This document shows, in pieces, positions 1 to 64,000 of a stretch of DNA of 64,000 bases. Position 1 is the stretch's first letter. Every line of letters starts with the position of its first letter. The notes under the pieces were generated by a model. That model ran no database searches and was not told where the DNA came from. It was given only the letters and a program-made list of their open reading frames with translations. Location of the stretch: positions 6,490 through 70,489 of the IMG/VR virus record IMGVR_UViG_3300045741_000352; one strand, written 5' to 3'. Made by a program: the position numbers and the translations under genes. Source of the stretch: a virus.

Positions 1-26
1 TACCGACTACACAGCATGATCCCGAT

Positions 27-326
27 GTGCTAGATGAGCACATCACGTCTTTTTTCGAGACGGAGACACTCGGACTTTCAAAGAAAGACGCCCTCCAGAG
101 CTATGACAGCTTTGTAGAAGAAAACGGCACTCACTGGCTTGTACTTGACGACTTTCTTGAATATCTGCGAAATACAGCGCACGTGCAGGCACGGCGAGAT
201 CGTGTGACGCAGCGACTTACAAAAAACGGCTGGTTTTACGTGCGACTAGGCGAGAAGGACGTGCTCTCAGGTGTGGTAGAGGACCGTGTGTATTATTGTC
301 ACGAAAATTTTGGGGTTGCGGAATGA
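27..326 (+). CDS. hypothetical protein, possibly 5'-truncated by the window edge
   Basis: Track ORF of 99 aa with GTG start at 27. The frame stays open back to base 3, so the gene may begin upstream of the window. Its stop overlaps the next start (ATGA at 323-326). Confidence 0.4.
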   Translation: MLDEHITSFFETETLGLSKKDALQSYDSFVEENGTHWLVLDDFLEYLRNTAHVQARRDRVTQRLTKNGWFYVRLGEKDVLSGVVEDRVYYCHENFGVAE

Positions 327-793
327 CTGACGACTACATAAAAGTGATCGAACGACTAGATGAAATAGCCGATTGTGTACTACGGCTTGAAGCGAATATG
401 ATTGACCTTCAGGCGCAGCTAGACACACTGGTACCCCGGAGCCGCCGGAGTGCGTCTGTCGGCAATGAGGCGAGTTTTGCAACAATACAAGCAGCTCTAG
501 CACATTATCTTACGATGGCACAACCTGTCGGCTATGATAATTTTGCGACAGGTGTACCGCTGCTTGGCGCTCCCAATGGAGCGGAGTACGGCTATTACAT
601 ACGGCTGACACATGCATGCCCCTGGCTTGCACAGAGGTACCCCCGTTTAACGTTCGGTCCACAATATGTGCGTCACTACCTCATGCTTCACCAATGGCAC
701 CAAACACGGCTTGTCATGCGTGACACGCACGGTAGACCGCATCGCTTGCGTTACTGGTACCATGCAGAAACAAAAAAAAGCCTCACAGCCTAG
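323..793 (+). CDS. hypothetical protein
   Basis: Track ORF 296..793. ATG at 323 (MTDDYIKV) is coupled to the upstream stop by ATGA. The gene ends inside a hairpin terminator. Confidence 0.5.
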   Translation: MTDDYIKVIERLDEIADCVLRLEANMIDLQAQLDTLVPRSRRSASVGNEASFATIQAALAHYLTMAQPVGYDNFATGVPLLGAPNGAEYGYYIRLTHACPWLAQRYPRLTFGPQYVRHYLMLHQWHQTRLVMRDTHGRPHRLRYWYHAETKKSLTA

Positions 794-810
794 GCTGTGA
801 GGCTTTTTTT
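772..810. terminator. bidirectional rho-independent terminator
   Basis: Stem gcctcacagcc / ggctgtgaggc (11 bp, loop ta), flanked by an A8 run upstream and a T7 run downstream. It sits between convergent genes. Confidence 0.75.
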
Positions 811-1237
811 AGGTGAGTTGTCGCACCCACCACTCAGACAGAGGTATTTTCTGCGCTTGATGTTCGCTGTCGTTTTGCACTAAATACAGCACACCTTCTA
901 TCTCTTCTGTGTGCATGTTGCGCCAGAGTTGTACAGGTAAACGTTCTGAGAGTCGTACTGCAAGTGTTTCTGTGCGTATAGTGCGTATGAGACGTGTGAT
1001 ACTGTAGGTATCTTCTTTCGCAATTTGCGCGAGACCGCGTTGTACGGCTTTGTCTATTTCTTTTTTACGCTCAAGGTACACGGTTCTTGCATATCCTGGG
1101 GTTGCTATAATTTTGCTATCGTCATACGGTGTATATTGCACTGTCACATTCTCCCTGATCGTAAATACCACACCATGCGACATGCCAGTATGACACGTCG
1201 TCGGCGTTCTTGAATTTGTCGGGATACTTTGCCGCAA
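809..1237 (-). CDS. hypothetical protein (start uncertain)
   Basis: Track ORF of 142 aa. The 5' part overlaps the end of the upstream gene. A GTG at 1141, preceded by agggag at about 9 nt spacing, is a more likely start. Confidence 0.45.
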   Translation of the reverse strand: MRQSIPTNSRTPTTCHTGMSHGVVFTIRENVTVQYTPYDDSKIIATPGYARTVYLERKKEIDKAVQRGLAQIAKEDTYSITRLIRTIRTETLAVRLSERLPVQLWRNMHTEEIEGVLYLVQNDSEHQAQKIPLSEWWVRQLT

Positions 1238-1742
1238 TCAAACGACACCAACCGTCGTATAGATCACAGCAGAGTCCCAGACCGGCGCATGTGGCGATGT
1301 AGGTTTTGATGCGTGCCTCTAGCGCTGTCGCACTGACAGGCACACGTGCAAACGCTTTGGGGTCAAGGCCCAGCGTTTGTAGGTTGTGACGGTCCAAACA
1401 GCCTACAGTACCGCATATGAGCTGCATAATAAAGCCGGCCTTGACAATACCGATGTGCGGTATATCAATCAACGCTCGCATTTTACTATGGTCTGATACA
1501 TCAGGATTATGGAAAAGATCCAGGTACCTATCGGCGCTTTGTGTGACGTAAGCGATACCGTTTTTCTGAGTGCGTGTGAGGTACTTCGCGCTGTCCAGGC
1601 CAACACTATGCAAGTCTGCCAGCACAGCACCGACACGGTGGAAGTGTTGGTTTTGTGTGGCGATAACAAAAGTTACCACGTCGATAAACCCCCCGGCTGT
1701 TGTGGCATGCTGGGCTATGAGTGGTTGGTGTTCAGCGTACAT
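1122..1742 (-). CDS. hypothetical protein with a weak helix-hairpin-helix-like motif
   Basis: Track ORF of 206 aa. The segment IPHIGIVKAGFIMQLI resembles an hxGhGxxxA HhH motif. No family was recognised with confidence. Confidence 0.5.
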   Translation of the reverse strand: MYAEHQPLIAQHATTAGGFIDVVTFVIATQNQHFHRVGAVLADLHSVGLDSAKYLTRTQKNGIAYVTQSADRYLDLFHNPDVSDHSKMRALIDIPHIGIVKAGFIMQLICGTVGCLDRHNLQTLGLDPKAFARVPVSATALEARIKTYIATCAGLGLCCDLYDGWCRLIAAKYPDKFKNADDVSYWHVAWCGIYDQGECDSAIYTV

Positions 1743-2241
1743 GGTGTGCTCCTATTAGTTGTCGTTCGGCAAATGAAAAGTAATCATATGTCGGGGCGTG
1801 TACAGGGAAACCGACGATAACATGGTCAAGTACGGGAATTTCGAGATAGTTCCCAGCTTCCACGAGTTTAATCGTTAGCTTTTTATCGGCTTCTGATGGT
1901 TGGACATTACCGCTAGGGTGATTGTGCACGCAGACAATACTGGTCGCGTTTGCCAGTATGGCTGTCTTGAAAATTTCACGTACTGACACCAGAGAGGCGT
2001 TGATTGTGCCGATACTAACAGTCTGTATGGCAATGACACGATTGCCGTTGTCCAGGCAACACACAAGGAAGTGTTCACGATCAGCATTTTCCAATAATTG
2101 TGCTGCGATGTGTGCCACAAGCGATGTGGTTGACGCTGGCTCGCCGATGGGGAATTGATAGCGTACCGTCTCTTCCCTGACCAATTGCAGCTTGTAGAGT
2201 TGTACATCATACTGGTGCACTTTGTTGGCCTTAATTAACAT
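1732..2241 (-). CDS. radC: RadC-like JAB/MPN domain protein
   Basis: 169 aa containing VCVHNHPSGNVQPSEADKKLT. This is the JAMM-type HxHPSG...S..D signature typical of RadC-family proteins. Confidence 0.85.
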   Translation of the reverse strand: MLIKANKVHQYDVQLYKLQLVREETVRYQFPIGEPASTTSLVAHIAAQLLENADREHFLVCCLDNGNRVIAIQTVSIGTINASLVSVREIFKTAILANATSIVCVHNHPSGNVQPSEADKKLTIKLVEAGNYLEIPVLDHVIVGFPVHAPTYDYFSFAERQLIGAHHVR

Positions 2242-2262
2242 GATGTGGCGCTCCTATGATGC

Positions 2263-2297
2263 AAAAAAAGCCCACACAGCATGTATGCTGTGTGGGC
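2263..2297 (-). terminator. rho-independent terminator
   Basis: On the minus strand the stem gcccacacagcat / atgctgtgtgggc is followed by T7. It lies directly downstream of the gene ending at 2307. Confidence 0.7.
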
Positions 2298-2306
2298 GTG
2301 TGTTGT

Positions 2307-2762
2307 CTACACAATCCGTACTGGCGTTGATCCCTCTATGCGGTACATAACCGTTTCCGTTGCTTCACGAGCGACCTTGCGCGCAGCATAGGCTTCGGCA
2401 CTCGCGCAGATAGCCTGCAGCGCCTTGTGAGCCACCGTGCCAGCAGTAAACGCCTCACCATACAGCGCCGCAAATTGCCGTATGTCGTCGATGCTGTTGT
2501 ATACGTGGATGCCTGCAACCTGTACGTGCCCATCGTCGTCCAAATACATGACGCACACGGGGCAATAGATACCAGGCTGCGGCTTGTTCCACACCAGGCC
2601 AGACTTGCGCGGGTTGCTGGTTTGTGCCATGACGCGAAAGCCAAACTTCGGCTTGTATTCAATCCACACGCGCTTGATACAACGCAGCTTAAAACCGTAG
2701 GGATAGTCGTCAATGTAATAGGCTGTATCGGGGCTATTGTGGGTCAATGGTAATACTGTCAT
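2307..2762 (-). CDS. hypothetical protein
   Basis: Track ORF 2307..2888. The internal ATG at 2762 (MTVLPLTH) has an aaggatgggga Shine-Dalgarno-like sequence upstream. The longer N-terminus is Cys/Arg-rich and looks non-coding. Confidence 0.5.
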   Translation of the reverse strand: MTVLPLTHNSPDTAYYIDDYPYGFKLRCIKRVWIEYKPKFGFRVMAQTSNPRKSGLVWNKPQPGIYCPVCVMYLDDDGHVQVAGIHVYNSIDDIRQFAALYGEAFTAGTVAHKALQAICASAEAYAARKVAREATETVMYRIEGSTPVRIV

Positions 2763-2981
2763 AGTTCTACTTTCCCCATCCTTTGTTGTTGTGATAACGT
2801 CGATTGTTCGACCAGTGTTGCTGTTCCCGACACGTCGCACAGTACGCACCGTACACACGCACGGTACGTATACAGCGCAGTGTTGCACACTTAAATACTT
2901 TTTTGGTATAGTACAATAATTACTCCTTCACTAGAATTTAGTATTAAGTTTCTAAACGTTCTGCATTCATAACACAATCCC

Positions 2982-3233
2982 CTATATGTAGGTGTAGACA
3001 CGCCCGTCTGCGATAGCATCAAGCGCGTGTGACCATACTTCCGGCGCGTCTGCTGCGATAACGATCATACTGTTGTCAAAATTTGTACCGACACTGATGA
3101 TGCAATCCGTACCGTTTTGATAGAGGTCAACGGAACGTTGCCGCCATTCACTCACAGCTTTACCGATGTAGGGTAGTTGCCGTATGGCGTCTAGCGTGAG
3201 TGGTGTGTTATTGTGAATTACCGGCTGTGTCAT
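2982..3233 (-). CDS. hypothetical protein
   Basis: Track ORF of 83 aa with agaggga upstream of the ATG. Confidence 0.5.
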   Translation of the reverse strand: MTQPVIHNNTPLTLDAIRQLPYIGKAVSEWRQRSVDLYQNGTDCIISVGTNFDNSMIVIAADAPEVWSHALDAIADGRVYTYI

Positions 3234-3436
3234 TGCATAGTCCCTCTTGTTCGATTTTGATCCGCATACTCTTTATGCGTACAGGATATTATGGTTGGTT
3301 TTCTTTGTACTCCTTGAGTCACTTGATTGCGTCTACGTAGCGCGTTTCTGCTGTAACGTCCTCCTACCCTTGCGTTGTTTTTTGCTGCACAACAAAAATA
3401 TCTCGCGTTTTGCGTATGTACATAAGTAGCTCCCAC

Positions 3437-3476
3437 AAAAAACCCCCTCGCCCTACGTAGGGCGAGGGGGTTTTTC
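3437..3476. terminator. bidirectional rho-independent terminator
   Basis: Stem ccccctcgccc / gggcgaggggg with loop tacgta, A-run before and T-run after. It is immediately downstream of the minus-strand gene ending at 3478. Confidence 0.8.
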
Positions 3477-3477
3477 T

Positions 3478-4563
3478 CTAGTCGATGTCGTCCACACTGT
3501 CCAGACCGTCAAGGAAAGCGTCTACACTGTCGGGAATACCGGCGGACGGGTAGACGTGTTCTTCTGTACCATCGGTCAGCACAAGAATCTGTTCGAGTGC
3601 CTTGGCTTTCAGCGCAGCACCAGAGCCAAGAATAGCGGATTCCGCACGGGAGGTGGCTCTGTCGTCGCCACGTGTAGCGCGAGAATGATCGACGTAGTTT
3701 GTCACCGCGTTATACAGCGCATACGCCGTGTGCTCCCAGGGAAAAGCGTTGCCGTCATTGTGCGACCAGAGCGCGGTGATGTCGCGTTTGATATTCTCAC
3801 TCTTGGTTGATTCCCCAGGGAACAAGCTGTCCAGAATTGCCGTGTACCTCTCGCGTTTGATGATTTTACGCTGTGCAAGCGTCTCCAGCTTGGTTTGTAA
3901 ATCTTGCTGCGTGGCGAGCACACCTTGCACGAGGTTGTGTGCCGCGTGCATTTTATGGTGCACGTTTTTGGTATGTTTGAACCGTAGCGTTGTGCCTGTC
4001 ACGTTACCAAGGGAAAATTGTAACGTGTTCATGCATACGATCCGCGTGCCAGTAAGGTACGCTTGTGCTGCCAGGCTACCATCAAAAGAGTTGATAAACG
4101 CGAGGTAGGTACGTGTTACGTCGCCACTGCCTAGCACGTCGATTTGCCCTACCCTGGCGCTAATAAACAGCACAGAGCCACCACGCAGAGCGCCAGCGCT
4201 GTCGTAGTGGAAACCGCTGCCTTCTATCATTGTATCGACGAAGTCAAACATATGGACAGGTTGAATGATGGCATAGCTTGCCCCTACCGTGCCGATATGC
4301 GCGCCAGTGTCGGAACGGAAAATGCCAACCTTGTCAGATTTGAAAAATTTACTACCCCATTGTTCCGCAAGTGCTGCTTGTGGGGAATCACACGGCGCGT
4401 GTGCATATAGCGCAAGGTCAAGTGCAGTCCATGGAATGACCTGTTGTATCGCGTCGCTCGCTGAGAATGCACCTTGCACAATCTGGCCCAGTCTGTGCCA
4501 TGCACCTGTGTCGGCCAACAACAACTCAGCTTGGTTATTTTTGAAAGACAATTCATGTGCCAT
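3478..4563 (-). CDS. DUF932-like phage/plasmid protein
   Basis: 361 aa. The N-terminus MAHELSFKNNQAELLLADTGAWHRLGQIV matches my recollection of the DUF932 / TIGR03299 family pattern (..PWHglG..v). Recognised from memory only. Confidence 0.65.
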   Translation of the reverse strand: MAHELSFKNNQAELLLADTGAWHRLGQIVQGAFSASDAIQQVIPWTALDLALYAHAPCDSPQAALAEQWGSKFFKSDKVGIFRSDTGAHIGTVGASYAIIQPVHMFDFVDTMIEGSGFHYDSAGALRGGSVLFISARVGQIDVLGSGDVTRTYLAFINSFDGSLAAQAYLTGTRIVCMNTLQFSLGNVTGTTLRFKHTKNVHHKMHAAHNLVQGVLATQQDLQTKLETLAQRKIIKRERYTAILDSLFPGESTKSENIKRDITALWSHNDGNAFPWEHTAYALYNAVTNYVDHSRATRGDDRATSRAESAILGSGAALKAKALEQILVLTDGTEEHVYPSAGIPDSVDAFLDGLDSVDDID

Positions 4564-4624
4564 GATGTACTGCTCCTATACGTTACTTTGTCGCGCTATG
4601 CCGCATACAGCACACGCTGTATAC

Positions 4625-4676
4625 CCTGTTTTTTCAGGTAGTGCAGGCTTTTAGCCTGCACTCCGCACACTTACGC
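4625..4676 (-). repeat. 52-bp intergenic leader element, copy 1
   Basis: Identical to 4902..4953. It contains the hairpin gtgcaggc-tttt-gcctgcac next to an A/T run. Confidence 0.85.
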
Positions 4677-4847
4677 ATGAGTACATGGACATGCCGGGCC
4701 TGTAATGCGCTCATAATGCAGACCGTTCACACAAAGCTGCACGGGGTATGCCGTTGCACGGCAATGAGCCGCAAGCGCTACCGCTTGCTGTTGTGGTAGT
4801 ACCGCCAACCATTCCTGCCGGGTGTCGTTAGTAATGACCGCGTGCAT
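4671..4847 (-). CDS. small hypothetical protein (58 aa, below the track cutoff)
   Basis: Hand translation gives ATG at 4847 and TAA at 4671-4673: MHAVITNDTRQEWLAVLPQQQAVALAAHCRATAYPVQLCVNGLHYERITGPACPCTHA. It is preceded by ataggagca, the same RBS context as neighbouring genes. Confidence 0.4.
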   Translation of the reverse strand: MHAVITNDTRQEWLAVLPQQQAVALAAHCRATAYPVQLCVNGLHYERITGPACPCTHA

Positions 4848-4901
4848 GTTTTGCTCCTATATGTTGTCGCGCTATGCCCTGACCAGTACCATACTGGTCA
4901 G

Positions 4902-4953
4902 CCTGTTTTTTCAGGTAGTGCAGGCTTTTAGCCTGCACTCCGCACACTTACGC
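4902..4953 (-). repeat. 52-bp intergenic leader element, copy 2
   Basis: Identical to 4625..4676. It begins right after the stop of the 98-aa gene. Confidence 0.85.
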
Positions 4954-5249
4954 TATTTGAGTATGGTGATATTAGATCGTCTGCCTTTTGCGTTGTACAC
5001 CTGTAGGGTACGGTATACGTGGTTGACACTTTCCCTGTACACGAGGTCAGCGCTGCGCCCATCGGGATGTACAGCACACGTGGTATCACCACGACGCACA
5101 CAGGTAAACCCCAGGCTTTCGAGCCAGGCGGTAAACTCAGCATGCCGATTGTCTTCGTTACGTCTGCGCTGTGCTGCGCTGCCAGCAGGCGACCAGAAAT
5201 AGACGTTAGCGGTCAAAAACGTCGGACGTGCTACTGTTGCTGTTGCCAT
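4953..5249 (-). CDS. hypothetical protein
   Basis: Track ORF of 98 aa with the ataggagcaaaacata RBS context before the ATG. Confidence 0.5.
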   Translation of the reverse strand: MATATVARPTFLTANVYFWSPAGSAAQRRRNEDNRHAEFTAWLESLGFTCVRRGDTTCAVHPDGRSADLVYRESVNHVYRTLQVYNAKGRRSNITILK

Positions 5250-5268
5250 TATGTTTTGCTCCTATCGG

Positions 5269-5805
5269 TTACGCTACATACTCACTACTGCGTTGCACCA
5301 CATCATTTTTCGTGTGCCATGCGTCGATGTAGTCATCGACGTGATACCTGGCGCTGTTTGCCTGATCTGTCCAGTGCCACACACCGCTTGGCGATTGATA
5401 GGCGTATGTCGTCACACCCACCGCTTGCATCAGGTACACAATGTACTGTCCAAGCGACACAGGATAGGAAAAATTGTCGCATATCTTTTCAAACTTCTTT
5501 TGTATTACTTTCAGATACGGACCAAATTTGTCTATATCTTCCAGCGTAATCATATCAGAACGGTTCGATGTGAAACCGTAGCGCCAGCCATAGCTAACAC
5601 TTTTTGTACTACAGCTTGCATCGTATTGGGACGACAGGGTAAAATGACCGTAAATAGGGTCATCGTATGGCGCAGGATCAGGCTTGCTGTACACGTGATT
5701 AAACGGGCGCAGTATTGCCGTAGTATGGCCGTATTTTTCGCCATAATTCTCGTTACGGTGGTGAATGATACAGCACAGATCGTGCGACGGTTTAATGATA
5801 GCCAT
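5269..5805 (-). CDS. hypothetical protein
   Basis: Track ORF of 178 aa with ctaggagcg upstream of the ATG. It is the first gene of the leftward block, next to the divergent region 5806-5940. Confidence 0.55.
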   Translation of the reverse strand: MAIIKPSHDLCCIIHHRNENYGEKYGHTTAILRPFNHVYSKPDPAPYDDPIYGHFTLSSQYDASCSTKSVSYGWRYGFTSNRSDMITLEDIDKFGPYLKVIQKKFEKICDNFSYPVSLGQYIVYLMQAVGVTTYAYQSPSGVWHWTDQANSARYHVDDYIDAWHTKNDVVQRSSEYVA

Positions 5806-5940
5806 GGGGTACGCTCCTAGTGTTTCGCGGTAACTCTTCGGTGTGCATATAGTGTGACCAATTGCAGGTATAGCTGCAACAAAAAAATAAGGCGTTAATT
5901 TACAAGGAGTTATAAGGAATGAGGAGAAAGGTTATGCGTT

Positions 5941-6549
5941 ATGAGTGAAATTGTGGCGAATTCTGCGGTCATTGAACCACCCAGTGTCTTAAAAGAACTA
6001 AGCGCAAACTCCGTGAAATTCTGTGAGTATTACGCCTTAAATAACAATGCTTTACAGTCATGCATACTTGCTGGCTTTGCATCAAGTTCGGCACGAACAT
6101 ACGCCTATGACACATTGCTTAAAAATCCTAAAGTTTTGGAAGCGGTTGAATATTTCAGAGCTGTAAATGCCTCAAATTCAACGTATACACCTGCTAAAAT
6201 TGTCGCGCAATGGTCAGAAATGGCCTCATTTAACATTTTAGATTGCTGCGATGAAAATTATATACTCAAGCCGCTGAGTCAATTGGATGAAGAACAAAAA
6301 CGCAGGCTTGGCATTGCGTTGACCGGATTGAAAATCACGGTAAAAAATGGCAGGCAATATGTTGAGCCGAAAATGGCGCGAGAAACCGCGTTGCAAGAGC
6401 TGGGTAAAATCCATCGCCTCTATGCCGACGATAAGCAGCAAGGGCAAGGTTTGAATCTCACGATCAATGTAGGGCAGCAAGTTGTTGTAGAACAAGAACT
6501 TAGCGAAAATATCGGACACCTTGTCATGAAAGATGAAGAGCTGGCATAG
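5941..6549 (+). CDS. terS: terminase small subunit (Terminase_2-like)
   Basis: 202 aa. The N-terminal KFCEYYALNNNALQSCILAGFASSSARTYAYDTLLKNPKVLEAVE matches the F..eY....N...A...AGys...A...a..ll.n..v pattern of phage small terminases. It lies upstream of terL. Confidence 0.75.
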   Translation: MSEIVANSAVIEPPSVLKELSANSVKFCEYYALNNNALQSCILAGFASSSARTYAYDTLLKNPKVLEAVEYFRAVNASNSTYTPAKIVAQWSEMASFNILDCCDENYILKPLSQLDEEQKRRLGIALTGLKITVKNGRQYVEPKMARETALQELGKIHRLYADDKQQGQGLNLTINVGQQVVVEQELSENIGHLVMKDEELA

Positions 6550-6752
6550 TATTTGCATTCCTATATATATATAAGCATGTGGCGCATGGGCCTGCACTCT
6601 GGCTTTTCACTGGTGTGGTACCTCGCTGATCGTTGGCTTTTGCGTCACACGTGACATCCCACCAAACGCGCTACAATGCCTCTATTTTGCGTTTGCCTTT
6701 CCAGACGTGTCTCTACCCTACCTGGCCAGCCAGAATGCAATAGCGTCGAAAT

Positions 6753-6767
6753 TATCACAGTGATAAT
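6753..6767. promoter_or_regulatory. 15-bp perfect palindrome (operator-like)
   Basis: ttatcac-a-gtgataa, with 7-bp arms around a single central base, in non-coding DNA. Confidence 0.3.
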
Positions 6768-6790
6768 AATGTAACCTTTTCTCGCCTCCA

Positions 6791-6810
6791 TACTGTACAC
6801 TTGAGCAGTA
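6791..6810. promoter_or_regulatory. LexA (SOS) box-like site
   Basis: tactgtacacttgagcagta fits TACTG-N10-CAGTA, the outer arms of the gammaproteobacterial LexA consensus TACTGTATATATATACAGTA. One position departs from the CTGT-N8-ACAG core (GCAG). Confidence 0.3.
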
Positions 6811-6848
6811 TACGGGGAAAAGTGTTAGCATCTACATTGTACTATGGG

Positions 6849-6923
6849 TGGACCTAGAGTGGACCTAGAGTGGACCTAGAGTGGACCTAGAGTGGACCTA
6901 GAGTGGACCTAGAGTGGACCTAG
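6849..6923. repeat. 11-bp tandem repeat, about 6.8 copies
   Basis: tggacctagag is repeated head to tail six times, followed by a partial copy. Confidence 0.95.
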
Positions 6924-6974
6924 TGCCCATGCGTGCAGTATGTAGTCCAATGCGATACCTTATATGAGGTACGA

Positions 6975-7135
6975 TCCTACTTGATACAGTCTGTAGCTGT
7001 GTACTAATACTAATTGGACGCTACTAGATTGGATTAGTCCATGAGTACAGTCGCTATCGTATCGGTCGCGTCCTACTTGATACAGTCTATGGCTGTGTAC
7101 TAATACTAATTGGACACTACTAGGTTGGCTTAGTC
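6975..7135. repeat. pair of 65-bp direct repeats (6975-7039 and 7071-7135)
   Basis: tcctacttgatacagtct(g/a)t(a/g)gctgtgtactaatactaattggac(g/a)ctactag(a/g)ttgg(a/c)ttagtc occurs twice, 96 bp apart start to start. Confidence 0.9.
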
Positions 7136-7367
7136 TGTATCTATGATCGCTATTTTTTTGGCCGCGTTCTGTTCAGCATGGGCCATGGGTATATCCTAGT
7201 ATGAGTTGATTGGTACAGGTTGGGGTATGGGGGCTTTGGAAAAGGGACCGGCTGCAAGAGTGGTGTATGCATCGACCTCCCGCGCACCCCGTGTGTTCCT
7301 CTGTATTTCTTCGCACCCTGGATATTCCACAGTATTTGCACGCCCCCAGCATTTCTCACCAGGTGAA

Positions 7368-7425
7368 GCACAGGAGGGGTACCGTACCGAGAGCACAGGA
7401 GGGGTACCGTACCGAGAGCACAGGA
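7368..7425. repeat. 25-bp tandem repeat, about 2.3 copies
   Basis: gcacaggaggggtaccgtaccgaga occurs twice, followed by a partial copy. Confidence 0.9.
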
Positions 7426-7583
7426 TGAACTACCCAGATTTTTGGGTGTGCGTAGAAAGTTTCTCTATACCATAGTAGTATATATTTTCATGTCGAAATG
7501 TGAATATATGTTGTGGACAGTTGACCAACTTAAATGGTGGGCAGCCGTCCACAAACACACAAAAAAGATAAAAATCACAGAAT

Positions 7584-7638
7584 ATTCGGGTGAAACACCC
7601 CACGTTTATACACTAAGAAAATTCGGGGGTGTTTTTTG
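7584..7638 (+). terminator. terminator-like hairpin with an alternative upstream pairing
   Basis: acacccc (about 7595-7601) can pair with ggggtgt (7626-7632), which is followed by a T-run. It can instead pair with the upstream gggtg (7588-7592). The attcggg motif is duplicated. Confidence 0.3.
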
Positions 7639-7900
7639 TAGTGGTATTATGATGGGTAAAACATCCTAAATTTTTGTAAATTTTATGCTAAAAACACGGT
7701 TTTTTTTAGAAGTTTGCACGTCAAGTGTTTTCACTGTCCCGCCCTTATATAAGAAAAATCAATATCTTACAGACATTTGGGACAGTGCCCAACTTCTCTG
7801 TTTTGATTTTGGAGCTGCCAACGCTTTTTTCTGTGTCACCTATTTTTGCTCTCATATAGCGCGATGCGCGTACACACGCGCAGTATACCATGTTCAGACT

Positions 7901-7982
7901 TCCCCATCTGCCGTCCTGTGCTATTCCCATTCCCCATCTGCCGTCCTGTGCTATTCCCATTCCCCATCTGCCGTCCTGTGCT
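7901..7982. repeat. 30-bp tandem repeat, about 2.7 copies
   Basis: tccccatctgccgtcctgtgctattcccat occurs twice, then a truncated third copy that runs directly into the -35 hexamer. Confidence 0.95.
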
Positions 7983-8010
7983 TGACAGTGGGTAGTAAAA
8001 ATCGTATATT
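7982..8010 (+). promoter_or_regulatory. sigma70-type promoter candidate upstream of terL
   Basis: TTGACA (7982-7987), a 17-nt spacer, then TATATT (8005-8010). It lies about 95 nt upstream of the terL ATG. Confidence 0.55.
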
Positions 8011-8104
8011 TTCTGCTAACATACGCAAAGGCCATACGTATGTACTTTTCCAGCCCTCGTTGAGAGTGGGCACGCTCCCTCACTCTCGACTTACGCGAGA
8101 AAAT

Positions 8105-9601
8105 ATGCCGCAACTTACACTTGAATACATCGCATCACCCACCATCGCAAAATTCATACGCTCGGATAAGTTTTATGCGTTGTGTTGTGGCGCTAGAGGG
8201 TCCGGCAAGTCCACGGCGGGGCTGATGCGAACGATTATTCGAGCGAATCAACTCCCACCACAATACCACCCGCTTCGTTGGGCCGTTGTACGCGATACCC
8301 GCAAAAACATTGGCCTTACTGTCGCACGCACCATACGCAAATGGTGCCCCGAACCTTATGCAAAATGGCGAGGTAAACCAGAAGAACCTGAATCCTGTGT
8401 GATCTACATCAAAGGCAAACCTCTGGTCCATTTTGATTTTTTTGGTGTGAACTCTCCAGGGGATCATGACCGCTTTCAGTCCTACGAAGCATCTGGTGGT
8501 ATATGGCTCGAAGAACCCTGCCCCTTAGCCACCAACACCGAATTTGTGGCATCTGGTATCGCTGAATCTGTGCTGGCTTCGGCGCAAACATCAGTACGTG
8601 GTGGGCCAAATCCCTCTATCCAGATTACCATGAACCCGCCTTCCGCTGATCACTGGACAGCACAACTTTTTCACTTACCAGGCTTTGAAGCTGCTGGTGA
8701 TGATGAAATGGAAATGCCACCTGAAGCCATAGAGCAACGAAAGAGAATACGCGAATCCGCCGATGTCTTCATGGTGCCCCCCTCCGAATGTGCTGCTGAG
8801 AAAGAAACACCGGGGTATACCGAACGTAACCGACAGATACTTCTGGCGACAGGTCGAACGGACCTCCTTGCGCGTCTCGTGGATGGTCGTATTGGCTACG
8901 CACAGGTTGGGGAACGTGTCACACCTGAATTTTCGTCGATGCACATTGTCAATGGGCTCACCATTATCCCACGTGTGCCTATTATTCTCGCATTTGACTT
9001 TGGACTGAATGCCACGTGTATTGCAGCGCAAATTACCCCACAGGGATACTTACACATTCTGCGAGCCTGGACACGTGAGAACGCGGGAATGAAGCAATTA
9101 CTTACCACCGATGTGCAACCATGGCTTGCACAGCAGCCTGTGGAATCCTGGTGGTATTGTGGCGGACCTGAAGCACGTGAACGTGAGCAATCGGACTCTG
9201 AAGAAACTGCGCTACGCATGATTGTGAACACACTTGGTAATGCGTCGTATCGTGCCGGACCTGTCTCGTGGTCCGCACGTCGTGATGCACTGAGAGACGC
9301 GCTGACACGCACGCCTGGCGGACTCACGTGGATTCGCGTTTCTCAACAAGGTGCCGCACTGCTTATACGGGCACTGGACGGTGGTTGGCATTACCCAACA
9401 GATAGTATGGGGCATATTAGAAATAACGGCCAACCAGATAAACGCAGCAAATGGGATCACTTAGGGGATGCTTTCTCGCACCTCTGCGCTGTGCTACTCA
9501 AGAAAACGGACAATTCCTCCAGGTCTGTGCAAAAGCAGCGTCCCTCGCTTGTGCGTCATAACCATACGGTATATACTGGTTCAACACGAACAGGAGTGTA
9601 A
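8105..9601 (+). CDS. terL: terminase large subunit
   Basis: In-frame ATG at 8105 within track ORF 7685..9601 (MPQLTLEYIASP). Walker A is CCGARGSGKST and a Walker B-like IWLEEP follows. The C-terminal half has conserved acidic residues (DHLGDAF) consistent with the nuclease domain. Confidence 0.85.
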   Translation: MPQLTLEYIASPTIAKFIRSDKFYALCCGARGSGKSTAGLMRTIIRANQLPPQYHPLRWAVVRDTRKNIGLTVARTIRKWCPEPYAKWRGKPEEPESCVIYIKGKPLVHFDFFGVNSPGDHDRFQSYEASGGIWLEEPCPLATNTEFVASGIAESVLASAQTSVRGGPNPSIQITMNPPSADHWTAQLFHLPGFEAAGDDEMEMPPEAIEQRKRIRESADVFMVPPSECAAEKETPGYTERNRQILLATGRTDLLARLVDGRIGYAQVGERVTPEFSSMHIVNGLTIIPRVPIILAFDFGLNATCIAAQITPQGYLHILRAWTRENAGMKQLLTTDVQPWLAQQPVESWWYCGGPEAREREQSDSEETALRMIVNTLGNASYRAGPVSWSARRDALRDALTRTPGGLTWIRVSQQGAALLIRALDGGWHYPTDSMGHIRNNGQPDKRSKWDHLGDAFSHLCAVLLKKTDNSSRSVQKQRPSLVRHNHTVYTGSTRTGV

Positions 9602-9606
9602 GAACT

Positions 9607-9822
9607 ATGCCGCGAAAAACTGTGTGGGAACCGGCATCTTCGGACGAACTGAAGCGCTTTGATGGTTTGTTAGATACTATCATTCAGATGTCAACGACAT
9701 ACAAAGATAGCTTGCACACAGCACTCACGGCAAAGAGTAATCTTGATGTCGATGACGTGGTAAAATACACCACATCAATGCGTTCCGCTATTACCGAAAT
9801 TGAAAGTCTGGTGCGTGATTAA
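9607..9822 (+). CDS. hypothetical protein
   Basis: Track ORF of 71 aa, tightly following terL. Confidence 0.45.
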   Translation: MPRKTVWEPASSDELKRFDGLLDTIIQMSTTYKDSLHTALTAKSNLDVDDVVKYTTSMRSAITEIESLVRD

Positions 9823-9841
9823 CTAGAGGGGTCGTTAATAC

Positions 9842-10879
9842 ATGGAACCGTTTATGCTCGTGGCTCCGGGCGGTTTACGTGATCCGGGGAGTAGCGGGCT
9901 CCTGGTGCGTTCGGCGCTCAATACACTGCTGGCACGCACGCTTACCGCCCCGGCGGCAGGTATTACAGTGAGCAACGGGGATGGGGTCTCTGGTAATCCG
10001 ACCCTGGCCCTTGCGAACGATCTTGCTGCATTGGAGGCGATGGCAGGTACAGGGTTGGTAGCGCGGACGGCCTCAGAAACGTATGCACAGCGCACGATCA
10101 CTGGTACGGCCAATAAGATTGTGGTCACGAATGGAGACGGTGTGAGTGGGGCACCCGCGCTTAATACGGGCTCGCTCGTGGTCCACACCGACCAGGCAAA
10201 TACGTGGAGTACGGGTGCACAGGATATGAGTGCGGCGACGAGTCATCTTGTGCCTGTCAGTGCGGGTTATGCTCCAACGGTAGATGGGTCTATCGGCTTT
10301 GATTCGACGCAGAAAAAATATGTGTCGGGAAGTACCACCTCGGGGAATACCGGGAGTTTCCCACGTGTACTCTCCTTCCAACAAAGCACTTCAGATACGG
10401 TTGCGAACGTCGATGCAGGGGCAACGACTGGAAGTGGAAAAGCCTTTGCGACCACCTATACTATCCCCGCGAACACGTTGCGGACAGGAAAGGTTTTGCG
10501 CCTCTCTGTGGGTTTTCTCTATAATAGCCCAGCCTCTTCAGCGTCAGTACAATTCCGTGTCCGTATCAATGGTGTAGATATTTGCAAGAGTTCGGCAAAT
10601 ACGGCCAGCAGTATCACTAGCTTGAGTATGTTTGCCCAATATATCATCTGGGGCACAGCGGCTCCCGGCGCCAGCGTCAGCGTTGGATGTATGGCGGTGA
10701 ACGGCACGATTGTGGGTGGAGGGGCAGCGGGGTTTGCTGCGAATACCATTGGACCAGAGGTGTCTGGCGTGACGACAAATGCCAATGAAACACTAGACAT
10801 GACTATCCTCTACGGAGCCAATACACCGACACCACATAACTATTCCATGCGCTTTATGATGATTGAGGAGCTGAATTAG
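9842..10879 (+). CDS. fibre-like structural protein
   Basis: 345 aa, Gly/Thr/Ala/Ser-rich. The motif ITVSNGDGVSGNPTLAL / IVVTNGDGVSGAPAL occurs twice, as seen in phage fibre proteins. gagggg lies upstream of the ATG. Confidence 0.5.
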   Translation: MEPFMLVAPGGLRDPGSSGLLVRSALNTLLARTLTAPAAGITVSNGDGVSGNPTLALANDLAALEAMAGTGLVARTASETYAQRTITGTANKIVVTNGDGVSGAPALNTGSLVVHTDQANTWSTGAQDMSAATSHLVPVSAGYAPTVDGSIGFDSTQKKYVSGSTTSGNTGSFPRVLSFQQSTSDTVANVDAGATTGSGKAFATTYTIPANTLRTGKVLRLSVGFLYNSPASSASVQFRVRINGVDICKSSANTASSITSLSMFAQYIIWGTAAPGASVSVGCMAVNGTIVGGGAAGFAANTIGPEVSGVTTNANETLDMTILYGANTPTPHNYSMRFMMIEELN

Positions 10880-11160
10880 TGGCACTCGTACTCAACCAAT
10901 TGCCCTATAAAGTCAAACTCACGTCCAGAGCTACGGACTCAGCGCAAACGGGATGGCTCGTAGGTTTGACAGTAACAGACACGACAGGGGCATTAAGTAA
11001 GCGAACGACCACTATCAACGTTCCTCAAAATGTGAATTGGGAAGATTTTTCTCAGATGATCCGGTCAGAAATTGGTATCGCCATGGTAGTTGATGCAGGA
11101 GGGCGAGCAGCTTTTATTGATTTTCTGATTACCAACAATGTTTTACTAAATATCCTGTAG
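10879..11160 (+). CDS. hypothetical protein
   Basis: Track ORF of 93 aa with a GTG start overlapping the upstream stop by 1 nt. Confidence 0.4.
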   Translation: MALVLNQLPYKVKLTSRATDSAQTGWLVGLTVTDTTGALSKRTTTINVPQNVNWEDFSQMIRSEIGIAMVVDAGGRAAFIDFLITNNVLLNIL

Positions 11161-11167
11161 GGCTCAT

Positions 11168-12199
11168 ATGCCAGCGCCAAAGAAAAATGTCGCTTACAGC
11201 TTTGATGTGATGTTGCCGGATAGCGCGAACCCCGGCAAGTATAAAAGCAATCCGACGCTTGCAGCCGGAGACGTGAAAGTCACAAGTGACGAAGGCGCTC
11301 TTGCCAACATTACGAGCTTGCCAACGGTGAGCCCCGCAGCCGGGCGCAATGTGAAGGTTTCTCTTAGTCAGACGGAAATGAATGCTGACCGTATCTCTAT
11401 TGTTTTTAGCGATCAAACTGTTCCGCAAGAATGGGATGACCTTTTCATTTTCCTGTGTACAGAAAGTGCAACTCTAACAGATATTGACGGTAGGATTCCG
11501 AGTGCATTGGCAAGCAGTGGAAACATCAAAGCAGACATTGATACCATAAAAACAAATCCTGTTGTGAATGCAGGTACAGTAACATTTCCAACAACGGCGA
11601 CACTTGCAAGTACAACAAATATTACTTCTGTCGGCGCTGTCACAGGTGCAGTTGGTTCTGTCACAGGTGCAGTTGGTTCTGTCACAGCAGGTGTGACTGT
11701 TACAACGAACAACGATAAAACAGGTTACGGTTTATCTGCTGCGGCAGTACAAGCTGTATGGGATGCGTTGACATCAGCACTGACTACAGCGGGAAGTATT
11801 GGAAAATACCTACTTGATCACATTGTAGGAACACTTGCTGCGGGGACGCATAATCCACAGACAGGTGACGCATACGCACGTCTCGGTGCTCCAGTTGGGG
11901 CGAGTATAAGCGCGGATATTGCCGCAGTAAAAACGCAGGTAACGTCTACAGGTGTCGCGCTTACATCAGCAGAAAGAAACTCAGTTGCCGATGCCTTACT
12001 TGACCGCACTGATGGAGTAGAAACGAGCGTCACAGTACGTCAGTCGTTGCGCCTTGCGAATGCCGCAAATGGTGGAAAAACAGACGGTATGGCGACAACA
12101 ACTGCACATTTGCGTGATCTCGCTGACACAAAAAACCGTGTAACAGCTACCGTAGATGCAAATGGAAATAGAACCGCAGTAACGAGGGATTTGACGTAA
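11168..12199 (+). CDS. hypothetical structural-type protein (Thr/Ala/Val/Gly-rich)
   Basis: 343 aa with the internal duplication GAVGSVTGAVGSVT. Composition is fibre- or decoration-like. No family recognised. Confidence 0.45.
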   Translation: MPAPKKNVAYSFDVMLPDSANPGKYKSNPTLAAGDVKVTSDEGALANITSLPTVSPAAGRNVKVSLSQTEMNADRISIVFSDQTVPQEWDDLFIFLCTESATLTDIDGRIPSALASSGNIKADIDTIKTNPVVNAGTVTFPTTATLASTTNITSVGAVTGAVGSVTGAVGSVTAGVTVTTNNDKTGYGLSAAAVQAVWDALTSALTTAGSIGKYLLDHIVGTLAAGTHNPQTGDAYARLGAPVGASISADIAAVKTQVTSTGVALTSAERNSVADALLDRTDGVETSVTVRQSLRLANAANGGKTDGMATTTAHLRDLADTKNRVTATVDANGNRTAVTRDLT

Positions 12200-12330
12200 T
12201 GTGGGGTGCTGCGTATTTTGCACCAAGATACTTTGCTGCACGATATTGGGGAGAAGTGGGGGCTGCACCATCTGGTAACAGCGCTACACGCATCTTTACC
12301 ATGGGACTTGTGCAAAATACAGGAGCATAA
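12199..12330 (+). CDS. small hypothetical protein (43 aa, below the track cutoff)
   Basis: Hand translation: the ATG overlaps the upstream TAA (TAATG). Product is MWGAAYFAPRYFAARYWGEVGAAPSGNSATRIFTMGLVQNTGA. Confidence 0.3.
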   Translation: MWGAAYFAPRYFAARYWGEVGAAPSGNSATRIFTMGLVQNTGA

Positions 12331-12333
12331 TAT

Positions 12334-12720
12334 ATGCCCACATCTCTTGTGCGAACAAAATTTCAAGTAGGTGCTACCTATCAGAACGATCTATCTTTTG
12401 GTCCGTGGATTTTTGAACGGGCAACACCTTTTGATTTATTTCTTGCAGTAGAAATTCAGATTGCAGCGACAACATTGGCGCAAATCATTGGTGGGGCGAA
12501 CCCTTCTATTGCAGCGATTACAACGATACAATTCTTAGTTATTCAACCAGATCAAAACGTGAAGATTGGTTTACATGGCGTCAACGCACAAAGTAGTGGA
12601 TTCAGTCAGGTTGCAGATGGTGTTATTATCATGGACAACATAAGCATGACATCTTTGAACATTTATAATACTGCATCTGTAACAACGACCATCTTTGTTG
12701 GCGTCGGAGGAACGGCGTAA
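12334..12720 (+). CDS. hypothetical protein
   Basis: Track ORF of 128 aa with caggagca upstream of the ATG. Confidence 0.5.
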   Translation: MPTSLVRTKFQVGATYQNDLSFGPWIFERATPFDLFLAVEIQIAATTLAQIIGGANPSIAAITTIQFLVIQPDQNVKIGLHGVNAQSSGFSQVADGVIIMDNISMTSLNIYNTASVTTTIFVGVGGTA

Positions 12721-12721
12721 T

Positions 12722-14788
12722 ATGCCGCAAACTCTCTATAACTTTATTGATCTCACGTCTGAGCAAGAGCGCAAACTTACGGAGCAGGTACTTCGTCACA
12801 AAGATGAAGCAATGCTTGCACGTGGTGATTTCCCACTGCGCCATGCTGACCGTTATCGTCGTTACCTTGCTGATCCCACACTACGCCCACCCGGACCCTG
12901 GCCTGAATCTGCGCGTTTATTTGTTCCAACGACCCGCGATGTGCTTGAAAGACTACACGCTGAAGTATGGCAGGCGCTTTTTTCAAACATGCTTCAAATA
13001 CAGATGAGACCTTTTGGTGACACAGATATCGCAGGAACAGAGATTGCCACACGCTTTTTACGTTGGACACTTGAACAGACGATTGAGTGGGAACAGGTGA
13101 CAGGTGATCTCATTTTTGATGCGCTACTTGATTCCGTAGGTGTAGCGCGTGTCTCTTCGTGGGAACCCCCCTGGCCTGCACCTTCAGAAGATGCACGACG
13201 TTTTTTACGGCGTCAGACACGCATTGAAGCGCTTGATCTTGGTATGCTGCTGGTCGCACCTGATGCAGAAGGGCTGCAATACCCGGAATGTCGTTTCATC
13301 CATCAAGAGTTTTTCCTGTCATATGACGATCTGGATCGTTTAGAACGTCGTGGTTTTGATGTGCCTGATTATGACAACATGGGCGATTCGCAGGTTCTTA
13401 CTGATCGTAAACGTATAGAGTTAGAGCGTGAAGGTGAGCGAGTCATTGAGTTCAAACCGGATTCCATTTATTACATTGACGCCTATGAACGATTCGTGTT
13501 TGACAAAGATATCGGGGAAGAAGATTGCATCGTGTCAATCTTTCCAGACGCGCAAGTGTTTGGTACCTCAGACAACACAGAATCGAACCACGGACGTATC
13601 GCAGGGGTCAGACGCCTTACAGACGTATTTCCACAGGATGACCGCCCACGACGACCATTCTTTCCCGTGAATTTTTGGCCCCAACCAAGGCAGTGGCGCG
13701 GCTTAAACATCCCGGATCGTCTTGAATCCATGCAGGACATGATCAACCGCTTGCACGAACAGTTGATCAATTACGGCGAAGTGTCGATGTTGCCGTTTGT
13801 ATTCGTCAATACCTTTCTCACAGGTGAGATACCTGACTTGCGTACAGTGCGACCAGGCACCACTGTGCCGATTGATGACATATCTGGTGTACAATTTGCA
13901 CCAACACGCTCACTCAACCGCCATTTCGCAGAACAAATTCAGATGATGCAGGCTAACGTTGAGCGTGATTCCAACGTGACAGACTTCAATCTTGGGCGGC
14001 AAGAAGGTGGTGCGACAGCGCCACGTACTGCCTCAGCAACCATGGCACTGCTCGCGCAATCGCGTAAGTCATTCGGTGTGCTTGTGCGTAGATCCGCTGT
14101 GCAGTTTTCGCGTATGTTGAGTTTTCATTTTCGCTTGTGGCAAGAGATTATCCCAGATGATACGTATGCAGGTATTTTTGATCCTGCTGAGAATGGTGCA
14201 ACTCACGTAGTGGCAAATAGCGACCAATACACAGAAGAGTCGCCAAATTTGTGGGATAGACTTTTCAATAAACAGGCGCTCACAGATAATGGACGTGTTC
14301 CTGATAAGCGCCGAGTAGCTTTACCCATCTCGAAAGAACAGTTGTCAGGTTTTTTTGACGCAAAAATTGAAGTGAATCCAGAACAGCAATTTGATCAACA
14401 GGTAATGGGTACACTGTACCAACTCACGGCACCTTCTTTGCAGCTCTACCCTGTTGGCCAGCGTTTACTTTTGCAGCGTATTTGGGGCGCATACGATCAA
14501 AAAGGTTTTGACGATGTGTACCCGGAAGAAATTGCACTTATGCAGACACAAAATGTGATGCTGGCGATGCAGGTACAGATTGCGACCTATGAAGGTCAGC
14601 TCAAGCAAATACAAGCACAGGAAGCACAGCAGCAGCTTCAACAATTGCAACAGGAAGCGCAGCAGTTTCATCAAACAGGCCAGGTTGGTCCCAATTTATT
14701 CGAGCTTGGACAGCACGCGCTTGGACCCGGCCCGGAGCAAAGTCAAAATGGAGCGGCACCAGCGGCACCTGCACCACAAGGAGCGTAG
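12722..14788 (+). CDS. putative portal protein
   Basis: In-frame ATG at 12722 (MPQTLYNF) preceded by ggagga. 688 aa is portal-sized, the C-terminal tail is Q-rich coiled coil, and the gene lies between terL and the scaffold/capsid genes. The assignment is by size and position, not by a recognised motif. Confidence 0.6.
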   Translation: MPQTLYNFIDLTSEQERKLTEQVLRHKDEAMLARGDFPLRHADRYRRYLADPTLRPPGPWPESARLFVPTTRDVLERLHAEVWQALFSNMLQIQMRPFGDTDIAGTEIATRFLRWTLEQTIEWEQVTGDLIFDALLDSVGVARVSSWEPPWPAPSEDARRFLRRQTRIEALDLGMLLVAPDAEGLQYPECRFIHQEFFLSYDDLDRLERRGFDVPDYDNMGDSQVLTDRKRIELEREGERVIEFKPDSIYYIDAYERFVFDKDIGEEDCIVSIFPDAQVFGTSDNTESNHGRIAGVRRLTDVFPQDDRPRRPFFPVNFWPQPRQWRGLNIPDRLESMQDMINRLHEQLINYGEVSMLPFVFVNTFLTGEIPDLRTVRPGTTVPIDDISGVQFAPTRSLNRHFAEQIQMMQANVERDSNVTDFNLGRQEGGATAPRTASATMALLAQSRKSFGVLVRRSAVQFSRMLSFHFRLWQEIIPDDTYAGIFDPAENGATHVVANSDQYTEESPNLWDRLFNKQALTDNGRVPDKRRVALPISKEQLSGFFDAKIEVNPEQQFDQQVMGTLYQLTAPSLQLYPVGQRLLLQRIWGAYDQKGFDDVYPEEIALMQTQNVMLAMQVQIATYEGQLKQIQAQEAQQQLQQLQQEAQQFHQTGQVGPNLFELGQHALGPGPEQSQNGAAPAAPAPQGA

Positions 14789-14791
14789 TAG

Positions 14792-15178
14792 TTGCTTAAT
14801 CACACACAGCTCACAGCCGAAGAACGTGGAGTACTTCGTACTTTAGTGCAGTCACCGGGGTGGAAATTACTTGTTAAAGAGTGGATGTTGCCGTGTATTC
14901 AACAGGCGACAGAACAACTTGATCGGCCTGGAAATCAATCCTGGCACCAGGACTATCAACGTGGTGTGAAAGCTATTCTCAAATCAATGATTGAGATAGC
15001 ATATAAGGCAGCAGAATTGCCAACACCTTTTGAGCGTAGTACACTGACACTACTTGCACTTTTTGATGATACGAAAGTTGAACAAATTGAAGTGCAAGAT
15101 AGCGACACACTTTCTGTGCTATCAAACAACATACCGGAACCTGTAAGGCGATCACAACGTGTCAGCCATCCAGTGTGA
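14792..15178 (+). CDS. hypothetical protein
   Basis: Track ORF of 128 aa with a TTG start 7 nt after aaggagcg. Confidence 0.45.
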   Translation: MLNHTQLTAEERGVLRTLVQSPGWKLLVKEWMLPCIQQATEQLDRPGNQSWHQDYQRGVKAILKSMIEIAYKAAELPTPFERSTLTLLALFDDTKVEQIEVQDSDTLSVLSNNIPEPVRRSQRVSHPV

Positions 15179-15383
15179 CAAACAAAAATTCACACTAAAA
15201 AAGGCTGCTACAACTGAAATTGTGCCTATAAATTGCCCACAGTGTAAAAAATGCTTGTGCGTAGCACAAATTCTATGTATCATAGAGCTGAAATGTACGC
15301 GATGTAACTCTGTGATACGCATTGAACCACAAGAGTCGCAAAGTTACCTACGTATCGGGGAGCTGTACGATGTGACACCATAA
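15159..15383 (+). CDS. Com-like zinc-finger protein
   Basis: 74 aa with two CxxC pairs (CPQCKKC ... LKCTRCNSVI). The arrangement resembles the Mu Com translational regulator. Confidence 0.45.
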   Translation: MSAIQCDKQKFTLKKAATTEIVPINCPQCKKCLCVAQILCIIELKCTRCNSVIRIEPQESQSYLRIGELYDVTP

Positions 15384-15439
15384 ATAGCAGTACAACACAC
15401 ATAGTTTATGTGTGTCAACAATTGTATACAGAGCCCCTA

Positions 15440-15478
15440 GAGGGCCAGCATTTTACACTTGCTGGCCCTCTTTTTTTT
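15440..15478 (+). terminator. rho-independent terminator
   Basis: Stem gagggccagca / tgctggccctc, followed by T8. Confidence 0.8.
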
Positions 15479-15582
15479 ATTTACGGTGTTCTCCGTAGAG
15501 CGTTGTCATCTGGGAATTGACAAAGGCTGCATACGCAGGACATTCCCAACTTTGTTAAGACACAGAAAAGGAAGAAACATCA

Positions 15583-16605
15583 ATGGCTGAAACCACCATA
15601 ACTCAATCTGACAGTGGCCCGGCTACGCTGGAACCCACGGCGATTGACCTGGAAACGGGCAGCACGTTTGTTGTAGATACTGAGACACACTCTACGGGGA
15701 CAGCACAAACACCACAGGAAATTGAACGTCTTCGTCTTGAAAATCAACAACTTGCACAGCAATTAGAGCGTCAACGGCAACAGAACTCAGGCGCACAGGC
15801 TGAAGCACGGAAGCTCGCAGAGCGCATCGCACGCCTCGAAGGTCGTGCTGAGGCTACGCCTGCAGATCAACGTGCAGCGGACAATGTTTTGCAGTCAACA
15901 GGTGGCCGTCGTCCAACGAAAGCACAAATTGCTGAAGGTCTTAATAAGTGGCTGCATAACGATGACAGTGGCCTTGATGTGTTTGAATCGCTGCTTACGA
16001 CGCAATCACAATCCGGCACGTCACTCACTGAAGATACTGTGCGCCGTATTGCAACGGAATCATTGCAACAGGCGGGTCGTGAGAGAACACTACGTGATAT
16101 CGTAGGGACAAGGCACCCGGAACTCGCTGACCCACGAAGCGATTTCTCAAAAGCGGTGTGGGATAACATCGACGCTTACAGTGATGATCCGATCAATCAG
16201 GCGCTTTACCCGAAAAGTAATGAACACATGGTGCTCATGGTTGGCCCAGATGGCTCAACAAAGCCGGTATCTGCTCAACACGTAGATCGTCTGGCGGTTG
16301 AAATGAAAGCACGTCTTGGTGTGTCGGAAGGGCGTAGGCAAGAAGCCCGTGATTCAACCATCGGCTCTGTGCAGTCGCGTGGAAATGGCAATCGATCATC
16401 GCGCAACGTTGTCGAAGCAGTTGATCTTTTAACACCCGGCGAAAAAGCCATGTTAAATGATCCGAAAATCCGTAAAGCGTGGCCGAAACTACCCGCAGAT
16501 GAAAAAGCCGCAGCAAAATATATCTACGACGGTTTATCGTCTGCTGAAAAAGCCAAGCGACTTGAAAACTATCGCACTACACAAGCACAAAGGCGGACAG
16601 CGTGA
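15583..16605 (+). CDS. putative scaffolding protein
   Basis: 340 aa, charged and Q/E/R/A-rich with coiled-coil character (EIERLRLENQQLAQQLERQRQQ). It lies between portal and capsid. The aaggaag RBS precedes the start. Confidence 0.5.
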   Translation: MAETTITQSDSGPATLEPTAIDLETGSTFVVDTETHSTGTAQTPQEIERLRLENQQLAQQLERQRQQNSGAQAEARKLAERIARLEGRAEATPADQRAADNVLQSTGGRRPTKAQIAEGLNKWLHNDDSGLDVFESLLTTQSQSGTSLTEDTVRRIATESLQQAGRERTLRDIVGTRHPELADPRSDFSKAVWDNIDAYSDDPINQALYPKSNEHMVLMVGPDGSTKPVSAQHVDRLAVEMKARLGVSEGRRQEARDSTIGSVQSRGNGNRSSRNVVEAVDLLTPGEKAMLNDPKIRKAWPKLPADEKAAAKYIYDGLSSAEKAKRLENYRTTQAQRRTA

Positions 16606-16919
16606 GCCGACGTACACCGCAAATGTTCAAATATCCCAATGCCGCCTACAATCCCTGGGAACAGCGGGTTGATTGGCGTTGGTCGTGCTCTGTGTGCGGT
16701 TTTAAGGGTATTGATCCTGAAGTCACACAGGAGCCTGAACAAGCGGTGTTCTCGACGCAAACAACAGGATCGACGTACAGCGTTGTAGCCGGTACATCTG
16801 TTGAAGGACTGTCGGCCATTGATAAAAATGTCTTTACGCAAGTAGGTACACACGCTGGCTGCCCTTTTTGCGGATCACCCAACTGGTCCTTCGGATCAGC
16901 TCCAGACCTTTTGTGGTAA
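16602..16919 (+). CDS. hypothetical zinc-ribbon-like protein
   Basis: Track ORF of 105 aa with a GTGA overlap with the upstream stop. It has CSVCG ... CPFCG pairs. Confidence 0.45.
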   Translation: MSRRTPQMFKYPNAAYNPWEQRVDWRWSCSVCGFKGIDPEVTQEPEQAVFSTQTTGSTYSVVAGTSVEGLSAIDKNVFTQVGTHAGCPFCGSPNWSFGSAPDLLW

Positions 16920-16930
16920 GGACAGACATC

Positions 16931-17119
16931 ATGGCGAAGAATTTCATCCAGAAAGCCATCAAACACAAGGGTGCTTTTACAAAAAAAGCAAAAGCAGCCG
17001 GTGAAACGGTGTCAGAGTATGCGGCAGAAGTCACAAAACCTGGATCAAAAGCATCGACACAGACAAAACGTCAAGCAAATCTGGCTAAAACGTTGAAAAA
17101 ACTCTCAAAAAAGAGCTGA
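16931..17119 (+). CDS. small basic hypothetical protein
   Basis: ATG at 16931 within track ORF 16868..17119. Product starts MAKNFIQKAIKHKGAFTKKAKAAG and is Lys-rich. Confidence 0.45.
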   Translation: MAKNFIQKAIKHKGAFTKKAKAAGETVSEYAAEVTKPGSKASTQTKRQANLAKTLKKLSKKS

Positions 17120-17120
17120 G

Positions 17121-17354
17121 ATGTCTGACATAACTTATGTATGCAAAGATGACCCCGAAGCGAACGGAAGAACACCGCAATTCGGAGATGTGCGGTATGT
17201 TTTGATGTTCCCACTTGAAGATGGACGCACTTTAAGTGTGTATATGGGACAAGACGGTTTGAATCACATAAAAGAAATAGTCAATCAAGCGCATAGTGAG
17301 ACGGCGATGGAACGCTTGATTGCGACGGTTGAGGGATACCATGAGAATCAATGA
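17121..17354 (+). CDS. hypothetical protein
   Basis: Track ORF of 77 aa. Confidence 0.45.
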   Translation: MSDITYVCKDDPEANGRTPQFGDVRYVLMFPLEDGRTLSVYMGQDGLNHIKEIVNQAHSETAMERLIATVEGYHENQ

Positions 17355-17724
17355 ACCTCTGAAGACACTTTCAGGCTACGTTGCACGCGCACTCCCCCTG
17401 CACAAGTGGCGGCGTCCTGATGGTCTAACGAGCTTCTTAGCCGACATGGTTGCACTGCGTAAAACGCTCTCCCTGTGCTATTCGTGCGAGCATAAAATGC
17501 CGCGAGCCTGGGAAGATCGTTACAACTACCAGCGTGTGCGTCAATTTTACGCTGAGTGTGCCAACTGTGATTGGTGCAGACATCCTGATTCTACAACGAT
17601 GTTCGTAGCTGTTGAAGGTAGGTACGCTCAACAGATACGCGAAGAGAAAGCCGCCTTTGAGCGGATACGGTCTGCAGAGCGCGCTGATGAACAGCGTACT
17701 AGGCAGTATTTGATAGGTGCCTAA
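17341..17724 (+). CDS. hypothetical Cys-containing protein
   Basis: ATG at 17341 (MRINEPLK) preceded by gaggga, within track ORF 17320..17724. Confidence 0.45.
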   Translation: MRINEPLKTLSGYVARALPLHKWRRPDGLTSFLADMVALRKTLSLCYSCEHKMPRAWEDRYNYQRVRQFYAECANCDWCRHPDSTTMFVAVEGRYAQQIREEKAAFERIRSAERADEQRTRQYLIGA

Positions 17725-17741
17725 ATAGGGGGAGAACCGAA

Positions 17742-18506
17742 ATGGCACGTGCAATTGGTTCCTTGGTTGGTGGAAAAGACTACCTTGCTGATTATTTTGT
17801 GTCAGCAGCGGTCACTGTATCTCAGATTCTTGTTCGAGAAGCTACTGCATCTAACGCAGGTGAAGCGGCTGATCCGACAACGACAACGGCAACAGATTGC
17901 CTTGGCTGTGCCACAGACCAAGCGACATACACTGCGACTCCAACGCAGAACCCCGGTGCTTTCTGGCCCCCCACTTCTGGTACGCTTGAAAACCTTGTGC
18001 GTATCGAAGTAAATCCGTTTGCTATCTACCGTTTCCCCATTTCAGGAGGTGCGACGGCTGGTACGGCGCTTTCCAATGGTGCAAGCGGTGCAGGACGTAA
18101 CATCCTGATTATCAGCACAGCGGGGTCTAAGACGGTGCTCACGGCGGCTGGTACAACGGGAAATTCAGGTACAAACGATTTATCTGGTGGTTTGGTCATC
18201 GGTAAATCTGGTGCCAATGTGGGACAGATTCGTAAACTTGTGTCTCACGTTGATAACACCTCTGACACGGTGACAGTTGGTTTTCTTAACAACACTGTTC
18301 TCAATGATATGTTTATCAAAGTACCTTTTGGGCGTTCTGTGCAACGTATTCAGATGACATCTGACTTTACACAGGCAAATGGCGTCATTGCTACAGGTAC
18401 GGGTGCCTTTTTCCGTGTGTTGAACGTGGTGTTCGATGAACAAAATAGTCTGGCCTGGGTTGACGCAGTTTCAGGTGATCATATGTATAACCCGGAATCT
18501 GCGTGA
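17742..18506 (+). CDS. hypothetical head-associated protein
   Basis: 254 aa with gggggag upstream. It lies immediately upstream of the capsid gene. No motif recognised. Confidence 0.45.
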   Translation: MARAIGSLVGGKDYLADYFVSAAVTVSQILVREATASNAGEAADPTTTTATDCLGCATDQATYTATPTQNPGAFWPPTSGTLENLVRIEVNPFAIYRFPISGGATAGTALSNGASGAGRNILIISTAGSKTVLTAAGTTGNSGTNDLSGGLVIGKSGANVGQIRKLVSHVDNTSDTVTVGFLNNTVLNDMFIKVPFGRSVQRIQMTSDFTQANGVIATGTGAFFRVLNVVFDEQNSLAWVDAVSGDHMYNPESA

Positions 18507-18514
18507 CAGAACTA

Positions 18515-18544
18515 GTACAGCTTGTACTAATATACAAGCTGTAC
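18515..18544 (+). promoter_or_regulatory. perfect 12-bp stem-loop between the head gene and the capsid gene
   Basis: gtacagcttgta - ctaata - tacaagctgtac. There is no strong T-run after it. Confidence 0.5.
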
Positions 18545-18571
18545 AGTTGTTTACATAGAAAGGATCAATAA

Positions 18572-19489
18572 GTGGCTGAAATTATTGATGTTGCAAGTTA
18601 CCAAACTCTTCTGGACAGACGCTATCGTGAAATCTACGATGAGCAGATGGCGTCTACGGTGGATCAGTTGCCCATGTTTTTCAACATGGACACTTCGGAT
18701 TCCTTCGAGGAACGGCGCGGGTCTGTTGGCGAACTTCCCATCTGGCAAGCGTTTGGCGGTAATTTGACGTACACGCGGTTCTACGAGCAGTACAATGCTG
18801 TCGCTACCCACATCGAATTTCATCAAGCGATGCGTTTTACGCGCCGTATGATGGACGACGATCAAACGGGTATCATGCGCGGCGACCGCTATAAGAAAAT
18901 GGTGGATGCGTCGATCATCACTCGTCAGGTACACGGGGCGCGTCTTTGGAACTTCATTGCATCCAACGACACGTATTTCTACAACCGTTCTGAAGCTGTA
19001 CCGATTGCGTCAGCGAGTCACACAACACGCTCGCCTGGTGTTTCGACATCCACAGGTTTTAACAACACAACGACAGCCGAGTTGAGCCAGACATCGTTTC
19101 GGGCCGAGCGCCAAAAAATGCGCCGGTTTAATAATGATCAAGGCTACATTGCGAACGTCATTCCTGACACGCTGGTTGTGCCTATCGAGCTTGAACAGCG
19201 CGGTATGGAAGTGTTGTACTCGCCTGGTGATCCCGATAATGCACGTCGTAGCATGAACCCGGAAGCCAATACGGCGAAGATCATGGTGCCTCTCTACATG
19301 ACTTCGAGTACGAATTGGGGTCTGGTCAATGAAAGTATGATGCACGACAACTGCGTGTGGTTTGATCACACGAAACCGGATTTTCGTTCGATTATCGACT
19401 TTGAGACTTTTCAACTCAAAGTATCTGGCTACGGTCGTTGGTCTTTCATGGTGTTCGGTTGGCGCTGGGTGGATTGGTCCACTGCGTAA
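18572..19489 (+). CDS. major capsid protein (Mu gpT-like, HK97-fold type)
   Basis: 305 aa, GTG start after gaaagga. The block GELPIWQAFGGNLTYTRFYEQYNAVATHIEFHQAMRFTRRMMDDDQTGI resembles my recollection of the Mu gpT head subunit pattern (g..p....W.g......e.y......f......r....DD..g). Confidence 0.65.
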   Translation: MAEIIDVASYQTLLDRRYREIYDEQMASTVDQLPMFFNMDTSDSFEERRGSVGELPIWQAFGGNLTYTRFYEQYNAVATHIEFHQAMRFTRRMMDDDQTGIMRGDRYKKMVDASIITRQVHGARLWNFIASNDTYFYNRSEAVPIASASHTTRSPGVSTSTGFNNTTTAELSQTSFRAERQKMRRFNNDQGYIANVIPDTLVVPIELEQRGMEVLYSPGDPDNARRSMNPEANTAKIMVPLYMTSSTNWGLVNESMMHDNCVWFDHTKPDFRSIIDFETFQLKVSGYGRWSFMVFGWRWVDWSTA

Positions 19490-19523
19490 CAGTACAAAAT
19501 GTAATTACACAGGAGTACACACG

Positions 19524-19724
19524 ATGCCTGGATTCAATGAAACGTGTCACATGATGCCACAGTTCAAAGGTTTGTCGGGCGGACCGCACAAATTGCCTGA
19601 CCTTCCGATGGAACACGACATCAGCGGCCAGGGAAATCAATCGTCTGGCAAGAGCAACAACGGTGCTGCTTATACGGCCCACAAATCGCGGGCTACCATG
19701 GGCAGTAAGGTACTTTCCAAATAG
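19524..19724 (+). CDS. small hypothetical protein
   Basis: ATG at 19524 preceded by aggagt, within track ORF 19362..19724. Confidence 0.4.
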   Translation: MPGFNETCHMMPQFKGLSGGPHKLPDLPMEHDISGQGNQSSGKSNNGAAYTAHKSRATMGSKVLSK

Positions 19725-19738
19725 AGGATGTTCCCCCT

Positions 19739-20761
19739 ATGCCCGTCTCAGAACGTGAATTGACCATCCCTGTATTGGCTGAACAGAACTATCTGCGCTA
19801 CGATCAACGTCAGGAATTAGAGCGTTCATCGTCTGCAGTGCGCGAAGTGCTTGATAATCCAGCAATGCGTGCTGAAGCGGAACGTGATGGTGCTGACCTG
19901 GAGTCTATGGAACAGCAGTATCACCGCGAACGTGAGATGTTGGAGCGCGGCACACCGCCGTCATACGATTCACAGACGAAAAATAAATTGAATCGAGTGC
20001 GGCGGCATCTCGAAGAAGAAATGGTCTCGACTGCATTGTCACGAGATGAGATGGAGCGCGGTACGCCTGAAAATGTCGATAAGTATTTTCAGTGGCATTA
20101 CGGGCAGTATAACGGTGATCAAAAAATGCGTGCATATCGCACCATTTTACAGATACTGGACCCTAACAACGGAGAGCCTAACTTTTTATCGCTTTCTCGT
20201 TTACGGGCAAAAGTGGGTCAATCACCACGCCGTAATCTTCCGGCTTTTCGTGACAATTTTGATGAAATCAAGTGGGAAGAAGTGCTTGAAGAAGATTTAA
20301 TTCGAGATATGGACAACGACGAATATCAAAAATTTCTCGAACTCAGATTGCTTGATTGGACGCGCCCATCTATCTGTAAAGAGCTTTCGTGGACTGCAAA
20401 ACAGTATGAAGCGGCCATGGAGCGTGTACGCAATTCTCGTGGTATTCGGTCACGTCGCGTAGAACCAGAACCCGAACCTGAAGCGCAGCCCGAAGCGCAG
20501 CTTCGCCCCTACGATCCCATTCTTGATAAAGAAGTGGAACGTGTACCGGGATGGCCGCGTGAGGAAATCAAAATACTCGGCATGACCAATGCAGAGTTTA
20601 TCAGACAATCAGGCATAAGACAAGAATACTTTTATAAGTATTCCCATGACGACAGTTGGCCTGAGCATTACCGCAGAGATATTCTCGTACTACTTGATCG
20701 TTTGAAGTCGGAAGCGACGGAGCATGACGTAGAAGATGATGTACCTGTGAATGCGTCATAG
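19739..20761 (+). CDS. hypothetical acidic protein
   Basis: Track ORF of 340 aa, E/D/R-rich. Confidence 0.5.
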   Translation: MPVSERELTIPVLAEQNYLRYDQRQELERSSSAVREVLDNPAMRAEAERDGADLESMEQQYHREREMLERGTPPSYDSQTKNKLNRVRRHLEEEMVSTALSRDEMERGTPENVDKYFQWHYGQYNGDQKMRAYRTILQILDPNNGEPNFLSLSRLRAKVGQSPRRNLPAFRDNFDEIKWEEVLEEDLIRDMDNDEYQKFLELRLLDWTRPSICKELSWTAKQYEAAMERVRNSRGIRSRRVEPEPEPEAQPEAQLRPYDPILDKEVERVPGWPREEIKILGMTNAEFIRQSGIRQEYFYKYSHDDSWPEHYRRDILVLLDRLKSEATEHDVEDDVPVNAS

Positions 20762-20825
20762 CCCGTCGTGGGTATTTCTCGTAGCCTGTGCTACATACAC
20801 ACAGAGCACATGAAAGGACACTATC

Positions 20826-21743
20826 GTGGCACTTACAGCGTATCCTGGTATGTTAGCGGGTGTTGGCGCACCGTATCTTAATGTGTTACCAATGCTGACG
20901 CCTGGTAAAGTTTTCTTCGTACACGCAACGCTGGGTAAGACAAATAACACGGGTGACGACCCGACGCGACCCATGACGACCATTCAAGCGGCGTATAATA
21001 AATGTCGCGCCACACGTGGTGATATGGTTGTAGCTTTGCCGGGACATACCGAGGCGATCTCTGCTGCCGCTGGTATTGTACTGAACCTTGCCGGTGTTCG
21101 TGTCATAGGTATAGGAGACGGCAATGCGCGTCCTGTGCTCACTTTGGGCACAGCAACGTCAGCGTCATTTGACATCACAGCGGCAAATAACCTTGTCAGC
21201 GGTTTTGTTTTTGATATGACAGGTGTTGATGCGATTACTGCTGGTATGAATGTTCAGGCGGCAGACACGCTGATTGTGAATAATCGCTTCATTCTTGCTT
21301 CAGCATCAGCACAGGCGACTCTCGGTATTTTGACAACTGCTGCTGCAAACCGTATGACGTTGATGGCGAATCGCTTTGAAGGGACATCAGATGCCGGTAC
21401 GACTGCCGCTGTACGTATTGTCGGCGGTGACGGTATTACTATCGGCGGTCTTGATTTAAGTCAAGGTAATTGGTTTTACGGAGCGTATTCATCTGGTGTC
21501 GGTGCGATTCAGGGTCTTACGACAGACACAACGAATATCCTTGTGGCAAGCAACGCGATTTCAAATGTCACCGCAAATTCAACGAAAGCGATGGTGTTTA
21601 CAGCGTCGTCTACTGGTGTATTCACGAACAACCGCATGGCGATCCTTTCTGGTACCGCTCCTGTGACGTTTGCGGCTGGTAATAACGGCGGTGGTGGCTA
21701 TTACAGCGCGGCTGCAGGTGTGGCGGCTGGTACGCTCATCTAA
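20826..21743 (+). CDS. putative right-handed beta-helix protein
   Basis: 305 aa. The N-terminal GKVFFVHATLGKTNNTGDDPTRPMTTIQAAYNK...GDMVVALPG resembles the start of pectin-lyase-fold proteins. Short repeated beta-strand-like segments follow. Confidence 0.5.
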   Translation: MALTAYPGMLAGVGAPYLNVLPMLTPGKVFFVHATLGKTNNTGDDPTRPMTTIQAAYNKCRATRGDMVVALPGHTEAISAAAGIVLNLAGVRVIGIGDGNARPVLTLGTATSASFDITAANNLVSGFVFDMTGVDAITAGMNVQAADTLIVNNRFILASASAQATLGILTTAAANRMTLMANRFEGTSDAGTTAAVRIVGGDGITIGGLDLSQGNWFYGAYSSGVGAIQGLTTDTTNILVASNAISNVTANSTKAMVFTASSTGVFTNNRMAILSGTAPVTFAAGNNGGGGYYSAAAGVAAGTLI

Positions 21744-21757
21744 CGAGGATACACACA

Positions 21758-21976
21758 ATGTTCGATATGTCGGTATATTTTAACTATGAGCTGGAGCGTA
21801 CCGCACGCTCCAGCGGGTGTGACGATGAAACACGCAGCATGATTAAAGAAGAACTCATGTTGCGTAAAAAAGACAAGACACGGGAACCTGTGAATCCACA
21901 AGATGAGGTAGTACCACATGGCCCAGAAAAAGTTGAGCTTCAAAAAGGGGACAGTAGCACGGGCAGCACGCGGTAA
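21758..21976 (+). CDS. small hypothetical protein
   Basis: Track ORF of 72 aa with cgaggat upstream. It overlaps the next small ORF. Confidence 0.3.
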   Translation: MFDMSVYFNYELERTARSSGCDDETRSMIKEELMLRKKDKTREPVNPQDEVVPHGPEKVELQKGDSSTGSTR

Positions 21977-22100
21977 AATAGCAGAGCAGTTCAAAGCAGA
22001 AGGTGATTCGGCTGATAGTGCCTTTGCGAAGGCAACGGCTATCACGAAACGTGCCTCAAAAGGTGGACAGAAGAAGCTCGCACAGAAAGGGTTGAAGTGA
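21918..22100 (+). CDS. small basic hypothetical protein
   Basis: Track ORF of 60 aa with gaggta upstream, Lys/Ala-rich. Two more coupled mini-ORFs follow, up to about 22339. Confidence 0.35.
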   Translation: MAQKKLSFKKGTVARAARGKIAEQFKAEGDSADSAFAKATAITKRASKGGQKKLAQKGLK

Positions 22101-22386
22101 AACGCAAACTCAACGAAGAAAACAAAAAGCACGAAAAGACTGAAAGTGCAGCGAAAGAAAAGCAAGAAGAAAAAATGCTCAAGATGATGAAGAAGAAAGG
22201 CAAGAAATGAACGGGAATACCAACGGCACCAGTCAAACTGTTCCTACGGTAAAAAACCCGGAAGAGGACATCAATAAAGAACTCATGGCACGTAAAGCGC
22301 CGTGGTCGAAACCTGACAAAACACGCGGCACTTCCTGACATTCTCGTTCAATGAACGAGATTTAAGTGTTTGATATGAGGTGAGTT

Positions 22387-23361
22387 GTGGCACTACCCTA
22401 CCTATTTGAGTGCAATTTTGAAGACGGGACAAGTTCACCGTTTGACAGTGAAACTGACACGGAAAATAAACTCTCTGTCGAGCACTACTCTGTACTCTCG
22501 AAGTTGCCGTTTGTTGACTCCATTCCCTATCGCGGTGCGTATGCGGCATTGATAGATGTATCAATTGGTACGGCTGATGCCTATTACCAGGAAGATACAG
22601 GCTTTGATGTTGCAGCAAACACCGCCGCTGCCTGTCGCTTTGCCTTCTGGATTTCCAGCAATCTTGTCATGGCGACTAATGACACATTTGATGTGCTGGA
22701 GTGGCAATCTGCGGGTCCGGTCAATGAGTTTTCAGCTCGTATCATTAACACAGCCGGTGTTATTACATTTTCTGCGGGTGATCCAGGCGGTGCAACATTC
22801 CGCACCTCTCCTATCACACTGAATACCTGGCATATCGCAGAGCTTGTCATCAATACAGGTACAGGCGTAAATGCCACGTGTACAGTGTATCTTGATGGCC
22901 AACAACTTGGGGCACAGATAACAGGTATCACCTGTGCGGCACTCACACAGGCGCGTATGGGGGCCATTGGCATTGATGCAGGTACGACACGTGGTCGTAT
23001 CCTTCTTGATCAGATCGTTGCTGACGACACACGTGTAGGTACTTTCTCAAAACGCTTTGACATGACACGTTTTGCAACGAAGTCAGGACACGTAGCGTTA
23101 GGACCGGGTTCAATTGTTGAAGCTGATCTCGTGCAGTCAAGTGCTCTTGATGAGACGATGACGATGTGGGATACTGACACAGCAGACACCACAGATGTAA
23201 GTCGTCGTATCGTGGCTTTTCAGGCATTCAGACCTATTTTCTTCAATAAAGGTGTGTATGTCACACTTAGCGGCACAAATCCGGTAGGTGTGGTGAAATG
23301 CAAAGATGCGTTAGATATGTCGGAAGGCGGTATTAAGAATTTGGGGGTGCGTCATCTATGA
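22387..23361 (+). CDS. hypothetical protein (possibly a jelly-roll, lectin-like fold)
   Basis: 324 aa with a GTG start after gaggtgag. The segment WHIAELVINTGTGVNATCTVYLDGQQLG is reminiscent of LamG/ConA-like domains. This is a weak call. Confidence 0.45.
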   Translation: MALPYLFECNFEDGTSSPFDSETDTENKLSVEHYSVLSKLPFVDSIPYRGAYAALIDVSIGTADAYYQEDTGFDVAANTAAACRFAFWISSNLVMATNDTFDVLEWQSAGPVNEFSARIINTAGVITFSAGDPGGATFRTSPITLNTWHIAELVINTGTGVNATCTVYLDGQQLGAQITGITCAALTQARMGAIGIDAGTTRGRILLDQIVADDTRVGTFSKRFDMTRFATKSGHVALGPGSIVEADLVQSSALDETMTMWDTDTADTTDVSRRIVAFQAFRPIFFNKGVYVTLSGTNPVGVVKCKDALDMSEGGIKNLGVRHL

Positions 23362-25475
23362 AAAAATTACTGACGTGGCTTTGTATTCTTTGTACCGCTT
23401 TTCCGGTGTATGCACAGGTGGTGAGACCTCCGACTGGAAGTAGCGGCAGCTCACTAGAAGTGAAAGAGGTTGACGGTACACCAGATGTCACCAGTGTACG
23501 TACAATGGTCGTACCAAATGGATCACTCACTGATAATGGCAATGGTAGTGTTACTTTAACAATATCTGGGTCTGGTACTGTAACGAATACTGGCACGCTG
23601 ACGGCGAATCGGCTCATGCTTGGTAATGGTGCTAATGATATTACCGCGTCATCCTCGCTCACCGGATTGGTGCTGGGCAATGGAGCATCTGCTCCGACAG
23701 CCATTACAACCTCGGCTGGACTTGCGGGGGCACTCTCCGATGAGACGGGTAGTGGATTGGCGGTCTTTGCGACATCTCCAACCCTTGTAACGCCGACGCT
23801 TGGTGTAGCTTCAGCTACAAGCATCAACAAGGTCACGATCACGGCTCCGGCAACTGGGTCAACCCTGACGATTCCTGATGGCGTAACGCTGACCGGGCCA
23901 TCGTCCTCTGCGACCGTCGCAACGCTTGGTTTGACCAATACGTTTACAGGGCGGCAAGATGCCAGTGGCGCAGCGTCAACGTCTCCTATGAAGGTAGGGA
24001 CCACGGCAGGAAAACCTGGAACGTGTATTGTTGGTGACGAATATTTTGCCAATGATGCCACCGCAGGGCAAAACATTTTCTTTTGCACAGCCACAAATAC
24101 CTGGACGCAGCAGCTCAATTCAGGCGGTGGTGGTGGGAGCCCTGGTGGCTCGAATACACAAATTCAGTACAACAACTCTAGCGCATTCGGCGGTGCGGCC
24201 AACTTCACCTTTACGAGTGCGACGGGGGTTGTTGGCCTCACGCAAAAGGCCAACGGCAATGAGACGTTGACGGGGAATCGCTTTACTGATACCTCCCCGA
24301 CTGGTAATTTTATTCATTACCAAAACGCCGCATTGAATCAGGATTTGCTCTTAGGCGATGTGACGGGAAAGTTCACGGCTGTATCTTTTGCCACTAATGC
24401 CACAGGGGGCGGGACGCTTGCCTTGAATGGCGCTACCAGTGGCTCTGTGACGTTGAATGTGCCTGCGACAGCAGGTAGCAATACGATGACCTTGCCAGCG
24501 GCCACCGATACCTTGATTGGCAAGGCCACCACGGACACCTTGACGAACAAGACCTACGACACGGCAGGCGCGGGGAATACGTTCAAGATCAATGGCACCT
24601 CGATCACCGCCATCAAGGGCAACACGGCGACGGTGGCGACGGTCTCTGGGGCGCTGACGACCGGGAATGTGGTGAAAAGTGACGCTTCAGGGAATCTCAT
24701 TGATGGCGGGTCGGCGGGCGGAGGGTTTGATGCCAACGATGTGACGGTTGTGTGGTTCCGTGATGACTTTCCTAGCAGCAATACCAGCTCAAGCAACTTT
24801 TTTGGGCAGCTCCGCTGGCAGCCGAACGCTATCACCTCGTGTTCCACCGGAGGTGCCGGCACGGCAGACCAGAATGGCGTCTTTCCCCATGTCGGGATCA
24901 CGCAGCAGACCACCCCAGTTACAGCAGGGTCTGGGTGCGTACTCCATATGTCGACAGCCAGTAATGGCATGTTTGGCACGCTCTTTAATCAAGGTACCAA
25001 TAGCCCGTGGACATCGAAAACCATTGCACGTATCTGTGCGCCATCGGGTGCAAATACCTGCGGCGGCGGCGGCGCACCGAGTAGGGTCATTTTCAAGACC
25101 GGCCTGGTGGACGGGGCGGCGAGTGTCACAACCATTACCCCGGCAGGCGGGTGCTGGATTCGCCACGACACGAACGCAGGGGATACGGACTTTATCGGGG
25201 AATGTTGTTCAGCCTCAACGTGTACGGCGACCACCGGCTTGACTGGGAGCGCGGCGGATCAGGGGTGGCACACTTTCAAGATTTCCAGTACGACCAATGG
25301 GCAGATAACGTTCACCGTTGATACAGGCACCCCACAAACCGTCACAACGAATGTTCCTACGGGCAAGGACATTGCTCCCTGGCATGGGATTGTGGCTGGC
25401 ACGGGCGTCTCTGGCTCAGAGAATCGCCGCTATCAGCTCGATTTCTGGTCCTTTAGCGGGACGGTGGCACGATGA
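23358..25475 (+). CDS. fibre-like protein with an N-terminal signal peptide
   Basis: 705 aa. MKKLLTWLCILCTAFPVYA-Q looks like a Sec signal with an AxA-type cleavage site. The rest is Gly/Thr/Ser/Ala-rich and fibre-like (LAGALSDETGSGLAVFATSPTLVTPTLG). Confidence 0.6.
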   Translation: MKKLLTWLCILCTAFPVYAQVVRPPTGSSGSSLEVKEVDGTPDVTSVRTMVVPNGSLTDNGNGSVTLTISGSGTVTNTGTLTANRLMLGNGANDITASSSLTGLVLGNGASAPTAITTSAGLAGALSDETGSGLAVFATSPTLVTPTLGVASATSINKVTITAPATGSTLTIPDGVTLTGPSSSATVATLGLTNTFTGRQDASGAASTSPMKVGTTAGKPGTCIVGDEYFANDATAGQNIFFCTATNTWTQQLNSGGGGGSPGGSNTQIQYNNSSAFGGAANFTFTSATGVVGLTQKANGNETLTGNRFTDTSPTGNFIHYQNAALNQDLLLGDVTGKFTAVSFATNATGGGTLALNGATSGSVTLNVPATAGSNTMTLPAATDTLIGKATTDTLTNKTYDTAGAGNTFKINGTSITAIKGNTATVATVSGALTTGNVVKSDASGNLIDGGSAGGGFDANDVTVVWFRDDFPSSNTSSSNFFGQLRWQPNAITSCSTGGAGTADQNGVFPHVGITQQTTPVTAGSGCVLHMSTASNGMFGTLFNQGTNSPWTSKTIARICAPSGANTCGGGGAPSRVIFKTGLVDGAASVTTITPAGGCWIRHDTNAGDTDFIGECCSASTCTATTGLTGSAADQGWHTFKISSTTNGQITFTVDTGTPQTVTTNVPTGKDIAPWHGIVAGTGVSGSENRRYQLDFWSFSGTVAR

Positions 25476-26989
25476 AAACCTATGGGTTGGCCTTGTGTCT
25501 CGCGCTCCTCACTGCCCCATGCGTCCAGGCGCAAGCGTCGTGGACGATGACGGGGGGCGTGACTATTGGTGGCACCGCAACGCTCGCGGGTACCTATTCC
25601 CCTATCCCTACGCTTGCGGCAGGATGGTATCAACTCAGTGGGACCAATGCCCAAACAAGTTGCTGCCCCAACACGACGCAGCTTCCAGCACCACAGGGCG
25701 GCACGGGCTGCAAGAGTGTGATGGATGCTCAGTCAGGCGGTGCCTTTGATTGGCTCAATCGTAAATTCTATGTCCATGGCGGTGGCCATAATGATTGGTA
25801 TGGCAATAGCGTGTGTTCATTGGACATCGGGGCTTCGCTGACCAGTAGCCCGTCAGGCATAAATTTCTTTGTGCAACCAACAGCTTTGCACGCAGCGCAG
25901 ACGACAGGGCCGAATATCGGTGCTCAGGCTGGAGGAGCCGAAGGATTACCGGCACGTGGAATTACGAACGTTGTACGTACCAGTAATGTCGTCACACTCA
26001 CGTGTGATATTTCTTGTCCGTTTTCGGTCAATGACCATGTTCAGGTGGCGAATACCGCGCTGGTCGATAGCACAGATGTTGTTGTCACAGGTACGCCTTC
26101 AAGCACAACCTTTACATATACCTTGGCTGGTAGTGATATTGGCAGTACGGGTGTGACAGCGCGTGCCAGTGGCTACACAGCGCCGAATGCACGCCACACG
26201 TACCAGGGTGATGTGATTGACCCGACATCTGGGAAGCTCGTCACTATTGGTGGCTTTTTATCGCCAAACGCGACCGGCACCAATCAAGCATGGTCGCTTA
26301 ATCTCAGCTCAGGAGTGTGGACGTGGGAAGGAACGCCGTCTGGGACACCGCCGTCCGCAGCCAACGCCGGGAGTAATCCCGTTCTGCTTGGTATTAAGAA
26401 CAGCACGCGAGGGGACAGGTTGTGGCTTGGAAGCAATGGCGACCTCTACGAGTGGGATCATACCTCTGCGCCAGGCACGATGACCAAGCGCACGAGTGGG
26501 AGCCCCATGCTCACTAACGGAGCCTGGACGCAGTGTAGCGGCGGAATTGATCCGATTAACGAGTATGCTGTGTTTATTTGTGGTGATTCTCGCGCTGCTC
26601 ATAGTGCAGGGTATTATGCTGTCAGTATCGCTTCTGGGAGCAGCTTTACTGTCAAGACACTCACGCAAACAAGCTGTGATACGGCTAACGGTTTTACGGC
26701 TAATGTTTACACAAGTGGGCTCAACATTACAAGTCCGGGGCTTGATTGGGACTGGAAACATAGTGAGATGGTTGGCTACCTCGGAAATGGCAACGATCTA
26801 TACAAAATGGCCATTAACTACGGGGCTAACACGGTCACTTGTACTACTGAGACGGTGGCAAGTGGGCCTTCGACATACAATATGGGCATCAGTGGGGTGT
26901 TTAACCGCTGGGCTTACTCACGGCAGGATGATCTCTGGCTGTTGTGCCAGGGTGGCAACACTAATTGCTATGTACTCAAGCGGAATTAG
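25472..26989 (+). CDS. secreted protein, possibly a beta-propeller
   Basis: 505 aa. MKTYGLALCLALLTAPCVQA-QA is a signal peptide. The body is Gly/Trp/Thr-rich with segments such as KFYVHGGGHNDWYGNSV that resemble Kelch-type blades. This is a weak call. Confidence 0.5.
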   Translation: MKTYGLALCLALLTAPCVQAQASWTMTGGVTIGGTATLAGTYSPIPTLAAGWYQLSGTNAQTSCCPNTTQLPAPQGGTGCKSVMDAQSGGAFDWLNRKFYVHGGGHNDWYGNSVCSLDIGASLTSSPSGINFFVQPTALHAAQTTGPNIGAQAGGAEGLPARGITNVVRTSNVVTLTCDISCPFSVNDHVQVANTALVDSTDVVVTGTPSSTTFTYTLAGSDIGSTGVTARASGYTAPNARHTYQGDVIDPTSGKLVTIGGFLSPNATGTNQAWSLNLSSGVWTWEGTPSGTPPSAANAGSNPVLLGIKNSTRGDRLWLGSNGDLYEWDHTSAPGTMTKRTSGSPMLTNGAWTQCSGGIDPINEYAVFICGDSRAAHSAGYYAVSIASGSSFTVKTLTQTSCDTANGFTANVYTSGLNITSPGLDWDWKHSEMVGYLGNGNDLYKMAINYGANTVTCTTETVASGPSTYNMGISGVFNRWAYSRQDDLWLLCQGGNTNCYVLKRN

Positions 26990-27010
26990 AAATATGACAG
27001 AGAGTATATT

Positions 27011-27238
27011 TTGAAAAAAATACTACTTTTAGCGTTTCTTGCGGGTTTGGTGAATCTCGGTTCGACACTCGGTGCGATTGCTCAAGGGTCGTCTTCGGTT
27101 ACAGCAGCACAGTGGTATTGGGTTATTGGAGCATTCGTAACCGCATTTGCAAAAGACCTGCAATCATTGTTTGTAGTGCCACCAAAAAAAGAATTACAAT
27201 CAGGTGACTCAACTGTGACCATTGAGACAAAGAGCTAG
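27011..27238 (+). CDS. small secreted or membrane protein
   Basis: 75 aa with a TTG start. MKKILLLAFLAGLVNLGSTLGAIA-Q is followed by a second hydrophobic segment, WYWVIGAFVTAFA. Confidence 0.4.
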   Translation: MKKILLLAFLAGLVNLGSTLGAIAQGSSSVTAAQWYWVIGAFVTAFAKDLQSLFVVPPKKELQSGDSTVTIETKS

Positions 27239-27248
27239 GAGTGTATCC

Positions 27249-27923
27249 GTGCTCGCTACGACACTCGCTGCCCAACTACGTACCAGAGTGCAAACGTTGA
27301 AACTCGTTGATGAACAGACGGGTTTTCTTGATGAAGATGAGTTGGAGCAGTACATTGGTATTGCGATTACCTATCTAACATCGCTGTATCAACTGCAACA
27401 TTTCATTGACATCAATCGTGAGCTGTTTCGCACGACGGCTAACGTAGAAACATATGAAATTCCAGAAAATCTTGGTTTTTGGGCACCAGAGCAGACAAGG
27501 CAGTCCGGGCTCGCTGTGCGTCAAACGGACAACGAAAATCAAATCACGAATCTGGAATACTACGACCCTGCACGTTTTAATTTGTATCGTACAGGGACAA
27601 CAGGCAAACCGGCGTGGTTCACTTTTGCGAATAATCTGATGTGGCTTCAACCTGTACCTGATACAGTGTACATCATTGAAGCAATTCTTCGTCCTGTGCA
27701 TGACAATATGGACATACCAGATGCGTATGCACCGGCAATCGGCATTCAAACTCTCTATCAACTTGCCTCGGATAAAAACAAACTTACACCACAGTTGCAA
27801 GATGAACATACAAGGCTTGTACGTACTTTAGTTAACAATGAAAGTCGCTTTCGTCAAAGATTTTACACATCACGCGAGCGCATAGGTTTCGGCAGAGGGC
27901 GGAGGCGTCGGTATGGCTACTAA
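27249..27923 (+). CDS. adaptor-like structural protein, paralog 1
   Basis: GTG at 27249 follows taggagtg, within track ORF 27222..27923. It shares an architecture with 29799, 30997 and 31650 (Y.lP...., P.wF......lwL.P.Pd..Y.i). Confidence 0.5.
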   Translation: MLATTLAAQLRTRVQTLKLVDEQTGFLDEDELEQYIGIAITYLTSLYQLQHFIDINRELFRTTANVETYEIPENLGFWAPEQTRQSGLAVRQTDNENQITNLEYYDPARFNLYRTGTTGKPAWFTFANNLMWLQPVPDTVYIIEAILRPVHDNMDIPDAYAPAIGIQTLYQLASDKNKLTPQLQDEHTRLVRTLVNNESRFRQRFYTSRERIGFGRGRRRRYGY

Positions 27924-29790
27924 TGGCGAATCAATTATAACATTACCGAGTACCACACCAAATAGTTCGAGTTATAGTACATCACGAACATGGATGCAGC
28001 AAGAAATTGCCGCTGTACTTGCACGGTATCTCGTACATAAAGGTTTTGTATATTCAGGTGGTATACATGGTACTGCGTCTGGTATGATATCGAGTGCCTT
28101 TGCGACAGAAGCATTCACATCAAACCATAATCGTATACGTGCGGGTGTAGGAGGTGTGGGTGGAACGGCTGCTATCAACTACAGTGCCATGGGAGCTGCT
28201 TCAAATGACACAGCATGGGTAGTCATTTGTGCGGCACAGGGTAACAGTTTTAATAATTTTTCACGTGTAACAGGTACGAACTATTTTGTTGATGTAGTGT
28301 CTACTACACAGCCAACATGGCCTGACGACAGTACGCCGCTTATGAAGGTGACTATTAGTGGTGGGAATATCACTGCGGTGCTTGATTTACGCTATCCCGC
28401 GTCCTTTGTGTTGTTTGGTCGGTATGATGTAACAGATGCACTTTACGGGGCCGTGGGTGACGGGATAACAGATGATACGTCGGCCTTTGTAGCAGCGTTG
28501 GCTGCGTATGGCTCCGGTTTTCCGAATCCGGCTGGTGTACCACCGCTCACATCAAATCCACCGACAGTTAGTATTGAAGGTAAACTCGTTTTTGTTCCGC
28601 GTGGTTGGTACAAGGTTTCAAGTACACTCACTGTCCCTAAGAATACTATTCTACAGGGTCAGGGCATGGATGCTTCACGTATTTTGCAGTTTGGTAACAT
28701 TGATCAAATTATATTGAGTGATAACAGCCATTTATATGACTTGGGTTTAGTTGGTGGCGGTTCTCTTGGATACACAGGTCGTGGTATTGTGATTCCTGAA
28801 GGTCACTTCAATGGTGGGTATCAACGTATCGAACGTTGCCGTGTTGAAGAACATCTTAACTTTTGCCTTGAATTGCCACAAGCGGCTGACCCTCTTAATA
28901 ATACACCGGGAGCATATCTTACACTTCGTGATTGTTTTATGGGTCGATACGATGGAGCAACTTTCGATGCTACCATTCGTGAAGCTGTGAAATTACCTAA
29001 TTCAGACGCAACTGGTGGTATTAAACGTACTTTTGATAATTTGATTACTTACGGTTTTCGTGGTATCCACTTAGGCGGCTCTACTCTCACGTCAGTGTAT
29101 AATTGCCGCATGGGTAGTATAGTTTTCACAGCAAACACCTCAAAATGTGTCGTACAAAATTGCAGAATTACTGGTTTTGAAAAACTGACGGGAACTGAAA
29201 ATGTAGTGGCGGGTAATATCATTGGAAGTAACCCAAATGCAGATCACATCACACTTGATGCTAACGCATTTTATTGCCGCCTTGGTCCTAATGCATATGG
29301 AAATGAATTTACAAGCAGCCCACGTGCACAACCGTTAGATAGCAGCGGTAATAATACTAATTGGCTCATTATTGTTGATCTTGATTATGCAATGCCATGG
29401 AAAGCAGACACAGTTGATCCAGTTATAGGAAACGGATCAATTGTATCGACATATTCACGTGAAGGTCATACTGTAACATGGACAGGTCATATTACTATTG
29501 GATCGACAACGACACTCGGAACGGGTAACTGGTATTTCACACCGCCGTTTCCTGCATATCCATCAAATACAACTGCACGCGCTACAGGTACTTTTTATAC
29601 GACACGTGACAGCGTGTCGTATCGTATTGGAGTGTGCCGTATTATTTCAGGTGCAGGGAGTCCTGGTCAATTGTATTGCTATACAGAAAACCAGGAGGGA
29701 GTGCTTCATTCTACGGTTCCTGCTGCATGGTGGATTGCAGGTGACACCTTGGATTTTACAATCACCTATAACATGGCAGCAACACCATAG
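27913..29790 (+). CDS. tailspike/depolymerase-like pectate-lyase-superfamily protein
   Basis: 625 aa. YDVTDALYGAVGDGITDDTSAFVAAL is the classic GA.GDG.TDDT.A motif of Pectate_lyase_3-type beta-helix proteins. Confidence 0.75.
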   Translation: MATNGESIITLPSTTPNSSSYSTSRTWMQQEIAAVLARYLVHKGFVYSGGIHGTASGMISSAFATEAFTSNHNRIRAGVGGVGGTAAINYSAMGAASNDTAWVVICAAQGNSFNNFSRVTGTNYFVDVVSTTQPTWPDDSTPLMKVTISGGNITAVLDLRYPASFVLFGRYDVTDALYGAVGDGITDDTSAFVAALAAYGSGFPNPAGVPPLTSNPPTVSIEGKLVFVPRGWYKVSSTLTVPKNTILQGQGMDASRILQFGNIDQIILSDNSHLYDLGLVGGGSLGYTGRGIVIPEGHFNGGYQRIERCRVEEHLNFCLELPQAADPLNNTPGAYLTLRDCFMGRYDGATFDATIREAVKLPNSDATGGIKRTFDNLITYGFRGIHLGGSTLTSVYNCRMGSIVFTANTSKCVVQNCRITGFEKLTGTENVVAGNIIGSNPNADHITLDANAFYCRLGPNAYGNEFTSSPRAQPLDSSGNNTNWLIIVDLDYAMPWKADTVDPVIGNGSIVSTYSREGHTVTWTGHITIGSTTTLGTGNWYFTPPFPAYPSNTTARATGTFYTTRDSVSYRIGVCRIISGAGSPGQLYCYTENQEGVLHSTVPAAWWIAGDTLDFTITYNMAATP

Positions 29791-29798
29791 GGATACGC

Positions 29799-30410
29799 AT
29801 GTCACTCAAGTATAGTGATCTTCTTGATATTATGGAGCAACGTGCAGAGCGCTTAGGGCTTATAGATGTTGATGAGGGTCGCGCTGACTCAGTTGAACTC
29901 ATGTTGTATGTATTTCAAGCATTACTTGAAATAGTTGAATCAGCAGATATTCCAGCGTATATGACATACGACGCACTCATTGCACAGACTACAACAGGCA
30001 AAGCTGACTACAATCTACCAGATGAATTTGGCAGACTTATCCTTCCCCGTGTACACAATAAACGCGGTTTTTATTTATTCGACACTGTGAATAATGTTCA
30101 ACTTGAATACATGGAGCCGCCTTCTTTTTTTGCACGTACAGAAATGTCAAATAATGTACCAATTTTTTTTACTGTAGCAGAAGAAAAAATGTGGCTTTCA
30201 CCACCGCCTAATGGTGTATATACTATAAGGGCGACCTACATCAAGCAAATAACACGACCAGAACTTGATGACACAGTTACGCTGCAATATCCAACAGCAC
30301 TTATTGAGACAGCGTTACAGCGTTTTGCAACTGATGTAGGTAAACAAGCACAGGGACTCACCACATCAAAACAAGAGTCCCTTGTGCGTCTCACACAGGG
30401 AAGCAGGTAA
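29799..30410 (+). CDS. adaptor-like structural protein, paralog 2
   Basis: 203 aa with ADYNLPDEFGRL ... PIFFTVAEEKMWLSPPPNGVYTIRATY, the same layout as paralog 1. Confidence 0.5.
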   Translation: MSLKYSDLLDIMEQRAERLGLIDVDEGRADSVELMLYVFQALLEIVESADIPAYMTYDALIAQTTTGKADYNLPDEFGRLILPRVHNKRGFYLFDTVNNVQLEYMEPPSFFARTEMSNNVPIFFTVAEEKMWLSPPPNGVYTIRATYIKQITRPELDDTVTLQYPTALIETALQRFATDVGKQAQGLTTSKQESLVRLTQGSR

Positions 30411-30625
30411 TGACACCTCTTAAATCATCGGCCATCGCCAGTTCGGATTACAATCCTGTGGACAAAACACTCAGTGTGACTTTTAATAGCGGCGACACAT
30501 ATGTATACAATGGTGTCCCACAAGAAGTAGCCCAGGGATTGAATAGAGCTGAATCGGCTGGCAAATACTTTCAAACAGTTATCCGTGCAAATTATGTCGG
30601 CGCGAAACAGAAGGAAGAAAGCTGA
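30410..30625 (+). CDS. KTSC domain protein
   Basis: 71 aa. SSAIASSDYNPVDKTLSVTFNSGDTYVYNGVPQEVAQGLNRAESAGKYFQTVIR matches the KTSC pattern (S..I....Y......L.V.F..G..Y.Y..VP......L..A.S.G.YF...I). Confidence 0.8.
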   Translation: MTPLKSSAIASSDYNPVDKTLSVTFNSGDTYVYNGVPQEVAQGLNRAESAGKYFQTVIRANYVGAKQKEES

Positions 30626-30996
30626 TGTCAGGAGTTGCACGTGCAGAAGCGAAACTCACCGTAGACAGCAATCAAGGTATAGCCGGACCATTTTCTGTGT
30701 TGTGTGCTGAATCAGTGACGAATTGGGTTGGACCTTTTACAATTCAAATCGCCACTGGTGCATCAGAACAATCTGTTATTGTTATAGGTACGCAGGGACT
30801 CACGACAATCACAGATATTATGATCACATCAGATACAGCTATTTCAGTGACGTATGGCGCGGCGGCATCAAATGTCCCTGTACCACTTGGTGCAAACAAA
30901 GTGCATCTTGTAACAGGAACAAGTTTGACAGCGTTGTCAATTACGAATGCGTCAGGTGTTACAGCGACGGTAACGTATCTCGTTGCAGGTGCGTAA
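30625..30996 (+). CDS. hypothetical protein
   Basis: Track ORF of 123 aa, coupled to the upstream stop (ATGA-type overlap). Confidence 0.5.
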   Translation: MSGVARAEAKLTVDSNQGIAGPFSVLCAESVTNWVGPFTIQIATGASEQSVIVIGTQGLTTITDIMITSDTAISVTYGAAASNVPVPLGANKVHLVTGTSLTALSITNASGVTATVTYLVAGA

Positions 30997-31653
30997 ATGA
31001 CGACAGCGGAGCTTATTCAATACGTATCAATAAAGCTCGGAGAACAGACTGCGTTCTACACACAAGATGAGATCGTGAAGAACGGCCTGAATCCGGCCCA
31101 ACGTTTACTGTGCCTGGCACACCCCCGTGTGCTCAATCAACGTGCGGTATTTACCATAGGCGCAGAGCGGCCATTCGTTGATCTTCGTCTTGTGCAAAAC
31201 AGTAATGGTGATATCGTCGGGAACCGTGTACGCAAAATTAACCGGGTTGTACTTGGTGACGTGAGTGATGATGTGGAACTTCCGAGTAGTACAACGGGGG
31301 AGCTACGAAGGTTGCGAAGCACCACACTCACGGCTCTCATTACAGAAAAAAACTGGCTCAAACAACGCGGAGAAGTGCGACGTTACTGGCAATGGGGTAA
31401 AGTGTGGCTCGGTGTGTATAAACGACCCGTTGTTGACACAACAGTAACACTCATTTATGAAAGTATGCCAACACCTTTGAGCATAGACAACCCTGACGTG
31501 TCCCCAGATGTGCAGGATGTCTATCACACAGTTATTGCTGAAACTGCTGTTGGATTACTTATCACAAAAGAAGGCGCACCAGACGGTGTTCGTGGTGTAC
31601 AAAAAGTAATGCAAGCACTACAAATTCAACAAACAACAGGTGTTACAGCGTGA
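30997..31653 (+). CDS. adaptor-like structural protein, paralog 3
   Basis: 218 aa with RYWQWGKVWLGVYKRPVVDTTVTLIY, the same layout as paralogs 1 and 2. Confidence 0.5.
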   Translation: MTTAELIQYVSIKLGEQTAFYTQDEIVKNGLNPAQRLLCLAHPRVLNQRAVFTIGAERPFVDLRLVQNSNGDIVGNRVRKINRVVLGDVSDDVELPSSTTGELRRLRSTTLTALITEKNWLKQRGEVRRYWQWGKVWLGVYKRPVVDTTVTLIYESMPTPLSIDNPDVSPDVQDVYHTVIAETAVGLLITKEGAPDGVRGVQKVMQALQIQQTTGVTA

Positions 31654-32279
31654 CACAGGTAAGAGATCAAATAGAACGCATACAGTGGTTGTTGCAAGAT
31701 AATAGTACATCGCCAACAATAAAAGAAACTATTATCGCAGCACACCGAGACAGCGCACAGCGGCTTGCACGCCATAATATGTTTACACAAATTCAATGGA
31801 TAAACGCTGTAGCAAATCAATCATTGTACACGCTGGATATGCCAGCGGTCGATGTGATATATGTTCTGTATGACGAACGTGTGTTGCGTTATGCGTCAGA
31901 AAACGCTCTGGATCGCTTCGTAGGTACATGGGAAAGTCAGAAAAGCCAACCGGAATACTGGACACAGGACAATCAAAATCCTAATATCATTCGGATTGTA
32001 CCTGCACCTCAAGCCACAGGAAGCGCGGTGCCGGTGTATCCATCTCCTCTCATACAAGACACACGCGGCAATTTAATCATATTTTACGTCGAAGATGTTG
32101 AATCACAAATTACCGCAGAGGACAACACACTACCGACCTTACTTGATTGGGATGATGTGCTGGTGTGGGATACAACACGGATGCTCGCAGAACGTGAAAC
32201 ACATACACAAAATCTACCAGTTGCACAACTATGTAAGCAATTAACAGATTTGTGGATGCAACTCATGGAGAAAAAATAA
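31650..32279 (+). CDS. adaptor-like structural protein, paralog 4
   Basis: 209 aa with PEYWTQDNQNPNIIRIVPAPQATG, the same layout. Confidence 0.5.
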   Translation: MTQVRDQIERIQWLLQDNSTSPTIKETIIAAHRDSAQRLARHNMFTQIQWINAVANQSLYTLDMPAVDVIYVLYDERVLRYASENALDRFVGTWESQKSQPEYWTQDNQNPNIIRIVPAPQATGSAVPVYPSPLIQDTRGNLIIFYVEDVESQITAEDNTLPTLLDWDDVLVWDTTRMLAERETHTQNLPVAQLCKQLTDLWMQLMEKK

Positions 32280-32482
32280 TGGCACGTAAAAAAAGCTCAA
32301 TGATGATGTATGAGCCCACACCGCAAGATCAAATGGATTACGCCATGAACAGTGCAGTTGAGAAAGCGGTGTTGAATCACCCACACACAATTAAATTGCG
32401 TAAAACCATTGAAAAGGAAATGCAGAAAGCGGCAAAAGTTATGCCTCAACAGAACAAAGTTACAACTGCGAAGAAAAAGTAA
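32279..32482 (+). CDS. small hypothetical protein
   Basis: ATG at 32279 overlaps the upstream TAA (TAATG), within track ORF 32252..32482. Confidence 0.4.
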   Translation: MARKKSSMMMYEPTPQDQMDYAMNSAVEKAVLNHPHTIKLRKTIEKEMQKAAKVMPQQNKVTTAKKK

Positions 32483-33382
32483 ATGGCACAAACGCAGTCA
32501 CTAGGTAATCCACAAATTACAGGTCAAACTCTTGAAGATTTGCAGCGTTCAACACAATTTTGGATGCAGCAAGTTTTTAATCATCTTGATCGTATGACAG
32601 GTTTGCGTGGTACACCAAAGTTATACAATAACCTTGATGCGAATGGCATGACGCTGCAAAACATTGGAAATGGTGTCAATCCGACAGATGCAGTCGCACG
32701 TCAACAAACACTTGTGCTTACAATGGACCCGCAAAATGGTATACCACAATTTGATGCACAGGGGATCGGCATCTTCAATGCTGCGAATGCAGATCATTCT
32801 ACTGATCTTGTTACACTTCAACAACTTATTCAAACTATCAACGATTCTATAACAAACGCTGGTATGGGCGCATCGTTTGTAACCGTCAATGCGGAGCCAC
32901 TACTTACAAACGAACGTCAAGCTGCGGTCGAAGCCACTGTGCTAACATTGACAGACGGTGGTGCAGGTAGCACTCTAACGTGGGCTGTGGCGGCTAACGG
33001 GATTACTAATGCTAAGTTACGTCAAGGTGCAGCTACGTCGATTATGGGTCGCTCTGCGAACTCTGTAGGCAACGTCGCTGATATCGCAGCATCTGCAGAT
33101 GGTCAAATTTTAGTAAGACAGGCAGCGGCACTTACTTTTACTGCAACGCCGACGATTACAGGTCCGGTAATCATTGGTACTGATCCAGGTGGTGCCAACA
33201 CACTGCGTATCGGAGGGGCGCTGACAATCAACAGTGCAACGATGATTAGCACGAAAACGAGCTTCACGAATGGTGCAGCCGCAGCCGCAGGAACATTGCT
33301 TAACGCACCAGCAGCGGGAAATCCTACGAAATGGATACCCGTAGACGATAACGGTACAACACGCTACATACCGGCATGGTGA
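32483..33382 (+). CDS. tail fibre-like protein
   Basis: 299 aa. The N-terminus resembles an attachment region and the middle is Ala/Gly/Thr-rich. The C-terminal end is NPTKWIPVDDNGTTRYIPAW. Confidence 0.55.
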   Translation: MAQTQSLGNPQITGQTLEDLQRSTQFWMQQVFNHLDRMTGLRGTPKLYNNLDANGMTLQNIGNGVNPTDAVARQQTLVLTMDPQNGIPQFDAQGIGIFNAANADHSTDLVTLQQLIQTINDSITNAGMGASFVTVNAEPLLTNERQAAVEATVLTLTDGGAGSTLTWAVAANGITNAKLRQGAATSIMGRSANSVGNVADIAASADGQILVRQAAALTFTATPTITGPVIIGTDPGGANTLRIGGALTINSATMISTKTSFTNGAAAAAGTLLNAPAAGNPTKWIPVDDNGTTRYIPAW

Positions 33383-33385
33383 GAT

Positions 33386-33541
33386 ATGATCACACTTATT
33401 GATGTCGTTCAACTGTGTATTCAGCTCATTCAACGTGCGGAAAAGGCCGAAGAACAGATAAAAGAACTCAAAGCGCAAATTGCAAGTAACTATCACATTT
33501 GTGAAAATTGTCAACGTGTTTTATCGGAAACAATGCCATGA
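33386..33541 (+). CDS. small hypothetical protein (51 aa, below the track cutoff)
   Basis: Hand translation gives MITLIDVVQLCIQLIQRAEKAEEQIKELKAQIASNYHICENCQRVLSETMP. Its stop overlaps the next ATG (ATGA). Confidence 0.35.
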   Translation: MITLIDVVQLCIQLIQRAEKAEEQIKELKAQIASNYHICENCQRVLSETMP

Positions 33542-33750
33542 GTTTTCAAACACAAGAATTTATAATACACAGATTTGAACTTAATTTTGATGAATACACA
33601 TGGATATGTGTACCACCTAAAATAACATCAAATTCACGAGACGTGTGTAGTGGTTGCGGTACAAAAATAACATATAGAGATGTAGAAAAATTTCAAACAA
33701 ATCAATTAAATGTAATAGCTTTTCTAAAAGCTGCGAAAACAGCATCATAG
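33538..33750 (+). CDS. small hypothetical protein
   Basis: ATG at 33538 (MSFQTQEF) within track ORF 33508..33750. The segment is visibly AT-rich. Confidence 0.4.
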   Translation: MSFQTQEFIIHRFELNFDEYTWICVPPKITSNSRDVCSGCGTKITYRDVEKFQTNQLNVIAFLKAAKTAS

Positions 33751-33760
33751 AAAGCATATT

Positions 33761-36460
33761 GTGCCTTTTCAATCATTTCATATACCAAGATGGACACGCG
33801 GTGCTACACTTATCGGTGAGCCCGATGCAATTCCTGATGACGCTCTGCGTCATGCTGTCAATGTACGCCTTGACCGTACACTTGGAATTGTCGAGGCACG
33901 TCCGGGTTGGACGTTAAAAACTGCTGTAGCATTGAGTGGATCAATTTCATATATTTCAAAATTATTTAGCACTTCTTTAACGTATGCATACGCCCAGGTA
34001 AGTACATCACTGTACAGGCTAACTTCATTATGGGTTGCCCCGACTTTGATTGCTACCATAGCTGCGGATACGTTATCTGACGCAAACAGCCCGGATGGGA
34101 ACGGACACTTACTCAAGTATTTTGTGAATAGTACCACGGCACTTAAAGACGATGGTACGACGACAACGACTATGGGCATAGCGCCGCCAACAGCAGCGCC
34201 TACATCAGCGGCACTTGCCACAGATTTGAAAACCACCATTGATGCCATGAATAATGCAGCAAGCTGGACTGGAAGTGGCCTCAGTGCTGGACCTGCTGAT
34301 GATACAACGCAATATCAAGAAAATGGCAACAGTGTTTCTTTTTCAATTGCTGCATCGACGTTTGGGAGTATCGCGCAGTTTCTTGGTGGTGTCGTTAATC
34401 TGGATACTCTCACAGGTGGTGACAATCTTGTCAAAGATGATGATTATATTTTTTTATGGGTGAGAGCAGATAGACCTGAACGTGTAACTTTTATGCAAGT
34501 TGACGTTGACGTTGATTCAACATCAACGGGTGTTGCAGATTCTTTTCGTCATAACTATTACTCGGTACGTCTTGGCGGCACAATAACACTGTCGCAAGGT
34601 ATTAATGAGTGGACAAAAGTACAGATTCGCAAATCATCATTTGCTCGGTACGGCACAGATACGTCACGTAGTTGGGCACACGCACGTGGATTTCGTATTG
34701 GCTTTCTCACCAATTCACAGGGGACGGTAGCTTTCAATGTTGATGATTTTAAGTTACGAGGTGGTGTGGGCATTGAAGGTGACATCGAGTATACAGTCAC
34801 ATACCGTAATTCTTCCACGGGCGCACGCGGTAATCCGCCCAAAGACAGTGACGGCATCGTACAGTACACCACGGCAATCACCACGGATCGCCAGCGGATC
34901 AACCTCACAACAACCAATGTAATTCAGGGTGGTGCGAACCATCCAGGTGATGCACAGATTGACAAACTCATGATATGGCGTCGTGGAAGCGCATTTACCA
35001 CCGCTGTGCTTGTTGATACTATTAGTGACACCGTAGCGAGTCCGTATCTTGATGACAATTCTGACGCCACACTTGTGCTCACAAATAAACTACTTGAGAC
35101 AGACAATGATGTACCGCCAACTGGTACGACACGTATAGTGTTCGGACCAGATGCCACCGGGCATTTTTTTATGATCGTCAATGGGTATCGTCTTTATATT
35201 TCAAAGCCATACGAAGATACGGAGAATCGTGTTGAGAACTGGCCTGCACTTGGTTTTGCACTCGTTGGTGACGGTTCATCACGTGCGGTAGCAGGCATAG
35301 CAACCGCAACTCAAATTCGTGTGTGGACGACAGAGCGCACATATAACGTGGTCGGCGTTGGGCAAGACACTTTTTTACCTGTCGCCATAGAAGGATCACG
35401 CGGAGCTGTTGGTAAAGATGCTGTAACAGCCGGAGACGGAGTTATTTTCTTTGTCGCACAGGATGGTATTTATATAGATGTGGGTGGTCGTCAATCAAAA
35501 CTCACTGCGGCGATTGATCCATTTTTTCAGGGACTTACTGTTGAAGGGCAAGCTGGTTTAGGTGTACCACTGTCTACAACTAAACTCCGTTTCTTGCATC
35601 AACCAAAAGGTTCGTTGCTTGTAATGACATATTCAACTGGTTTCCTTGTGCTCAAGCCAAATTTACAAAATGCTCAACTAACAGAGTGCTTTTTTTCTTC
35701 AAGTACAAAAACCACACTGGCATCATTGTACACAGATACACTGAATTTGAACCTATTAGCCGGTTGCGATGATGGTAATGTGTACCAAATTGAAGATGAA
35801 ACAACATACAATGATGCTGGTACGAGTTTAAGTATTCAAATGCGTACAAAATCGTATGATTTTGGTGATCCACAGCACTTAAAATATGTGGCATCAGCAG
35901 TCTTTGAAGGTCAGACAAATGGTCAAAATTTAACACTGAATGCCTATTACGATAGAGCCACTATTGCTCAAAGTGTGTCAACAACAGTAAATACAAGCTC
36001 TGAAATAGGCTTAGTGCCCCTCCCTGTGCAGACACCAGACACAAGGCGACGTGACGTAGCACTAGAAATCATAGGAACCGTAAGTCAACGTATAGCCATT
36101 ACGCGATTGGGTTGTCTGTATGAGCCACAACCCGAACTTCAGACATACATGGATTCGGGTATTATTTCATTCGATTTTGTACAGCAATTAAAGCGTTTTG
36201 AAGCTGATATCAATTTACAATCACAGAGCACTTTGGTGGTATATGCAGATGGTGTAGTAGTATTCAATCAAATGCTTGTTGTAACATCTGGGCGTGTAAA
36301 CATGCCCATCTATCTACCAGCAGGGATGCGAGGAAGATACTGGCGTATCACATTAACTGCATCAAGTAGTGCGTTTTTATGCTATCATTGGAGTGGGTTC
36401 TTTAAGCAGCTCGGAACAGATCAGCAGTACATAGAACGTGTAATGGTGCAAGGGGTGTAG
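33761..36460 (+). CDS. large virion structural protein (tail tube or nozzle candidate)
   Basis: 899 aa with a GTG start. Size and position, just before the internal virion proteins, parallel the tail tubular protein B of T7-like layouts. No motif recognised. Confidence 0.5.
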   Translation: MPFQSFHIPRWTRGATLIGEPDAIPDDALRHAVNVRLDRTLGIVEARPGWTLKTAVALSGSISYISKLFSTSLTYAYAQVSTSLYRLTSLWVAPTLIATIAADTLSDANSPDGNGHLLKYFVNSTTALKDDGTTTTTMGIAPPTAAPTSAALATDLKTTIDAMNNAASWTGSGLSAGPADDTTQYQENGNSVSFSIAASTFGSIAQFLGGVVNLDTLTGGDNLVKDDDYIFLWVRADRPERVTFMQVDVDVDSTSTGVADSFRHNYYSVRLGGTITLSQGINEWTKVQIRKSSFARYGTDTSRSWAHARGFRIGFLTNSQGTVAFNVDDFKLRGGVGIEGDIEYTVTYRNSSTGARGNPPKDSDGIVQYTTAITTDRQRINLTTTNVIQGGANHPGDAQIDKLMIWRRGSAFTTAVLVDTISDTVASPYLDDNSDATLVLTNKLLETDNDVPPTGTTRIVFGPDATGHFFMIVNGYRLYISKPYEDTENRVENWPALGFALVGDGSSRAVAGIATATQIRVWTTERTYNVVGVGQDTFLPVAIEGSRGAVGKDAVTAGDGVIFFVAQDGIYIDVGGRQSKLTAAIDPFFQGLTVEGQAGLGVPLSTTKLRFLHQPKGSLLVMTYSTGFLVLKPNLQNAQLTECFFSSSTKTTLASLYTDTLNLNLLAGCDDGNVYQIEDETTYNDAGTSLSIQMRTKSYDFGDPQHLKYVASAVFEGQTNGQNLTLNAYYDRATIAQSVSTTVNTSSEIGLVPLPVQTPDTRRRDVALEIIGTVSQRIAITRLGCLYEPQPELQTYMDSGIISFDFVQQLKRFEADINLQSQSTLVVYADGVVVFNQMLVVTSGRVNMPIYLPAGMRGRYWRITLTASSSAFLCYHWSGFFKQLGTDQQYIERVMVQGV

Positions 36461-36462
36461 CA

Positions 36463-37242
36463 ATGTTATTTGATCGCCTCATATACGGCTATAGATGTCA
36501 AGAAGGCGATGACGACGGAAGTAGTGGTGGTGGGGCGAGCAACAACGGTGGTGGAAGTGCCAGTGGTGGTGTAAGTAGCAGCGGTGCAGGTACTTCTGAT
36601 AATGGCGGAGATGATAGTGGTGCTGCCAATGCTCTCACCAACATAAATAACACCACTGATCCAACAGACCCCGCTGCACTCATTTCCAATGAAGATGTGC
36701 TCAAGCGTGGTCGAGAGCTTGCTATTGCTGGTGTACCTTTACAGGTTGGTAATCTATTTGATGCTATCAATCGGTTACGAGCACAGGCGAAGGGCTCTAC
36801 TGCTGAGATTTTTCCGCAGGTACTTGGTCAGCTTTCAACGATTCGTGGTACGCTCGCTGATGCGTCGTCAGCTATAAGTCGCCGTCTTGGCTACGCAGGT
36901 GGTGGACAAACTGTACGCGGGAGACAGGTGGCACTTGGACAAGCAGCAAATCAATACGGCAATCTCATATCACAGGGGCAGCAGTCTGCTTTTTCAAATT
37001 TGATTAAAAACTTAGGTGGTCTGCAGCCTGTATTATCTGGTGCAGCGCGACCACCAAACACAAGCGTATCGACTAAACCGGCTGACTTTACCAATGTAGG
37101 AAGAAGCCTGGCGGGTTTCGGGAGTGCATATAACGCTTTTGCTGCGAATTTGGATGCAAATAACGCAGCATCGACTATTGCAGGATTTAGAAACAATCCT
37201 GATATCTACAATGCCGCATTTGGCCCACCGAGTGTAGGGTAA
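36463..37242 (+). CDS. putative internal virion protein (Gly/Ser-rich N-terminus)
   Basis: Track ORF of 259 aa, tightly packed after the 899-aa gene. Confidence 0.45.
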   Translation: MLFDRLIYGYRCQEGDDDGSSGGGASNNGGGSASGGVSSSGAGTSDNGGDDSGAANALTNINNTTDPTDPAALISNEDVLKRGRELAIAGVPLQVGNLFDAINRLRAQAKGSTAEIFPQVLGQLSTIRGTLADASSAISRRLGYAGGGQTVRGRQVALGQAANQYGNLISQGQQSAFSNLIKNLGGLQPVLSGAARPPNTSVSTKPADFTNVGRSLAGFGSAYNAFAANLDANNAASTIAGFRNNPDIYNAAFGPPSVG

Positions 37243-37245
37243 TAC

Positions 37246-37779
37246 ATGAGTGACACACTTACATTAGCTACACAAAAAAAACAAGCACTTGTGGATGCGA
37301 AGATATTTGAACAATCTCATGTGCAGCGTACAGAGCAAGAACGCATGAGAGTGCGTCAAGGTATTATTGAATTTGAGCAGGCGCTTACAAAAGTACCCGG
37401 TGCGGTCCTGGGTGACTCTATGCCGCTACGCCATTCATTTGCTGATGGCTGCTACGTGAGAGAAATTCTTGTACCTAAGAATACATTAGTTGTTGGAAAA
37501 ATACACAAACACAGCCATCCTCGTTTTCTATTACGCGGTGAAGCACTTGTTTTTACAGAACATACTGGATGGCGATATTTTAGAGCGCCTTCATATGTCA
37601 TCAGTCAATCAGGTCGCAAAAGCATTTTTTTCGCTCTGGAAGACACAATCGTCGTCACTGTGCATGTTACCGATGAAACTGATCTTGAGAAAATCGAAGA
37701 CTTTGTTATTGCAAAAACATATGACGATTATGAAACTTTCAAAAAAGAACAATTAGCTCTTATGGAGCCCGCGATATGA
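37246..37779 (+). CDS. hypothetical protein, possibly cupin-like
   Basis: 177 aa. VREILVPKNTLVVGKIHKHSHPRFLLRGEALVF resembles a cupin beta-barrel core. This is a weak call. Confidence 0.4.
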   Translation: MSDTLTLATQKKQALVDAKIFEQSHVQRTEQERMRVRQGIIEFEQALTKVPGAVLGDSMPLRHSFADGCYVREILVPKNTLVVGKIHKHSHPRFLLRGEALVFTEHTGWRYFRAPSYVISQSGRKSIFFALEDTIVVTVHVTDETDLEKIEDFVIAKTYDDYETFKKEQLALMEPAI

Positions 37780-38327
37780 CATACGCAGCTATCGCCGTTG
37801 CTGCTGTTGGTGCTGTATCAACCATCGCAAGTGTCGCATCAGGGGGCAATAAACAAACATCATCCTCGTCATCGCAGCTTGAGTTTCCCGATGAGACACG
37901 TCGTCTTTTTCAAGATGTTGAAGAACCTATACTTTCTGGTAGTTTGAATGAACAAAGCTCTCTTTTACAACCGTTCCTGGGTGGTTTCAAACCCGGACAG
38001 GCAAAAGAGGCGGGTTTTGGTGGATTGAAAGACATCGTACAGGGTGCTACACGCAAAGGCGGACAAACCGCAGGCGTAAATGATTTAGGGCCAATTTTTG
38101 AAGACACAGCGGGACTGCCTCCAGCACTTATAAACGCACTACGATCACTTGTGCTTCAACGTGGGGCATCGCTCAATTCAGTAGTACCAGCAGGATACGG
38201 GCAATTTTTATCACCTTCGACGTTTACGCAGTCAACACAGGCGGGTCCGTCAGCATTTGATTCCGGGTTTCAGATTGCAGGAAGTCTTGCAAACGTAGCT
38301 GGTGCCTACTACGGCAAAGCGGGGTAG
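37776..38327 (+). CDS. putative internal virion protein
   Basis: 183 aa with a hydrophobic N-terminus, MTYAAIAVAAVGAVSTIASVA. ATGA overlap with the upstream gene. Confidence 0.45.
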   Translation: MTYAAIAVAAVGAVSTIASVASGGNKQTSSSSSQLEFPDETRRLFQDVEEPILSGSLNEQSSLLQPFLGGFKPGQAKEAGFGGLKDIVQGATRKGGQTAGVNDLGPIFEDTAGLPPALINALRSLVLQRGASLNSVVPAGYGQFLSPSTFTQSTQAGPSAFDSGFQIAGSLANVAGAYYGKAG

Positions 38328-38330
38328 TGT

Positions 38331-41141
38331 ATGGCAGGATTTGGTGACTTCTTACAGGCAATTCACTTTGGCGTAGGTCTCGCGGGTGGTTTTGCTGCAC
38401 AGGCGGCACAGGAGCGTGCAGCGGCGCAGCAACAACGCCTTGAAGGTTTGAAACTCCTCAAAGATGATGAACATGAATTTGTGCCTGCTGGTGATGTGCC
38501 AAATCAAGCAGGCTTTTTAGGTACACTGTTCGGAGCACCTGCCGCTCCTGACGTGTACAACATTGCTGGAAGTAATTTTCGTCTTCAACGTAGACCACCT
38601 ATTAGTCTTACACCGCTCACAGATACCACAGCTTCGCAAACAGAAGTGAAACCAAGCGCAACGAGTTTCGGCACTGTACAACCACTCAGCGATGTGCAAC
38701 CTGCTGCACCAAATATCACAACACCGGAACAGAAACCAAGCGCAAACAATGCGGTGACACAACCAAATGCTGCCGCAGTTGCACCTTCGCTCATAAAAGC
38801 AGCGAGAACAATAAATGTCGCGCCGTCTGATTTATTCGCACTTGCACACGTTGAAAGTAGTTTTAATCCAAAAGCTGTTGGTCGTGTAACTAAATATGGT
38901 TGGCAAGCACAGGGACTTTTACAATTGAGTCCTGATACTGCTCGTGATTATGGTGTACGTGATGTGTTTGATCCTGATCAAAATGCACTTGGCGGCGCAC
39001 AGAAATGGGCATATTCGCTACGTAAGGCTGATGGAGACCCTGCTGAGGCGTACAGGCGCTTCTATAATCCTGGTGCAAGTGATGCAGATGTACGGAAGTT
39101 TCTGGACGCTCGTGATCGGTTTCAAAATTTACCAGCACTTACTGATAAAGTAGTGAATGCACGCTTTGCCGGACCCGGAGCTGCGGCACCTGCTGAAGTG
39201 CCGGTACCCACAGAGAAGCCCGAAAATACCGACTTGAATGTACAGAACGCATCGACGCAAGGTGCAACTGAGCAACCGACAACGGCGCAAGGTGCAACTG
39301 AGCAACCGACAACGGCACAACCGACAACGGCACAACCGACAACGGCACAACCGACAACGGCACAACCGACAACGGCACAACCGACAACGGCACAACCTGT
39401 CGCACCCAAGCCGTCACTCATTGAGACACCATACGAGACGCCAGAGCAGCGCGGTATTAAAGCCTATAACAAAACACTTCAGCAATTTCAACCGTTCACA
39501 CGCACAAAGAAGGATGCTGAAGCCGCAGTCAAAGCCGCACTTATTGCTCAGGAAAAAGCAGAAAAGGACCACGAAACTGAAGTCTCTGTGCGTGTACCAG
39601 CGGAAGTAAAAAAGTTTCTTGAAAATGAGCACCGCCCACAGGTGATCGAAGCGGCAAAAGATGTGCGTACTTTGCCGCAATTTGGTGAATTACTTCTCAA
39701 GGCACGTAACACACCCGAAGTGCCCTGGATTCAGCAAGCTACAGCGGCTATGCAGCAAGCACTTGCACAATCACCAGAGGTGCAAAAACAGGTTGCATCC
39801 AACATCTATCAAAAGATGCTCGCAGCGAACTTCACACCGCAGGTTATCAATGACACGTTGACAAACGCAGGTTATACTGGCGCACTCAAAACACAAGAAG
39901 AAGTTGAGCGTACAAATGCACTGGCCGGTCCCCAGGCAAAAGCGGCAGCGCAATCTCGTGAAGCTGTGCTGACGACGGAATTAAACAAACGCGCCGCTGC
40001 GGTAAAATCTGCAGAAAGTTTGCTGGCGAAAGATGATTTTGAAGGCGCACAGCAGGCACTTAGTGTTGGACAAATCCCATTTACTGACTGGCCTGAAAAA
40101 CTCAAAACACACCTCGCAGTAGCGGAAATATCTGGAACTGCTACTGCCAAAGCTGAAGCAAAAGCACAGGAAACTAAGGCGACCACAGAGGTCACAAAAC
40201 GATTTGCGAATCTCGGTACACCTGAATATCAAGCTATACGCGAGCGTGTGTATAAAAAAGGCATCGCAGATGGTGAGATAGAGCCTGGTACGCCCTATGG
40301 TGATCTACCGTATTCATTCGACCAAAAAGTACACGAACAGGCTGTACAAGATGATCTCAAATTACAGGTGCAAAAATCTGGAGATCAACGTGTACCTGAA
40401 GCGACACTGCGTGATTATATCGACCCCATCACACACCACTCTGTTCGCGCTCCTATTGGTGTAACGTGGTCACAGCTACAAGAGTTGACAAAAAATTTAC
40501 CAGAATCTCCTGTGCTTGTTACGCCGAAAGATAGAGAAGCTGTACAAACTCTTGATTCATTTACCGCAGTAGCAAACGACCTTAAAACACGTCTTGAACG
40601 TTTATCTCAACCAGGTAAGCCGTTATATGGCGTCACTTCGGGTCTCTTTGATCGCGTAGCACTGGCGGCAAGTCTGATAAAATCGGCAAGAACACAAGAT
40701 GAGCAAGATCTTAAAGTGCTTCAACAGCGTCTAAGTGAATGGGGCACAAAAACTATTGTGAACATTGAAGGTCTAAAAGGACGCCCCGCGTTTCAATTAT
40801 TACAACCGGCACTTGAGTTGCGCCCGAATCTCAACGTGGGAATAACCAAATTACCAGACACACCAGCACAGATACTTGCACAAATAAACGGCGACTTAGA
40901 CCTTGTGCATCATTTGACAAATAACATCATCTACGGTCGTCGTGAAACGGACATTCCAGAATACCTACGTGACCCTGAGTATTACAAAAAAGCGATACCG
41001 CAACAGAGTACGTCAGCGATACCTGCAACGACTACACCCACAGCGACATCGGCTACACCAGCAGCGCGAGCGCAAGCGGCTGGCACGACGCCAGCAGCGT
41101 CACCAACAAATGATCCATTAGATATCAACATAAATAAATAA
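38331..41141 (+). CDS. internal virion protein with a lytic transglycosylase (SLT) domain
   Basis: 936 aa. LFALAHVESSFNPKAVG ... GLLQLSPDTARDYGV is the E-S ... GLMQ-type SLT signature. A long coiled-coil-like C-terminal region follows. Confidence 0.8.
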   Translation: MAGFGDFLQAIHFGVGLAGGFAAQAAQERAAAQQQRLEGLKLLKDDEHEFVPAGDVPNQAGFLGTLFGAPAAPDVYNIAGSNFRLQRRPPISLTPLTDTTASQTEVKPSATSFGTVQPLSDVQPAAPNITTPEQKPSANNAVTQPNAAAVAPSLIKAARTINVAPSDLFALAHVESSFNPKAVGRVTKYGWQAQGLLQLSPDTARDYGVRDVFDPDQNALGGAQKWAYSLRKADGDPAEAYRRFYNPGASDADVRKFLDARDRFQNLPALTDKVVNARFAGPGAAAPAEVPVPTEKPENTDLNVQNASTQGATEQPTTAQGATEQPTTAQPTTAQPTTAQPTTAQPTTAQPTTAQPVAPKPSLIETPYETPEQRGIKAYNKTLQQFQPFTRTKKDAEAAVKAALIAQEKAEKDHETEVSVRVPAEVKKFLENEHRPQVIEAAKDVRTLPQFGELLLKARNTPEVPWIQQATAAMQQALAQSPEVQKQVASNIYQKMLAANFTPQVINDTLTNAGYTGALKTQEEVERTNALAGPQAKAAAQSREAVLTTELNKRAAAVKSAESLLAKDDFEGAQQALSVGQIPFTDWPEKLKTHLAVAEISGTATAKAEAKAQETKATTEVTKRFANLGTPEYQAIRERVYKKGIADGEIEPGTPYGDLPYSFDQKVHEQAVQDDLKLQVQKSGDQRVPEATLRDYIDPITHHSVRAPIGVTWSQLQELTKNLPESPVLVTPKDREAVQTLDSFTAVANDLKTRLERLSQPGKPLYGVTSGLFDRVALAASLIKSARTQDEQDLKVLQQRLSEWGTKTIVNIEGLKGRPAFQLLQPALELRPNLNVGITKLPDTPAQILAQINGDLDLVHHLTNNIIYGRRETDIPEYLRDPEYYKKAIPQQSTSAIPATTTPTATSATPAARAQAAGTTPAASPTNDPLDININK
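39258..39396 (+). repeat. in-frame tandem repeats (30 bp x2, then 15 bp x6) encoding a TTAQP linker
   Basis: caaggtgcaactgagcaaccgacaacggc(g/a) occurs twice, followed by caaccgacaacggca six times. The protein reads QGATEQPTTAQGATEQPTTAQPTTAQPTTAQPTTAQPTTAQPTTAQP. Confidence 0.9.
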
Positions 41142-41153
41142 TGGAGTATACAC

Positions 41154-44100
41154 GTGGGTCCGTATGATGCAATGGATGACACTGAACTCGCAGTAAAAAT
41201 CAAAGCACTTGATGATGAAACACTTGGCAGCAAAATTAAACAGTTGTTGCCAGGTGTGTATGACGCACTAGATAATGTTGAAATCGGAAAGCGCGTGAAA
41301 AGACTGCCTGATGTGCAACTTGGACAAAAAATCAAACAAATTACAACACAACTTCAAGTAGAACAAAAAGCTACACAAAAAACAACACCACCGGATATTA
41401 CACGACCTTCAACACAGATGCGTACCCCAGACAACGCATCCATCAATAAAGAAGATTTAGGTACAATACAACAACAACTACAAGAAGCCGATACAACGCA
41501 CGAAGTTGGTCAGCCGTCATTTCTCGAACGTGTGCTTCCTCAAAGTGTGCTTGATAGTGCTCACACTGCACAGAACTTCATTTCAGGCAGCGCACCGACT
41601 GATATAGATACTACCACGGGTGGTGCCGCACCCGTGGTAAAAGGTGTTGTACAGGGTCTTGACAGCATGGTAGGTGCTATAACTCGTCCTGTAGGTAAAG
41701 CACTGGAGTGGTATGGTCTAATACCTGAAGCGCTCGGTGTTGTCCCTGAAGGTACAGGGAACGTGTCTTCATCTGTCGGTCAGGCGCTACAGTCACCCGC
41801 AGCTACACAGCCAATCGAGAACACCGTAACAGCCGGACAAGGCTTTCACCCATCAGAAGGCCCCGCTGCTGTGTTACAGCACGTGATTAGTAGTGTAGTA
41901 GGGGCAGCAGCACCTCTGGCACTCTCAGCACGCCTCTTGCCGCTATTAGGCGCAGGTTTCGAGTTACCAACTTCTGAGCAAATCATACAGGCGATGAGAT
42001 TAGGTCGTAACGGTGCATTAACTGGTGAAGCGGCAAAGGCACGTGGCATAGGGCCATGGGGTCAGTTTTTTTCAGAACTTGCTGGTGGCGCTATGGAACC
42101 GAAACAGGTAGTGCAGATATTCAGAGCACTGCGAGAGCGACCTGAATTGCGTAGTTACCTGACAGCATCAACAGGTAAGATACTTGATAAAAATACGAAA
42201 AACGTGGGCCAATTCGCAGAACAGGCTTTTGGCGGTCGCCCACTTTCAGAGCAATTTGCCAGCCCTGAATCGACCAATCCTGGTACACTTGAGCGACGAA
42301 AAAATGCGTTACAGAATTTTGTAGGTGAACAACAGAAATCAGTTTTTGAAGCGCAGCAAACAGCACAAGAAACAGCGCAAACTGCCGCCACAGCTCGTGA
42401 TCGTCTTCATGTGCTTAACTCAGGTGCCGTAGAACGTCAGTTCGCTGCTGATGATATCGCAGCGTCTCAAATCGAAAATGCACAACAAAAAATGCAGGAT
42501 ATTGAGGACAAAATTACACAGGTGCGTAATAGTGGTGCTATTGATGCACATGAGCAAGAAGTTGCACTTGTGAGGCAAAAAGCTGACGTGCGCGACCAGT
42601 ATACGCAAGCAACACGTGCAGCGAGAGATGCACATAACGCTATCGCAGATACAATATACAATGATAACAAATCTGTACAGCGTAGTATCGCAGATATTCA
42701 AGATCAATCAGAACAACTTGCTGCTGCAAATACAAAAACTATCAATGATGTGCTTGACTACGCACAAAAAAACGCAGCAAAAGTTGGTTCTGAGGTTGCA
42801 AACGCTGGAAGTAGGCAAACAGATGTGGGTCGTGGTTTGCTCGAAGCTGGTGGTACAAACTTACAACAATTTTACGACATTATTGTACAACGCATTAAAT
42901 CTGTTTTAGGTCGGCAGTATGAGGATTTACTTGCAGATACAAACATTACAGGAAATGCCAAGAAATTAGATGAAATCATACAAAGGTATAAGCCAACTAT
43001 TGAACCAGAATCAATTCCTACCGCAGAAGTAGCTGGTAGGTACGCACCGAAAGGCTTGCTAAAAGATTTTGAAAACAAGTTAGCACAGTTGGGTGAAAAT
43101 GTAACAACAGTCTCCTTCAAAGATATACATGAGTTCAGGTCAAATGTGTACGATGAGATACGACGTACAGCGTATGGTGATCCCAGACGACGCTCGCTTA
43201 TGCAGCTTGCAGGTGAACTCGAAGCGTACATCAATAACATCGGAGACGGGCACCCTGACTTACCGCAATACCGAACATTGAATGACAGTTATCGCACAGA
43301 AATTCGACGTGTAACTGGTGGACCCGGTTATTATACCCAACTGAAAAATCCAATTACGGGTGACGTAATTCATACACCTATTGAAGATGTAGCACACATC
43401 TTCGGACCCGGACCTACGCTTGAACGTACAACTGGTGTAGCAGCACAGCGTGCAAATAACTTCAGCACTTTTCTCCGTGATGTGGGCGATGTTGCTGAGT
43501 CTGCGCGTCTGCAAAATGATACTGCGACACAGAACATGGCAGAGGGCGCAAAAGCAGCTATATTTGACATTATTCGTAACCACTTTTATCAAAGTGTCAT
43601 GAAGGATGGTGTTTACACACCCAAGCTCGCTGAAAAGTGGTTCAACGATTACAGCTCGTATCTCAATGAATCGCCAGAACTTGCAAGAATTTTTAGCACA
43701 CCGAAAGATCGTCTCGCCGCAGTACGTCAGGTGGAAGCAAATGCACAGGCGGCACAAGAACTACCTCAGACATATATAGAAGCGATGCGTAAAGAGTTGA
43801 GTGCACGCACTATTGCAGATAGGGACGCTTTACGTGAGTCACAACGTGCCCGAACTGCCGCTACGGACAATGCCACAGACACGAGAGCACTCAGTAATGA
43901 CATACTTGAAGAGGATCGTTTAGCACTTGCCCGTCAAAAAATTGAAAATAGCCAGAGAACCACAGAAGAGTTGACAAAGGCACAGCGTGCTCGTGATGCT
44001 GAGATCAGACAGGCAAAAATGGAAAGAGAAGCTACGAGACGAGATATTACACGCGAAAAAGTGAAGCAGCAAGATGTGGTGTATGACGCTGATAAGCGTG

Positions 44101-44879
44101 CAAAAGAAGCCGCAGACCTCGAAGCACAGGCGGTGAAATACTACAAAGAGACTTTTGGTAACACCGACGCAGCACAAGCATCACTGGAAGAAGACCTTGT
44201 GCATGAACACATCGGGTCACGTCCATCTGACATTATCGCACAGATGAATGACATCGGTGCGAATACGCCGGGTGGTGACGCACAGCGTGGGAAATACTTT
44301 GGGTTTTTCTTCCGCAAGGCTGGCGGTAATCAACATGGTGAAGTTGAGCAGGCGTTGTTACATGAAATGTGGCGACAATTTCTAGGAACAGATGCCGAAG
44401 GTAGACTGAATCCTCCTGACGTAGATAAAGCTGAAAAATTTATCACAAGAAATAGTCAGTTCCTTCGTGATTACTACCCTGACTACTATGATGACATCAC
44501 CAAAGTACACAGTGTTTTGAAGGAATTACAAGATTTACGTGATTTGTCGAACAAACTTTTCCCCGGTGGCGGTTCGCTCTTTTCACATGCAAGTGTCGCA
44601 TCTGGTGCAGCATACGCTCTGCACATCCTGGGGGCAATACCCTGGAATGCTGCGGTAGGTATTATTTTGGGATACGAGATTCCAGCTAACTTGCTCTGGC
44701 GACGTAGAGTAGCGGGACTCTCGAATATATATCTCAATGCAGACAACGCAGCTCTCGTGCGTAACAACATACTCACAAAGAATCCAGTGCCAAATGTCGC
44801 CAATGGAGCCGCGTACAGTATAGCAGTGCGTTCTGGTATTATCGCACGCGAAGCTGCTGATTTAGCAAAAAGTGAGTAA
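41154..44879 (+). CDS. very large internal virion / ejection-type protein
   Basis: 1241 aa with a GTG start after tggag. It is largely helical, Q/E/A/R-rich sequence with a hydrophobic C-terminal segment. It follows the SLT protein, as in podovirus core-protein clusters. Confidence 0.55.
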   Translation: MGPYDAMDDTELAVKIKALDDETLGSKIKQLLPGVYDALDNVEIGKRVKRLPDVQLGQKIKQITTQLQVEQKATQKTTPPDITRPSTQMRTPDNASINKEDLGTIQQQLQEADTTHEVGQPSFLERVLPQSVLDSAHTAQNFISGSAPTDIDTTTGGAAPVVKGVVQGLDSMVGAITRPVGKALEWYGLIPEALGVVPEGTGNVSSSVGQALQSPAATQPIENTVTAGQGFHPSEGPAAVLQHVISSVVGAAAPLALSARLLPLLGAGFELPTSEQIIQAMRLGRNGALTGEAAKARGIGPWGQFFSELAGGAMEPKQVVQIFRALRERPELRSYLTASTGKILDKNTKNVGQFAEQAFGGRPLSEQFASPESTNPGTLERRKNALQNFVGEQQKSVFEAQQTAQETAQTAATARDRLHVLNSGAVERQFAADDIAASQIENAQQKMQDIEDKITQVRNSGAIDAHEQEVALVRQKADVRDQYTQATRAARDAHNAIADTIYNDNKSVQRSIADIQDQSEQLAAANTKTINDVLDYAQKNAAKVGSEVANAGSRQTDVGRGLLEAGGTNLQQFYDIIVQRIKSVLGRQYEDLLADTNITGNAKKLDEIIQRYKPTIEPESIPTAEVAGRYAPKGLLKDFENKLAQLGENVTTVSFKDIHEFRSNVYDEIRRTAYGDPRRRSLMQLAGELEAYINNIGDGHPDLPQYRTLNDSYRTEIRRVTGGPGYYTQLKNPITGDVIHTPIEDVAHIFGPGPTLERTTGVAAQRANNFSTFLRDVGDVAESARLQNDTATQNMAEGAKAAIFDIIRNHFYQSVMKDGVYTPKLAEKWFNDYSSYLNESPELARIFSTPKDRLAAVRQVEANAQAAQELPQTYIEAMRKELSARTIADRDALRESQRARTAATDNATDTRALSNDILEEDRLALARQKIENSQRTTEELTKAQRARDAEIRQAKMEREATRRDITREKVKQQDVVYDADKRAKEAADLEAQAVKYYKETFGNTDAAQASLEEDLVHEHIGSRPSDIIAQMNDIGANTPGGDAQRGKYFGFFFRKAGGNQHGEVEQALLHEMWRQFLGTDAEGRLNPPDVDKAEKFITRNSQFLRDYYPDYYDDITKVHSVLKELQDLRDLSNKLFPGGGSLFSHASVASGAAYALHILGAIPWNAAVGIILGYEIPANLLWRRRVAGLSNIYLNADNAALVRNNILTKNPVPNVANGAAYSIAVRSGIIAREAADLAKSE

Positions 44880-44902
44880 CACTTTCTAGTAGGAGTTTTT
44901 CC

Positions 44903-45151
44903 ATGGCACATGAAGCTGCTGTCCAGGTGGTTAATACAATACACGAACAACTCGCTGGAATTGTTCGTGACGCCATAAATGCCCTGAAAGATGGACACAT
45001 AGATGCGATGGAAGGTATGATGCTCGGTATGCGAGCAATGAGCTTATCAAGCGCCATCATCCCTTTACTCGGACAGGCAACACCCCAAGTACGCAATGAT
45101 GTGCTATATGTACTGGAGCATGGGCAAATTGTCATGCCCGACACTCCCTGA
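44903..45151 (+). CDS. hypothetical protein
   Basis: Track ORF of 82 aa. Confidence 0.45.
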   Translation: MAHEAAVQVVNTIHEQLAGIVRDAINALKDGHIDAMEGMMLGMRAMSLSSAIIPLLGQATPQVRNDVLYVLEHGQIVMPDTP

Positions 45152-45186
45152 CAACAACACTTTTCATTGAATGTGGGAAATACTCT

Positions 45187-45456
45187 ATGGCGCAATCCAC
45201 TCCATTTGCAGATGTTTCAGCAGTCTTTTTCGCTCTGCAATGTATCGGCGCACTCTTTGCTTCTTTCCTCTGGTGGTGGATGCGTGATCTAGTACGGCAG
45301 TTTCGGGAACACGATGCTGCCGCAGATCGAGCCATGGGAGCCATGCGAGAGCAAATAGCTACACTCATGGCGTTCCAGCAATCTATGTCTCAATCACTTG
45401 ATGAGCTGCGTAATGAAGTACGCGAACTTCGGCACGCTTTAATCGAGCGTAGGTGA
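45187..45456 (+). CDS. membrane protein with a coiled-coil tail (holin- or spanin-like candidate)
   Basis: 89 aa. The TM segment VSAVFFALQCIGALFASFLWWW is followed by a charged helical region. Confidence 0.45.
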   Translation: MAQSTPFADVSAVFFALQCIGALFASFLWWWMRDLVRQFREHDAAADRAMGAMREQIATLMAFQQSMSQSLDELRNEVRELRHALIERR

Positions 45457-45457
45457 T

Positions 45458-45826
45458 GTGCGGAATGTCTGGCGGACTTTACAAAATTGTTTACTCATCC
45501 TGGCAAATATCTGGGCGTTTCGGCAATTATGGCGAGTGATGCGATACAATGAAAAACCTGCTGTATTTTATTCTATATTACTATTTTTTGTAATAGTTCT
45601 CTGGTTTTACAGTGTGTATGAGTTGCAACATGATACTGCACAATTTGTGTGGGGAAATAATGGAAGTCACATTTATCACTGGTCAGGTTGTCCCAACTAT
45701 CCTGCACAGGTAAATCCTCTTTCAAATTGGCAGCGCTTTAACAGTCGCGCAGATGCAGAGGCGGCGGGTTTTCGTCCAGCACGTAATTGTCCTGTGAGTG
45801 TCCCGTCCTCAGAGAAAGAACGTTAG
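45458..45826 (+). CDS. membrane protein with an Ada-like metal-binding C-terminal motif
   Basis: 122 aa with two hydrophobic segments. The C-terminus is IYHWSGCPNY......FNSRADAEAAGFRPARNCPV, resembling the YH...C......F.s...A...G.rPC..C motif. Confidence 0.4.
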   Translation: MRNVWRTLQNCLLILANIWAFRQLWRVMRYNEKPAVFYSILLFFVIVLWFYSVYELQHDTAQFVWGNNGSHIYHWSGCPNYPAQVNPLSNWQRFNSRADAEAAGFRPARNCPVSVPSSEKER

Positions 45827-45853
45827 CGACGGGACGCCACATCAGTAACATGG

Positions 45854-46159
45854 TCAGTTGTCAGTGATTGAATTTACGATGCTTAACAGGAGATCACGGT
45901 AGGCTGGAATCGACCCAAAATGTTTGGTGACGGTTTCAGCACTCGGCATGTGCTCCTCAGTGCAAAAATCCTGTATTCTGGGCACATGATGATGTGCTTG
46001 AAAAAAAAGCACTCCCAACGCAAGACAATCGAAGGGAGAAAAAATAATGCCAGTTGAAAATTCTTTCCCTTCGACCTTGTATCGGTACTTTTTACAACAG
46101 TAGTGACGAACCATTAAAGCGTGGGCGGCTTTTTTATCTGTGACGGGTAGTGTTGCCAT
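45854..46159 (-). CDS. hypothetical protein
   Basis: Track ORF of 101 aa. It is the last gene of the leftward block and converges with the virion module. Confidence 0.4.
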   Translation of the reverse strand: MATLPVTDKKAAHALMVRHYCCKKYRYKVEGKEFSTGIIFSPFDCLALGVLFFQAHHHVPRIQDFCTEEHMPSAETVTKHFGSIPAYRDLLLSIVNSITDN

Positions 46160-46170
46160 CGCTTTTTCTG

Positions 46171-46581
46171 TTAACGTTTAATAAGTGGTGGATTACGCAC
46201 ACCGAAATAGACACGGTAGTGTTTATTACCAGCCGCGTCTGTATCGTCTCTCCGCGTCTTCAAGATGTAAACCTCACCGCTGTACCACTGGTTTGAAAGC
46301 CAGTAAGCTACTGCTTGCCACAGCGTAGGCTCATCAAGAGCTAAAGTCAGGACGCGCAGCTTTTTTCCGTCTTGCAGAGCTTCACTTTTGCTCTGGATGA
46401 TAGGATCAAGAGTGGTTAAACTCCGGTTGGCCCAATAGGTAATAGCTACCCAGAGTTCATCTACCGTCTCAAACTCAAACTCTCCTGTGTCGGTCCACTC
46501 AACACTTTGATAGGCATGAACCGGAACGATAAAAATCAACAACAACATCAGACAGATTATCAGCATTTTTTGACGTAGCAC
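46171..46581 (-). CDS. secreted hypothetical protein
   Basis: 136 aa with N-terminus MLRQKMLIICLMLLLIFIVPVHA-YQ, a signal-peptide-like sequence. Confidence 0.5.
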   Translation of the reverse strand: MLRQKMLIICLMLLLIFIVPVHAYQSVEWTDTGEFEFETVDELWVAITYWANRSLTTLDPIIQSKSEALQDGKKLRVLTLALDEPTLWQAVAYWLSNQWYSGEVYILKTRRDDTDAAGNKHYRVYFGVRNPPLIKR

Positions 46582-46599
46582 AATTGGGGTCTCCTTGTT

Positions 46600-46887
46600 T
46601 TATACGCCACGAAAGTCGTCAGACTTTGGAAGTTGAACTTCAACATCACTAGGAATAATCAACTCACCTTGCAGAGCCACAGCTTGAATGGCACGCATAC
46701 TCGCTTCTTCAAGATGTGTGAGAGCAAGACTCTGTGAGCGCCCCGCTGGTGTCGTGCGTAAAATGAGCGCACCGAGGTCAACAACCTTCTCACGAATCTT
46801 TTCCATCGTATCGGCTTGCACCCCGTCTACCTTATGGTAAAAAAGCGGTGTAAGTCGCTGTGCTTCTTCTGTGGTTAAGATTGTCAT
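46600..46887 (-). CDS. hypothetical protein
   Basis: ATG at 46887 (MTILTTEEAQRL) after agaggaag, within track ORF 46600..46920. Confidence 0.5.
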   Translation of the reverse strand: MTILTTEEAQRLTPLFYHKVDGVQADTMEKIREKVVDLGALILRTTPAGRSQSLALTHLEEASMRAIQAVALQGELIIPSDVEVQLPKSDDFRGV

Positions 46888-47147
46888 TTCTTCCTCTTTT
46901 CTTGTGTTGGTGCATCGCACCGTATCGTTTCATCTCCGATTTGTACCAGCTGCAAACCATTCGGTAATTTATAGACGGCAACAGCCGCACAGTAACCAGC
47001 TTTGAATCCTTGATCCCACTCTGTAATTTTTGTAGCTGCACTAACCCACACAACGACACTCAGGATGAATATCAAAATCAATTCAACAGTGTAGTATCTA
47101 GTAATCCTCTTCCTCCCTTTCCTCCTTCTCAGCTTTGATGCGCTCAT
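46884..47147 (-). CDS. hypothetical membrane protein (start uncertain)
   Basis: Track ORF of 87 aa with hydrophobic segment LILIFILSVVVWV. Its 5' end overlaps the 54-aa ORF. Confidence 0.35.
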   Translation of the reverse strand: MSASKLRRRKGRKRITRYYTVELILIFILSVVVWVSAATKITEWDQGFKAGYCAAVAVYKLPNGLQLVQIGDETIRCDAPTQEKRKK

Positions 47148-47262
47148 TTTCTACCTCAATTGCAAACAATCCAATTTTGTAATTGAGGTATCGACCGACA
47201 AGGTACGCCGCGATGAGCCACAACACAGCAAACAATAACAAAGGTCCAATCTCAAATGTCAT
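47098..47262 (-). CDS. small membrane protein (54 aa, below the track cutoff)
   Basis: Hand translation gives MTFEIGPLLLFAVLWLIAAYLVGRYLNYKIGLFAIEVENERIKAEKEEREEEDY. aaggaagag lies upstream of the ATG. Confidence 0.35.
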   Translation of the reverse strand: MTFEIGPLLLFAVLWLIAAYLVGRYLNYKIGLFAIEVENERIKAEKEEREEEDY

Positions 47263-47282
47263 AATCTCTTCCTTTAGTCTTC

Positions 47283-47699
47283 CTATTTACTCAGGCACCC
47301 CCCCAGATTGCACACGTATGATCTTCCTATTTGGTAATTCATATTTCCTAACTGCAAAGTCTCCCAACATGGTTGCTTAATAAAGTCGAGAGAGACGCCA
47401 TGAAAGAACTCTCCCTCCCTCTCCCCTTTCGGCATCGATACTGCCTTGAGGGCGTAACACCACCCCACGGCAGGCTCACCATGAAACCACTGACGTATGA
47501 TATTCCTCGCATCCTCAGCGGTCCCCCCTCGCCCCTCGAAATACATCGCCCATGATTCCCCACCCTTAGAATCAGCGCCGGAGTGGAAGTTCCCCTCTTC
47601 GGCATAGCCCTGCTCACTCAGGCCAAGACAGAGCATCAGAAGTACGATAGTTAAAAGCCAGACAGATAGTCGCGTCATCACTTTCCCCTGTTTACTCAT
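47283..47699 (-). CDS. secreted or membrane-anchored hypothetical protein
   Basis: 138 aa with N-terminal hydrophobic segment LSVWLLTIVLLMLCLGL. Confidence 0.5.
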   Translation of the reverse strand: MSKQGKVMTRLSVWLLTIVLLMLCLGLSEQGYAEEGNFHSGADSKGGESWAMYFEGRGGTAEDARNIIRQWFHGEPAVGWCYALKAVSMPKGEREGEFFHGVSLDFIKQPCWETLQLGNMNYQIGRSYVCNLGGCLSK

Positions 47700-47905
47700 T
47701 CCACACCCTTGTGAGTATTCAACCGCTTTGCAATAGCCACAAGTGCTTTGGCATAGATTGGCTCAATTTTCTGTTGAAACTGCTTGGGTGTGTCGCGCCG
47801 TATTGTATGTTCTACGTAAGTTACCTTCTCCAGAATCGCTCGTATATGATGGATGTCGGCAGCAGAAGAATCTTCATCCAATAAAAGTGGTAACTCATTA
47901 CTCAC
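47696..47905 (-). CDS. hypothetical protein
   Basis: Track ORF of 69 aa, with a 4-nt overlap with the downstream gene. Confidence 0.45.
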   Translation of the reverse strand: MSNELPLLLDEDSSAADIHHIRAILEKVTYVEHTIRRDTPKQFQQKIEPIYAKALVAIAKRLNTHKGVE

Positions 47906-47917
47906 AACACTACTCCT

Positions 47918-48127
47918 TTAATCTTCGTGCTGATCTTTCTGTCCCTGCTCATATCCTCGCTCCCAACCTACTTCGTATGCCACTTGTAAATGATCGACCA
48001 TGCTTTCAAGTAGCTCACGATCCAAGCGACCTACACGAGAAAACAATTGACCGATCCACCGCTGAAAATGTCTCTCTTCTGTGCTGTCCATTAGCTGCAC
48101 CCCGCACTCATACCGCATGTATCGCAC
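47918..48127 (-). CDS. hypothetical protein
   Basis: Track ORF of 69 aa. It overlaps the 3' end of the RNR gene by 37 nt. Confidence 0.4.
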   Translation of the reverse strand: MRYMRYECGVQLMDSTEERHFQRWIGQLFSRVGRLDRELLESMVDHLQVAYEVGWERGYEQGQKDQHED

Positions 48128-50772
48128 ACGAAACAGTTACCAGTACGACGAAGCATTAAAACACCGCAGTCAGGGCACAGTGGTGCATCGTGTGATTGCA
48201 GTGCCGGACCAGCTTCATTGTCGTCCGTGCTCGGCTGCACTACATCGCCGTCAAATTGGATAGAAAGCCAGCGAAAAATATAGTCAATCACACTACTTGC
48301 CATAGGTAGCTTTGGATTACCTGTAAAACCTGATGGCTCAAACCGAGTGTGACGCAGCTTGTCAGTAAGCACAGACAGGGGGACGCCGTATTGAAGCAGC
48401 AGTGACGTGAGTACACCAACGGTGTCCATCAACCCCCGCACTGTGCTACCTTCTTTTGACATGGTGATGAACAGCTCGCCGGGCCTGTTTGTATCTGGGT
48501 ACATACCAACATTCAAATATCCCTCATGATTACCCACCTTAAATTTGTGGTTGTGTGCTGGACGATCCACAGGAAGTCGTACACGCGGAGGTTGTGCAGG
48601 TGTAATTTCTTCGATGTTAAACATAGCTTTTGCGAGATTTTCACTCGCTTCTTGGATAGGGTTCACTTTGGGTAAGTACCAGTTCGTATCTGGCTCCGCC
48701 CATCTGATTTTACCAGATTTCAATGTAGCGATATCCGAAAACTGTTCTGGTGGAATTTGTGCAATGGGTGCAGCAGATTGCTGCACAGTGACGGGTTGTA
48801 CGGTTTTACAACCATCACGATACACGGCCACAGACTTAAGCCCAAGCTGCCACGCTATAATGAACGCTTGTTCAATGTCTTCAACAGTGGACTCATTTGG
48901 CATGTTGATAGTCTTTGACACAGCGCCACTGAGTAAGGGTTGCACAATGGCTACCATCGCTATGTGATCACGCCAGGAGATTGTGTTGTCTCCAAGTGCT
49001 GTGGCAAACACCGCCATGTGCGTCGGGTCCAGTAAGCCACTCTCAACACTGTGCTGTAATGAGCCCGTGTTTTCAAGTTCAACCTGTATTTTGTTACGTG
49101 TGTGTTGATCGTAACCAAGTGCGGTGAGTCCGGCCATAAAAGACTTATTGATCATTTTGACAGAGCCGCCGCCTACAAGTTTTTTATCCTGAATAAGCCC
49201 CAGGCACGGCTCAATGCCGGTCGTTTCACAGTCCATCAGAAAACTGATCGTGCCCGTTGGCGCAAGCAGTGTGACCTGGCAGTTACGAAAACCGTGCTCT
49301 TTGCCCATCTGTAGGGCCTTGCGCCATATATCAGCCGCGTAAGGTCGTCCGTTTTTTTTGTGCTTTTCAATGACTGCCAACATTTCGTCACCGTTCTCAG
49401 GATAACCAGAGAAAGGCCCTTTCTTCTTTGCAATCTTAGCCGATTGTAGATATGCCTCACCTGTCATGAGTGAGGTAATGTCACACGCCGTCAAACGTCC
49501 AGCCGCGCTGCTATACGGCAAGCCTTTCGCCATGAGCAATGCGCCCAAATTTGCATAGCCTAGACCAAGAGAACGAAAGTCGTGCGAGTTCTTTGCAATG
49601 CTGTCCGTTGGGTAGCTCGAACGATCTACGATAATGTCCATCGCTGTAATGAGCACATCAACGGTGTGCTTAAATGCCTCTGCATCGAAACTGCCGTCCG
49701 GTCGTAAAAATGGTAAAAGGTTGATTGAGGCCAGATTGCAGGCTTCATCAGGTGGTCGCATAAATTCGGAACATGGATTTGTCGATACTATTCTTCCTTG
49801 TCCTGGTGTAGTGTGCCAACTATTGATTGTATCGACAAAAAATAACCCAGGATCACCACACATCCATGCGGCAGAGGCTATTTTATGCAACAAAAGACCT
49901 TTCTCACCGTGCGGTCTTGGCCAAGATGCAAGTTGCATGAAGTCATCGGTAACACTTACACTGTTGTTTGCATTTTGAAATGGGATGTACTCCTGTACTG
50001 CACTTTCCATGCTTCCATCATATCCCGCGTCAATTAACGCATGAGCCATTTCTTCCGCTCTGACTTTACACCAGATAAACTCTTCAATATCTGGGTGATC
50101 GTGGTCCATAATAACCATCTTCGCGGCACGTCGTGTTGTGCCGCCCGACTTGATGACACCCGCATTGGTGTCTGCACCGCGCATAAAAGATACCGGGCCG
50201 CTCGCTTTACCCCCACTTGTAATTGCCGCATTTTTTGGACGTAATTTTGAAATGTTGACACCAGCACCGGAACCATTCTTGAAAATCATCCCTTCGGTGC
50301 GGTACCACTCAAGAATGGACTCCATGTTATCTTCAACGTCCAAAATGAAACAAGCACTACATTGTGGTTCTGTTTGTACTCCTACGTTGAACCACACAGG
50401 CGAATTAAAAGCTGCGAGCTGGTGAAGTAAGATAAAGCACAACTCTTGATTGAAAATGATGGCATTCTTGTCGTCAAAATAACTATCAAGTAAACCCCAC
50501 GTCGCTATTGTATTAACTACACGTTGAATCATTTGCCGTACCGAGGTCTCTTGTACACCGTCCACCACACGAAAATACTTACTGGCAACGATGTTCGACG
50601 CTCGAACAGACCAGGAAATTGGGAACTCTGCGTCTCGCATTTCAAAAGCAATACTGCCGTCATCGCGTTCAATTTTGACGTGGCGTTTTTCCCAAATTAC
50701 TAAATCAAATGGGTTTACACTTTCTTTTGTGAAGTATCCTGGTATTTCTAGCAGCGACATCATGCACTCCAT
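48091..50772 (-). CDS. nrdJ: class II (adenosylcobalamin-dependent) ribonucleotide reductase
   Basis: 893 aa. It has the active-site STNPCSEF motif, conserved GGTTRRAAKMV and LLAPTGTIS blocks, and a C-terminal CPDCG..(10)..CFVCDTCG zinc ribbon typical of NrdJ. The start may instead be the ATG at 50763 or 50760. Confidence 0.9.
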   Translation of the reverse strand: MECMMSLLEIPGYFTKESVNPFDLVIWEKRHVKIERDDGSIAFEMRDAEFPISWSVRASNIVASKYFRVVDGVQETSVRQMIQRVVNTIATWGLLDSYFDDKNAIIFNQELCFILLHQLAAFNSPVWFNVGVQTEPQCSACFILDVEDNMESILEWYRTEGMIFKNGSGAGVNISKLRPKNAAITSGGKASGPVSFMRGADTNAGVIKSGGTTRRAAKMVIMDHDHPDIEEFIWCKVRAEEMAHALIDAGYDGSMESAVQEYIPFQNANNSVSVTDDFMQLASWPRPHGEKGLLLHKIASAAWMCGDPGLFFVDTINSWHTTPGQGRIVSTNPCSEFMRPPDEACNLASINLLPFLRPDGSFDAEAFKHTVDVLITAMDIIVDRSSYPTDSIAKNSHDFRSLGLGYANLGALLMAKGLPYSSAAGRLTACDITSLMTGEAYLQSAKIAKKKGPFSGYPENGDEMLAVIEKHKKNGRPYAADIWRKALQMGKEHGFRNCQVTLLAPTGTISFLMDCETTGIEPCLGLIQDKKLVGGGSVKMINKSFMAGLTALGYDQHTRNKIQVELENTGSLQHSVESGLLDPTHMAVFATALGDNTISWRDHIAMVAIVQPLLSGAVSKTINMPNESTVEDIEQAFIIAWQLGLKSVAVYRDGCKTVQPVTVQQSAAPIAQIPPEQFSDIATLKSGKIRWAEPDTNWYLPKVNPIQEASENLAKAMFNIEEITPAQPPRVRLPVDRPAHNHKFKVGNHEGYLNVGMYPDTNRPGELFITMSKEGSTVRGLMDTVGVLTSLLLQYGVPLSVLTDKLRHTRFEPSGFTGNPKLPMASSVIDYIFRWLSIQFDGDVVQPSTDDNEAGPALQSHDAPLCPDCGVLMLRRTGNCFVCDTCGMSAGCS

Positions 50773-51026
50773 TTCGCAAGTGTATCAACGGTAACTTTTT
50801 CTACAGCGTTGAGTCTTTGTGCGATTTGCCCAAGTGGAAAATGGTCTTTATGCCTACTCCAAAAACCAGCACAGCACACATCATCTGAGTGGTGACAAAT
50901 GCGGTGACCTGTGAACTCGCCTGCCATACGTGGGTCGGCAACTTGATTTTCCAGCGCTTGTACATCCAGTGGACTTTCTTTTCTGTAGATACAAGTTGCA
51001 CACATGGATTTTTGCACGCGGAACAT
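50760..51026 (-). CDS. hypothetical Cys/His-rich protein
   Basis: Track ORF of 88 aa (CATCIY ... HRICHHSDDVCCAGF). Confidence 0.45.
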   Translation of the reverse strand: MFRVQKSMCATCIYRKESPLDVQALENQVADPRMAGEFTGHRICHHSDDVCCAGFWSRHKDHFPLGQIAQRLNAVEKVTVDTLAKWSA

Positions 51027-51277
51027 CAGTTTTTTCCATTAAAGCCTGGTATGTACACCAATGGCGGCTTCTGTACTTCGCTGCGAGACTTCTCTAAAGC
51101 CTCCATCGCCGCATTCAAAGCCATCTCCTGTGCTGTTATCAACAACCTGAGAACAGCAAACCAACCACCTCCTATATTAGCGTGCTGCATTTGCACTGTG
51201 GGTGTGTCGCTGCCAGGTTGAGGCGGCAGCACATCAATAACAAGTCTCGGATGATCAACTTCATTTGGTTGGCTCAT
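51026..51277 (-). CDS. hypothetical protein
   Basis: ATG at 51277 (MSQPNEVDH) after aagaggtg, within track ORF 51026..51391. Confidence 0.45.
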   Translation of the reverse strand: MSQPNEVDHPRLVIDVLPPQPGSDTPTVQMQHANIGGGWFAVLRLLITAQEMALNAAMEALEKSRSEVQKPPLVYIPGFNGKN

Positions 51278-51851
51278 AGCACACCTCTTTCGATTCCAGA
51301 CGCTCAATTTCCATTTGTGTACAGCAAAACCAGGCAACTTTGGCGAGATCGTCTTCAGGCTCTCCGTTCCTACATTCACCGACATACTCACCTGTAGTAA
51401 GCAAGTGAATGTAAATTTTTAGGTGTTTTAGTGCGTGATTAGCCCTTTCAATTTGAAAAGGTGTATTGTCTGCGCCCAGACGCCAGTTGTCACGCCCGTA
51501 CTTCACTTCACCTTCTCTGAACACCGCGCCAATACGCTTTTCCGCCTCAAGAGGTATCTGCGTCAGGTCGTATGGTTCCACATCGGTGCGAGCTGCGGCG
51601 TCTTTGGTTTTTACAGTAGGCGTCAAAGGAGTGTTCTCGCTCAAACCACAGTGTACACACTGGCGTGTACCGTTGCTGTAATCAATGAACTCGTGACCTT
51701 TGCACAAATCGTGACCTTTGCGTAACTCGTGTGCAATTTCTTGGGGAGTTTTCATAGATGGTGACTCCAAAATTTTGCGGATTTTATTACATTCTGGGCA
51801 AGTGTCAGTTCTGTAATACCCGTGATATTTACACGTATACATCGGCATCAA
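51261..51851 (-). CDS. zinc-ribbon plus dATP/dGTP pyrophosphohydrolase-like (DUF5664-type) protein
   Basis: 196 aa. The N-terminus has CxxC pairs (CPECNK, CVHCG). The C-terminal IPLEAEKRIGAVFREGEVKYGRDNWRLG....ANHALKHL matches my recollection of the phage MazG-like NTP-PPase domain pattern (KYG..NW..G ... RHL). Confidence 0.55.
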   Translation of the reverse strand: MMPMYTCKYHGYYRTDTCPECNKIRKILESPSMKTPQEIAHELRKGHDLCKGHEFIDYSNGTRQCVHCGLSENTPLTPTVKTKDAAARTDVEPYDLTQIPLEAEKRIGAVFREGEVKYGRDNWRLGADNTPFQIERANHALKHLKIYIHLLTTGEYVGECRNGEPEDDLAKVAWFCCTQMEIERLESKEVCYEPTK

Positions 51852-52390
51852 TTATACGCCTTCGTAGGCCCTTGCTGGCCCTTATATCTTCCTACATAAG
51901 ACTGCACAGTTCTCTCTGTCAGTCGATCATAAACGAGCTGCACAATACGCTCCCCCTGTGCTATACGAACGGGTAGATGTGTTTCGAGTTCGAGTGTAAT
52001 CTGTCCCTCAAATCCTGGATCGATGAAACCCGCCATTTTATGCCCGAGCCCTTTTCGTGCAGGGGATGAACGCATTTGCAAAAATGCACAGTGTGTGCTG
52101 GGTACAATGATGTTCTCAATCGTAGAGCACAGGTAAAAATACCCAGGTCTGAAGGTATATTTCTCACCGTCAAACAACCTGACTTCGCGCCAGTCTACAA
52201 ATTGATCTTCTCTCGTGCACCAAAACAAGAACCGTAAATGACACCACAAACGACGCCACCGCGAAGGTCTCTTTGCGAATTTAATAATGTTGTGCAGTCG
52301 CAAATCAACGGACGCCGGACCCACATTGTTACGCACATAACCAAACTCTGCTGCATGTTTTGCCAACCATTGATGCGGCTCAACCGCCAT
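51848..52390 (-). CDS. dcd: dCTP deaminase / dUTPase-superfamily enzyme
   Basis: ATG at 52390 (MAVEPHQW) overlaps the thyX stop (TAATG). Motifs GPASVDLRL and GFIDPGFEGQITLEL are both present. Confidence 0.8.
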   Translation of the reverse strand: MAVEPHQWLAKHAAEFGYVRNNVGPASVDLRLHNIIKFAKRPSRWRRLWCHLRFLFWCTREDQFVDWREVRLFDGEKYTFRPGYFYLCSTIENIIVPSTHCAFLQMRSSPARKGLGHKMAGFIDPGFEGQITLELETHLPVRIAQGERIVQLVYDRLTERTVQSYVGRYKGQQGPTKAYN

Positions 52391-53244
52391 TACGCACGCT
52401 CCTGAAAAAGATTCGGCCAACGTTCAATGCACTTATTTTTCCACAAAGATGCCAAACGTTGAAACTCCAGGTCTGCATATTCGTTGGTACGTTCAAGGAA
52501 AAGTTTTTTAAGTGCTTCCGGGTTGGTTGTCCACACCAGAGATGTCATCGCACTGTGCGGCAAGAAAGACGAAGCAGCTTCGTAGATACGTTTACGGTTG
52601 AGACCTTTGGGGTCTTTTCCTTCGTGCATCTCACGATAGTTATGCTCTTGTTGGTGTATGTACGCACGATAGTTGTTGTAAGCCGCTAACATACTGTCTT
52701 GGAAAAAACTGGTATCAGCTTCACTGTGGTATACCCATGGGTGTACCACGAACCAACCAGGGTGCTCGACATAGCGTGTCGATTCTTGTGACGGCGAACC
52801 TTCCTCATCACGATCAGCGCCAACGTAGTGTCGGATAAGTTCGTGTGTCAATCGACGACTGATACCAGAAAGAAAAAAGGTCATTTTGGGGTGATACATG
52901 AGAGATTTGTGAGGTATTTGACCGAGTTGTGTATTAGCGATGTATCCAGCGTTGTCTGGTGTACCCGCTTTAGCGCCAAATGAATAATAGCATAATCGTC
53001 CACTCAACTCGACAAGAAGCTCATTGTCAGTGATCTGTCGTGTGCGCTCCCAACCTTCATGGGGAAAGAGCATTGCTTTACACCACGCATCACCTTCAAA
53101 ATCAGAAAACGCCTTGGCATAGCCAGACGGGTAACACTCAGGATGTGCCTCTCTTATACTTTGAATTACCTGTTGCAGTGCCCCAGGAATGAAGCGTTGT
53201 TCGCTCAAAGGTATGACTGTAGGCTCCGTGACAATATGTATCAC
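52390..53244 (-). CDS. thyX: flavin-dependent thymidylate synthase ThyX-like
   Basis: 284 aa with a ThyX signature region, RRLTHELIRHYVGADRDEEGSPSQESTRYV. The canonical motif is RHR..S....S.RY. Here RHY replaces RHR and about 10 residues are inserted. Confidence 0.75.
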   Translation of the reverse strand: MIHIVTEPTVIPLSEQRFIPGALQQVIQSIREAHPECYPSGYAKAFSDFEGDAWCKAMLFPHEGWERTRQITDNELLVELSGRLCYYSFGAKAGTPDNAGYIANTQLGQIPHKSLMYHPKMTFFLSGISRRLTHELIRHYVGADRDEEGSPSQESTRYVEHPGWFVVHPWVYHSEADTSFFQDSMLAAYNNYRAYIHQQEHNYREMHEGKDPKGLNRKRIYEAASSFLPHSAMTSLVWTTNPEALKKLFLERTNEYADLEFQRLASLWKNKCIERWPNLFQERA

Positions 53245-53419
53245 CCTGTGCTCCTATTCAAGTGGTGGTATGTCAGGATTGAGGCGTAACAGCTCAGTGG
53301 CAAGCTCAGAGGCATAAGAGCGAGAATGATCATAATAAGATTTGACATCTTTATAATTGGAGAGCTTTTGTGCAGTCGCACGTAGCTGCTTAATTTTTCC
53401 CAACAATCACACGCATTCT

Positions 53420-53716
53420 TCACTCGTTTCCAATGGGTACCTCACTACTCCCCTGTGCCATTTCGAGCTGTTGTTTCAGCACACGGAGCGCGAGTCGGAT
53501 CACCTCTGTGCGCCACCGCAAACCTGTAAGCCTGTGCAATTCGTCAATCAGCTCTAAATCATCTTTATAGAGATAGAGACCGATTTGCTTCTGTCCCGAA
53601 ATTGTCGATGGTATATATTTCCTCGTCACGTGTTCTTCCAAACGCTGCCGGGTAGAGTTGTTTAATTGTCTCACCAACCTCAAATGCGTATCTTGTGATT
53701 GTATCTTCCTTTGCAT
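53420..53716 (-). CDS. ribbon-helix-helix-like DNA-binding protein (start uncertain)
   Basis: Track ORF of 98 aa. IGLYLYKDDLELIDELHRLTG..RTEVIRLALRVL looks like a CopG/Arc-type RHH. A GTG at 53626 is a plausible shorter start. Confidence 0.4.
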   Translation of the reverse strand: MQRKIQSQDTHLRLVRQLNNSTRQRLEEHVTRKYIPSTISGQKQIGLYLYKDDLELIDELHRLTGLRWRTEVIRLALRVLKQQLEMAQGSSEVPIGNE

Positions 53717-53939
53717 CAGGGAGATTACGTGTGATTATACGCCCGTGTGTAATCAAATTTGCTTGAATACACCACTGAGGTACCTCACTGCTGTGTGCGC
53801 CGTAGAGTAGACTTACGACATACGTTGCACTTGCACGCTTGGCAATAGCCGCTACATAAGCCAGAGGTCTCAAAACACACTCTCCTTTATGGTATTCACT
53901 AGAAACAGGATGCTCCAAGAAACTGTGTAATATGTACAC
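53565..53939 (-). CDS. hypothetical protein
   Basis: Track ORF of 124 aa. Its 3' end overlaps the RHH-like ORF. Confidence 0.4.
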   Translation of the reverse strand: MYILHSFLEHPVSSEYHKGECVLRPLAYVAAIAKRASATYVVSLLYGAHSSEVPQWCIQANLITHGRIITRNLPDAKEDTITRYAFEVGETIKQLYPAAFGRTRDEEIYTIDNFGTEANRSLSL

Positions 53940-54094
53940 GGGAATCCGATAAGTACAATAAACCAGTCAATCCAATCTTTAAGTAATGGTGCGGTGTTCT
54001 CGCTTCCACACTGTTTTGAATTTACGATAGAGCGCATACACACCGCGACGACGAATAACACCAGTACGGTTGTCTTTTTCATAATACGCACCAC
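53870..54094 (-). CDS. alternative ORF: small membrane protein
   Basis: Track ORF of 74 aa (MKKTTVLVLFVVAVCM...). It competes with the 58-aa ORF at 53979..54155 in another frame and has a weak RBS. Confidence 0.3.
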   Translation of the reverse strand: MVRIMKKTTVLVLFVVAVCMRSIVNSKQCGSENTAPLLKDWIDWFIVLIGFPCTYYTVSWSILFLVNTIKESVF

Positions 54095-54155
54095 TCATGT
54101 CGTAGTTTACACTGGTTGCAGCTCTACGTAATATCTTTGCGCGTTTTCCTGACAT
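53979..54155 (-). CDS. small basic hypothetical protein (58 aa, below the track cutoff)
   Basis: Hand translation gives MSGKRAKILRRAATSVNYDMSGAYYEKDNRTGVIRRRGVYALYRKFKTVWKREHRTIT, with gaggtg 7 nt upstream of the ATG. Confidence 0.4.
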   Translation of the reverse strand: MSGKRAKILRRAATSVNYDMSGAYYEKDNRTGVIRRRGVYALYRKFKTVWKREHRTIT

Positions 54156-54189
54156 GAACAGTCACCTCAAAATTCACGTAAAAAGTACG

Positions 54190-54495
54190 TTAACCGGAGC
54201 CGTCGCCGTCGCCGTCGCCGGAGCCGTAGCCGTAGCCGTAGCCGTAGCCGTCGCCGTCGCCGTCGCCGTCGCCGGAGCCGTAGCCGTAGCCGGAGCCGTA
54301 GCCGTAGCCGTAGCCGGAGCCGTAGCCGGAGCCGTCGCCGGAGCCGTAGCCGTCGCCGGAGCCGTAGCCGTCACCGTAGCCGTTACCGTAGCCGTTACCG
54401 TTACCGGAGCCGTAGCCGTCTCCGGAACCGTAGCCGTAGCCGTAGCCGTAGCCGTCACCGTAGCCGAAGCCGGAGCCGTCGTCTATTCTTTCCAT
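54190..54495 (-). CDS. Gly-X dipeptide-repeat protein, array copy A (101 aa)
   Basis: ATG at 54495 and TAA at 54190-54192. Product is MERIDDGSGFGYGDGYGYGYGYGSGDGYGSGNGNGYG...GDGDGDGSG. Start and stop context is shared with copies B-D. Confidence 0.55.
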   Translation of the reverse strand: MERIDDGSGFGYGDGYGYGYGYGSGDGYGSGNGNGYGNGYGDGYGSGDGYGSGDGSGYGSGYGYGYGSGYGYGSGDGDGDGDGYGYGYGYGSGDGDGDGSG

Positions 54496-54514
54496 GTGTA
54501 TATTTTCACTTATT

Positions 54515-54796
54515 TTAGCCGTAGCCGTAGCCGTCACCGTTACCGTTACCGTTACCGTAGCCGTAGCCGTAGCCGGAGCCGTCACCGTTACCGTAGCCGT
54601 CGCCGTCGCCGGAGCCGTAGCCGTAGCCGTCGCCGGAGCCGTAGCCGTAGCCGTAGCCGTAGCCGTAGCCGTAGCCGGAGCCGGAGCCGGAGCCGGAGCC
54701 GTCGCCGTCGCCGTCGCCGTAGCCGTCGCCGGAGTCGTCGCCGTAGCCGTAGCCGTCGCCGGAGCCGTAGCCGTAGCCGTCGCCTATTCTTTCCAT
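54515..54796 (-). CDS. Gly-X dipeptide-repeat protein, array copy B (93 aa)
   Basis: ATG at 54796 and TAA at 54515-54517. Product is MERIGDGYGYGSGDGYGYGDDSGDGYGDGDGDGSGSGSGSGYGYG...NGNGNGDGYGYG. Confidence 0.55.
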   Translation of the reverse strand: MERIGDGYGYGSGDGYGYGDDSGDGYGDGDGDGSGSGSGSGYGYGYGYGYGYGSGDGYGYGSGDGDGYGNGDGSGYGYGYGNGNGNGDGYGYG

Positions 54797-54815
54797 GTGT
54801 ATATCTTCGCTTATT

Positions 54816-55061
54816 TTAGCCGGAGCCGTAGCCGTAGCCGTAGCCGTCGCCGTCGCCGTCGCCGTCGCCGTAGCCAGAGCCGTAGCCGTCGCCGGAGCCG
54901 TAGCCGTCACCGGAGCCGTAGCCGTCACCGGAGCCGTAGCCGTCGCCGTCGCCGGAGCCGTAGCCGGAGCCGTAGCCGGAGCCGTCGCCGTCACCGTAGC
55001 CGTAGCCGGAGCCGGAGCCGGAGCCGTCACCGTAGCCGGAGCCGTTGTCTATTCTTTCCAT
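54816..55061 (-). CDS. Gly-X dipeptide-repeat protein, array copy C (81 aa)
   Basis: ATG at 55061. Product is MERIDNGSGYGDGSGSGSGYGYGDGDGSGYGSGYGSGDGDGYGSG...GYGYGYGSG. Confidence 0.55.
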   Translation of the reverse strand: MERIDNGSGYGDGSGSGSGYGYGDGDGSGYGSGYGSGDGDGYGSGDGYGSGDGYGSGDGYGSGYGDGDGDGDGYGYGYGSG

Positions 55062-55080
55062 GTGAATATCTTTACTTATG

Positions 55081-55421
<341 letters not shown>

Positions 55422-55434
<13 letters not shown>

Positions 55435-55823
55435 ACAGGCACTTTTGCTATGGATTCTTTTGCCTGTGGTGTAACAGCCAGAATTTCAATAGCCTCTGTC
55501 AAAATAACTTCTTTGACCTCCGTAGGAAACTTACAATCTTTTGGTTTCTTGACTCCTTCCATAGCAAGTTGTGACAAGCTAGCCGCCCCTGCCCAATACC
55601 AAATACGGCGTGCGTCAGTAAGCGTCACTTCTTTGTCATCACGAGCCGCTAGAGTACCTGCAAAAACACCAGCAGAGTATGTACGACAAATAACGTAATC
55701 ACCGATTTTCGTACCAACATTTTTTTGCTCGTGATTTGAAATCCACTTCTTTATTAAGGTCATTTCTTCTGTATGACCCCAATTCTCACTTTCAAGATCA
55801 CCAAGTAATCGTTCCCAATTCAT
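55422..55823 (-). CDS. hypothetical protein
   Basis: Track ORF of 133 aa, with aaaggagaa before the ATG (aaaggagaatttagtATG). The central DARRIWYWAGAASLSQLAMEGV block looks like a conserved phage small-protein family that I cannot name. Confidence 0.55.
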
Positions 55824-55852
55824 ACTAAATTCTCCTTTACAGACAGTAAAAA

Positions 55853-55910
55853 ACCACAGGTTGTAACATCATACACCGGGATGGTGCTACAACCTGTGGC
55901 GAAGTGGTTG
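55853..55910 (-). terminator. rho-independent terminator with a long loop
   Basis: On the minus strand ccacaggttgta ... tacaacctgtgg forms a 12-bp stem followed by TTTTTT. Confidence 0.55.
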
Positions 55911-56122
55911 AGAGTTATGCAAGTTGCAATGGCGGCTGAGTGTGTACGGCAGCGTTCTATACGCACAAAGTCACAATTGAAACACTCCCAACCCGGCAAC
56001 TAGCTACGAGCTAGCCACCGTTTCTCAATGCTACAAAGTGTTTTTACAACATAGCCGTATGCTGGCTTGTTTACACAGAATGTGCCTACTAGAAATAGAC
56101 AAAATCCGCACTTTGTAGCAAC

Positions 56123-56195
56123 TGCGAGGGTGTGAGTCGAACACACTGATTTTCAGGTTCAAAGCCTGACGGGCCACCGTTGCCCCATCCTCGCA
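56123..56195 (-). tRNA. tRNA-Gln(UUG)-like element with a non-canonical junction
   Basis: The minus strand reads TGCGAGGATGGGGCAACGGTGGCCCGTCAGGCTTTGAACCTGAAAATCAGTGTGTTCGACTCACACCCTCGCA. It has a D arm GGGC/GCCC with a GG-containing loop, and an anticodon arm TCAGG-CTTTGAA-CCTGA (U33, anticodon TTG, A37). The T arm is GTGTG-TTCGACT-CACAC and the acceptor pairs 7 bp as TGCGAGG/CCTCGCA. One extra nucleotide at the acceptor/D junction or in the variable loop prevents a textbook cloverleaf. Confidence 0.5.
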
Positions 56196-56244
56196 ACCGA
56201 CATTAGATACTATACCACCATAGTATTATCTATGCAAATAAATT

Positions 56245-58944
56245 TTACGTATACACCATCTCCTTCGCCGTAGCCTCAAGCACTTTTCGCTCAGGGAGTT
56301 CCTTGAACTCTTTCTTTTCCCCGTAATTACTTCCCATACTGAACTCAGCGGGTACACTGAGTGCTACACCGTCATATTCACGTTCGACCTCAAGATGACT
56401 TTTGAGAAACATCGCCACGTCGTACACTTCGTGTGGTGGACAACTGCATACAAGTGCATCGTGCTCCTGCATCATAACGACACTTTGCATATTTTCCGCA
56501 TTCAACCAATTCCAGAGTGGCACCAGGGTACCGATATTGGTCAAATCCGCACACTCGGATTGCGGAAGAAAGTTATAACCTTTTCTGAAGAGATCGTCGT
56601 TCATCTCTTCGTAATGCACATCCCATATCCGGTCCCAACTATTTTTCAGGTATTTCTTGGTTCGCAGTTCTCGGCGTATCAATTGCTGCCATAACCTGAT
56701 AGCAGGAAAGGCTCTATAGTAAGCTTCAAGCAGCACATCGCATTCTTCTGCCAGGTATGGCGTACCATCAGGATGTAGCGCACCATCTTTCATCAATCTG
56801 TCAGCCATCGTCTTCCCTTGCATGTCTCGCATGGCTGCGTGATTGACTGACTTTGCCATTTGCCTCTCTTCAGTGCCTTTCCCCACCTGTGCTATTGGCT
56901 TGTTGAACACAAGTGATGCAACGTAACTATGTTGATCAAAGTCGATACGTGCGCGTCCGAGCTTAATTAAGTCCGGGTCTTTTGTGCGTACAAAAACTAT
57001 GCGACCTTCAATTTGTGAGGCGTCAGCTTCCAATATGACGTGACCCGGTTCCGGCAGCACAGTGCGACGTATAGAAGGCCACTTCTTTGTGGAATCATCC
57101 CGGCTTGTATTTTGACTGTTCCTCCCTAGACCGTTGGGCGCTTTGCTGCTCGCTAATCGTGCCGCTTCTGTGTTGAGCTTCAACGTGAATCTGAAGCGAC
57201 CATCGGTGTCGAACGTATTTGGGTAGAGAAAAGAGGCGAGTTTTTGGGCTTTATTGTGGTCAGCAGCGAGGTCTAGTATTTCGGTGATAGTGTGATCATC
57301 GGCGTACTGAAGTCGTAGCGTTCTAAGAGCCACTGCGTCAGCACTTGCCGTTTCCTCTCCTCCGCTACGGCGTCGTACCTGAACAGGAAGACCCAACGTC
57401 CCGTACAGTAACTCCTTTAACTGTGTATTGGACACTGTTTTTTCTTCGATGGTCTGCAGCGACTTCTCGACTTGCTCTTTCCCGTACTTCAATTCAAGTC
57501 GTGCGAGAGTATCAAAAGATTGCTCAGGCGATTCCACCAAAGCATCATACACTGCTTTGTCACGCTGTGTTGACAATGTGTAAAGTGGTTTCCCGGCCAG
57601 AGTACCCAGGTGATCACGGGTACGTCTGGCGATTTCCAGTAGTCGGTGCAACGTCGCTTCGCGGTACTGGTGATCAATGCGTACTCCCCGTAACATGATG
57701 TCAAGAATGGGATCATAAAGCGCTTCGTAGTGTCGTTTGTAGAACTCTACACAACTGTTACACTGTAACTGCTGCCACAAAATGTCATGAATTTCCTTCG
57801 TAACACAACTGTCCATACCACAATAGTGATAGTACGACTCTTCGTTTTGTTTAATAAGCACAATGTCGTGACCCTTACCTTCGTCCTTATACCACGGCTC
57901 CCAGGTATAGCGCGAAGTAAGGAACTCCAGTGATTGAAGCGAAGCAGGATCAAGAGCGTGATGGATGCACATCGTGTCACGTATCTCGCCGTATACCGAG
58001 AATCCTTCGCGCTCTAGCCACCACCTATCAAACGACACAAAGTTGTGGCCGACTTTTATACACGGTGACGCACAGAGCACACGAATGACATCATCGACAC
58101 CTTGACCGAACGGCAGCACCAGAGCTGTGTGCTTATCGAAAGCAAAGCTCACGCAGTAAAGTTGGCGCTTTCCGTTAATCTTTGGCGTCTCAACGTCAAT
58201 CGCCATTACTTCCTTTTGCCCCTGTGCCTTCTCCATGAATGTTTTGACCGTTTGACGTAATCCCTCTTTGTCCGTATAAGGTGAAATGATGTTTCGTTTT
58301 GGGGGGATGGCGCATCCACAGTAGTCGTGATGTGTTGTGTGGTCGTGTGCGAGTGCGGCGATTCGCTCCCAATCAAGTCTGCTGCATTTTTCAAATGCCG
58401 GTCTTTTACGAATGATTCCGGGGTGGACAATGCCGACAACTTTTTTCCCTCGCCACTCGTAGACACTTCCTCTACGGCGACTAATATCTCTATGACTGGT
58501 AAGGGTTTCAAGGGCCACATTGCCAACACAGACGACAACTCTTGACTCAATGCAGCGTGAAATTCGCTCCAGGGTATCAGCTTGGTGTTGATGTAGTACT
58601 GCGGGATCAAGTTTATCAAGAGAACCCCCCGGTACGGGATAATACGGGTAGAGGTATTCAAAGCGGCAGTGGTCCGGCCTTAAACCTGCAAGCCACATAT
58701 GTTTCCGTAGTCGCTTGCTTGTTCGTCCATTAAAGTACGTGTGTGCTTCGTAGTCATCGTGGTCAGGCGACTCACCGAGTACAACGACTTTTGCCGTCAT
58801 TGGACCGTCACCAAGCAGAGGTGCTTCAATGGGTGGGACTGTATCAGGCAATACAACGGGCACGCCCAATGCCCGTTGTAGTAATGCCTCAAGACGTGTC
58901 ACGCAGACAGGCGCTCTAAGCGAAAATCGTTTACAGGGATGCAT
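56245..58944 (-). CDS. polA: family A DNA polymerase with an N-terminal uracil-DNA-glycosylase-like domain
   Basis: 899 aa. The N-terminal ~200 aa resemble family-4 UDG (VVVLGESPDHDD...FNGRTSKRL ... VVGIVHPG). A 3'-5' exonuclease-like region follows (AIDVETP). Pol A motif A is ILEADASQIEGRIV, motif B is RQMAKSVNHAAM, and motif C is MMQEHDALV. The start may instead be the ATG at 58800. Confidence 0.85.
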   Translation of the reverse strand: MHPCKRFSLRAPVCVTRLEALLQRALGVPVVLPDTVPPIEAPLLGDGPMTAKVVVLGESPDHDDYEAHTYFNGRTSKRLRKHMWLAGLRPDHCRFEYLYPYYPVPGGSLDKLDPAVLHQHQADTLERISRCIESRVVVCVGNVALETLTSHRDISRRRGSVYEWRGKKVVGIVHPGIIRKRPAFEKCSRLDWERIAALAHDHTTHHDYCGCAIPPKRNIISPYTDKEGLRQTVKTFMEKAQGQKEVMAIDVETPKINGKRQLYCVSFAFDKHTALVLPFGQGVDDVIRVLCASPCIKVGHNFVSFDRWWLEREGFSVYGEIRDTMCIHHALDPASLQSLEFLTSRYTWEPWYKDEGKGHDIVLIKQNEESYYHYCGMDSCVTKEIHDILWQQLQCNSCVEFYKRHYEALYDPILDIMLRGVRIDHQYREATLHRLLEIARRTRDHLGTLAGKPLYTLSTQRDKAVYDALVESPEQSFDTLARLELKYGKEQVEKSLQTIEEKTVSNTQLKELLYGTLGLPVQVRRRSGGEETASADAVALRTLRLQYADDHTITEILDLAADHNKAQKLASFLYPNTFDTDGRFRFTLKLNTEAARLASSKAPNGLGRNSQNTSRDDSTKKWPSIRRTVLPEPGHVILEADASQIEGRIVFVRTKDPDLIKLGRARIDFDQHSYVASLVFNKPIAQVGKGTEERQMAKSVNHAAMRDMQGKTMADRLMKDGALHPDGTPYLAEECDVLLEAYYRAFPAIRLWQQLIRRELRTKKYLKNSWDRIWDVHYEEMNDDLFRKGYNFLPQSECADLTNIGTLVPLWNWLNAENMQSVVMMQEHDALVCSCPPHEVYDVAMFLKSHLEVEREYDGVALSVPAEFSMGSNYGEKKEFKELPERKVLEATAKEMVYT

Positions 58945-59300
58945 GCCACTTTTGCACCACCCAAAGCACGTGGATGTTTCATATCCGAACCATAAACAAT
59001 TGATACACCTTCACTTTTTGTTAAAACATATGTTGTCATGAGCTTTGTCGACTCTTCACTTTCCGTTGCCAGCCCTAGCGCGTGCTGTGCTCGCTGCCTG
59101 GCAATTTTCTTCCCTGTTTTCCGGCACGGGTTATCACGAGGTCCGCAAATAGCAATACCCACCGCTGTGCAATCGGTCGTGCGAATGTAGCAAACTGTGA
59201 TACGCGGCTCTTTCTGTGTTTTGTGCTCACCTTCTGGTGTCGTCCAATTTTTCGTTGTGTAAAAATACTGATATTCGATCTTGCAATCGTGTTCGGCCAT
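58899..59300 (-). CDS. hypothetical protein
   Basis: Track ORF of 133 aa with caggagca upstream of the ATG. Confidence 0.5.
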   Translation of the reverse strand: MAEHDCKIEYQYFYTTKNWTTPEGEHKTQKEPRITVCYIRTTDCTAVGIAICGPRDNPCRKTGKKIARQRAQHALGLATESEESTKLMTTYVLTKSEGVSIVYGSDMKHPRALGGAKVACIPVNDFRLERLSA

Positions 59301-59381
59301 TTTTTGTGCTCCTGTGAGAAAATTACAACATCTAACCAGACTACCAATCTTGCTGTTGTAGTCGCTCTTCTCAGCGTCTTA

Positions 59382-59588
59382 CTACTTACGGTGCGTTCGC
59401 ATAGTACGACGTGCCAACTTCTGCCGTATACGTGCTGCCCGTTTTTGTTGTTTGAATTTAGACCGTATAGCGCGACGAACACCCGGCACCTCCAATTTTT
59501 GTACCGGAATTTTCGGTGCAAGTTTAGGTGTACCAAGAAGACTACCTGTGAATAGACCAAAAATACGCTTCAAACTTTTGATGCTCAC
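59382..59588 (-). CDS. small basic hypothetical protein
   Basis: Track ORF of 68 aa with a GTG start 8 nt after aaggag. It is Arg/Lys-rich. Confidence 0.45.
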   Translation of the reverse strand: MSIKSLKRIFGLFTGSLLGTPKLAPKIPVQKLEVPGVRRAIRSKFKQQKRAARIRQKLARRTMRTHRK

Positions 59589-59601
59589 TGCATTACTCCT
59601 T

Positions 59602-59766
59602 CTAGTAGTTCCACAAATCTGCTTCGGAACACGTCAAACCTTCCGGGTCATCACATAAACCCGCGTCTTCAAGCTGACGCTCTAATTCCTTCACCTTTTC
59701 TTCTAGAACATCCAGACGTGTCTTGAGTCGTAAAAAAGCACTCCGTAACTTTTCTTCGTCGATCAT
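59602..59766 (-). CDS. small coiled-coil protein (54 aa, below the track cutoff)
   Basis: Hand translation gives MIDEEKLRSAFLRLKTRLDVLEEKVKELERQLEDAGLCDDPEGLTCSEADLWNY. Its ATG overlaps the helicase TGA by 1 nt. Confidence 0.4.
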   Translation of the reverse strand: MIDEEKLRSAFLRLKTRLDVLEEKVKELERQLEDAGLCDDPEGLTCSEADLWNY

Positions 59767-61418
59767 CACCACCTCACAGCATTCTTACTCGCTGGTTGTG
59801 CAAGAATGAGGTTTTCTCGTGCTCGTGTGATACCGACATAAAACACACGCCGCATTTCTTCGGCAGCGTCAGCACTGGCGCGAGCGGCAGAGCCAGCTTC
59901 CAGTGAGAAATCAGGGAAAAGAACTACGGTATCAGCCTCAGCACCCTTCAAACTATGCACTGTGCCAACAATGACACTCGGACGTGTTTGCAAACTTTGC
60001 ACGCCGCGTCTGTGAATAACCTCGACAACGAAATCACGCAGCGTATCACTCCCTTTGACCGCATCAAGGTACCAGCGTAGATCTGGCTCAGGTGCGATGT
60101 GCTTCAGAGCATCAGGCACAAAACACGCTGCAATCAAATCGCTGATAGCTTCGTCACTTGCCCCGCTGTCCAGCTCTTTAATTTTGTTTTGCAGACCGCG
60201 TTGGAATATGCCAGTCACAGGAAGACCACCAGTCCACGCCTTGAAATCATCAGCCGTCCAGAAACGCGCATGCTCGCCCCATATGGCGACACTTGGCCTT
60301 GTGAACGCTAGCACACGATCTACAATGGTATTGCCCCGTCCACGCTTTTGCGGCAAAGGGTTCCACTTCCCGTTTGAAGGCCGTAACGGATTGTGAAATG
60401 GTATGCCCGCTTCTCGTAGGCACTTCAGTATGGGGTCAATCATGTAGCCGCAGGTCGCCACAAACATGATGCTCCTGTTGTTGTGTTGATGCTCGGTAAT
60501 CAGCTCCTCTATCGACTGCGGTGTAAAATTGTTGTACGTAGGCGCTCCTTCGTACAGCACACGACCGGGGACCACTTTGCCGTCTTCGTCGGTGCGTGGT
60601 TCAAAGGACACACGCATCATTTTCTTAAAACGCTTCTGCCACTCCTGGCAATAGTCATATACCGCACCAGGAAGTCTGTACGAGTGTTGAAGCGGTTTGC
60701 GTGTGCTGTCGTGTGTTTGCCAGAGATTTTGCAGCAGCATTGGATCAGTGCCGCGATAGCCAAAGAGGCTCTGCAAAAAGTCACCAGCAAGCACAAGGTG
60801 TTCTGCCTTGTGCGCCCATTTCTCAATAAGCTGCATCTCCAAAGAACCCACATCCTGCCATTCATCTCCGATAATTACCGAAGGTTCTCCAGGTGCCGTA
60901 TCCACTTCTTTAACGGCCTGTTCGAGCATATCAGTGAAATCGACATAGCCGCACTGCTTCTTCCAGTCTTCCCACCGTTTCGTAAACCCGGCTATATAGG
61001 TTGACTGCCAGAGTGGGGAGCTGCGTGGTAAGGCAATGGTTCGCAACCTGGCATATTCAAGTTTGATGGCATCCCCTTCTGTGCTACCTTCGGGCGCGGT
61101 GTAACCATCATCAGGATTTTTCGCCTGTCCCGAACCTGAGAGTTGATACGACGGGTACGCTTCGTTCCACTCTTTGAGCTTCGATTCAGCCACAATAGGC
61201 TGACCGAGAGCGCGATACGCAAAAGCATGCACTGTACCGAACTGTTGAAACGGTAACTCAATGTCACGTGCCGCTCGGTACGCTGCAGAGCGTGTGAGTG
61301 AGCACACGATGACGCGATCATGCCCGTACCGCTGTGCGGCACGTGTTGCCCACTCAGAGAGTGTGGTTGTCTTGCCTGTGCCAGGTGGTCCTATGATAAT
61401 TGATACTTTTGCTCCCAT
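59766..61418 (-). CDS. SF1 DNA helicase (UvrD/Rep-like)
   Basis: 550 aa. Walker A is GPPGTGKTT and the DExx-type motif is VIIGDEWQDV. The C-terminal motifs VGTVHSLKGAEADTVVL and FYVGITRARENL are present. Confidence 0.85.
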   Translation of the reverse strand: MGAKVSIIIGPPGTGKTTTLSEWATRAAQRYGHDRVIVCSLTRSAAYRAARDIELPFQQFGTVHAFAYRALGQPIVAESKLKEWNEAYPSYQLSGSGQAKNPDDGYTAPEGSTEGDAIKLEYARLRTIALPRSSPLWQSTYIAGFTKRWEDWKKQCGYVDFTDMLEQAVKEVDTAPGEPSVIIGDEWQDVGSLEMQLIEKWAHKAEHLVLAGDFLQSLFGYRGTDPMLLQNLWQTHDSTRKPLQHSYRLPGAVYDYCQEWQKRFKKMMRVSFEPRTDEDGKVVPGRVLYEGAPTYNNFTPQSIEELITEHQHNNRSIMFVATCGYMIDPILKCLREAGIPFHNPLRPSNGKWNPLPQKRGRGNTIVDRVLAFTRPSVAIWGEHARFWTADDFKAWTGGLPVTGIFQRGLQNKIKELDSGASDEAISDLIAACFVPDALKHIAPEPDLRWYLDAVKGSDTLRDFVVEVIHRRGVQSLQTRPSVIVGTVHSLKGAEADTVVLFPDFSLEAGSAARASADAAEEMRRVFYVGITRARENLILAQPASKNAVRW

Positions 61419-61423
61419 GTTTC

Positions 61424-61702
61424 TTATCCCAATGTGGCAATCACAATAGCAACTAACACGATTTCCATGTCTTCAGCATTCCTTGCAATCACAGGCGGTA
61501 CAATCTCTTTTACCCACTTATCATTGCGTAATTTGTACATCTGCGGACCTTTGAGCCACTTATTGAGCGCTGATGAAGCATCACAGTGGCGCTTGAATAA
61601 GCGTGGAATGCAATCTTTTTCAGGCACATCCCATGTATAGCCTTTCTTCTTACGACTCAAAGGAATGTAGTAGCCTGTGGATTTTTGACGTATAGCAAAC
61701 AT
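61424..61702 (-). CDS. hypothetical protein
   Basis: Track ORF of 92 aa. Confidence 0.45.
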   Translation of the reverse strand: MFAIRQKSTGYYIPLSRKKKGYTWDVPEKDCIPRLFKRHCDASSALNKWLKGPQMYKLRNDKWVKEIVPPVIARNAEDMEIVLVAIVIATLG

Positions 61703-61707
61703 AGGCG

Positions 61708-62082
61708 TTAGTCCGAAGAATCTATTGTCTGTTCATAGCCGCATCTTCTGCATGTATACACGTGTAGACATTTTCCCACATTGCGGGAATGTCGCATAGC
61801 ATGCACACACGTGACATTTGGCCCATTTGCGTCAACAAAACCCCAACCGTTGCACTGACCGCAAAATGCTTTAAAGTGACAATACTTATGCCTCACTTCC
61901 GCTGTGTCTTCCATACCACGAGGCACGCCGTGTGCATTTAACGTAAGGTTATGCCCACCGTACCCGTGACACTGCGGACAAAGTACATACGGCAGTTTGT
62001 AAAATTTTTCGTAGGTCTCTCTTTTGGAGTCAACAGATGGAAAATCAGTGAAAGCATCCGGGTCGCTCCATGTTATTGACAT
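61708..62082 (-). CDS. Cys-rich zinc-binding-type hypothetical protein
   Basis: ATG at 62082 after gagga, within track ORF 61708..62088. It has several CxxC pairs (CPQCHG, CGQCNG, CRRCG). Confidence 0.5.
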   Translation of the reverse strand: MSITWSDPDAFTDFPSVDSKRETYEKFYKLPYVLCPQCHGYGGHNLTLNAHGVPRGMEDTAEVRHKYCHFKAFCGQCNGWGFVDANGPNVTCVHAMRHSRNVGKCLHVYTCRRCGYEQTIDSSD

Positions 62083-62185
62083 TACCAATTATCCTCATGC
62101 ACATATTGATTGATACATAACCCATCCAGGTCTATTATCGCCCTGTGACGACCATAGACGTATCCCAACACAAAAGCACACGCAC

Positions 62186-62524
62186 TTACAATGAGATACC
62201 ACATTGTTCCTTCTCCTCAAGTACCGCATCCATTCCAATGCACGTCAAATACTCTGGCGAAAAACCTAGCTTGAGTTTCTGCAATAATCCGACTTTTTCG
62301 TAGACCTCCATATACGACTTCGTTATTTTTTCTTGACATTGCAGAGAACACGTAGGACTAAAATGCCCAGTTAGATGTGCTTTATTATTTTCACAGTGAA
62401 TCCGTTGTCCACAACCAGCACAATAGGCTGACACTTTAGTCGTAAATGTCCTATCTCTCATCGTATGCACACACTTCATCAATGATTGCTGTCGATGCGA
62501 TGTCCATTTCTCGCAGTGTGGCAA
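62186..62524 (-). CDS. Cys-rich hypothetical protein (start uncertain)
   Basis: Track ORF of 112 aa (CAGCGQRIHC ... CSLQC). Its 5' end overlaps the parB-like gene, and internal ATGs at 62479 and 62461 are possible starts. Confidence 0.4.
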   Translation of the reverse strand: MPHCEKWTSHRQQSLMKCVHTMRDRTFTTKVSAYCAGCGQRIHCENNKAHLTGHFSPTCSLQCQEKITKSYMEVYEKVGLLQKLKLGFSPEYLTCIGMDAVLEEKEQCGISL

Positions 62525-63248
62525 TTATCCATGGTAAACCGTGTCCTTTAACAAGCCGCACCAGTGTGTCTTCGTCACTTGACGCACCGCCCTGCATTAC
62601 AGCCAGCGTCTCTGGCCTGGGTGTTGTTTTCTTCTCGACACGCGCCTTGACTTTCTTTTCAAGTAATTCTTTTTGTGGTGTACTGGTACGGTTGGATTCT
62701 TGCACGACGCGCAAGCCGTCACTCACCGTAATTTGTTTTTCGGCAATTGCCTGATGTACTTCTGGTTCCGCTTCCAACATAGTTAAGCGTCCAGATACGT
62801 AGGAGATACTTTTGCCGATCTTCGCAGCAATACGCCGCAATTCCCAACCAAAACACTTGAGTCGGTTGAAAGCGTGTGCTTCTTCTATAGGATCAAGAGC
62901 CGCTGCGTTTATGTTAGAAGCCAGAGCACGCGCAAGTAACTCACCCTCATCCCGCGAGGTTTCAAGCACAGCGGGGATAGCAAGTATCTCTAATCCTTCA
63001 TCCATGAGTTCCAGTGTTGCCCGTAAGCGCCTCTCACCATCCACCAGATACAACTCTGTGTCTTTACGACTGAGTAACACAGGCTTGTGATTGTAAAATC
63101 CGTTGTCGCGTATAGACTCTTTCAGCTCCTCAACGTCAAAACGTGTGCGCGGGTTCCATCCGGGTCGCACAATGATTTTGCGGGGGTTTACCTTAAAGAG
63201 ATCTGTGGACCCCACATAGGCGTCTGTTTTCTTCATAGATGAAGACAT
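62451..63248 (-). CDS. parB: ParB N-terminal domain protein (ParB-like partition or nuclease family)
   Basis: 265 aa. It has IRDNGFYNHKPVLL and LVDGERRLRATLEL (the GERR.RA arginine patch). An HTH-like segment, RRIAAKIGKSISYVSGRL, follows. Confidence 0.8.
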   Translation of the reverse strand: MSSSMKKTDAYVGSTDLFKVNPRKIIVRPGWNPRTRFDVEELKESIRDNGFYNHKPVLLSRKDTELYLVDGERRLRATLELMDEGLEILAIPAVLETSRDEGELLARALASNINAAALDPIEEAHAFNRLKCFGWELRRIAAKIGKSISYVSGRLTMLEAEPEVHQAIAEKQITVSDGLRVVQESNRTSTPQKELLEKKVKARVEKKTTPRPETLAVMQGGASSDEDTLVRLVKGHGLPWIIATLREMDIASTAIIDEVCAYDER

Positions 63249-63257
63249 GGTGCGCTC

Positions 63258-63908
63258 CTAATTACCTACCCAATACTGTATATCAGGGTGCTGTGATCGC
63301 ATATCTGCAGAAATTTCATATAAAAAACCTTCCAACTTACTGCAATCACCTTCCAGGCCGGTGCAGTCACCTTCCAGGCCGGTGCAGTCACCTTCCAGGC
63401 CGGTGCAATCTCCCCACAACCTGCTGCAATTGCCCCGTAGGCCGGTGCAGTCACCTTCCAAATTAGCACAAGCACCACGCAACCCACTGCAATCACCCAC
63501 TAACTCGCTGCAATCCCCTACTAATTCGCTGCAATCACCACGCAACCCACTGCAATCACCCACTAACTCGCTGCAATTACCACGCAACCCACTGCAATCA
63601 CCCACTAACTCGCTGCAATCCCCTACTAACTCGCTGCAATCACCACGCAACCTGCTGCAATCGCCCCGCAAATAGGCGCAGTCACCACGCAAATTACTGC
63701 AATCGCCCCACAAATAGGTGCAGTTACCACGCAAATTACTGCAATCGCCCCTCAATAAACTATGTGGTCCTTCAATACGTGTATTCTGGCTTACATGAAA
63801 TAACGGTTCACTGATTGCACGTTTCAAAGGTTTTATGTCCACGACACACTCCCTCAACTGATCACGACGCACTTTTTTTGTTTTTGTGGATGTTTGCCCA
63901 CAATCCAA
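63258..63908 (-). CDS. heptad-repeat Cys-rich protein (20 x GDC(S/T)xLx)
   Basis: 216 aa. After a 49-aa basic N-terminus the sequence is an uninterrupted run: RGDCSNL RGNCTYL WGDCSNL RGDCAYL ... EGDCTGL EGDCSKL. No family recognised. Confidence 0.6.
   Translation of the reverse strand: MDCGQTSTKTKKVRRDQLRECVVDIKPLKRAISEPLFHVSQNTRIEGPHSLLRGDCSNLRGNCTYLWGDCSNLRGDCAYLRGDCSRLRGDCSELVGDCSELVGDCSGLRGNCSELVGDCSGLRGDCSELVGDCSELVGDCSGLRGACANLEGDCTGLRGNCSRLWGDCTGLEGDCTGLEGDCTGLEGDCSKLEGFLYEISADMRSQHPDIQYWVGN
63320..63765 (-). repeat. 21-bp tandem repeat array underlying the heptad protein
   Basis: There are about 20 diverged 21-bp units, including three identical consecutive copies (caccttccaggccggtgcagt) at about 63347-63409. 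Confidence 0.9.
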
Positions 63909-64000
63909 CGATGTTCACATCCAGGCTAAAACTTCGTCCACAGTCACTACACGTGACCACCTCATCAACGTAGACCTCAACAGCTATGTCTTTACTGCAC

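Follow-up and report, generated by a model that had tools for sequence, protein, structure and literature searches.

What function does a 1.55-kb stretch of repeat-rich DNA serve between the two terminase genes of a phage? The question is raised by the window, the whole 64,000-nucleotide stretch of viral DNA analyzed here (positions 6,490 to 70,489 of the IMG/VR record IMGVR_UViG_3300045741_000352), in which the small terminase gene terS (5941-6549, + strand) and the large terminase gene terL (8105-9601, + strand) form the left and right boundaries of an island at 6550-8104. A first-pass annotation, made from the letters of the window, had read the island as non-coding, as a strong candidate for the packaging recognition region (pac/cos) and/or for a physical genome end or terminal-repeat boundary, and as a possible carrier of regulatory RNA or promoter elements for the late operon. 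The island is described here as composite non-coding DNA, with four kinds of sequence, at the head of the terL/structural operon, and its possible functions are weighed by comparison with forty-odd related loci, cited by their L numbers.

Coding Status and Gene Context

TerS (202 aa) matches Pfam Terminase_2 (E = 1e-10) and phrog_51 (E = 1e-17), and TerL (498 aa) matches phrog_2 (E = 3e-16), carries the Walker A motif GARGSGKS and has 51 homologues. The start of terL at 8105 is backed by ~50 homologues (~500 aa) whose alignment begins at residue 1, and the bounds of the gap agree with those annotated earlier. Neither protein has a match in NCBIfam, and a PDB sequence search with the TerL profile returned no terminase.

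The 1.55 kb at 6550-8104 is real non-coding DNA, as had been claimed. The longest closed ORF in the gap has 112 aa, against 88 ± 20 aa in dinucleotide shuffles, 11% of which attain the same length; the gap ORFs have no match in Pfam or PHROGs, and tblastx of the gap against the relatives found no conserved coding frame, and small proteins encoded in the gap are rejected on these grounds. Structured RNA is rejected for Blocks A and B (described below) and for the whole gap, there being no Rfam match at the gathering threshold or at E ≤ 1 and no conserved fold in the two blocks, and the suggested structured regulatory RNA is not supported. The (TA)6 tract noted earlier can be read from the sequence at 6562-6573, directly 3' of the terS stop codon and within the imperfect palindrome I6.

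The stretch to the left of terS (4563-5805) was considered as non-coding DNA or part of the island and rejected because it is occupied by small genes on the minus strand, all of which have a GGAGC ribosome-binding site; two of these are preceded by an identical 52-nt leader cassette. The island was also considered as a parS centromere for the phage ParB (62451-63248), and the canonical site is absent from it: the consensus TGTTTCACGTGAAACA, searched with up to 3 mismatches and so covering canonical sites only, has a single match in the window, at 28257, which is within chance.

A terS-terL split of 1.5-4.5 kb, with variable content, occurs in almost every relative examined. TerS is 34-50% identical to that of the window in L003, L004, L006, L019 and L026. 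The argument that the gap is telling because terS and terL usually adjoin in phages thus fails, and the split is a trait of the clade and not a product of the repeats. The interval differs even at identical TerL, with an HNH gene in L004 that is not in L005, and with AGATGAGT repeated ten times in L005 and L032 and present as three dispersed copies in L004. The loci L006, L007, L037 and L041 have a plasmid-like background (Prim-Pol/AAA_25, ERF, MobA relaxase, T4SS coupling protein, IS605), and in the 17.5 kb of L006 that were examined, only TerS, TerL and Block B have a counterpart in the window.

The nearest cultured relatives by TerL are small podophages (Ss1, VA-RY-3 and a pelagiphage) at 22-25% identity, and near-identical DNA was not found among cultured phages. 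No prophage relatives were found in 185,579 reference genomes, so the clade appears to be lytic and uncultivated. Searches of IMG/VR with peptide patterns for TerS relatives, and with exact patterns for Blocks A and B, found none, and the literature on the split-terminase layout and on the termini of the nearest cultured relatives held nothing decisive.

Conserved Non-Coding Elements

Block A (6730-6813, + strand), matched in relatives by nhmmer (E = 1e-19 to 1e-23), is a conserved non-coding DNA element present once in the window. Its core is the 33-mer CGAAATTATCACAGTGATAATAATGTAACCTTT (6747-6779), followed by a GTGTAC...CAGTGGTAC-type motif, and the 33-mer is 88-97% identical at the nucleotide level in L016, L017, L018, L026, L013 and L011, whose TerL are only 62-64% identical. 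Inside the core lies the perfect palindrome TTATCAC-A-GTGATAA (6752-6766); two operator-like palindromes had been reported, of which this one stands and the others are weaker (GTCAC-AC-GTGAC near 6645 and an imperfect site at 8027-8048). The half-site mismatches in L013 and L011 are uncompensated, which points to a site in the DNA rather than a hairpin in RNA, and Block A is a candidate palindromic protein-binding site in a subset of the clade.

Block B (core at 7220-7319, + strand, ~100 nt, by nhmmer) is conserved across the clade. It is laid out as a G-rich stretch, then GGGACCG, then a C-rich run (in the window GGGGTATGGGGG, AAGGGACCG and the C-rich run), with an inverted GTACCSTACC motif at the 3' end that is duplicated in the 25-mers described below. 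By nhmmer, 15 distinct lineages each have one copy of it, on the + strand and ahead of the terL operon, and they include loci outside the training set (L041, E = 2e-6; L042, E = 1e-5). Every lineage with a TerL at least 50% identical and enough upstream DNA has it between terS and terL (in L042, upstream of both), except L034 (TerL 64% identical), in which there is no Block B within 4.2 kb upstream of terL; in L035 the search covered the 0.4 kb that precede terL. GGTAY, a motif picked after inspection of the data, occurs 46 times on the + strand of the 250 nt preceding Block B, against 7.9 expected (~6-fold), and 15 times on the - strand. A Block B-like stretch seen by eye after a terS-like gene of the distant relative L040 was dropped, since nhmmer gives it no support.

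Conserved RNA structure was not found in the two blocks: alifold gave energies between -1 and -8 kcal/mol and hardly any compensatory pairs, and single-sequence z-scores are near zero (for Block B, z-scores of -2.1 to +1.4 and an alifold energy of about -1 kcal/mol). This absence suggests that both blocks act as DNA.

Tandem Repeats

The gap contains four tandem arrays with TRF scores of at least 100, spanning 397 of its 1555 bases, against 0.01 arrays with scores of at least 50 in shuffled sequence (200 shuffles). All are on the + strand: a lineage-specific 11 bp x6.9 array (GTGGACCTAGA, 6848-6923), a 96-bp direct repeat x1.9 (6975-7153, 84% matches; family D2 at 6975-7166), a 25 bp x2.4 array (7367-7425), and a 30 bp x2.8 array (7900-7982) that abuts the -35 hexamer of the terL promoter and is associated with the inverted repeats I3 and I10-I14. 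The copies in the 11-, 25- and 30-bp arrays are 100% identical, and these three families stand nearly as they were first listed; the fourth, given as 65 bp x2, is the 96-bp unit, whose best-conserved part is its first ~65 nt. All four arrays run head-to-tail without spacers, which excludes a CRISPR or other spaced-repeat array.

The 25- and 30-bp arrays have the 12-mer AGCACAGGASGG in common, in inverted orientation, with three copies at 7367-7428 (the third degenerate) and three at 7911-7982, for a whole-window expectation of 0.44; the 12-mer AGCACAGGAGGG lies within the 25-mer array and its reverse complement CCGTCCTGTGCT in the 30-mer array. The 25-mer array also holds two copies of GTACCGTACC (7379-7388 and 7404-7413), the window version of the Block B 3' motif GTACCCTACC. 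As a side observation, the 12-mer AGCACAGGAGG turns up in one other place, ahead of Block B in the L004/L010/L031 species, where it has a single copy, possibly by chance.

Unit and period of the arrays vary by lineage, and no array is present in L013, L011 or L026. Where the window has its 11-bp array, between Blocks A and B, L016 carries one of unrelated sequence (11 bp x8.5). The two blocks are 41-50 nt apart in L013 and L011; their spacing grows to 128 nt in L016 and to 406 nt in the window. Three lineages have the Block B 3' motif in tandem, namely L001 (62 bp x2.4), L021 (59 bp x2) and, in its 25-mers, the window; L025 has two copies of it. The tandem arrays, expanded within or next to a conserved module, are specific to each lineage and are the least conserved part of the island; the comparison with related phages that had been proposed as a check on the repeats shows them differing by lineage or missing. 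Because some relatives lack arrays, repeat density is not in itself evidence for packaging.

Lower-GC Segment

Between the 25- and 30-bp arrays lies a segment of lower GC content (7430-7899, 32-46% GC, with 32-41% over 7430-7799, against a window mean of 48%). It includes hairpins formed by inverted repeats (7511-7554) and, as had been reported, a terminator-like hairpin with a T-run (7594-7633), whose 24-nt loop caused it to be missed by the scanner; the part at 7430-7700 folds better than shuffles (z = -3.06). Most of the segment has no blastn or tblastx match in any relative locus. Its first ~35 nt resemble, by eye, a TTTTTGRG...TTTC motif that follows Block B elsewhere.

This segment bears on whether the island is a replication origin, with iterons that bind an initiator, a G/C-rich core, an AT-rich unwinding region and promoters that activate it. 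The repeats do adjoin the stretch of 32-41% GC, AT-rich motifs follow Block B in several relatives, an AT-rich stretch of TATATCAA repeats precedes the array of L025, and in several relatives the island is at the meeting point of leftward and rightward gene arms; the fold at 7430-7700 and the terminator-like hairpin would allow a small primer-like transcript. An origin is nevertheless unlikely, since the relatives do not share the lower-GC segment, and the arrays, perfect head-to-tail copies that are unrelated between lineages and absent in some, are unlike conserved spaced iterons. Co-inheritance with an initiator is not seen either, as L006, over the 17.5 kb examined, keeps Block B with a Prim-Pol/AAA_25 that has no homologue in the window, and the turn in GC skew tracks gene orientation without singling out the island.

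The least probable explanation is that most of the island is functionless apart from its promoter and leader, being a recombination or slippage hotspot for cargo genes and arrays, in which 7363-7986, bounded by inverted 16-mers (I3), could be a decayed insertion. The variable content of the terS-terL interval at identical TerL, the perfect and so recently expanded array copies without likeness between lineages, and the uniqueness of 7430-7899 to the window would all agree with such a hotspot. However, Blocks A and B are conserved far above neutral DNA, Block A exceeding TerL in identity and Block B extending over 15 lineages, and 7363-7986 has no flanking target-site duplication and no second copy was found.

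Promoter, Leader and Possible Transcriptional Control

The last ~125 bp of the island are a predicted host sigma-70-type promoter and a structured terL leader. The promoter of the terL/structural operon, TTGACA-17-TATATT (7982-8010, + strand), matches the consensus at 11 of 12 positions, in agreement with the late-operon promoter proposed earlier, and it has a counterpart in most relatives: TTGACA-N17/18-TATAgT is found 95-135 nt upstream of terL in L009, L011, L013, L014, L016, L019, L021, L026, L034, L035 and L042. The 5' UTR of terL forms a 12-bp hairpin without a U-run (8059-8090, + strand, z = -3.9). Long leader hairpins are present in 6 of 12 lineages, those of L021, L026 and L001 being similar but of unrelated sequence, and the hairpins of L034 and L035 are followed by U7 just before terL and resemble intrinsic terminators. 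Two sequences were considered as genome-wide phage promoters and rejected, GCAGTATA with 3 occurrences in 64 kb, within chance, and GTACCCTAC with one occurrence elsewhere in the window.

The promoters raise the possibility, a serious one though not the favored one, that the island is purely a transcriptional control region at an early/late boundary, with no packaging role. Block A would be the repressor operator of a leftward early promoter, Block B and GGTAY the region bound by an activator or switch protein, and the leader hairpin an attenuator or processing site. In L003, L016 and L026, Blocks A and B do lie between a leftward consensus promoter (TTGACT-17-TATAGT in L016), which heads small minus-strand genes, and the rightward terL promoter. 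The palindrome of Block A is operator-like and on the minus strand reads as the extended -10 motif TGTGATAAT; in L042, 2 nt separate the end of the Block B 3' motif GTACCCTACC from the -35 hexamer, and in L041, 8 nt separate it from a promoter-like site; and the leader hairpins with U7 in L034 and L035 suggest control of the antitermination type. Block B is always upstream of the first + strand promoter of the operon, so that a transcriptional role fits this position about as well as packaging does.

Other features of the relatives fit a control region less well. Anything from 2 nt (L042) to ~570 nt (the window) separates Block B from the next promoter downstream, and in some relatives whole genes stand between Block B and terL (HNH in L004 and L026, Bro-N in L003), which suits a position-independent cis site better than a promoter-proximal activator. 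Block B is kept beside terL in plasmid-like elements whose other genes have no counterpart in this phage; the genes upstream of it in L006 are co-oriented, so it is not always at a point of divergence; and Block A is missing in many lineages with the same promoter layout.

Contig Ends and Genome Termini

Of 22 long contigs, nine end within 1.7 kb upstream of terL and one within 1.7 kb downstream. This speaks for fixed genome ends in the island, in the form of a cos site, whose overhang would be the C-rich run of Block B, or of a T7-like short direct terminal repeat with short-repeat arrays and strong inward promoters beside it. The podophage affinity of the nearest cultured TerL relatives points the same way, as do the similar layout of the T7 left end and the conserved G/C-rich runs typical of cos overhangs. 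The ends near terL, however, have no homologous base in common, and seven of the nine fall within repeats, tandem or direct, which gives them the look of breaks in the assembly, though contig ends, coming from assemblies and not reads, are a weak test. Contigs of the same phage run straight across the region (L019 against L020, L025 against L024), and four contigs of ~69-70 kb from one species start at different positions. The C-rich run, aligned over 13 lineages, has no two-fold (dyad) symmetry of the kind expected of cosN. Fixed ends in the island are accordingly judged decidedly unlikely, and the physical genome end proposed in the first-pass annotation is not supported, while its packaging region remains plausible through the linkage of Block B to the terminase genes.

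Candidate Packaging Site

Here it is tentatively proposed that the island is a terminase recognition region, probably of the pac type, beside the late promoter. In this proposal, Block B and the oriented motifs flanking it would be where TerS/TerL recognizes the phage DNA and starts packaging, with TerS oligomers binding the repeated short motifs and TerL cutting in or near the conserved Block B core; the arrays would be dispensable, fast-evolving amplifications of the flanking motifs and not the signal itself. A packaging role is plausible because Block B, a unique cis site linked to the terminase genes in 15 lineages, travels with them across very different genomic backgrounds, the plasmid-like ones included. 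The enrichment of GGTAY upstream of Block B (a motif chosen post hoc) and the repeated duplication of the 3' motif also favor packaging. In L042, terS and terL are adjacent and Block B is immediately upstream of both, where pac and cos sites are classically located relative to the terminase operon. A pac type is preferred because TerS belongs to the Terminase_2 family, which includes the SPP1 small terminase, and because complete relatives assemble with arbitrary start points; the differing starts of the four same-species contigs are compatible with permuted or terminally redundant DNA without being specific to it.

The proposal is weakened by the second-motif variants of Block B (GGGACCGT and GGAGTCCC), which do not follow TerS similarity, and by L034, with its 4.2 kb free of Block B. 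In well-studied pac phages such as SPP1, P22 and P1, the site is within terS or at its beginning, and not several kilobases further on.

A bolder version, fairly unlikely as a whole, is that Block B and GGTAY/GTACC constitute an undescribed packaging signal used both by ~70-kb lytic phages and by plasmid-like terS-Block B-terL elements (with relaxase and coupling protein) that would be packaged into phage capsids, the arrays being a by-product or modulator of repeated terminase action.

If Block B is a packaging signal, it would provide a landmark for orienting the genomes of an uncultivated clade of soil and groundwater phages and a testable terminase recognition site for that clade, and it could be the reason why plasmid-like elements carry the set of terS, Block B and terL. 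If its role is only regulatory, the island would be an ordinary though well-delimited early/late control region. The arrays beside Block B are a systematic point of assembly breakage, which explains the many terL-bearing contigs in this clade that are short or begin directly upstream of that gene.

Comparison with Known Systems

The left end of T7 has a terminal repeat, then short repeats of the ACCTAAAG type, then strong sigma-70 promoters. The island resembles this junction (SRL/SRR) in having short direct-repeat arrays beside a conserved segment and then sigma-70 promoters, and to some degree in the motifs GGACCTA, GGGGTACC and CACAGTG. It differs in that the T7 terminase genes are far from the junction and all T7 genes are on one strand, whereas in the island no terminal repeat is demonstrable and TerL is not detectably T7-like in sequence.

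The lambda ori, the P4 ori/crr and the lactococcal c2 ori, the last of which lies between divergent early and late promoters, also combine non-coding direct repeats with an AT-rich neighbor, flanking promoters and a possible small structured transcript. In the island, by contrast, the arrays are perfect, head-to-tail and variable between lineages, the AT-rich stretch is unconserved, and Block B co-occurs with terminase genes and not with replication genes. The lambda late leader (pR'-tR', Q) is similar in its one strong promoter, very long structural operon and stable leader hairpin, and the hairpin of L034 and L035 looks like a full intrinsic terminator, immediately ahead of terL; unlike the lambda leader, the window hairpin has no U-run, no Q-like gene was identified, and half of the lineages lack the hairpin.

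Among packaging sites, lambda cosQ-cosN-cosB likewise spans 100-200 bp, is unique and oriented, and precedes the terminase operon (the layout of L042); it too has a G/C-rich conserved core and repeated protein-binding motifs on one side. The island core, however, lacks two-fold symmetry and no contig ends coincide there, a promoter lies between the site and the terminase gene, and in most relatives terS is on the other side. The candidate site has no sequence similarity to known pac sites, and it follows terS by 0.7-3 kb and precedes terL (in L042 it precedes both). Like the pac sites of P1 and SPP1, it would act in cis and is linked to the genes for the terminase. Short oriented motifs flank a core, much as the cut region of P1 has four hexamers on one side and three on the other; and as with pacL-pacC-pacR of SPP1, the TerS is of the Terminase_2 family, to which the SPP1 small terminase belongs, and the relatives assemble as if permuted.

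Terminase genes and the region between them

The small terminase gene terS (5941-6549; Pfam Terminase_2, E=1e-10; phrog_51, E=1e-17) and the large terminase gene terL (8105-9601; phrog_2, E=3e-16) flank an island of 1.55 kb (6550-8104). The terL start was fixed at 8105 because about 50 TerL homologues of approximately 500 aa each align from residue 1; two homologues of 854 aa (P0022 and P0043) contain an inserted intein/homing endonuclease (Pfam PF05204, PF05203, PF14528). Homologues with 50-79% identity came from soil and groundwater metagenomes. No close DNA match was found in cultured phages, and no prophage relative among 185,579 reference genomes.

The neighbourhoods of the TerL homologues were retrieved and compared (approximately 40 related loci). 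The first-pass annotation had taken the separation of terS and terL as an unusual sign; however, the two genes lie 1.5-4.5 kb apart in nearly all of these neighbourhoods, the one exception found being L042, where terS abuts terL, and for this reason the split is a trait of the clade and not a product of the repeats. The content of the interval varies among relatives, including small minus-strand genes, a pentapeptide-repeat protein, Bro-N, free-standing HNH endonucleases and an integrase-like gene, and it differs even where TerL is identical (an HNH gene in L004, none in L005).

The non-coding call for the island held. The longest closed ORF, of 112 aa, is of a length that dinucleotide shuffles also give (88 +/- 20 aa, with 11% reaching 112), the island ORFs have no Pfam or PHROGs matches, tblastx against the approximately 40 related loci revealed no conserved reading frame, and no Rfam match was obtained in the island, even at E<=1. 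The (TA)6 tract, the TTATCAC-A-GTGATAA palindrome, the terminator-like hairpin (7594-7633, with a long loop) and the TTGACA-17-TATATT promoter were likewise found as described.

Tandem arrays

The island is as repeat-dense as noted at first reading, with four tandem arrays against a mean of 0.01 in shuffles. These have units of 11 bp (x6.9, 6848-6923), 25 bp (x2.4, 7367-7425) and 30 bp (x2.8, 7900-7982), all at 100% identity, and of 96 bp (x1.9, 6975-7153) at 84% identity. The last had been listed as 65 bp x2; the repeat exists, but 65 bp is only the well-conserved part of its unit. A 12-mer missed earlier, AGCACAGGASGG, is common to the 25-mers and 30-mers in inverted orientation, with three sites either side of a segment of 32-46% GC.

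In the relatives, arrays lie between two conserved non-coding elements, Block A and Block B, or adjoin Block B, and their sequence differs per lineage: 11 bp x8.5 in L016 (GGGCAGATCGC), 7 bp x9.4 in L025 (TGGACCC), 8 bp x10 in L005, 23 bp x9 in L001, 19 bp x2.9 in L009, and GGTAT x10 plus 20 bp x2.4 in L003. The comparison with related phages proposed in the first-pass annotation thus gave no conserved repeat, the arrays being unalike in every lineage and missing altogether from L013, L011 and L026. Because of this distribution, and because the AGATGAGT motif occurs as three dispersed copies in L004 versus ten tandem copies in L005 and L032, the arrays are recent, dispensable expansions.

Conserved elements

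Block A (6730-6813), unique in the window, has a 33-nt core containing the perfect palindrome TTATCAC-A-GTGATAA. In L016/17/18, L026, L013 and L011 this core has 88-97% identity, compared with just 62-64% for TerL; Block A was not found in many other lineages. It has no consensus RNA fold, and the half-site mismatches of L013 and L011 lack compensating changes, and because of this it behaves as a candidate protein-binding DNA site, not an RNA element. The two blocks lie 406 nt apart in the window, against 128 nt in L016 and 41-50 nt in L013/L011.

Block B (7220-7319) runs from GGGGTATGGGGG through AAGGGACCGTC, CATAGGC and a C-rich run to an A-run with GTACCCTACC. A profile search found exactly one copy in each of 15 distinct lineages, in every case upstream of the terL operon and on the same strand as terL; L041 and L042 were matched though left out of building the profile, and in L042 Block B lies directly upstream of the adjoining terS-terL pair. 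The GTACCCTACC motif takes the form GTACCGTACC in the window, duplicated within the 25-mers; it is a tandem duplicate in L001 and L021 and occurs twice in L025. No stable or conserved RNA fold was found in Block B. In the 250 nt upstream, GGTAY, a motif picked post hoc, is approximately 6-fold enriched on the plus strand (46 versus 7.9 expected). Free-standing HNH genes between Block B and terL (L004, 7136-7825, compared with L005; L026, 4994-5869) are missing from otherwise near-identical genomes, a presence/absence polymorphism of the kind that homing elements typically show.

Across 17.5 kb of L006, nothing is shared with the window except TerS, TerL and Block B; Block B therefore travels with the terminase genes and not with replication or structural modules. 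The L006/L007/L037 and L041 contigs (41-74 kb) encode Prim-Pol/AAA_25, ERF, a MobA relaxase (MobA/MobL), a T4SS coupling protein, IS605 (with TnpB) and an integrase-like gene, and seem to be plasmid-like elements or phage-plasmids that bring a terminase of their own; the 9.5 kb downstream of terL contain no portal gene. The different replication gene in L006, together with the lack of conservation of the lower-GC segment of the window, makes it improbable that the island is a replication origin.

Other features of the window

A CCGTAG-type hexanucleotide array (54194-55418, approximately 205 copies, 64% GC) encodes, on the minus strand, a Gly/Tyr/Ser/Asp-rich low-complexity protein (GYGS/GDGD repeats) whose start, near 55439, closely follows a 133-aa ORF (55422-55823); no frame is closed across the array, so the frame and length of the protein are uncertain. 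The sole tRNA, tRNA-Gln (anticodon TTG; 56121-56196, minus strand), lies between this region and the gene for PolA with an N-terminal UDG-like domain (56245-58944). A minus-strand nucleotide-metabolism cluster (51261-53244) encodes a dATP/dGTP diphosphohydrolase N-domain protein (MazZ-like), a dCTP deaminase-like protein and ThyX; with the nearby class II ribonucleotide reductase (48091-50772) and PolA, it might be a pointer to modified DNA.

The 216-aa minus-strand ORF 63258-63908, next to a genuine ParB/Spo0J-family gene (62451-63248; TIGR00180, above cut-off), encodes a repeat protein, as seen from its Pfam MSG (major surface glycoprotein repeat) match and its 21-bp and 63-bp tandem repeats (63341-63755). 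In the structural region, a perfect 21-bp x2.4 repeat (11637-11687) lies in a 343-aa ORF (11168-12199). Identical 52-nt copies (4625-4676 and 4902-4953), each with the hairpin AGTGCAGGCT-TTT-AGCCTGCACT, are part of an approximately 277-bp leader cassette that recurs before successive small genes on the minus strand, all of which have a GGAGC ribosome-binding site.

Possible function of the island

The functions considered here are deduced by comparing the anatomy of related loci. A sigma-70-type promoter (7982-8010) precedes terL, as in most lineages, where it lies 95-135 nt upstream, followed in the window by a leader hairpin (8059-8090, z=-3.9); such hairpins, long, perfectly paired and unrelated in sequence, are present in 6 of 12 lineages. 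In L034 (4127-4190) and L035 (359-419), the terL start codon is directly preceded by a hairpin (21-24 bp) with U7 after it. These hairpins resemble intrinsic terminators or attenuators, which suggests that the late operon of these two lineages is controlled by antitermination. The main rival explanation, that the island is purely a transcriptional control region, draws on the operator-like Block A and on the invariable position of Block B ahead of the first late promoter, and is considered somewhat less probable than a role in packaging. Block B and the next promoter are separated by as little as 2 nt or as much as approximately 570 nt, and some lineages have insertions of whole genes, a pattern that suits a position-independent cis site.

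Contig ends bear on the proposal of a physical genome end here. Nine of 22 long contigs stop <=1.7 kb upstream of terL, versus one downstream; seven of the nine ends fall in tandem or direct repeats, and the bias is attributable to the arrays. They give no positive support for fixed termini, whether cos or direct terminal repeats, which are very unlikely. Our tentative preference is for a putative pac-type terminase recognition region, favoured because TerS belongs to the Terminase_2 family and because the assemblies of the approximately 69-70 kb relatives begin at arbitrary points.

What the first reader, a model, noticed from the sequence alone, without database searches (positions are those of the whole stretch)
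63258..63908. Protein built from 20 uninterrupted GDC(S/T)xLx heptads, with one cysteine every seven residues
Seen directly: after a 49-aa Lys/Arg-rich N-terminus the ORF is a perfect period-7 array. Gly, Asp/Asn, Cys and Leu are invariant and the other positions vary. It ends in a short non-repeat tail. The underlying 21-bp DNA units have diverged mostly where the peptide tolerates change. Three units are still identical, which implies ongoing expansion. The gene is the one immediately upstream of the parB-like gene in the replication block. Inference: a 7-residue repeat with conserved small, polar and hydrophobic positions suggests a solenoid with a ladder of about 20 cysteines, either metal-binding or disulfide-stacked. 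It is not the pentapeptide (A(D/N)LxX), hexapeptide or collagen repeat type, and I cannot place it in a known family.
Basis: partly seen in the sequence, partly recalled or inferred. Interest (0 to 1): 0.7.

Follow-up and report, generated by a model that had tools for sequence, protein, structure and literature searches.

The report
Phage cysteine-heptad repeat protein family
This is a real phage gene encoding 20 back-to-back seven-residue repeats (G-D-C-S-x-L-x). It belongs to a large, unnamed, almost virus-only protein family whose fold and function have never been studied, so it is new but still uncharacterised.

Summary
The minus-strand ORF contains 20 uninterrupted GDC(S/T)xLx heptads (63330-63749), with G, C and L invariant. 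The start is probably GTG 63842 (194 aa), not TTG 63908. The N- and C-terminal "tails" are conserved caps.

The gene belongs to a large unnamed family: 91 word-search hits, hundreds to thousands of profile hits, 44 IMG/VR stretches, but only 6 hits in 185,579 species genomes. It has no true Pfam, PHROG or NCBIfam family. The above-threshold Pfam MSG hit is a periodicity artefact, shown with synthetic controls.

Across the family the Cys position is C 67% / V 20%, and some members have no Cys. Cys is therefore mainly a compact core residue, not an obligatory metal or disulfide site.

Four lines of evidence favour a narrow beta-solenoid with two heptads per coil:
- turn-former composition;
- Pro-containing octad variants;
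- AF2 strand periodicity;
- a lag-2 (not lag-3) correlation at structural positions.

A trimeric coiled coil (a=Cys, d=Leu) remains a serious rival.

Function is inferred only. The gene is an acidic accessory gene of variable length. It often occurs as tandem paralogues, lies in DNA-metabolism modules, and sometimes sits beside pentapeptide-repeat genes. That suggests a binding scaffold or decoy against a host protein.

The parts
63258..63842 (-). Most likely CDS of the heptad-repeat protein (194 aa, GTG start, TAG stop at 63258-63260)
   Evidence: The ORF appears. Start choice: GAGGGAG lies 6 nt upstream of the GTG, and the upstream ORF stop is at 63862-63864. Homologue N-termini align here.
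63843..63908 (-). Probably not translated.
   Evidence: It overlaps the 3' end of the upstream ORF and has no Shine-Dalgarno sequence. It has no counterpart in homologues.
63849..63855 (-). Shine-Dalgarno-like GAGGGAG for the GTG 63842 start
63750..63842 (-). N-terminal cap (MDIKPLKRAISEPLFHVSQNTRIEGPHSLLR). It is a basic stretch followed by a predicted beta-hairpin, and the motif is conserved across the family (K-x-L-K-R ... L-[YF]-H-[YF] ... G-P ... G).
   Evidence: Alignments. AF2 pLDDT is 91 for residues 11-30 and 90-94 in P0023. Family listing.
63330..63749 (-). Array of 20 x 21 bp encoding 20 heptads of G-[D/N]-C-[S/T]-x-L-x
63469..63671 (.). 63-bp (three-heptad) higher-order DNA repeat inside the array (3.2 copies, 83% matches). 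Units 6-8 and 11-13 differ by 1 nt in 63, which indicates recent block duplication or gene conversion.
63261..63329 (-). C-terminal cap (GFLYEISADMRSQHPDIQYWVGN). It is of the 'IP...R..hP.l.dW[VI]' type shared with P0002, P0013, P0098, L008, L011, L018 and L038.
   Evidence: AF2 predicts short helices with pLDDT about 82.
63255..63259 (-). AGGAG Shine-Dalgarno sequence of the downstream ParB-like gene. It overlaps the TAG stop of the heptad gene, so the two genes are co-transcribed and probably translationally coupled.
   Evidence: Sequence read; ORFs.
62451..63248 (-). ParB-like protein (ParB N-terminal domain plus HTH). Neighbour only; not a conserved partner.
   Evidence: Pfam PF17762 at 8e-11 and PF02195 at 1e-6. 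PHROG 1033 at 3.8e-36. The nearest ParB relative lacks a heptad gene upstream.
63862..64000 (-). 3' end of an upstream ORF that runs off the window (...VVTCSDCGRSFSLDVNIVGLWANIHKNKKSAS*)

Best explanation
**Shown.**
- The ORF is a real gene of a novel tailed phage. It is co-transcribed with the DNA-metabolism block (ParB-like, helicase, PolA, class II RNR).
- It belongs to a large, unnamed, essentially virus-restricted protein family with a fixed architecture. That architecture is a basic N-terminal beta-hairpin cap, then 4 to about 35 heptads of G-[D/N]-[C/V]-[S/T]-[G/D/N/x]-[L/I]-x, then one of two short C-terminal caps.
- Array length changes quickly, and many phages carry tandem paralogues.

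**Inferred fold (about 0.55).** A narrow beta-solenoid or beta-roll with two heptads (14-15 residues) per coil.
- The strand is L-x-G-D-C. Leu, Gly and Cys/Val point inward, giving Leu and Cys ladders in the core.
- Asp and the variable position 7 lie on the flat faces.
- [S/T]-[G/N/D] forms the turn.
- Cys is a compact core residue interchangeable with Val, not primarily a ligand.

**Inferred function (about 0.3).** A cytoplasmic, early or middle-expressed accessory protein that acts as a rigid, acidic rod (about -15 net charge here) with variable faces. It would bind and block a host protein, most plausibly a DNA-handling or defence protein. The mode would be a decoy or DNA mimic, like that of pentapeptide-repeat proteins, which sit next to family members in some phages.
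For: **Gene and frame.**

**Family size and restriction.**
- 91 unnamed homologues, best E = 1e-42.
- The profile search gives 4969, 1704 and 156 representatives at E <= 1e-3, 1e-10 and 1e-30.
- 44 IMG/VR stretches against 6 in 185,579 species genomes, all MAGs.
- Only one GenBank phage record, the metagenome-assembled MW202691.
- Caps are conserved.

**Rapid array turnover.** Paralogues with 87-100% identical caps have 18 versus 15 units. L004 carries six paralogues with 13-32 units.

**Core role of Cys.** Position 3 is C 67%, V 20%, L/A/I 10%. Cys content is bimodal: 82 arrays have >= 0.9 Cys per heptad and 36 have < 0.1.

**Solenoid fold.**
- Position 1 is Gly in nearly every heptad of the alignments, position 2 is D/N in 86%, and position 5 is G/D/N in 74%. 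These are turn-formers.
- Recurrent octad variants G-x-h-x-P-x-L-x carry Pro (P0018, P0025, P0029, P0036, P0039).
- AF2 predicts no helix in the arrays. It places strands on L-x-G-D every 7 residues, with pLDDT 85-94 for the cap plus the first heptads of P0023. The bridge pattern in the window protein has a 14-residue period.
- Across 250 arrays there is a lag-2 correlation for Cys at position 3 (z = 4.8), 8-residue units (z = 3.7), Gly at position 5 (z = 4.6) and Asp at position 2 (z = 3.4). There is no lag-3 signal, and no signal at surface position 7. The last point argues against simple two-unit block duplication as the cause.
- A precedent exists: LpAFP has 7/8-residue NxVxG/NxVxxG units with 14-15 residues per turn (PMC5744647).

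**Function.**
- Repeat regions are net negative in 92% of members, with a median of -0.44 per heptad. The window protein has pI 4.45 and charge -15.
- Every identifiable direct neighbour is a DNA-metabolism gene: PolA-exo, Mu Gam-like (twice), Erf, an endonuclease, and ParB.
- Pentapeptide-repeat genes lie directly downstream in L043 and L050, and nearby in L012.
- A prophage-like context includes Lar and methylase genes.
Against: - AF2 confidence over most of the array is low: mean pLDDT 63 and 71, and 41-60 in mid-array. Foldseek finds no PDB or BFVD analogue.
- Sequence profiles match real trimeric coiled coils: 8qox_B at 4e-6 and gp26 (4lin) at 4e-4.
- G-[D/N]-V-[S/T]-x-L-x arrays occur in a YadA-type adhesin stalk and align to the P22 gp26 coiled coil.
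- The negative charge is modest for a DNA mimic, and position 7 is often Arg.
- There is no conserved partner gene, no PADLOC hit and no experimental data. Function rests on context only.
- The lag-2 statistics treat arrays as independent although many are related.
Confidence: 0.4

Rival explanations
1. Trimeric alpha-helical coiled-coil fibre. The heptad is read as a=Cys/Val, d=Leu, f=Gly, g=Asp. The N-terminal beta-hairpin acts as a foldon-like trimerisation unit and the C-cap closes the rod. Each 'a' layer would then hold three thiols, a possible tris-thiolate metal site in the Cys-type members.
For: - The C/V-to-L spacing is the 3-4 spacing of a coiled coil.
- The family profile hits solved trimeric coiled coils: 8qox_B at 4e-6, tail needle gp26 (4lin) at 4e-4, fibritin (1avy) at 0.29.
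- The adhesin array GDVTTLQ/GNVTTLQ lies in a YadA_stalk context. It aligns to the P22 gp26 coiled coil at 4.5e-13.
- The Lactobacillus phage Ldl1 adsorption protein carries GN[IV]SxLQ motifs.
- The C-to-V version of the window protein passes the gathering score of the LPP leucine-zipper family.
- Low AF2 confidence for a monomer is what an obligate oligomer might give.
Against: - There are two Gly per heptad. Position 5 is G/D/N in 74% and position 2 is D/N in 86%.
- Pro recurs at a fixed place in the octad variants.
- AF2 predicts beta bridges and not a single helix across the arrays, with pLDDT 85-94 next to the N-cap.
- A lag-2 (14-15 residue) super-period in structural positions has no coiled-coil rationale.
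- HMM hits to coiled-coil families follow from periodicity alone, as shown with synthetic sequences.
Confidence: 0.25
2. The cysteines are the functional element. Possibilities are a metallothionein-like metal or thiol sink, a redox buffer, or a disulfide-stapled solenoid (as in the Tenebrio antifreeze protein, which has a disulfide across each coil). This role is independent of which fold is correct.
For: - Cys is 20/20 in this protein.
- 82 of 207 family arrays have >= 0.9 Cys per heptad, and the distribution is bimodal rather than mixed.
- Neighbouring genes in some phages encode other extreme Cys repeats, such as CQDCQGCQDC....
- With two heptads per coil, two Cys would face each other across a narrow core (inference).
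Against: - Cys is replaced wholesale by Val, Ile, Leu or Ala in homologues with the same caps, for example P0055, P0069 and P0100.
- There are no CxxC or CxC chelating motifs.
- There is no signal peptide, so the protein is probably in the reducing cytoplasm, where disulfides are unlikely.
- No metal-handling or redox genes are consistently nearby.
Confidence: 0.1
3. The 21-bp tandem array acts mainly at the DNA level, as a centromere-like or iteron array for the adjacent ParB-like protein. On this view the ORF is incidental, or a different frame is translated.
For: Twenty direct 21-bp repeats lie immediately upstream of a parB-like gene. Partition sites are often tandem repeats (general knowledge).
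Against: - Units are only 67-77% alike at the DNA level, while G, C and L codons are conserved with synonymous variation.
- The claimed frame has the most synonymous differences and no stops.
- Hundreds of protein homologues have conserved non-repeat caps and different DNA.
- Most family members have no ParB neighbour, and the nearest ParB relative has no array.
- No ParA gene is seen in the window.
Confidence: 0.02
4. It is a member of an already described family: Pneumocystis major surface glycoprotein (Pfam PF02349), or a repeat-type RiPP precursor (NCBIfam RiPP_TigB).
For: - PF02349 scores 51.6 bits against a gathering score of 22.
- 19 of 50 family members hit PF02349.
- RiPP_TigB hits at E = 2e-4 to 1e-2.
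Against: - The MSG hit covers only profile positions 5-40 of 76.
- It disappears when Cys is changed to Val and falls below threshold when Leu is changed to Ala.
- A synthetic (GDCSGLR)x12 reproduces it at 33 bits, and an unrelated designed CxxLxxx coiled coil reproduces it at 43 bits.
- TigB scores are 14-21 bits against a cut-off of 70, and there is no radical-SAM neighbour.
Confidence: 0.01

Closest known systems
Pentapeptide repeat proteins (Pfam PF00805; Qnr/MfpA/AlbG type, right-handed quadrilateral beta-helix)
   Same: - Very short tandem repeats with flanking caps and an acidic rod.
- The first five residues of the heptad, G-[D/N]-[C/V]-[S/T]-G, follow the pentapeptide pattern [S/T/A/V]-[D/N]-[L/F]-[S/T/R]-[G/x].
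- Bona fide pentapeptide genes sit directly next to family members in L043 and L050, and nearby in L012.
- The proposed mode of action (DNA-mimicking decoy) is borrowed from this family.
   Different: - The period is 7 (or 8), not 5, with an extra conserved Leu-x.
- No PF00805 hit for any member.
- The super-period is two units (14-15 residues), not four units (20 residues).
- No structural match.
Lolium perenne antifreeze/ice-binding protein (LpAFP) beta-roll
   Same: It is built from 7- and 8-residue units (NxVxG / NxVxxG) with 14-15 residues per coil (PMC5744647). That is the same unit lengths and the same two-unit super-period inferred here.
   Different: - No detectable sequence or Foldseek similarity.
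- It is a secreted plant protein.
- Its core is formed by Asn and Val rows rather than Cys and Leu.
- Its function (ice binding) is unrelated.
Trimeric coiled-coil fibres with G-[D/N]-[V/I]-[S/T]-x-L-x heptads (P22 tail needle gp26, T4 fibritin, Ldl1 adsorption protein, YadA-type adhesin stalks, SlaB-like 8qox)
   Same: The heptad consensus and a/d spacing are the same, and profile hits reach 4e-6 to 4e-4.
   Different: - Those proteins are large virion or surface fibres with at most about one Gly per heptad.
- This family consists of small cytoplasmic-type proteins. They have two Gly per heptad, turn-formers at position 5, Pro-containing octads, dedicated caps, and no helix predicted.
Tenebrio molitor antifreeze protein (12-residue TCTxSxxCxxAx beta-helix; from general knowledge, not tested here)
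   Same: It has a regular Cys every 6 residues, two per coil, in the interior of a very narrow beta-helix. This is a precedent for Cys-filled solenoid cores.
   Different: - It is secreted and its coils are disulfide-bonded.
- It has a different period and motif.
- Here Cys is exchangeable with Val, and the protein lacks a signal peptide.
Pneumocystis major surface glycoprotein domain (Pfam PF02349)
   Same: A formal Pfam hit above the gathering score.
   Different: The hit is produced by any C-x2-L-x3 periodic sequence and is lost on Cys-to-Val substitution. It is not homology.

Membership tests
Pentapeptide repeat family (PF00805) | Tandem 5-residue units A(D/N)LXX recognised by the Pfam model | tested here: not met
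   The period is 7. There is no PF00805 hit for the window protein or for 50 homologues, whereas the neighbouring genes L043 7273-7683, L050 2745-3251 and L012 4351-4932 hit it at 5e-11 to 7e-41.
Pentapeptide repeat family (PF00805) | Four repeats per coil (a 20-residue quadrilateral beta-helix) | tested here: not met
   The super-period is two units (lag 2), with no lag-4 excess. The AF2 bridge pattern has a 14-residue period.
Hexapeptide / left-handed beta-helix (LbH) repeats | 6-residue units [LIV]-[GAED]-x2-[STAV]-x, three units per triangular coil | tested here: not met
   The period is 7. No Hexapep Pfam hit. No lag-3 signal (z between -2.2 and 0.4).
Alpha-helical trimeric coiled coil (phage fibre / YadA stalk type) | Heptad a/d hydrophobic pattern | tested here: met
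   Position 3 (C/V/I/L) and position 6 (L/I) are spaced 3-4. HMM hits to gp26, an SlaB-like protein and fibritin.
Alpha-helical trimeric coiled coil (phage fibre / YadA stalk type) | Continuous alpha-helix compatible with the sequence and predicted as such | tested here: inconclusive
   AF2 predicts no helix in the arrays, but confidence is low mid-array. Two Gly per heptad, G/D/N at 74% of position 5, and Pro in octad variants argue against a helix. No multimer prediction was possible.
Alpha-helical trimeric coiled coil (phage fibre / YadA stalk type) | Trimeric oligomeric state | not testable with these tools
   Needs SEC-MALS, AUC or a multimer prediction.
Pneumocystis MSG domain (PF02349) | Specific match to the full 76-position Cys-rich domain, dependent on more than periodicity | tested here: not met
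   Only profile positions 5-40 matched. Synthetic (GDCSGLR)x12 scores 33.4 bits and a designed CxxLxxx coil scores 43 bits. The Cys-to-Val variant gives no hit.
Metallothionein-like / Cys-ligand metal-binding repeats | Cys positions conserved as ligands across homologues | tested here: not met
   Position 3 is C 67%, V 20%, L 4%, A 3%, I 3%. There are Cys-free members with the same caps.
Metallothionein-like / Cys-ligand metal-binding repeats | Bound metal, or reactive or paired thiols | not testable with these tools
   Needs ICP-MS and thiol titration.
Two-heptad-per-coil beta-roll (LpAFP-like architecture; analogy, not homology) | 7/8-residue units with a 14-15-residue structural period | tested here: met
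   Units of 7 and 8 residues alternate in P0018-type and P0036-type members. Lag-2 z-scores are 3.4-4.8 at structural positions only. AF2 DSSP shows a 14-residue period. The LpAFP description comes from PMC5744647.
Two-heptad-per-coil beta-roll (LpAFP-like architecture; analogy, not homology) | Structural superposition on a solved beta-roll | tested here: not met
   Foldseek against PDB gives no hit with E <= 0.001 and best TM about 0.15. The models are low-confidence, so this is weak negative evidence.
Anti-defence DNA mimic (Ocr/ArdA/PRP-like mode of action) | Strongly acidic elongated surface | tested here: inconclusive
   Net charge is -15 and pI 4.45 here. 92% of family arrays are net negative, but only about -0.45 per heptad, and position 7 is often Arg.
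Anti-defence DNA mimic (Ocr/ArdA/PRP-like mode of action) | Binding or inhibition of a host DNA-binding enzyme | not testable with these tools
   Needs pull-downs or inhibition assays. There is no PADLOC hit.

The most novel reading that the evidence does not exclude
The family is a previously unrecognised class of protein solenoid, built from 7-residue units with two units per coil. Its core is a continuous double ladder of cysteines (or valines) and leucines. Uncultured phages use it, often in tandem multi-copy arrays of variable length, as a new type of anti-defence or host-takeover decoy, possibly a DNA mimic. In the Cys-type members the stacked thiols would add a chemical function, such as metal or redox capture.
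Probability: 0.2. Interest if true: 0.8.

Novelty: new variant of a known kind. Interest (0 to 1): 0.6.

Why it matters
The family has hundreds to thousands of sequence clusters in viral metagenomes. Yet it has no name, no curated model, no structure and no cultured-phage representative.

- **If the solenoid reading is right,** it adds a heptapeptide class to the short-period beta-solenoids (penta-, hexa-, nona-peptide). It would have an unusual Cys-filled core, which is of interest for repeat-protein structure and design.
- **If the coiled-coil reading is right,** it is a natural 'cysteine zipper' with up to about 35 tris-thiolate layers.

Either way, several features are those expected of phage-host conflict genes:
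- restriction to viruses;
- placement in early or DNA-metabolism modules;
- rapid change in array length;
- tandem paralogue clusters;
- adjacency to pentapeptide-repeat genes.

The family is therefore a concrete candidate set for anti-defence screening. A practical by-product is that the Pfam MSG model (PF02349) wrongly annotates these proteins above its gathering score.

Tried and rejected
1. **Pfam MSG membership.** Rejected by substitution and synthetic controls.
2. **PHROG 'minor head protein' 19577.** The hits are weak and restricted to the array (2.9e-6 to 8e-4), and most members give none. This is not a family assignment.
3. **NCBIfam RiPP_TigB.** It scores 14-21 bits against a cut-off of 70. 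Rejected.
4. **PADLOC.** No hit.
5. **Structure searches.**
   - PDB by sequence finds only periodicity-type hits to coiled coils.
   - Foldseek against PDB (both models) and against BFVD (P0023 model) finds nothing at E <= 0.001.
6. **Literature.** Searches for the motif strings and for heptapeptide or solenoid phage repeats found nothing relevant.
7. **Looking for the source phage or close relatives.**
   - megablast against GenBank phages gave no match.
   - An exact-protein look-up of both start variants is not on record.
   - A ParB-based scan of IMG/VR found nothing.
   - The metagenome scan found a 44%-identical ParB without the heptad gene. No repeat-number polymorphism could therefore be measured for this particular gene.
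8. **The search for related loci with the family alignment.** It failed because no conserved 7-10-column block exists. It was replaced by a degenerate DNA pattern.
9. **Conserved neighbour search.** All-against-all clustering of flanking ORFs found no universal partner.
10. **Three-sided (21 residues per coil) beta-helix.** This was suggested by the 63-bp DNA period. It was rejected because there is no lag-3 signal.
11. **DNA-level iteron or centromere reading.** Rejected.
Full report
**1. The observation**

The minus-strand ORF 63258..63908 translates to 216 aa. A script that cuts it into heptads finds exactly 20 consecutive units, at aa 54-193 (DNA 63330..63749).
- G, C and L are 20/20.
- Position 2 is D16/N3/A1.
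- Position 4 is S13/T5/A2.
- Positions 5 and 7 are variable.

Tandem Repeats Finder reports the 21-bp array and a 63-bp higher-order period at 63469-63671. Three 21-bp units are identical (units 8, 10, 13), and three further pairs are identical. Units 6-8 and 11-13 differ by one base in 63, so recent block duplication or gene conversion is real.

*Coding frame.* The claimed frame has no stops and the largest share of synonymous differences between units (0.38 against the consensus, 0.45 pairwise). The antisense Pro/Ser-rich frame has 0.31-0.35 and two stops. The remaining frames have 0.07-0.19.

*Start codon.*
- An ORF in another frame runs in from beyond the window and stops at 63862-63864.
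- GAGGGAG lies at 63849-63855, six bases before GTG 63842.
- The TTG 63908 and GTG 63872 starts have no such signal.
- Homologues begin at the equivalent position with MKPLKR....

The protein is therefore most likely 194 aa.

*Link to parB.* The TAG stop overlaps an AGGAG that serves the ATG of the ParB-like gene at 63248. The two genes are co-transcribed and probably coupled.

**2. Setting**

The window is a tailed-phage genome with no close relative in GenBank phages.
- The plus strand carries the large terminase, a portal-like protein and an internal virion protein.
- The minus strand carries a class II ribonucleotide reductase, a family A DNA polymerase, a helicase, the ParB-like protein and the heptad gene.

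**3. It is a member of a large, unnamed, virus-restricted family**

*Size.*
- A word-indexed search found 91 homologues (best E = 1e-42, 44-62% identity). None has a name other than 'hypothetical protein'.
- A profile of 50 members, searched against 1.84 billion representatives, found 4969 at E <= 1e-3, 1704 at E <= 1e-10 and 156 at E <= 1e-30. The weak tail includes genuine coiled-coil proteins such as a YadA-type adhesin, so these counts are upper bounds.

*Architecture.* It is constant across members:
- a basic N-terminus followed by L-[YF]-H-[YF]..(D/N)G..[IV].GP...[LM].G;
- then 4 to about 35 heptads;
- then one of two C-terminal caps.

The first cap type is G[DN]LD.C[ED][IL]T.E[ED]R..G[IV].I..L[IV]. 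The second is G[DN]L..IP...R..hP.l.dW[VI], and the window protein has this second type.

*Distribution.* A degenerate DNA pattern for four Cys-type heptads hits 44 stretches in IMG/VR. It hits only 6 in one genome for each of 185,579 species, all of them MAG contigs from unrelated phyla. Among 50,697 GenBank phage records, only one carries a member: the metagenome-assembled podovirus MW202691 from a spring.

**4. No curated family covers it**

- Pfam gives PF02349 (Pneumocystis major surface glycoprotein) at 51.6 bits against a gathering score of 22. 19 of 50 homologues also hit it.
- Controls show this is a periodicity artefact:
  - Changing every Cys of the window protein to Val removes the hit and replaces it with coiled-coil families.
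  - Changing Leu to Ala drops it to 18 bits.
  - A synthetic (GDCSGLR)x12 scores 33 bits.
  - An unrelated designed CxxLxxx coiled coil scores 43 bits.
- PHROGs gives only weak, array-limited matches to phrog_19577, and none for most members.
- NCBIfam gives RiPP_TigB at 14-21 bits against a cut-off of 70.
- PADLOC gives nothing.
- Full-text searches for the motif strings and for heptapeptide or solenoid phage repeats found nothing relevant.

**5. What the cysteines are**

Over 207 arrays the heptad consensus is:
- position 1: G, fixed by the parsing pattern used; the Gly columns are invariant or nearly so in the alignments;
- position 2: D63/N23;
- position 3: C67/V20/L4/A3/I3;
- position 4: S56/T36;
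- position 5: G56/D10/N8;
- position 6: L79/I16;
- position 7: R31/S16/W10 and others.

Cys content is bimodal: 82 arrays have at least 0.9 Cys per heptad and 36 have fewer than 0.1. Cys-free proteins (P0055, P0069, P0100) have the same caps. Cys therefore occupies a buried, small-hydrophobic position. Metal binding or disulfide stacking is not a defining property of the family. It remains possible for the Cys-type subgroup.

**6. Fold**

Two readings compete.

*For a coiled coil.*
- Positions 3 and 6 have the a/d spacing.
- The family profile hits solved trimeric coiled coils: 8qox_B at 4e-6, tail needle gp26 (4lin) at 4e-4, fibritin at 0.29.
- GDVTTLQ/GNVTTLQ arrays occur in an adhesin stalk and align to P22 gp26 at 4.5e-13.
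- The Ldl1 adsorption protein has GN[IV]SxLQ motifs.
- However, one search shows that such hits follow from periodicity alone.

*For a beta-solenoid.*
- Three of the seven positions are dominated by turn-formers: position 1 G, position 2 D/N at 86%, position 5 G/D/N at 74%.
- Many members contain 8-residue variants G-x-h-x-P-x-L-x, with Pro at a fixed place. Examples are GELRPDLR, GRVSPFLK, GHIHPHLK, GVISPYLL and GDIHPQLC. These cannot sit in a continuous helix.
- Dedicated N- and C-terminal caps are typical of solenoids.
- AF2 predicts no helix in either array.
  - For P0023 the N-cap hairpin and the first four heptads have pLDDT 85-94, with strands on L-x-G-D every seven residues.
  - For the window protein the isolated-bridge pattern repeats every 14 residues.
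  - Mid-array confidence is low (41-67).
  - Foldseek finds nothing in PDB (both models) or BFVD (P0023 model). The models themselves cannot be trusted in detail.

*Sequence-only test for the number of units per coil* (250 non-identical arrays, 2799 units; within-array shuffles as the null).
- Lag 2 is enriched for four structural features: Cys at position 3 (z = 4.8), 8-residue units (z = 3.7), Gly at position 5 (z = 4.6) and Asp at position 2 (z = 3.4).
- Lag 3 is not enriched (z between -2.2 and 0.4).
- Surface position 7 shows no periodicity at any lag, which argues against simple two-unit DNA block duplication as the cause.

Two heptads (14-15 residues) per coil is the architecture of the ryegrass antifreeze protein LpAFP, which is also built from 7- and 8-residue units (PMC5744647). 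No sequence or structural similarity to it was detected.

I put the two-heptad-per-coil solenoid at about 0.55, the trimeric coiled coil at about 0.25-0.3, and other folds at the remainder. In the solenoid reading the strand L-x-G-D-C places Leu, Gly and Cys inward and Asp and position 7 outward. This last step is inference.

**7. Function (inferred)**

*Context of the gene.*
- Every identifiable direct neighbour of family members is a DNA-metabolism gene. These are a PolA exonuclease domain next to a DUF5906 primase-like protein and a UvrD-like helicase (L002), Mu Gam-like proteins (L013, L015), Erf (L045), an endonuclease (L049), and ParB here.
- Other contexts are prophage early regions with a CI-like repressor, Lar and a methylase, and runs of small unknown genes in very large viral contigs.
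- No partner gene is conserved.
- The nearest ParB relative (44% identity) has no heptad gene upstream, so the ParB link is circumstantial.

*Paralogues and array turnover.*
- Many phages carry tandem paralogues: six in 12.8 kb of L004, three each in L018 and L051, and at least four in one contig (L029/L039).
- Paralogues with 87-100% identical caps differ in array length, 18 versus 15 units.

*Neighbouring repeat genes.* Pentapeptide-repeat genes (PF00805, 5e-11 to 7e-41) lie directly downstream in L043 and L050, and nearby in L012.

*Charge.* Arrays are net negative in 92% of members, with a median of -0.44 per heptad. The window protein has pI 4.45 and net charge -15, concentrated in the E-rich last seven heptads.

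Together these features are what one expects of a conflict or host-takeover accessory gene. My best guess (about 0.3) is a rigid acidic rod with variable faces that binds and blocks a host DNA-handling or defence protein. This is the mode of action proposed for pentapeptide-repeat DNA mimics. Nothing here tests binding.

**8. Verdict**

- The 'cysteine ladder for metal or disulfide' part is not supported as a family property.
- The parB association is incidental.
- The finding is a real, widespread and undescribed repeat family of uncultured phages. I class it as a new variant within the known kind 'short-period tandem-repeat rods', with unknown function. Interest 0.6.

Noticed in passing
L012 1483-2349(-), L014 9947-10309(+), L024 5214-5816(+): A second extreme Cys repeat family with a 3-residue period (CQDCQGCQDC..., CTNCTNCTDCKDC..., CMNCTDCMNCGYC...). 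It lies directly adjacent to heptad-family genes in L012 and L014. The L012 copy has no Pfam hit; the L014 and L024 copies were not scanned.
   Followed up: partly
L043 7273-7683(+), L050 2745-3251(+), L012 4351-4932(-): Bona fide pentapeptide-repeat proteins (PF00805) sit immediately downstream of heptad-family genes in two unrelated viral contigs, and a few genes away in a third.
   Followed up: partly
P0097 (1540 aa), P0099 (1203 aa); also P0092 (1305 aa), P0104 (3829 aa): Giant proteins carry the family's N-cap plus heptads at the N-terminus and heptads plus the 'IP..RR' C-cap at the extreme C-terminus. These are separated by about 1000-1300 aa of Ala/Ser/Thr-rich sequence, as if a solenoid were split by a huge insertion. 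P0092 has two long GNVSxIx arrays.
   Followed up: partly
P0094 (1157 aa): A YadA-type trimeric autotransporter adhesin has perfect GDVTTLQ/GNVTTLQ heptad arrays right after each 'AVNGSQLYATN' neck. This is the same consensus as the Val-type phage family. Whether these stalk segments are helical or share the phage fold is open.
   Followed up: partly
window 61708-62088(-): A 126-aa ORF between the helicase and the ParB-like gene has two CxxCxGxG motifs (CPQCHGYGG, CGQCNGWG) reminiscent of the DnaJ zinc-finger domain, plus further Cys pairs. It has no Pfam, PHROG or PADLOC hit.
   Followed up: partly
window 62451-63248(-): The ParB-like protein (ParB N-terminal domain plus HTH) appears to be an orphan. 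No ParA-type ATPase gene is apparent among the larger ORFs listed for the window (most were not scanned). Its closest relative in metagenomes sits next to a divergent DNA methyltransferase-like gene.
   Followed up: partly
P0007, P0024: Some family members carry a C-terminal hydrophobic segment (…MENMVLLSVAICGVITAVIVIMIIVDVIKMG…) after the array and cap. This suggests membrane-anchored versions.
   Followed up: no
Pfam PF02349 (MSG): This Pfam model scores any C-x2-L-x3 periodic sequence above its gathering threshold, including synthetic ones. It therefore mis-annotates these phage proteins in precomputed tables.
   Followed up: yes
window 48091-50772(-) and the whole window: The phage has no megablast match in GenBank phages over window 61000-64000. 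It encodes a class II (B12-dependent) ribonucleotide reductase whose best match, at 39% identity, is in a 485-kb uncultured phage.
   Followed up: no
L004 (contig QMCE01000841.1, 178 kb): Six heptad-family paralogues lie within 12.8 kb, interspersed with IS605-type TnpA/TnpB genes.
   Followed up: no
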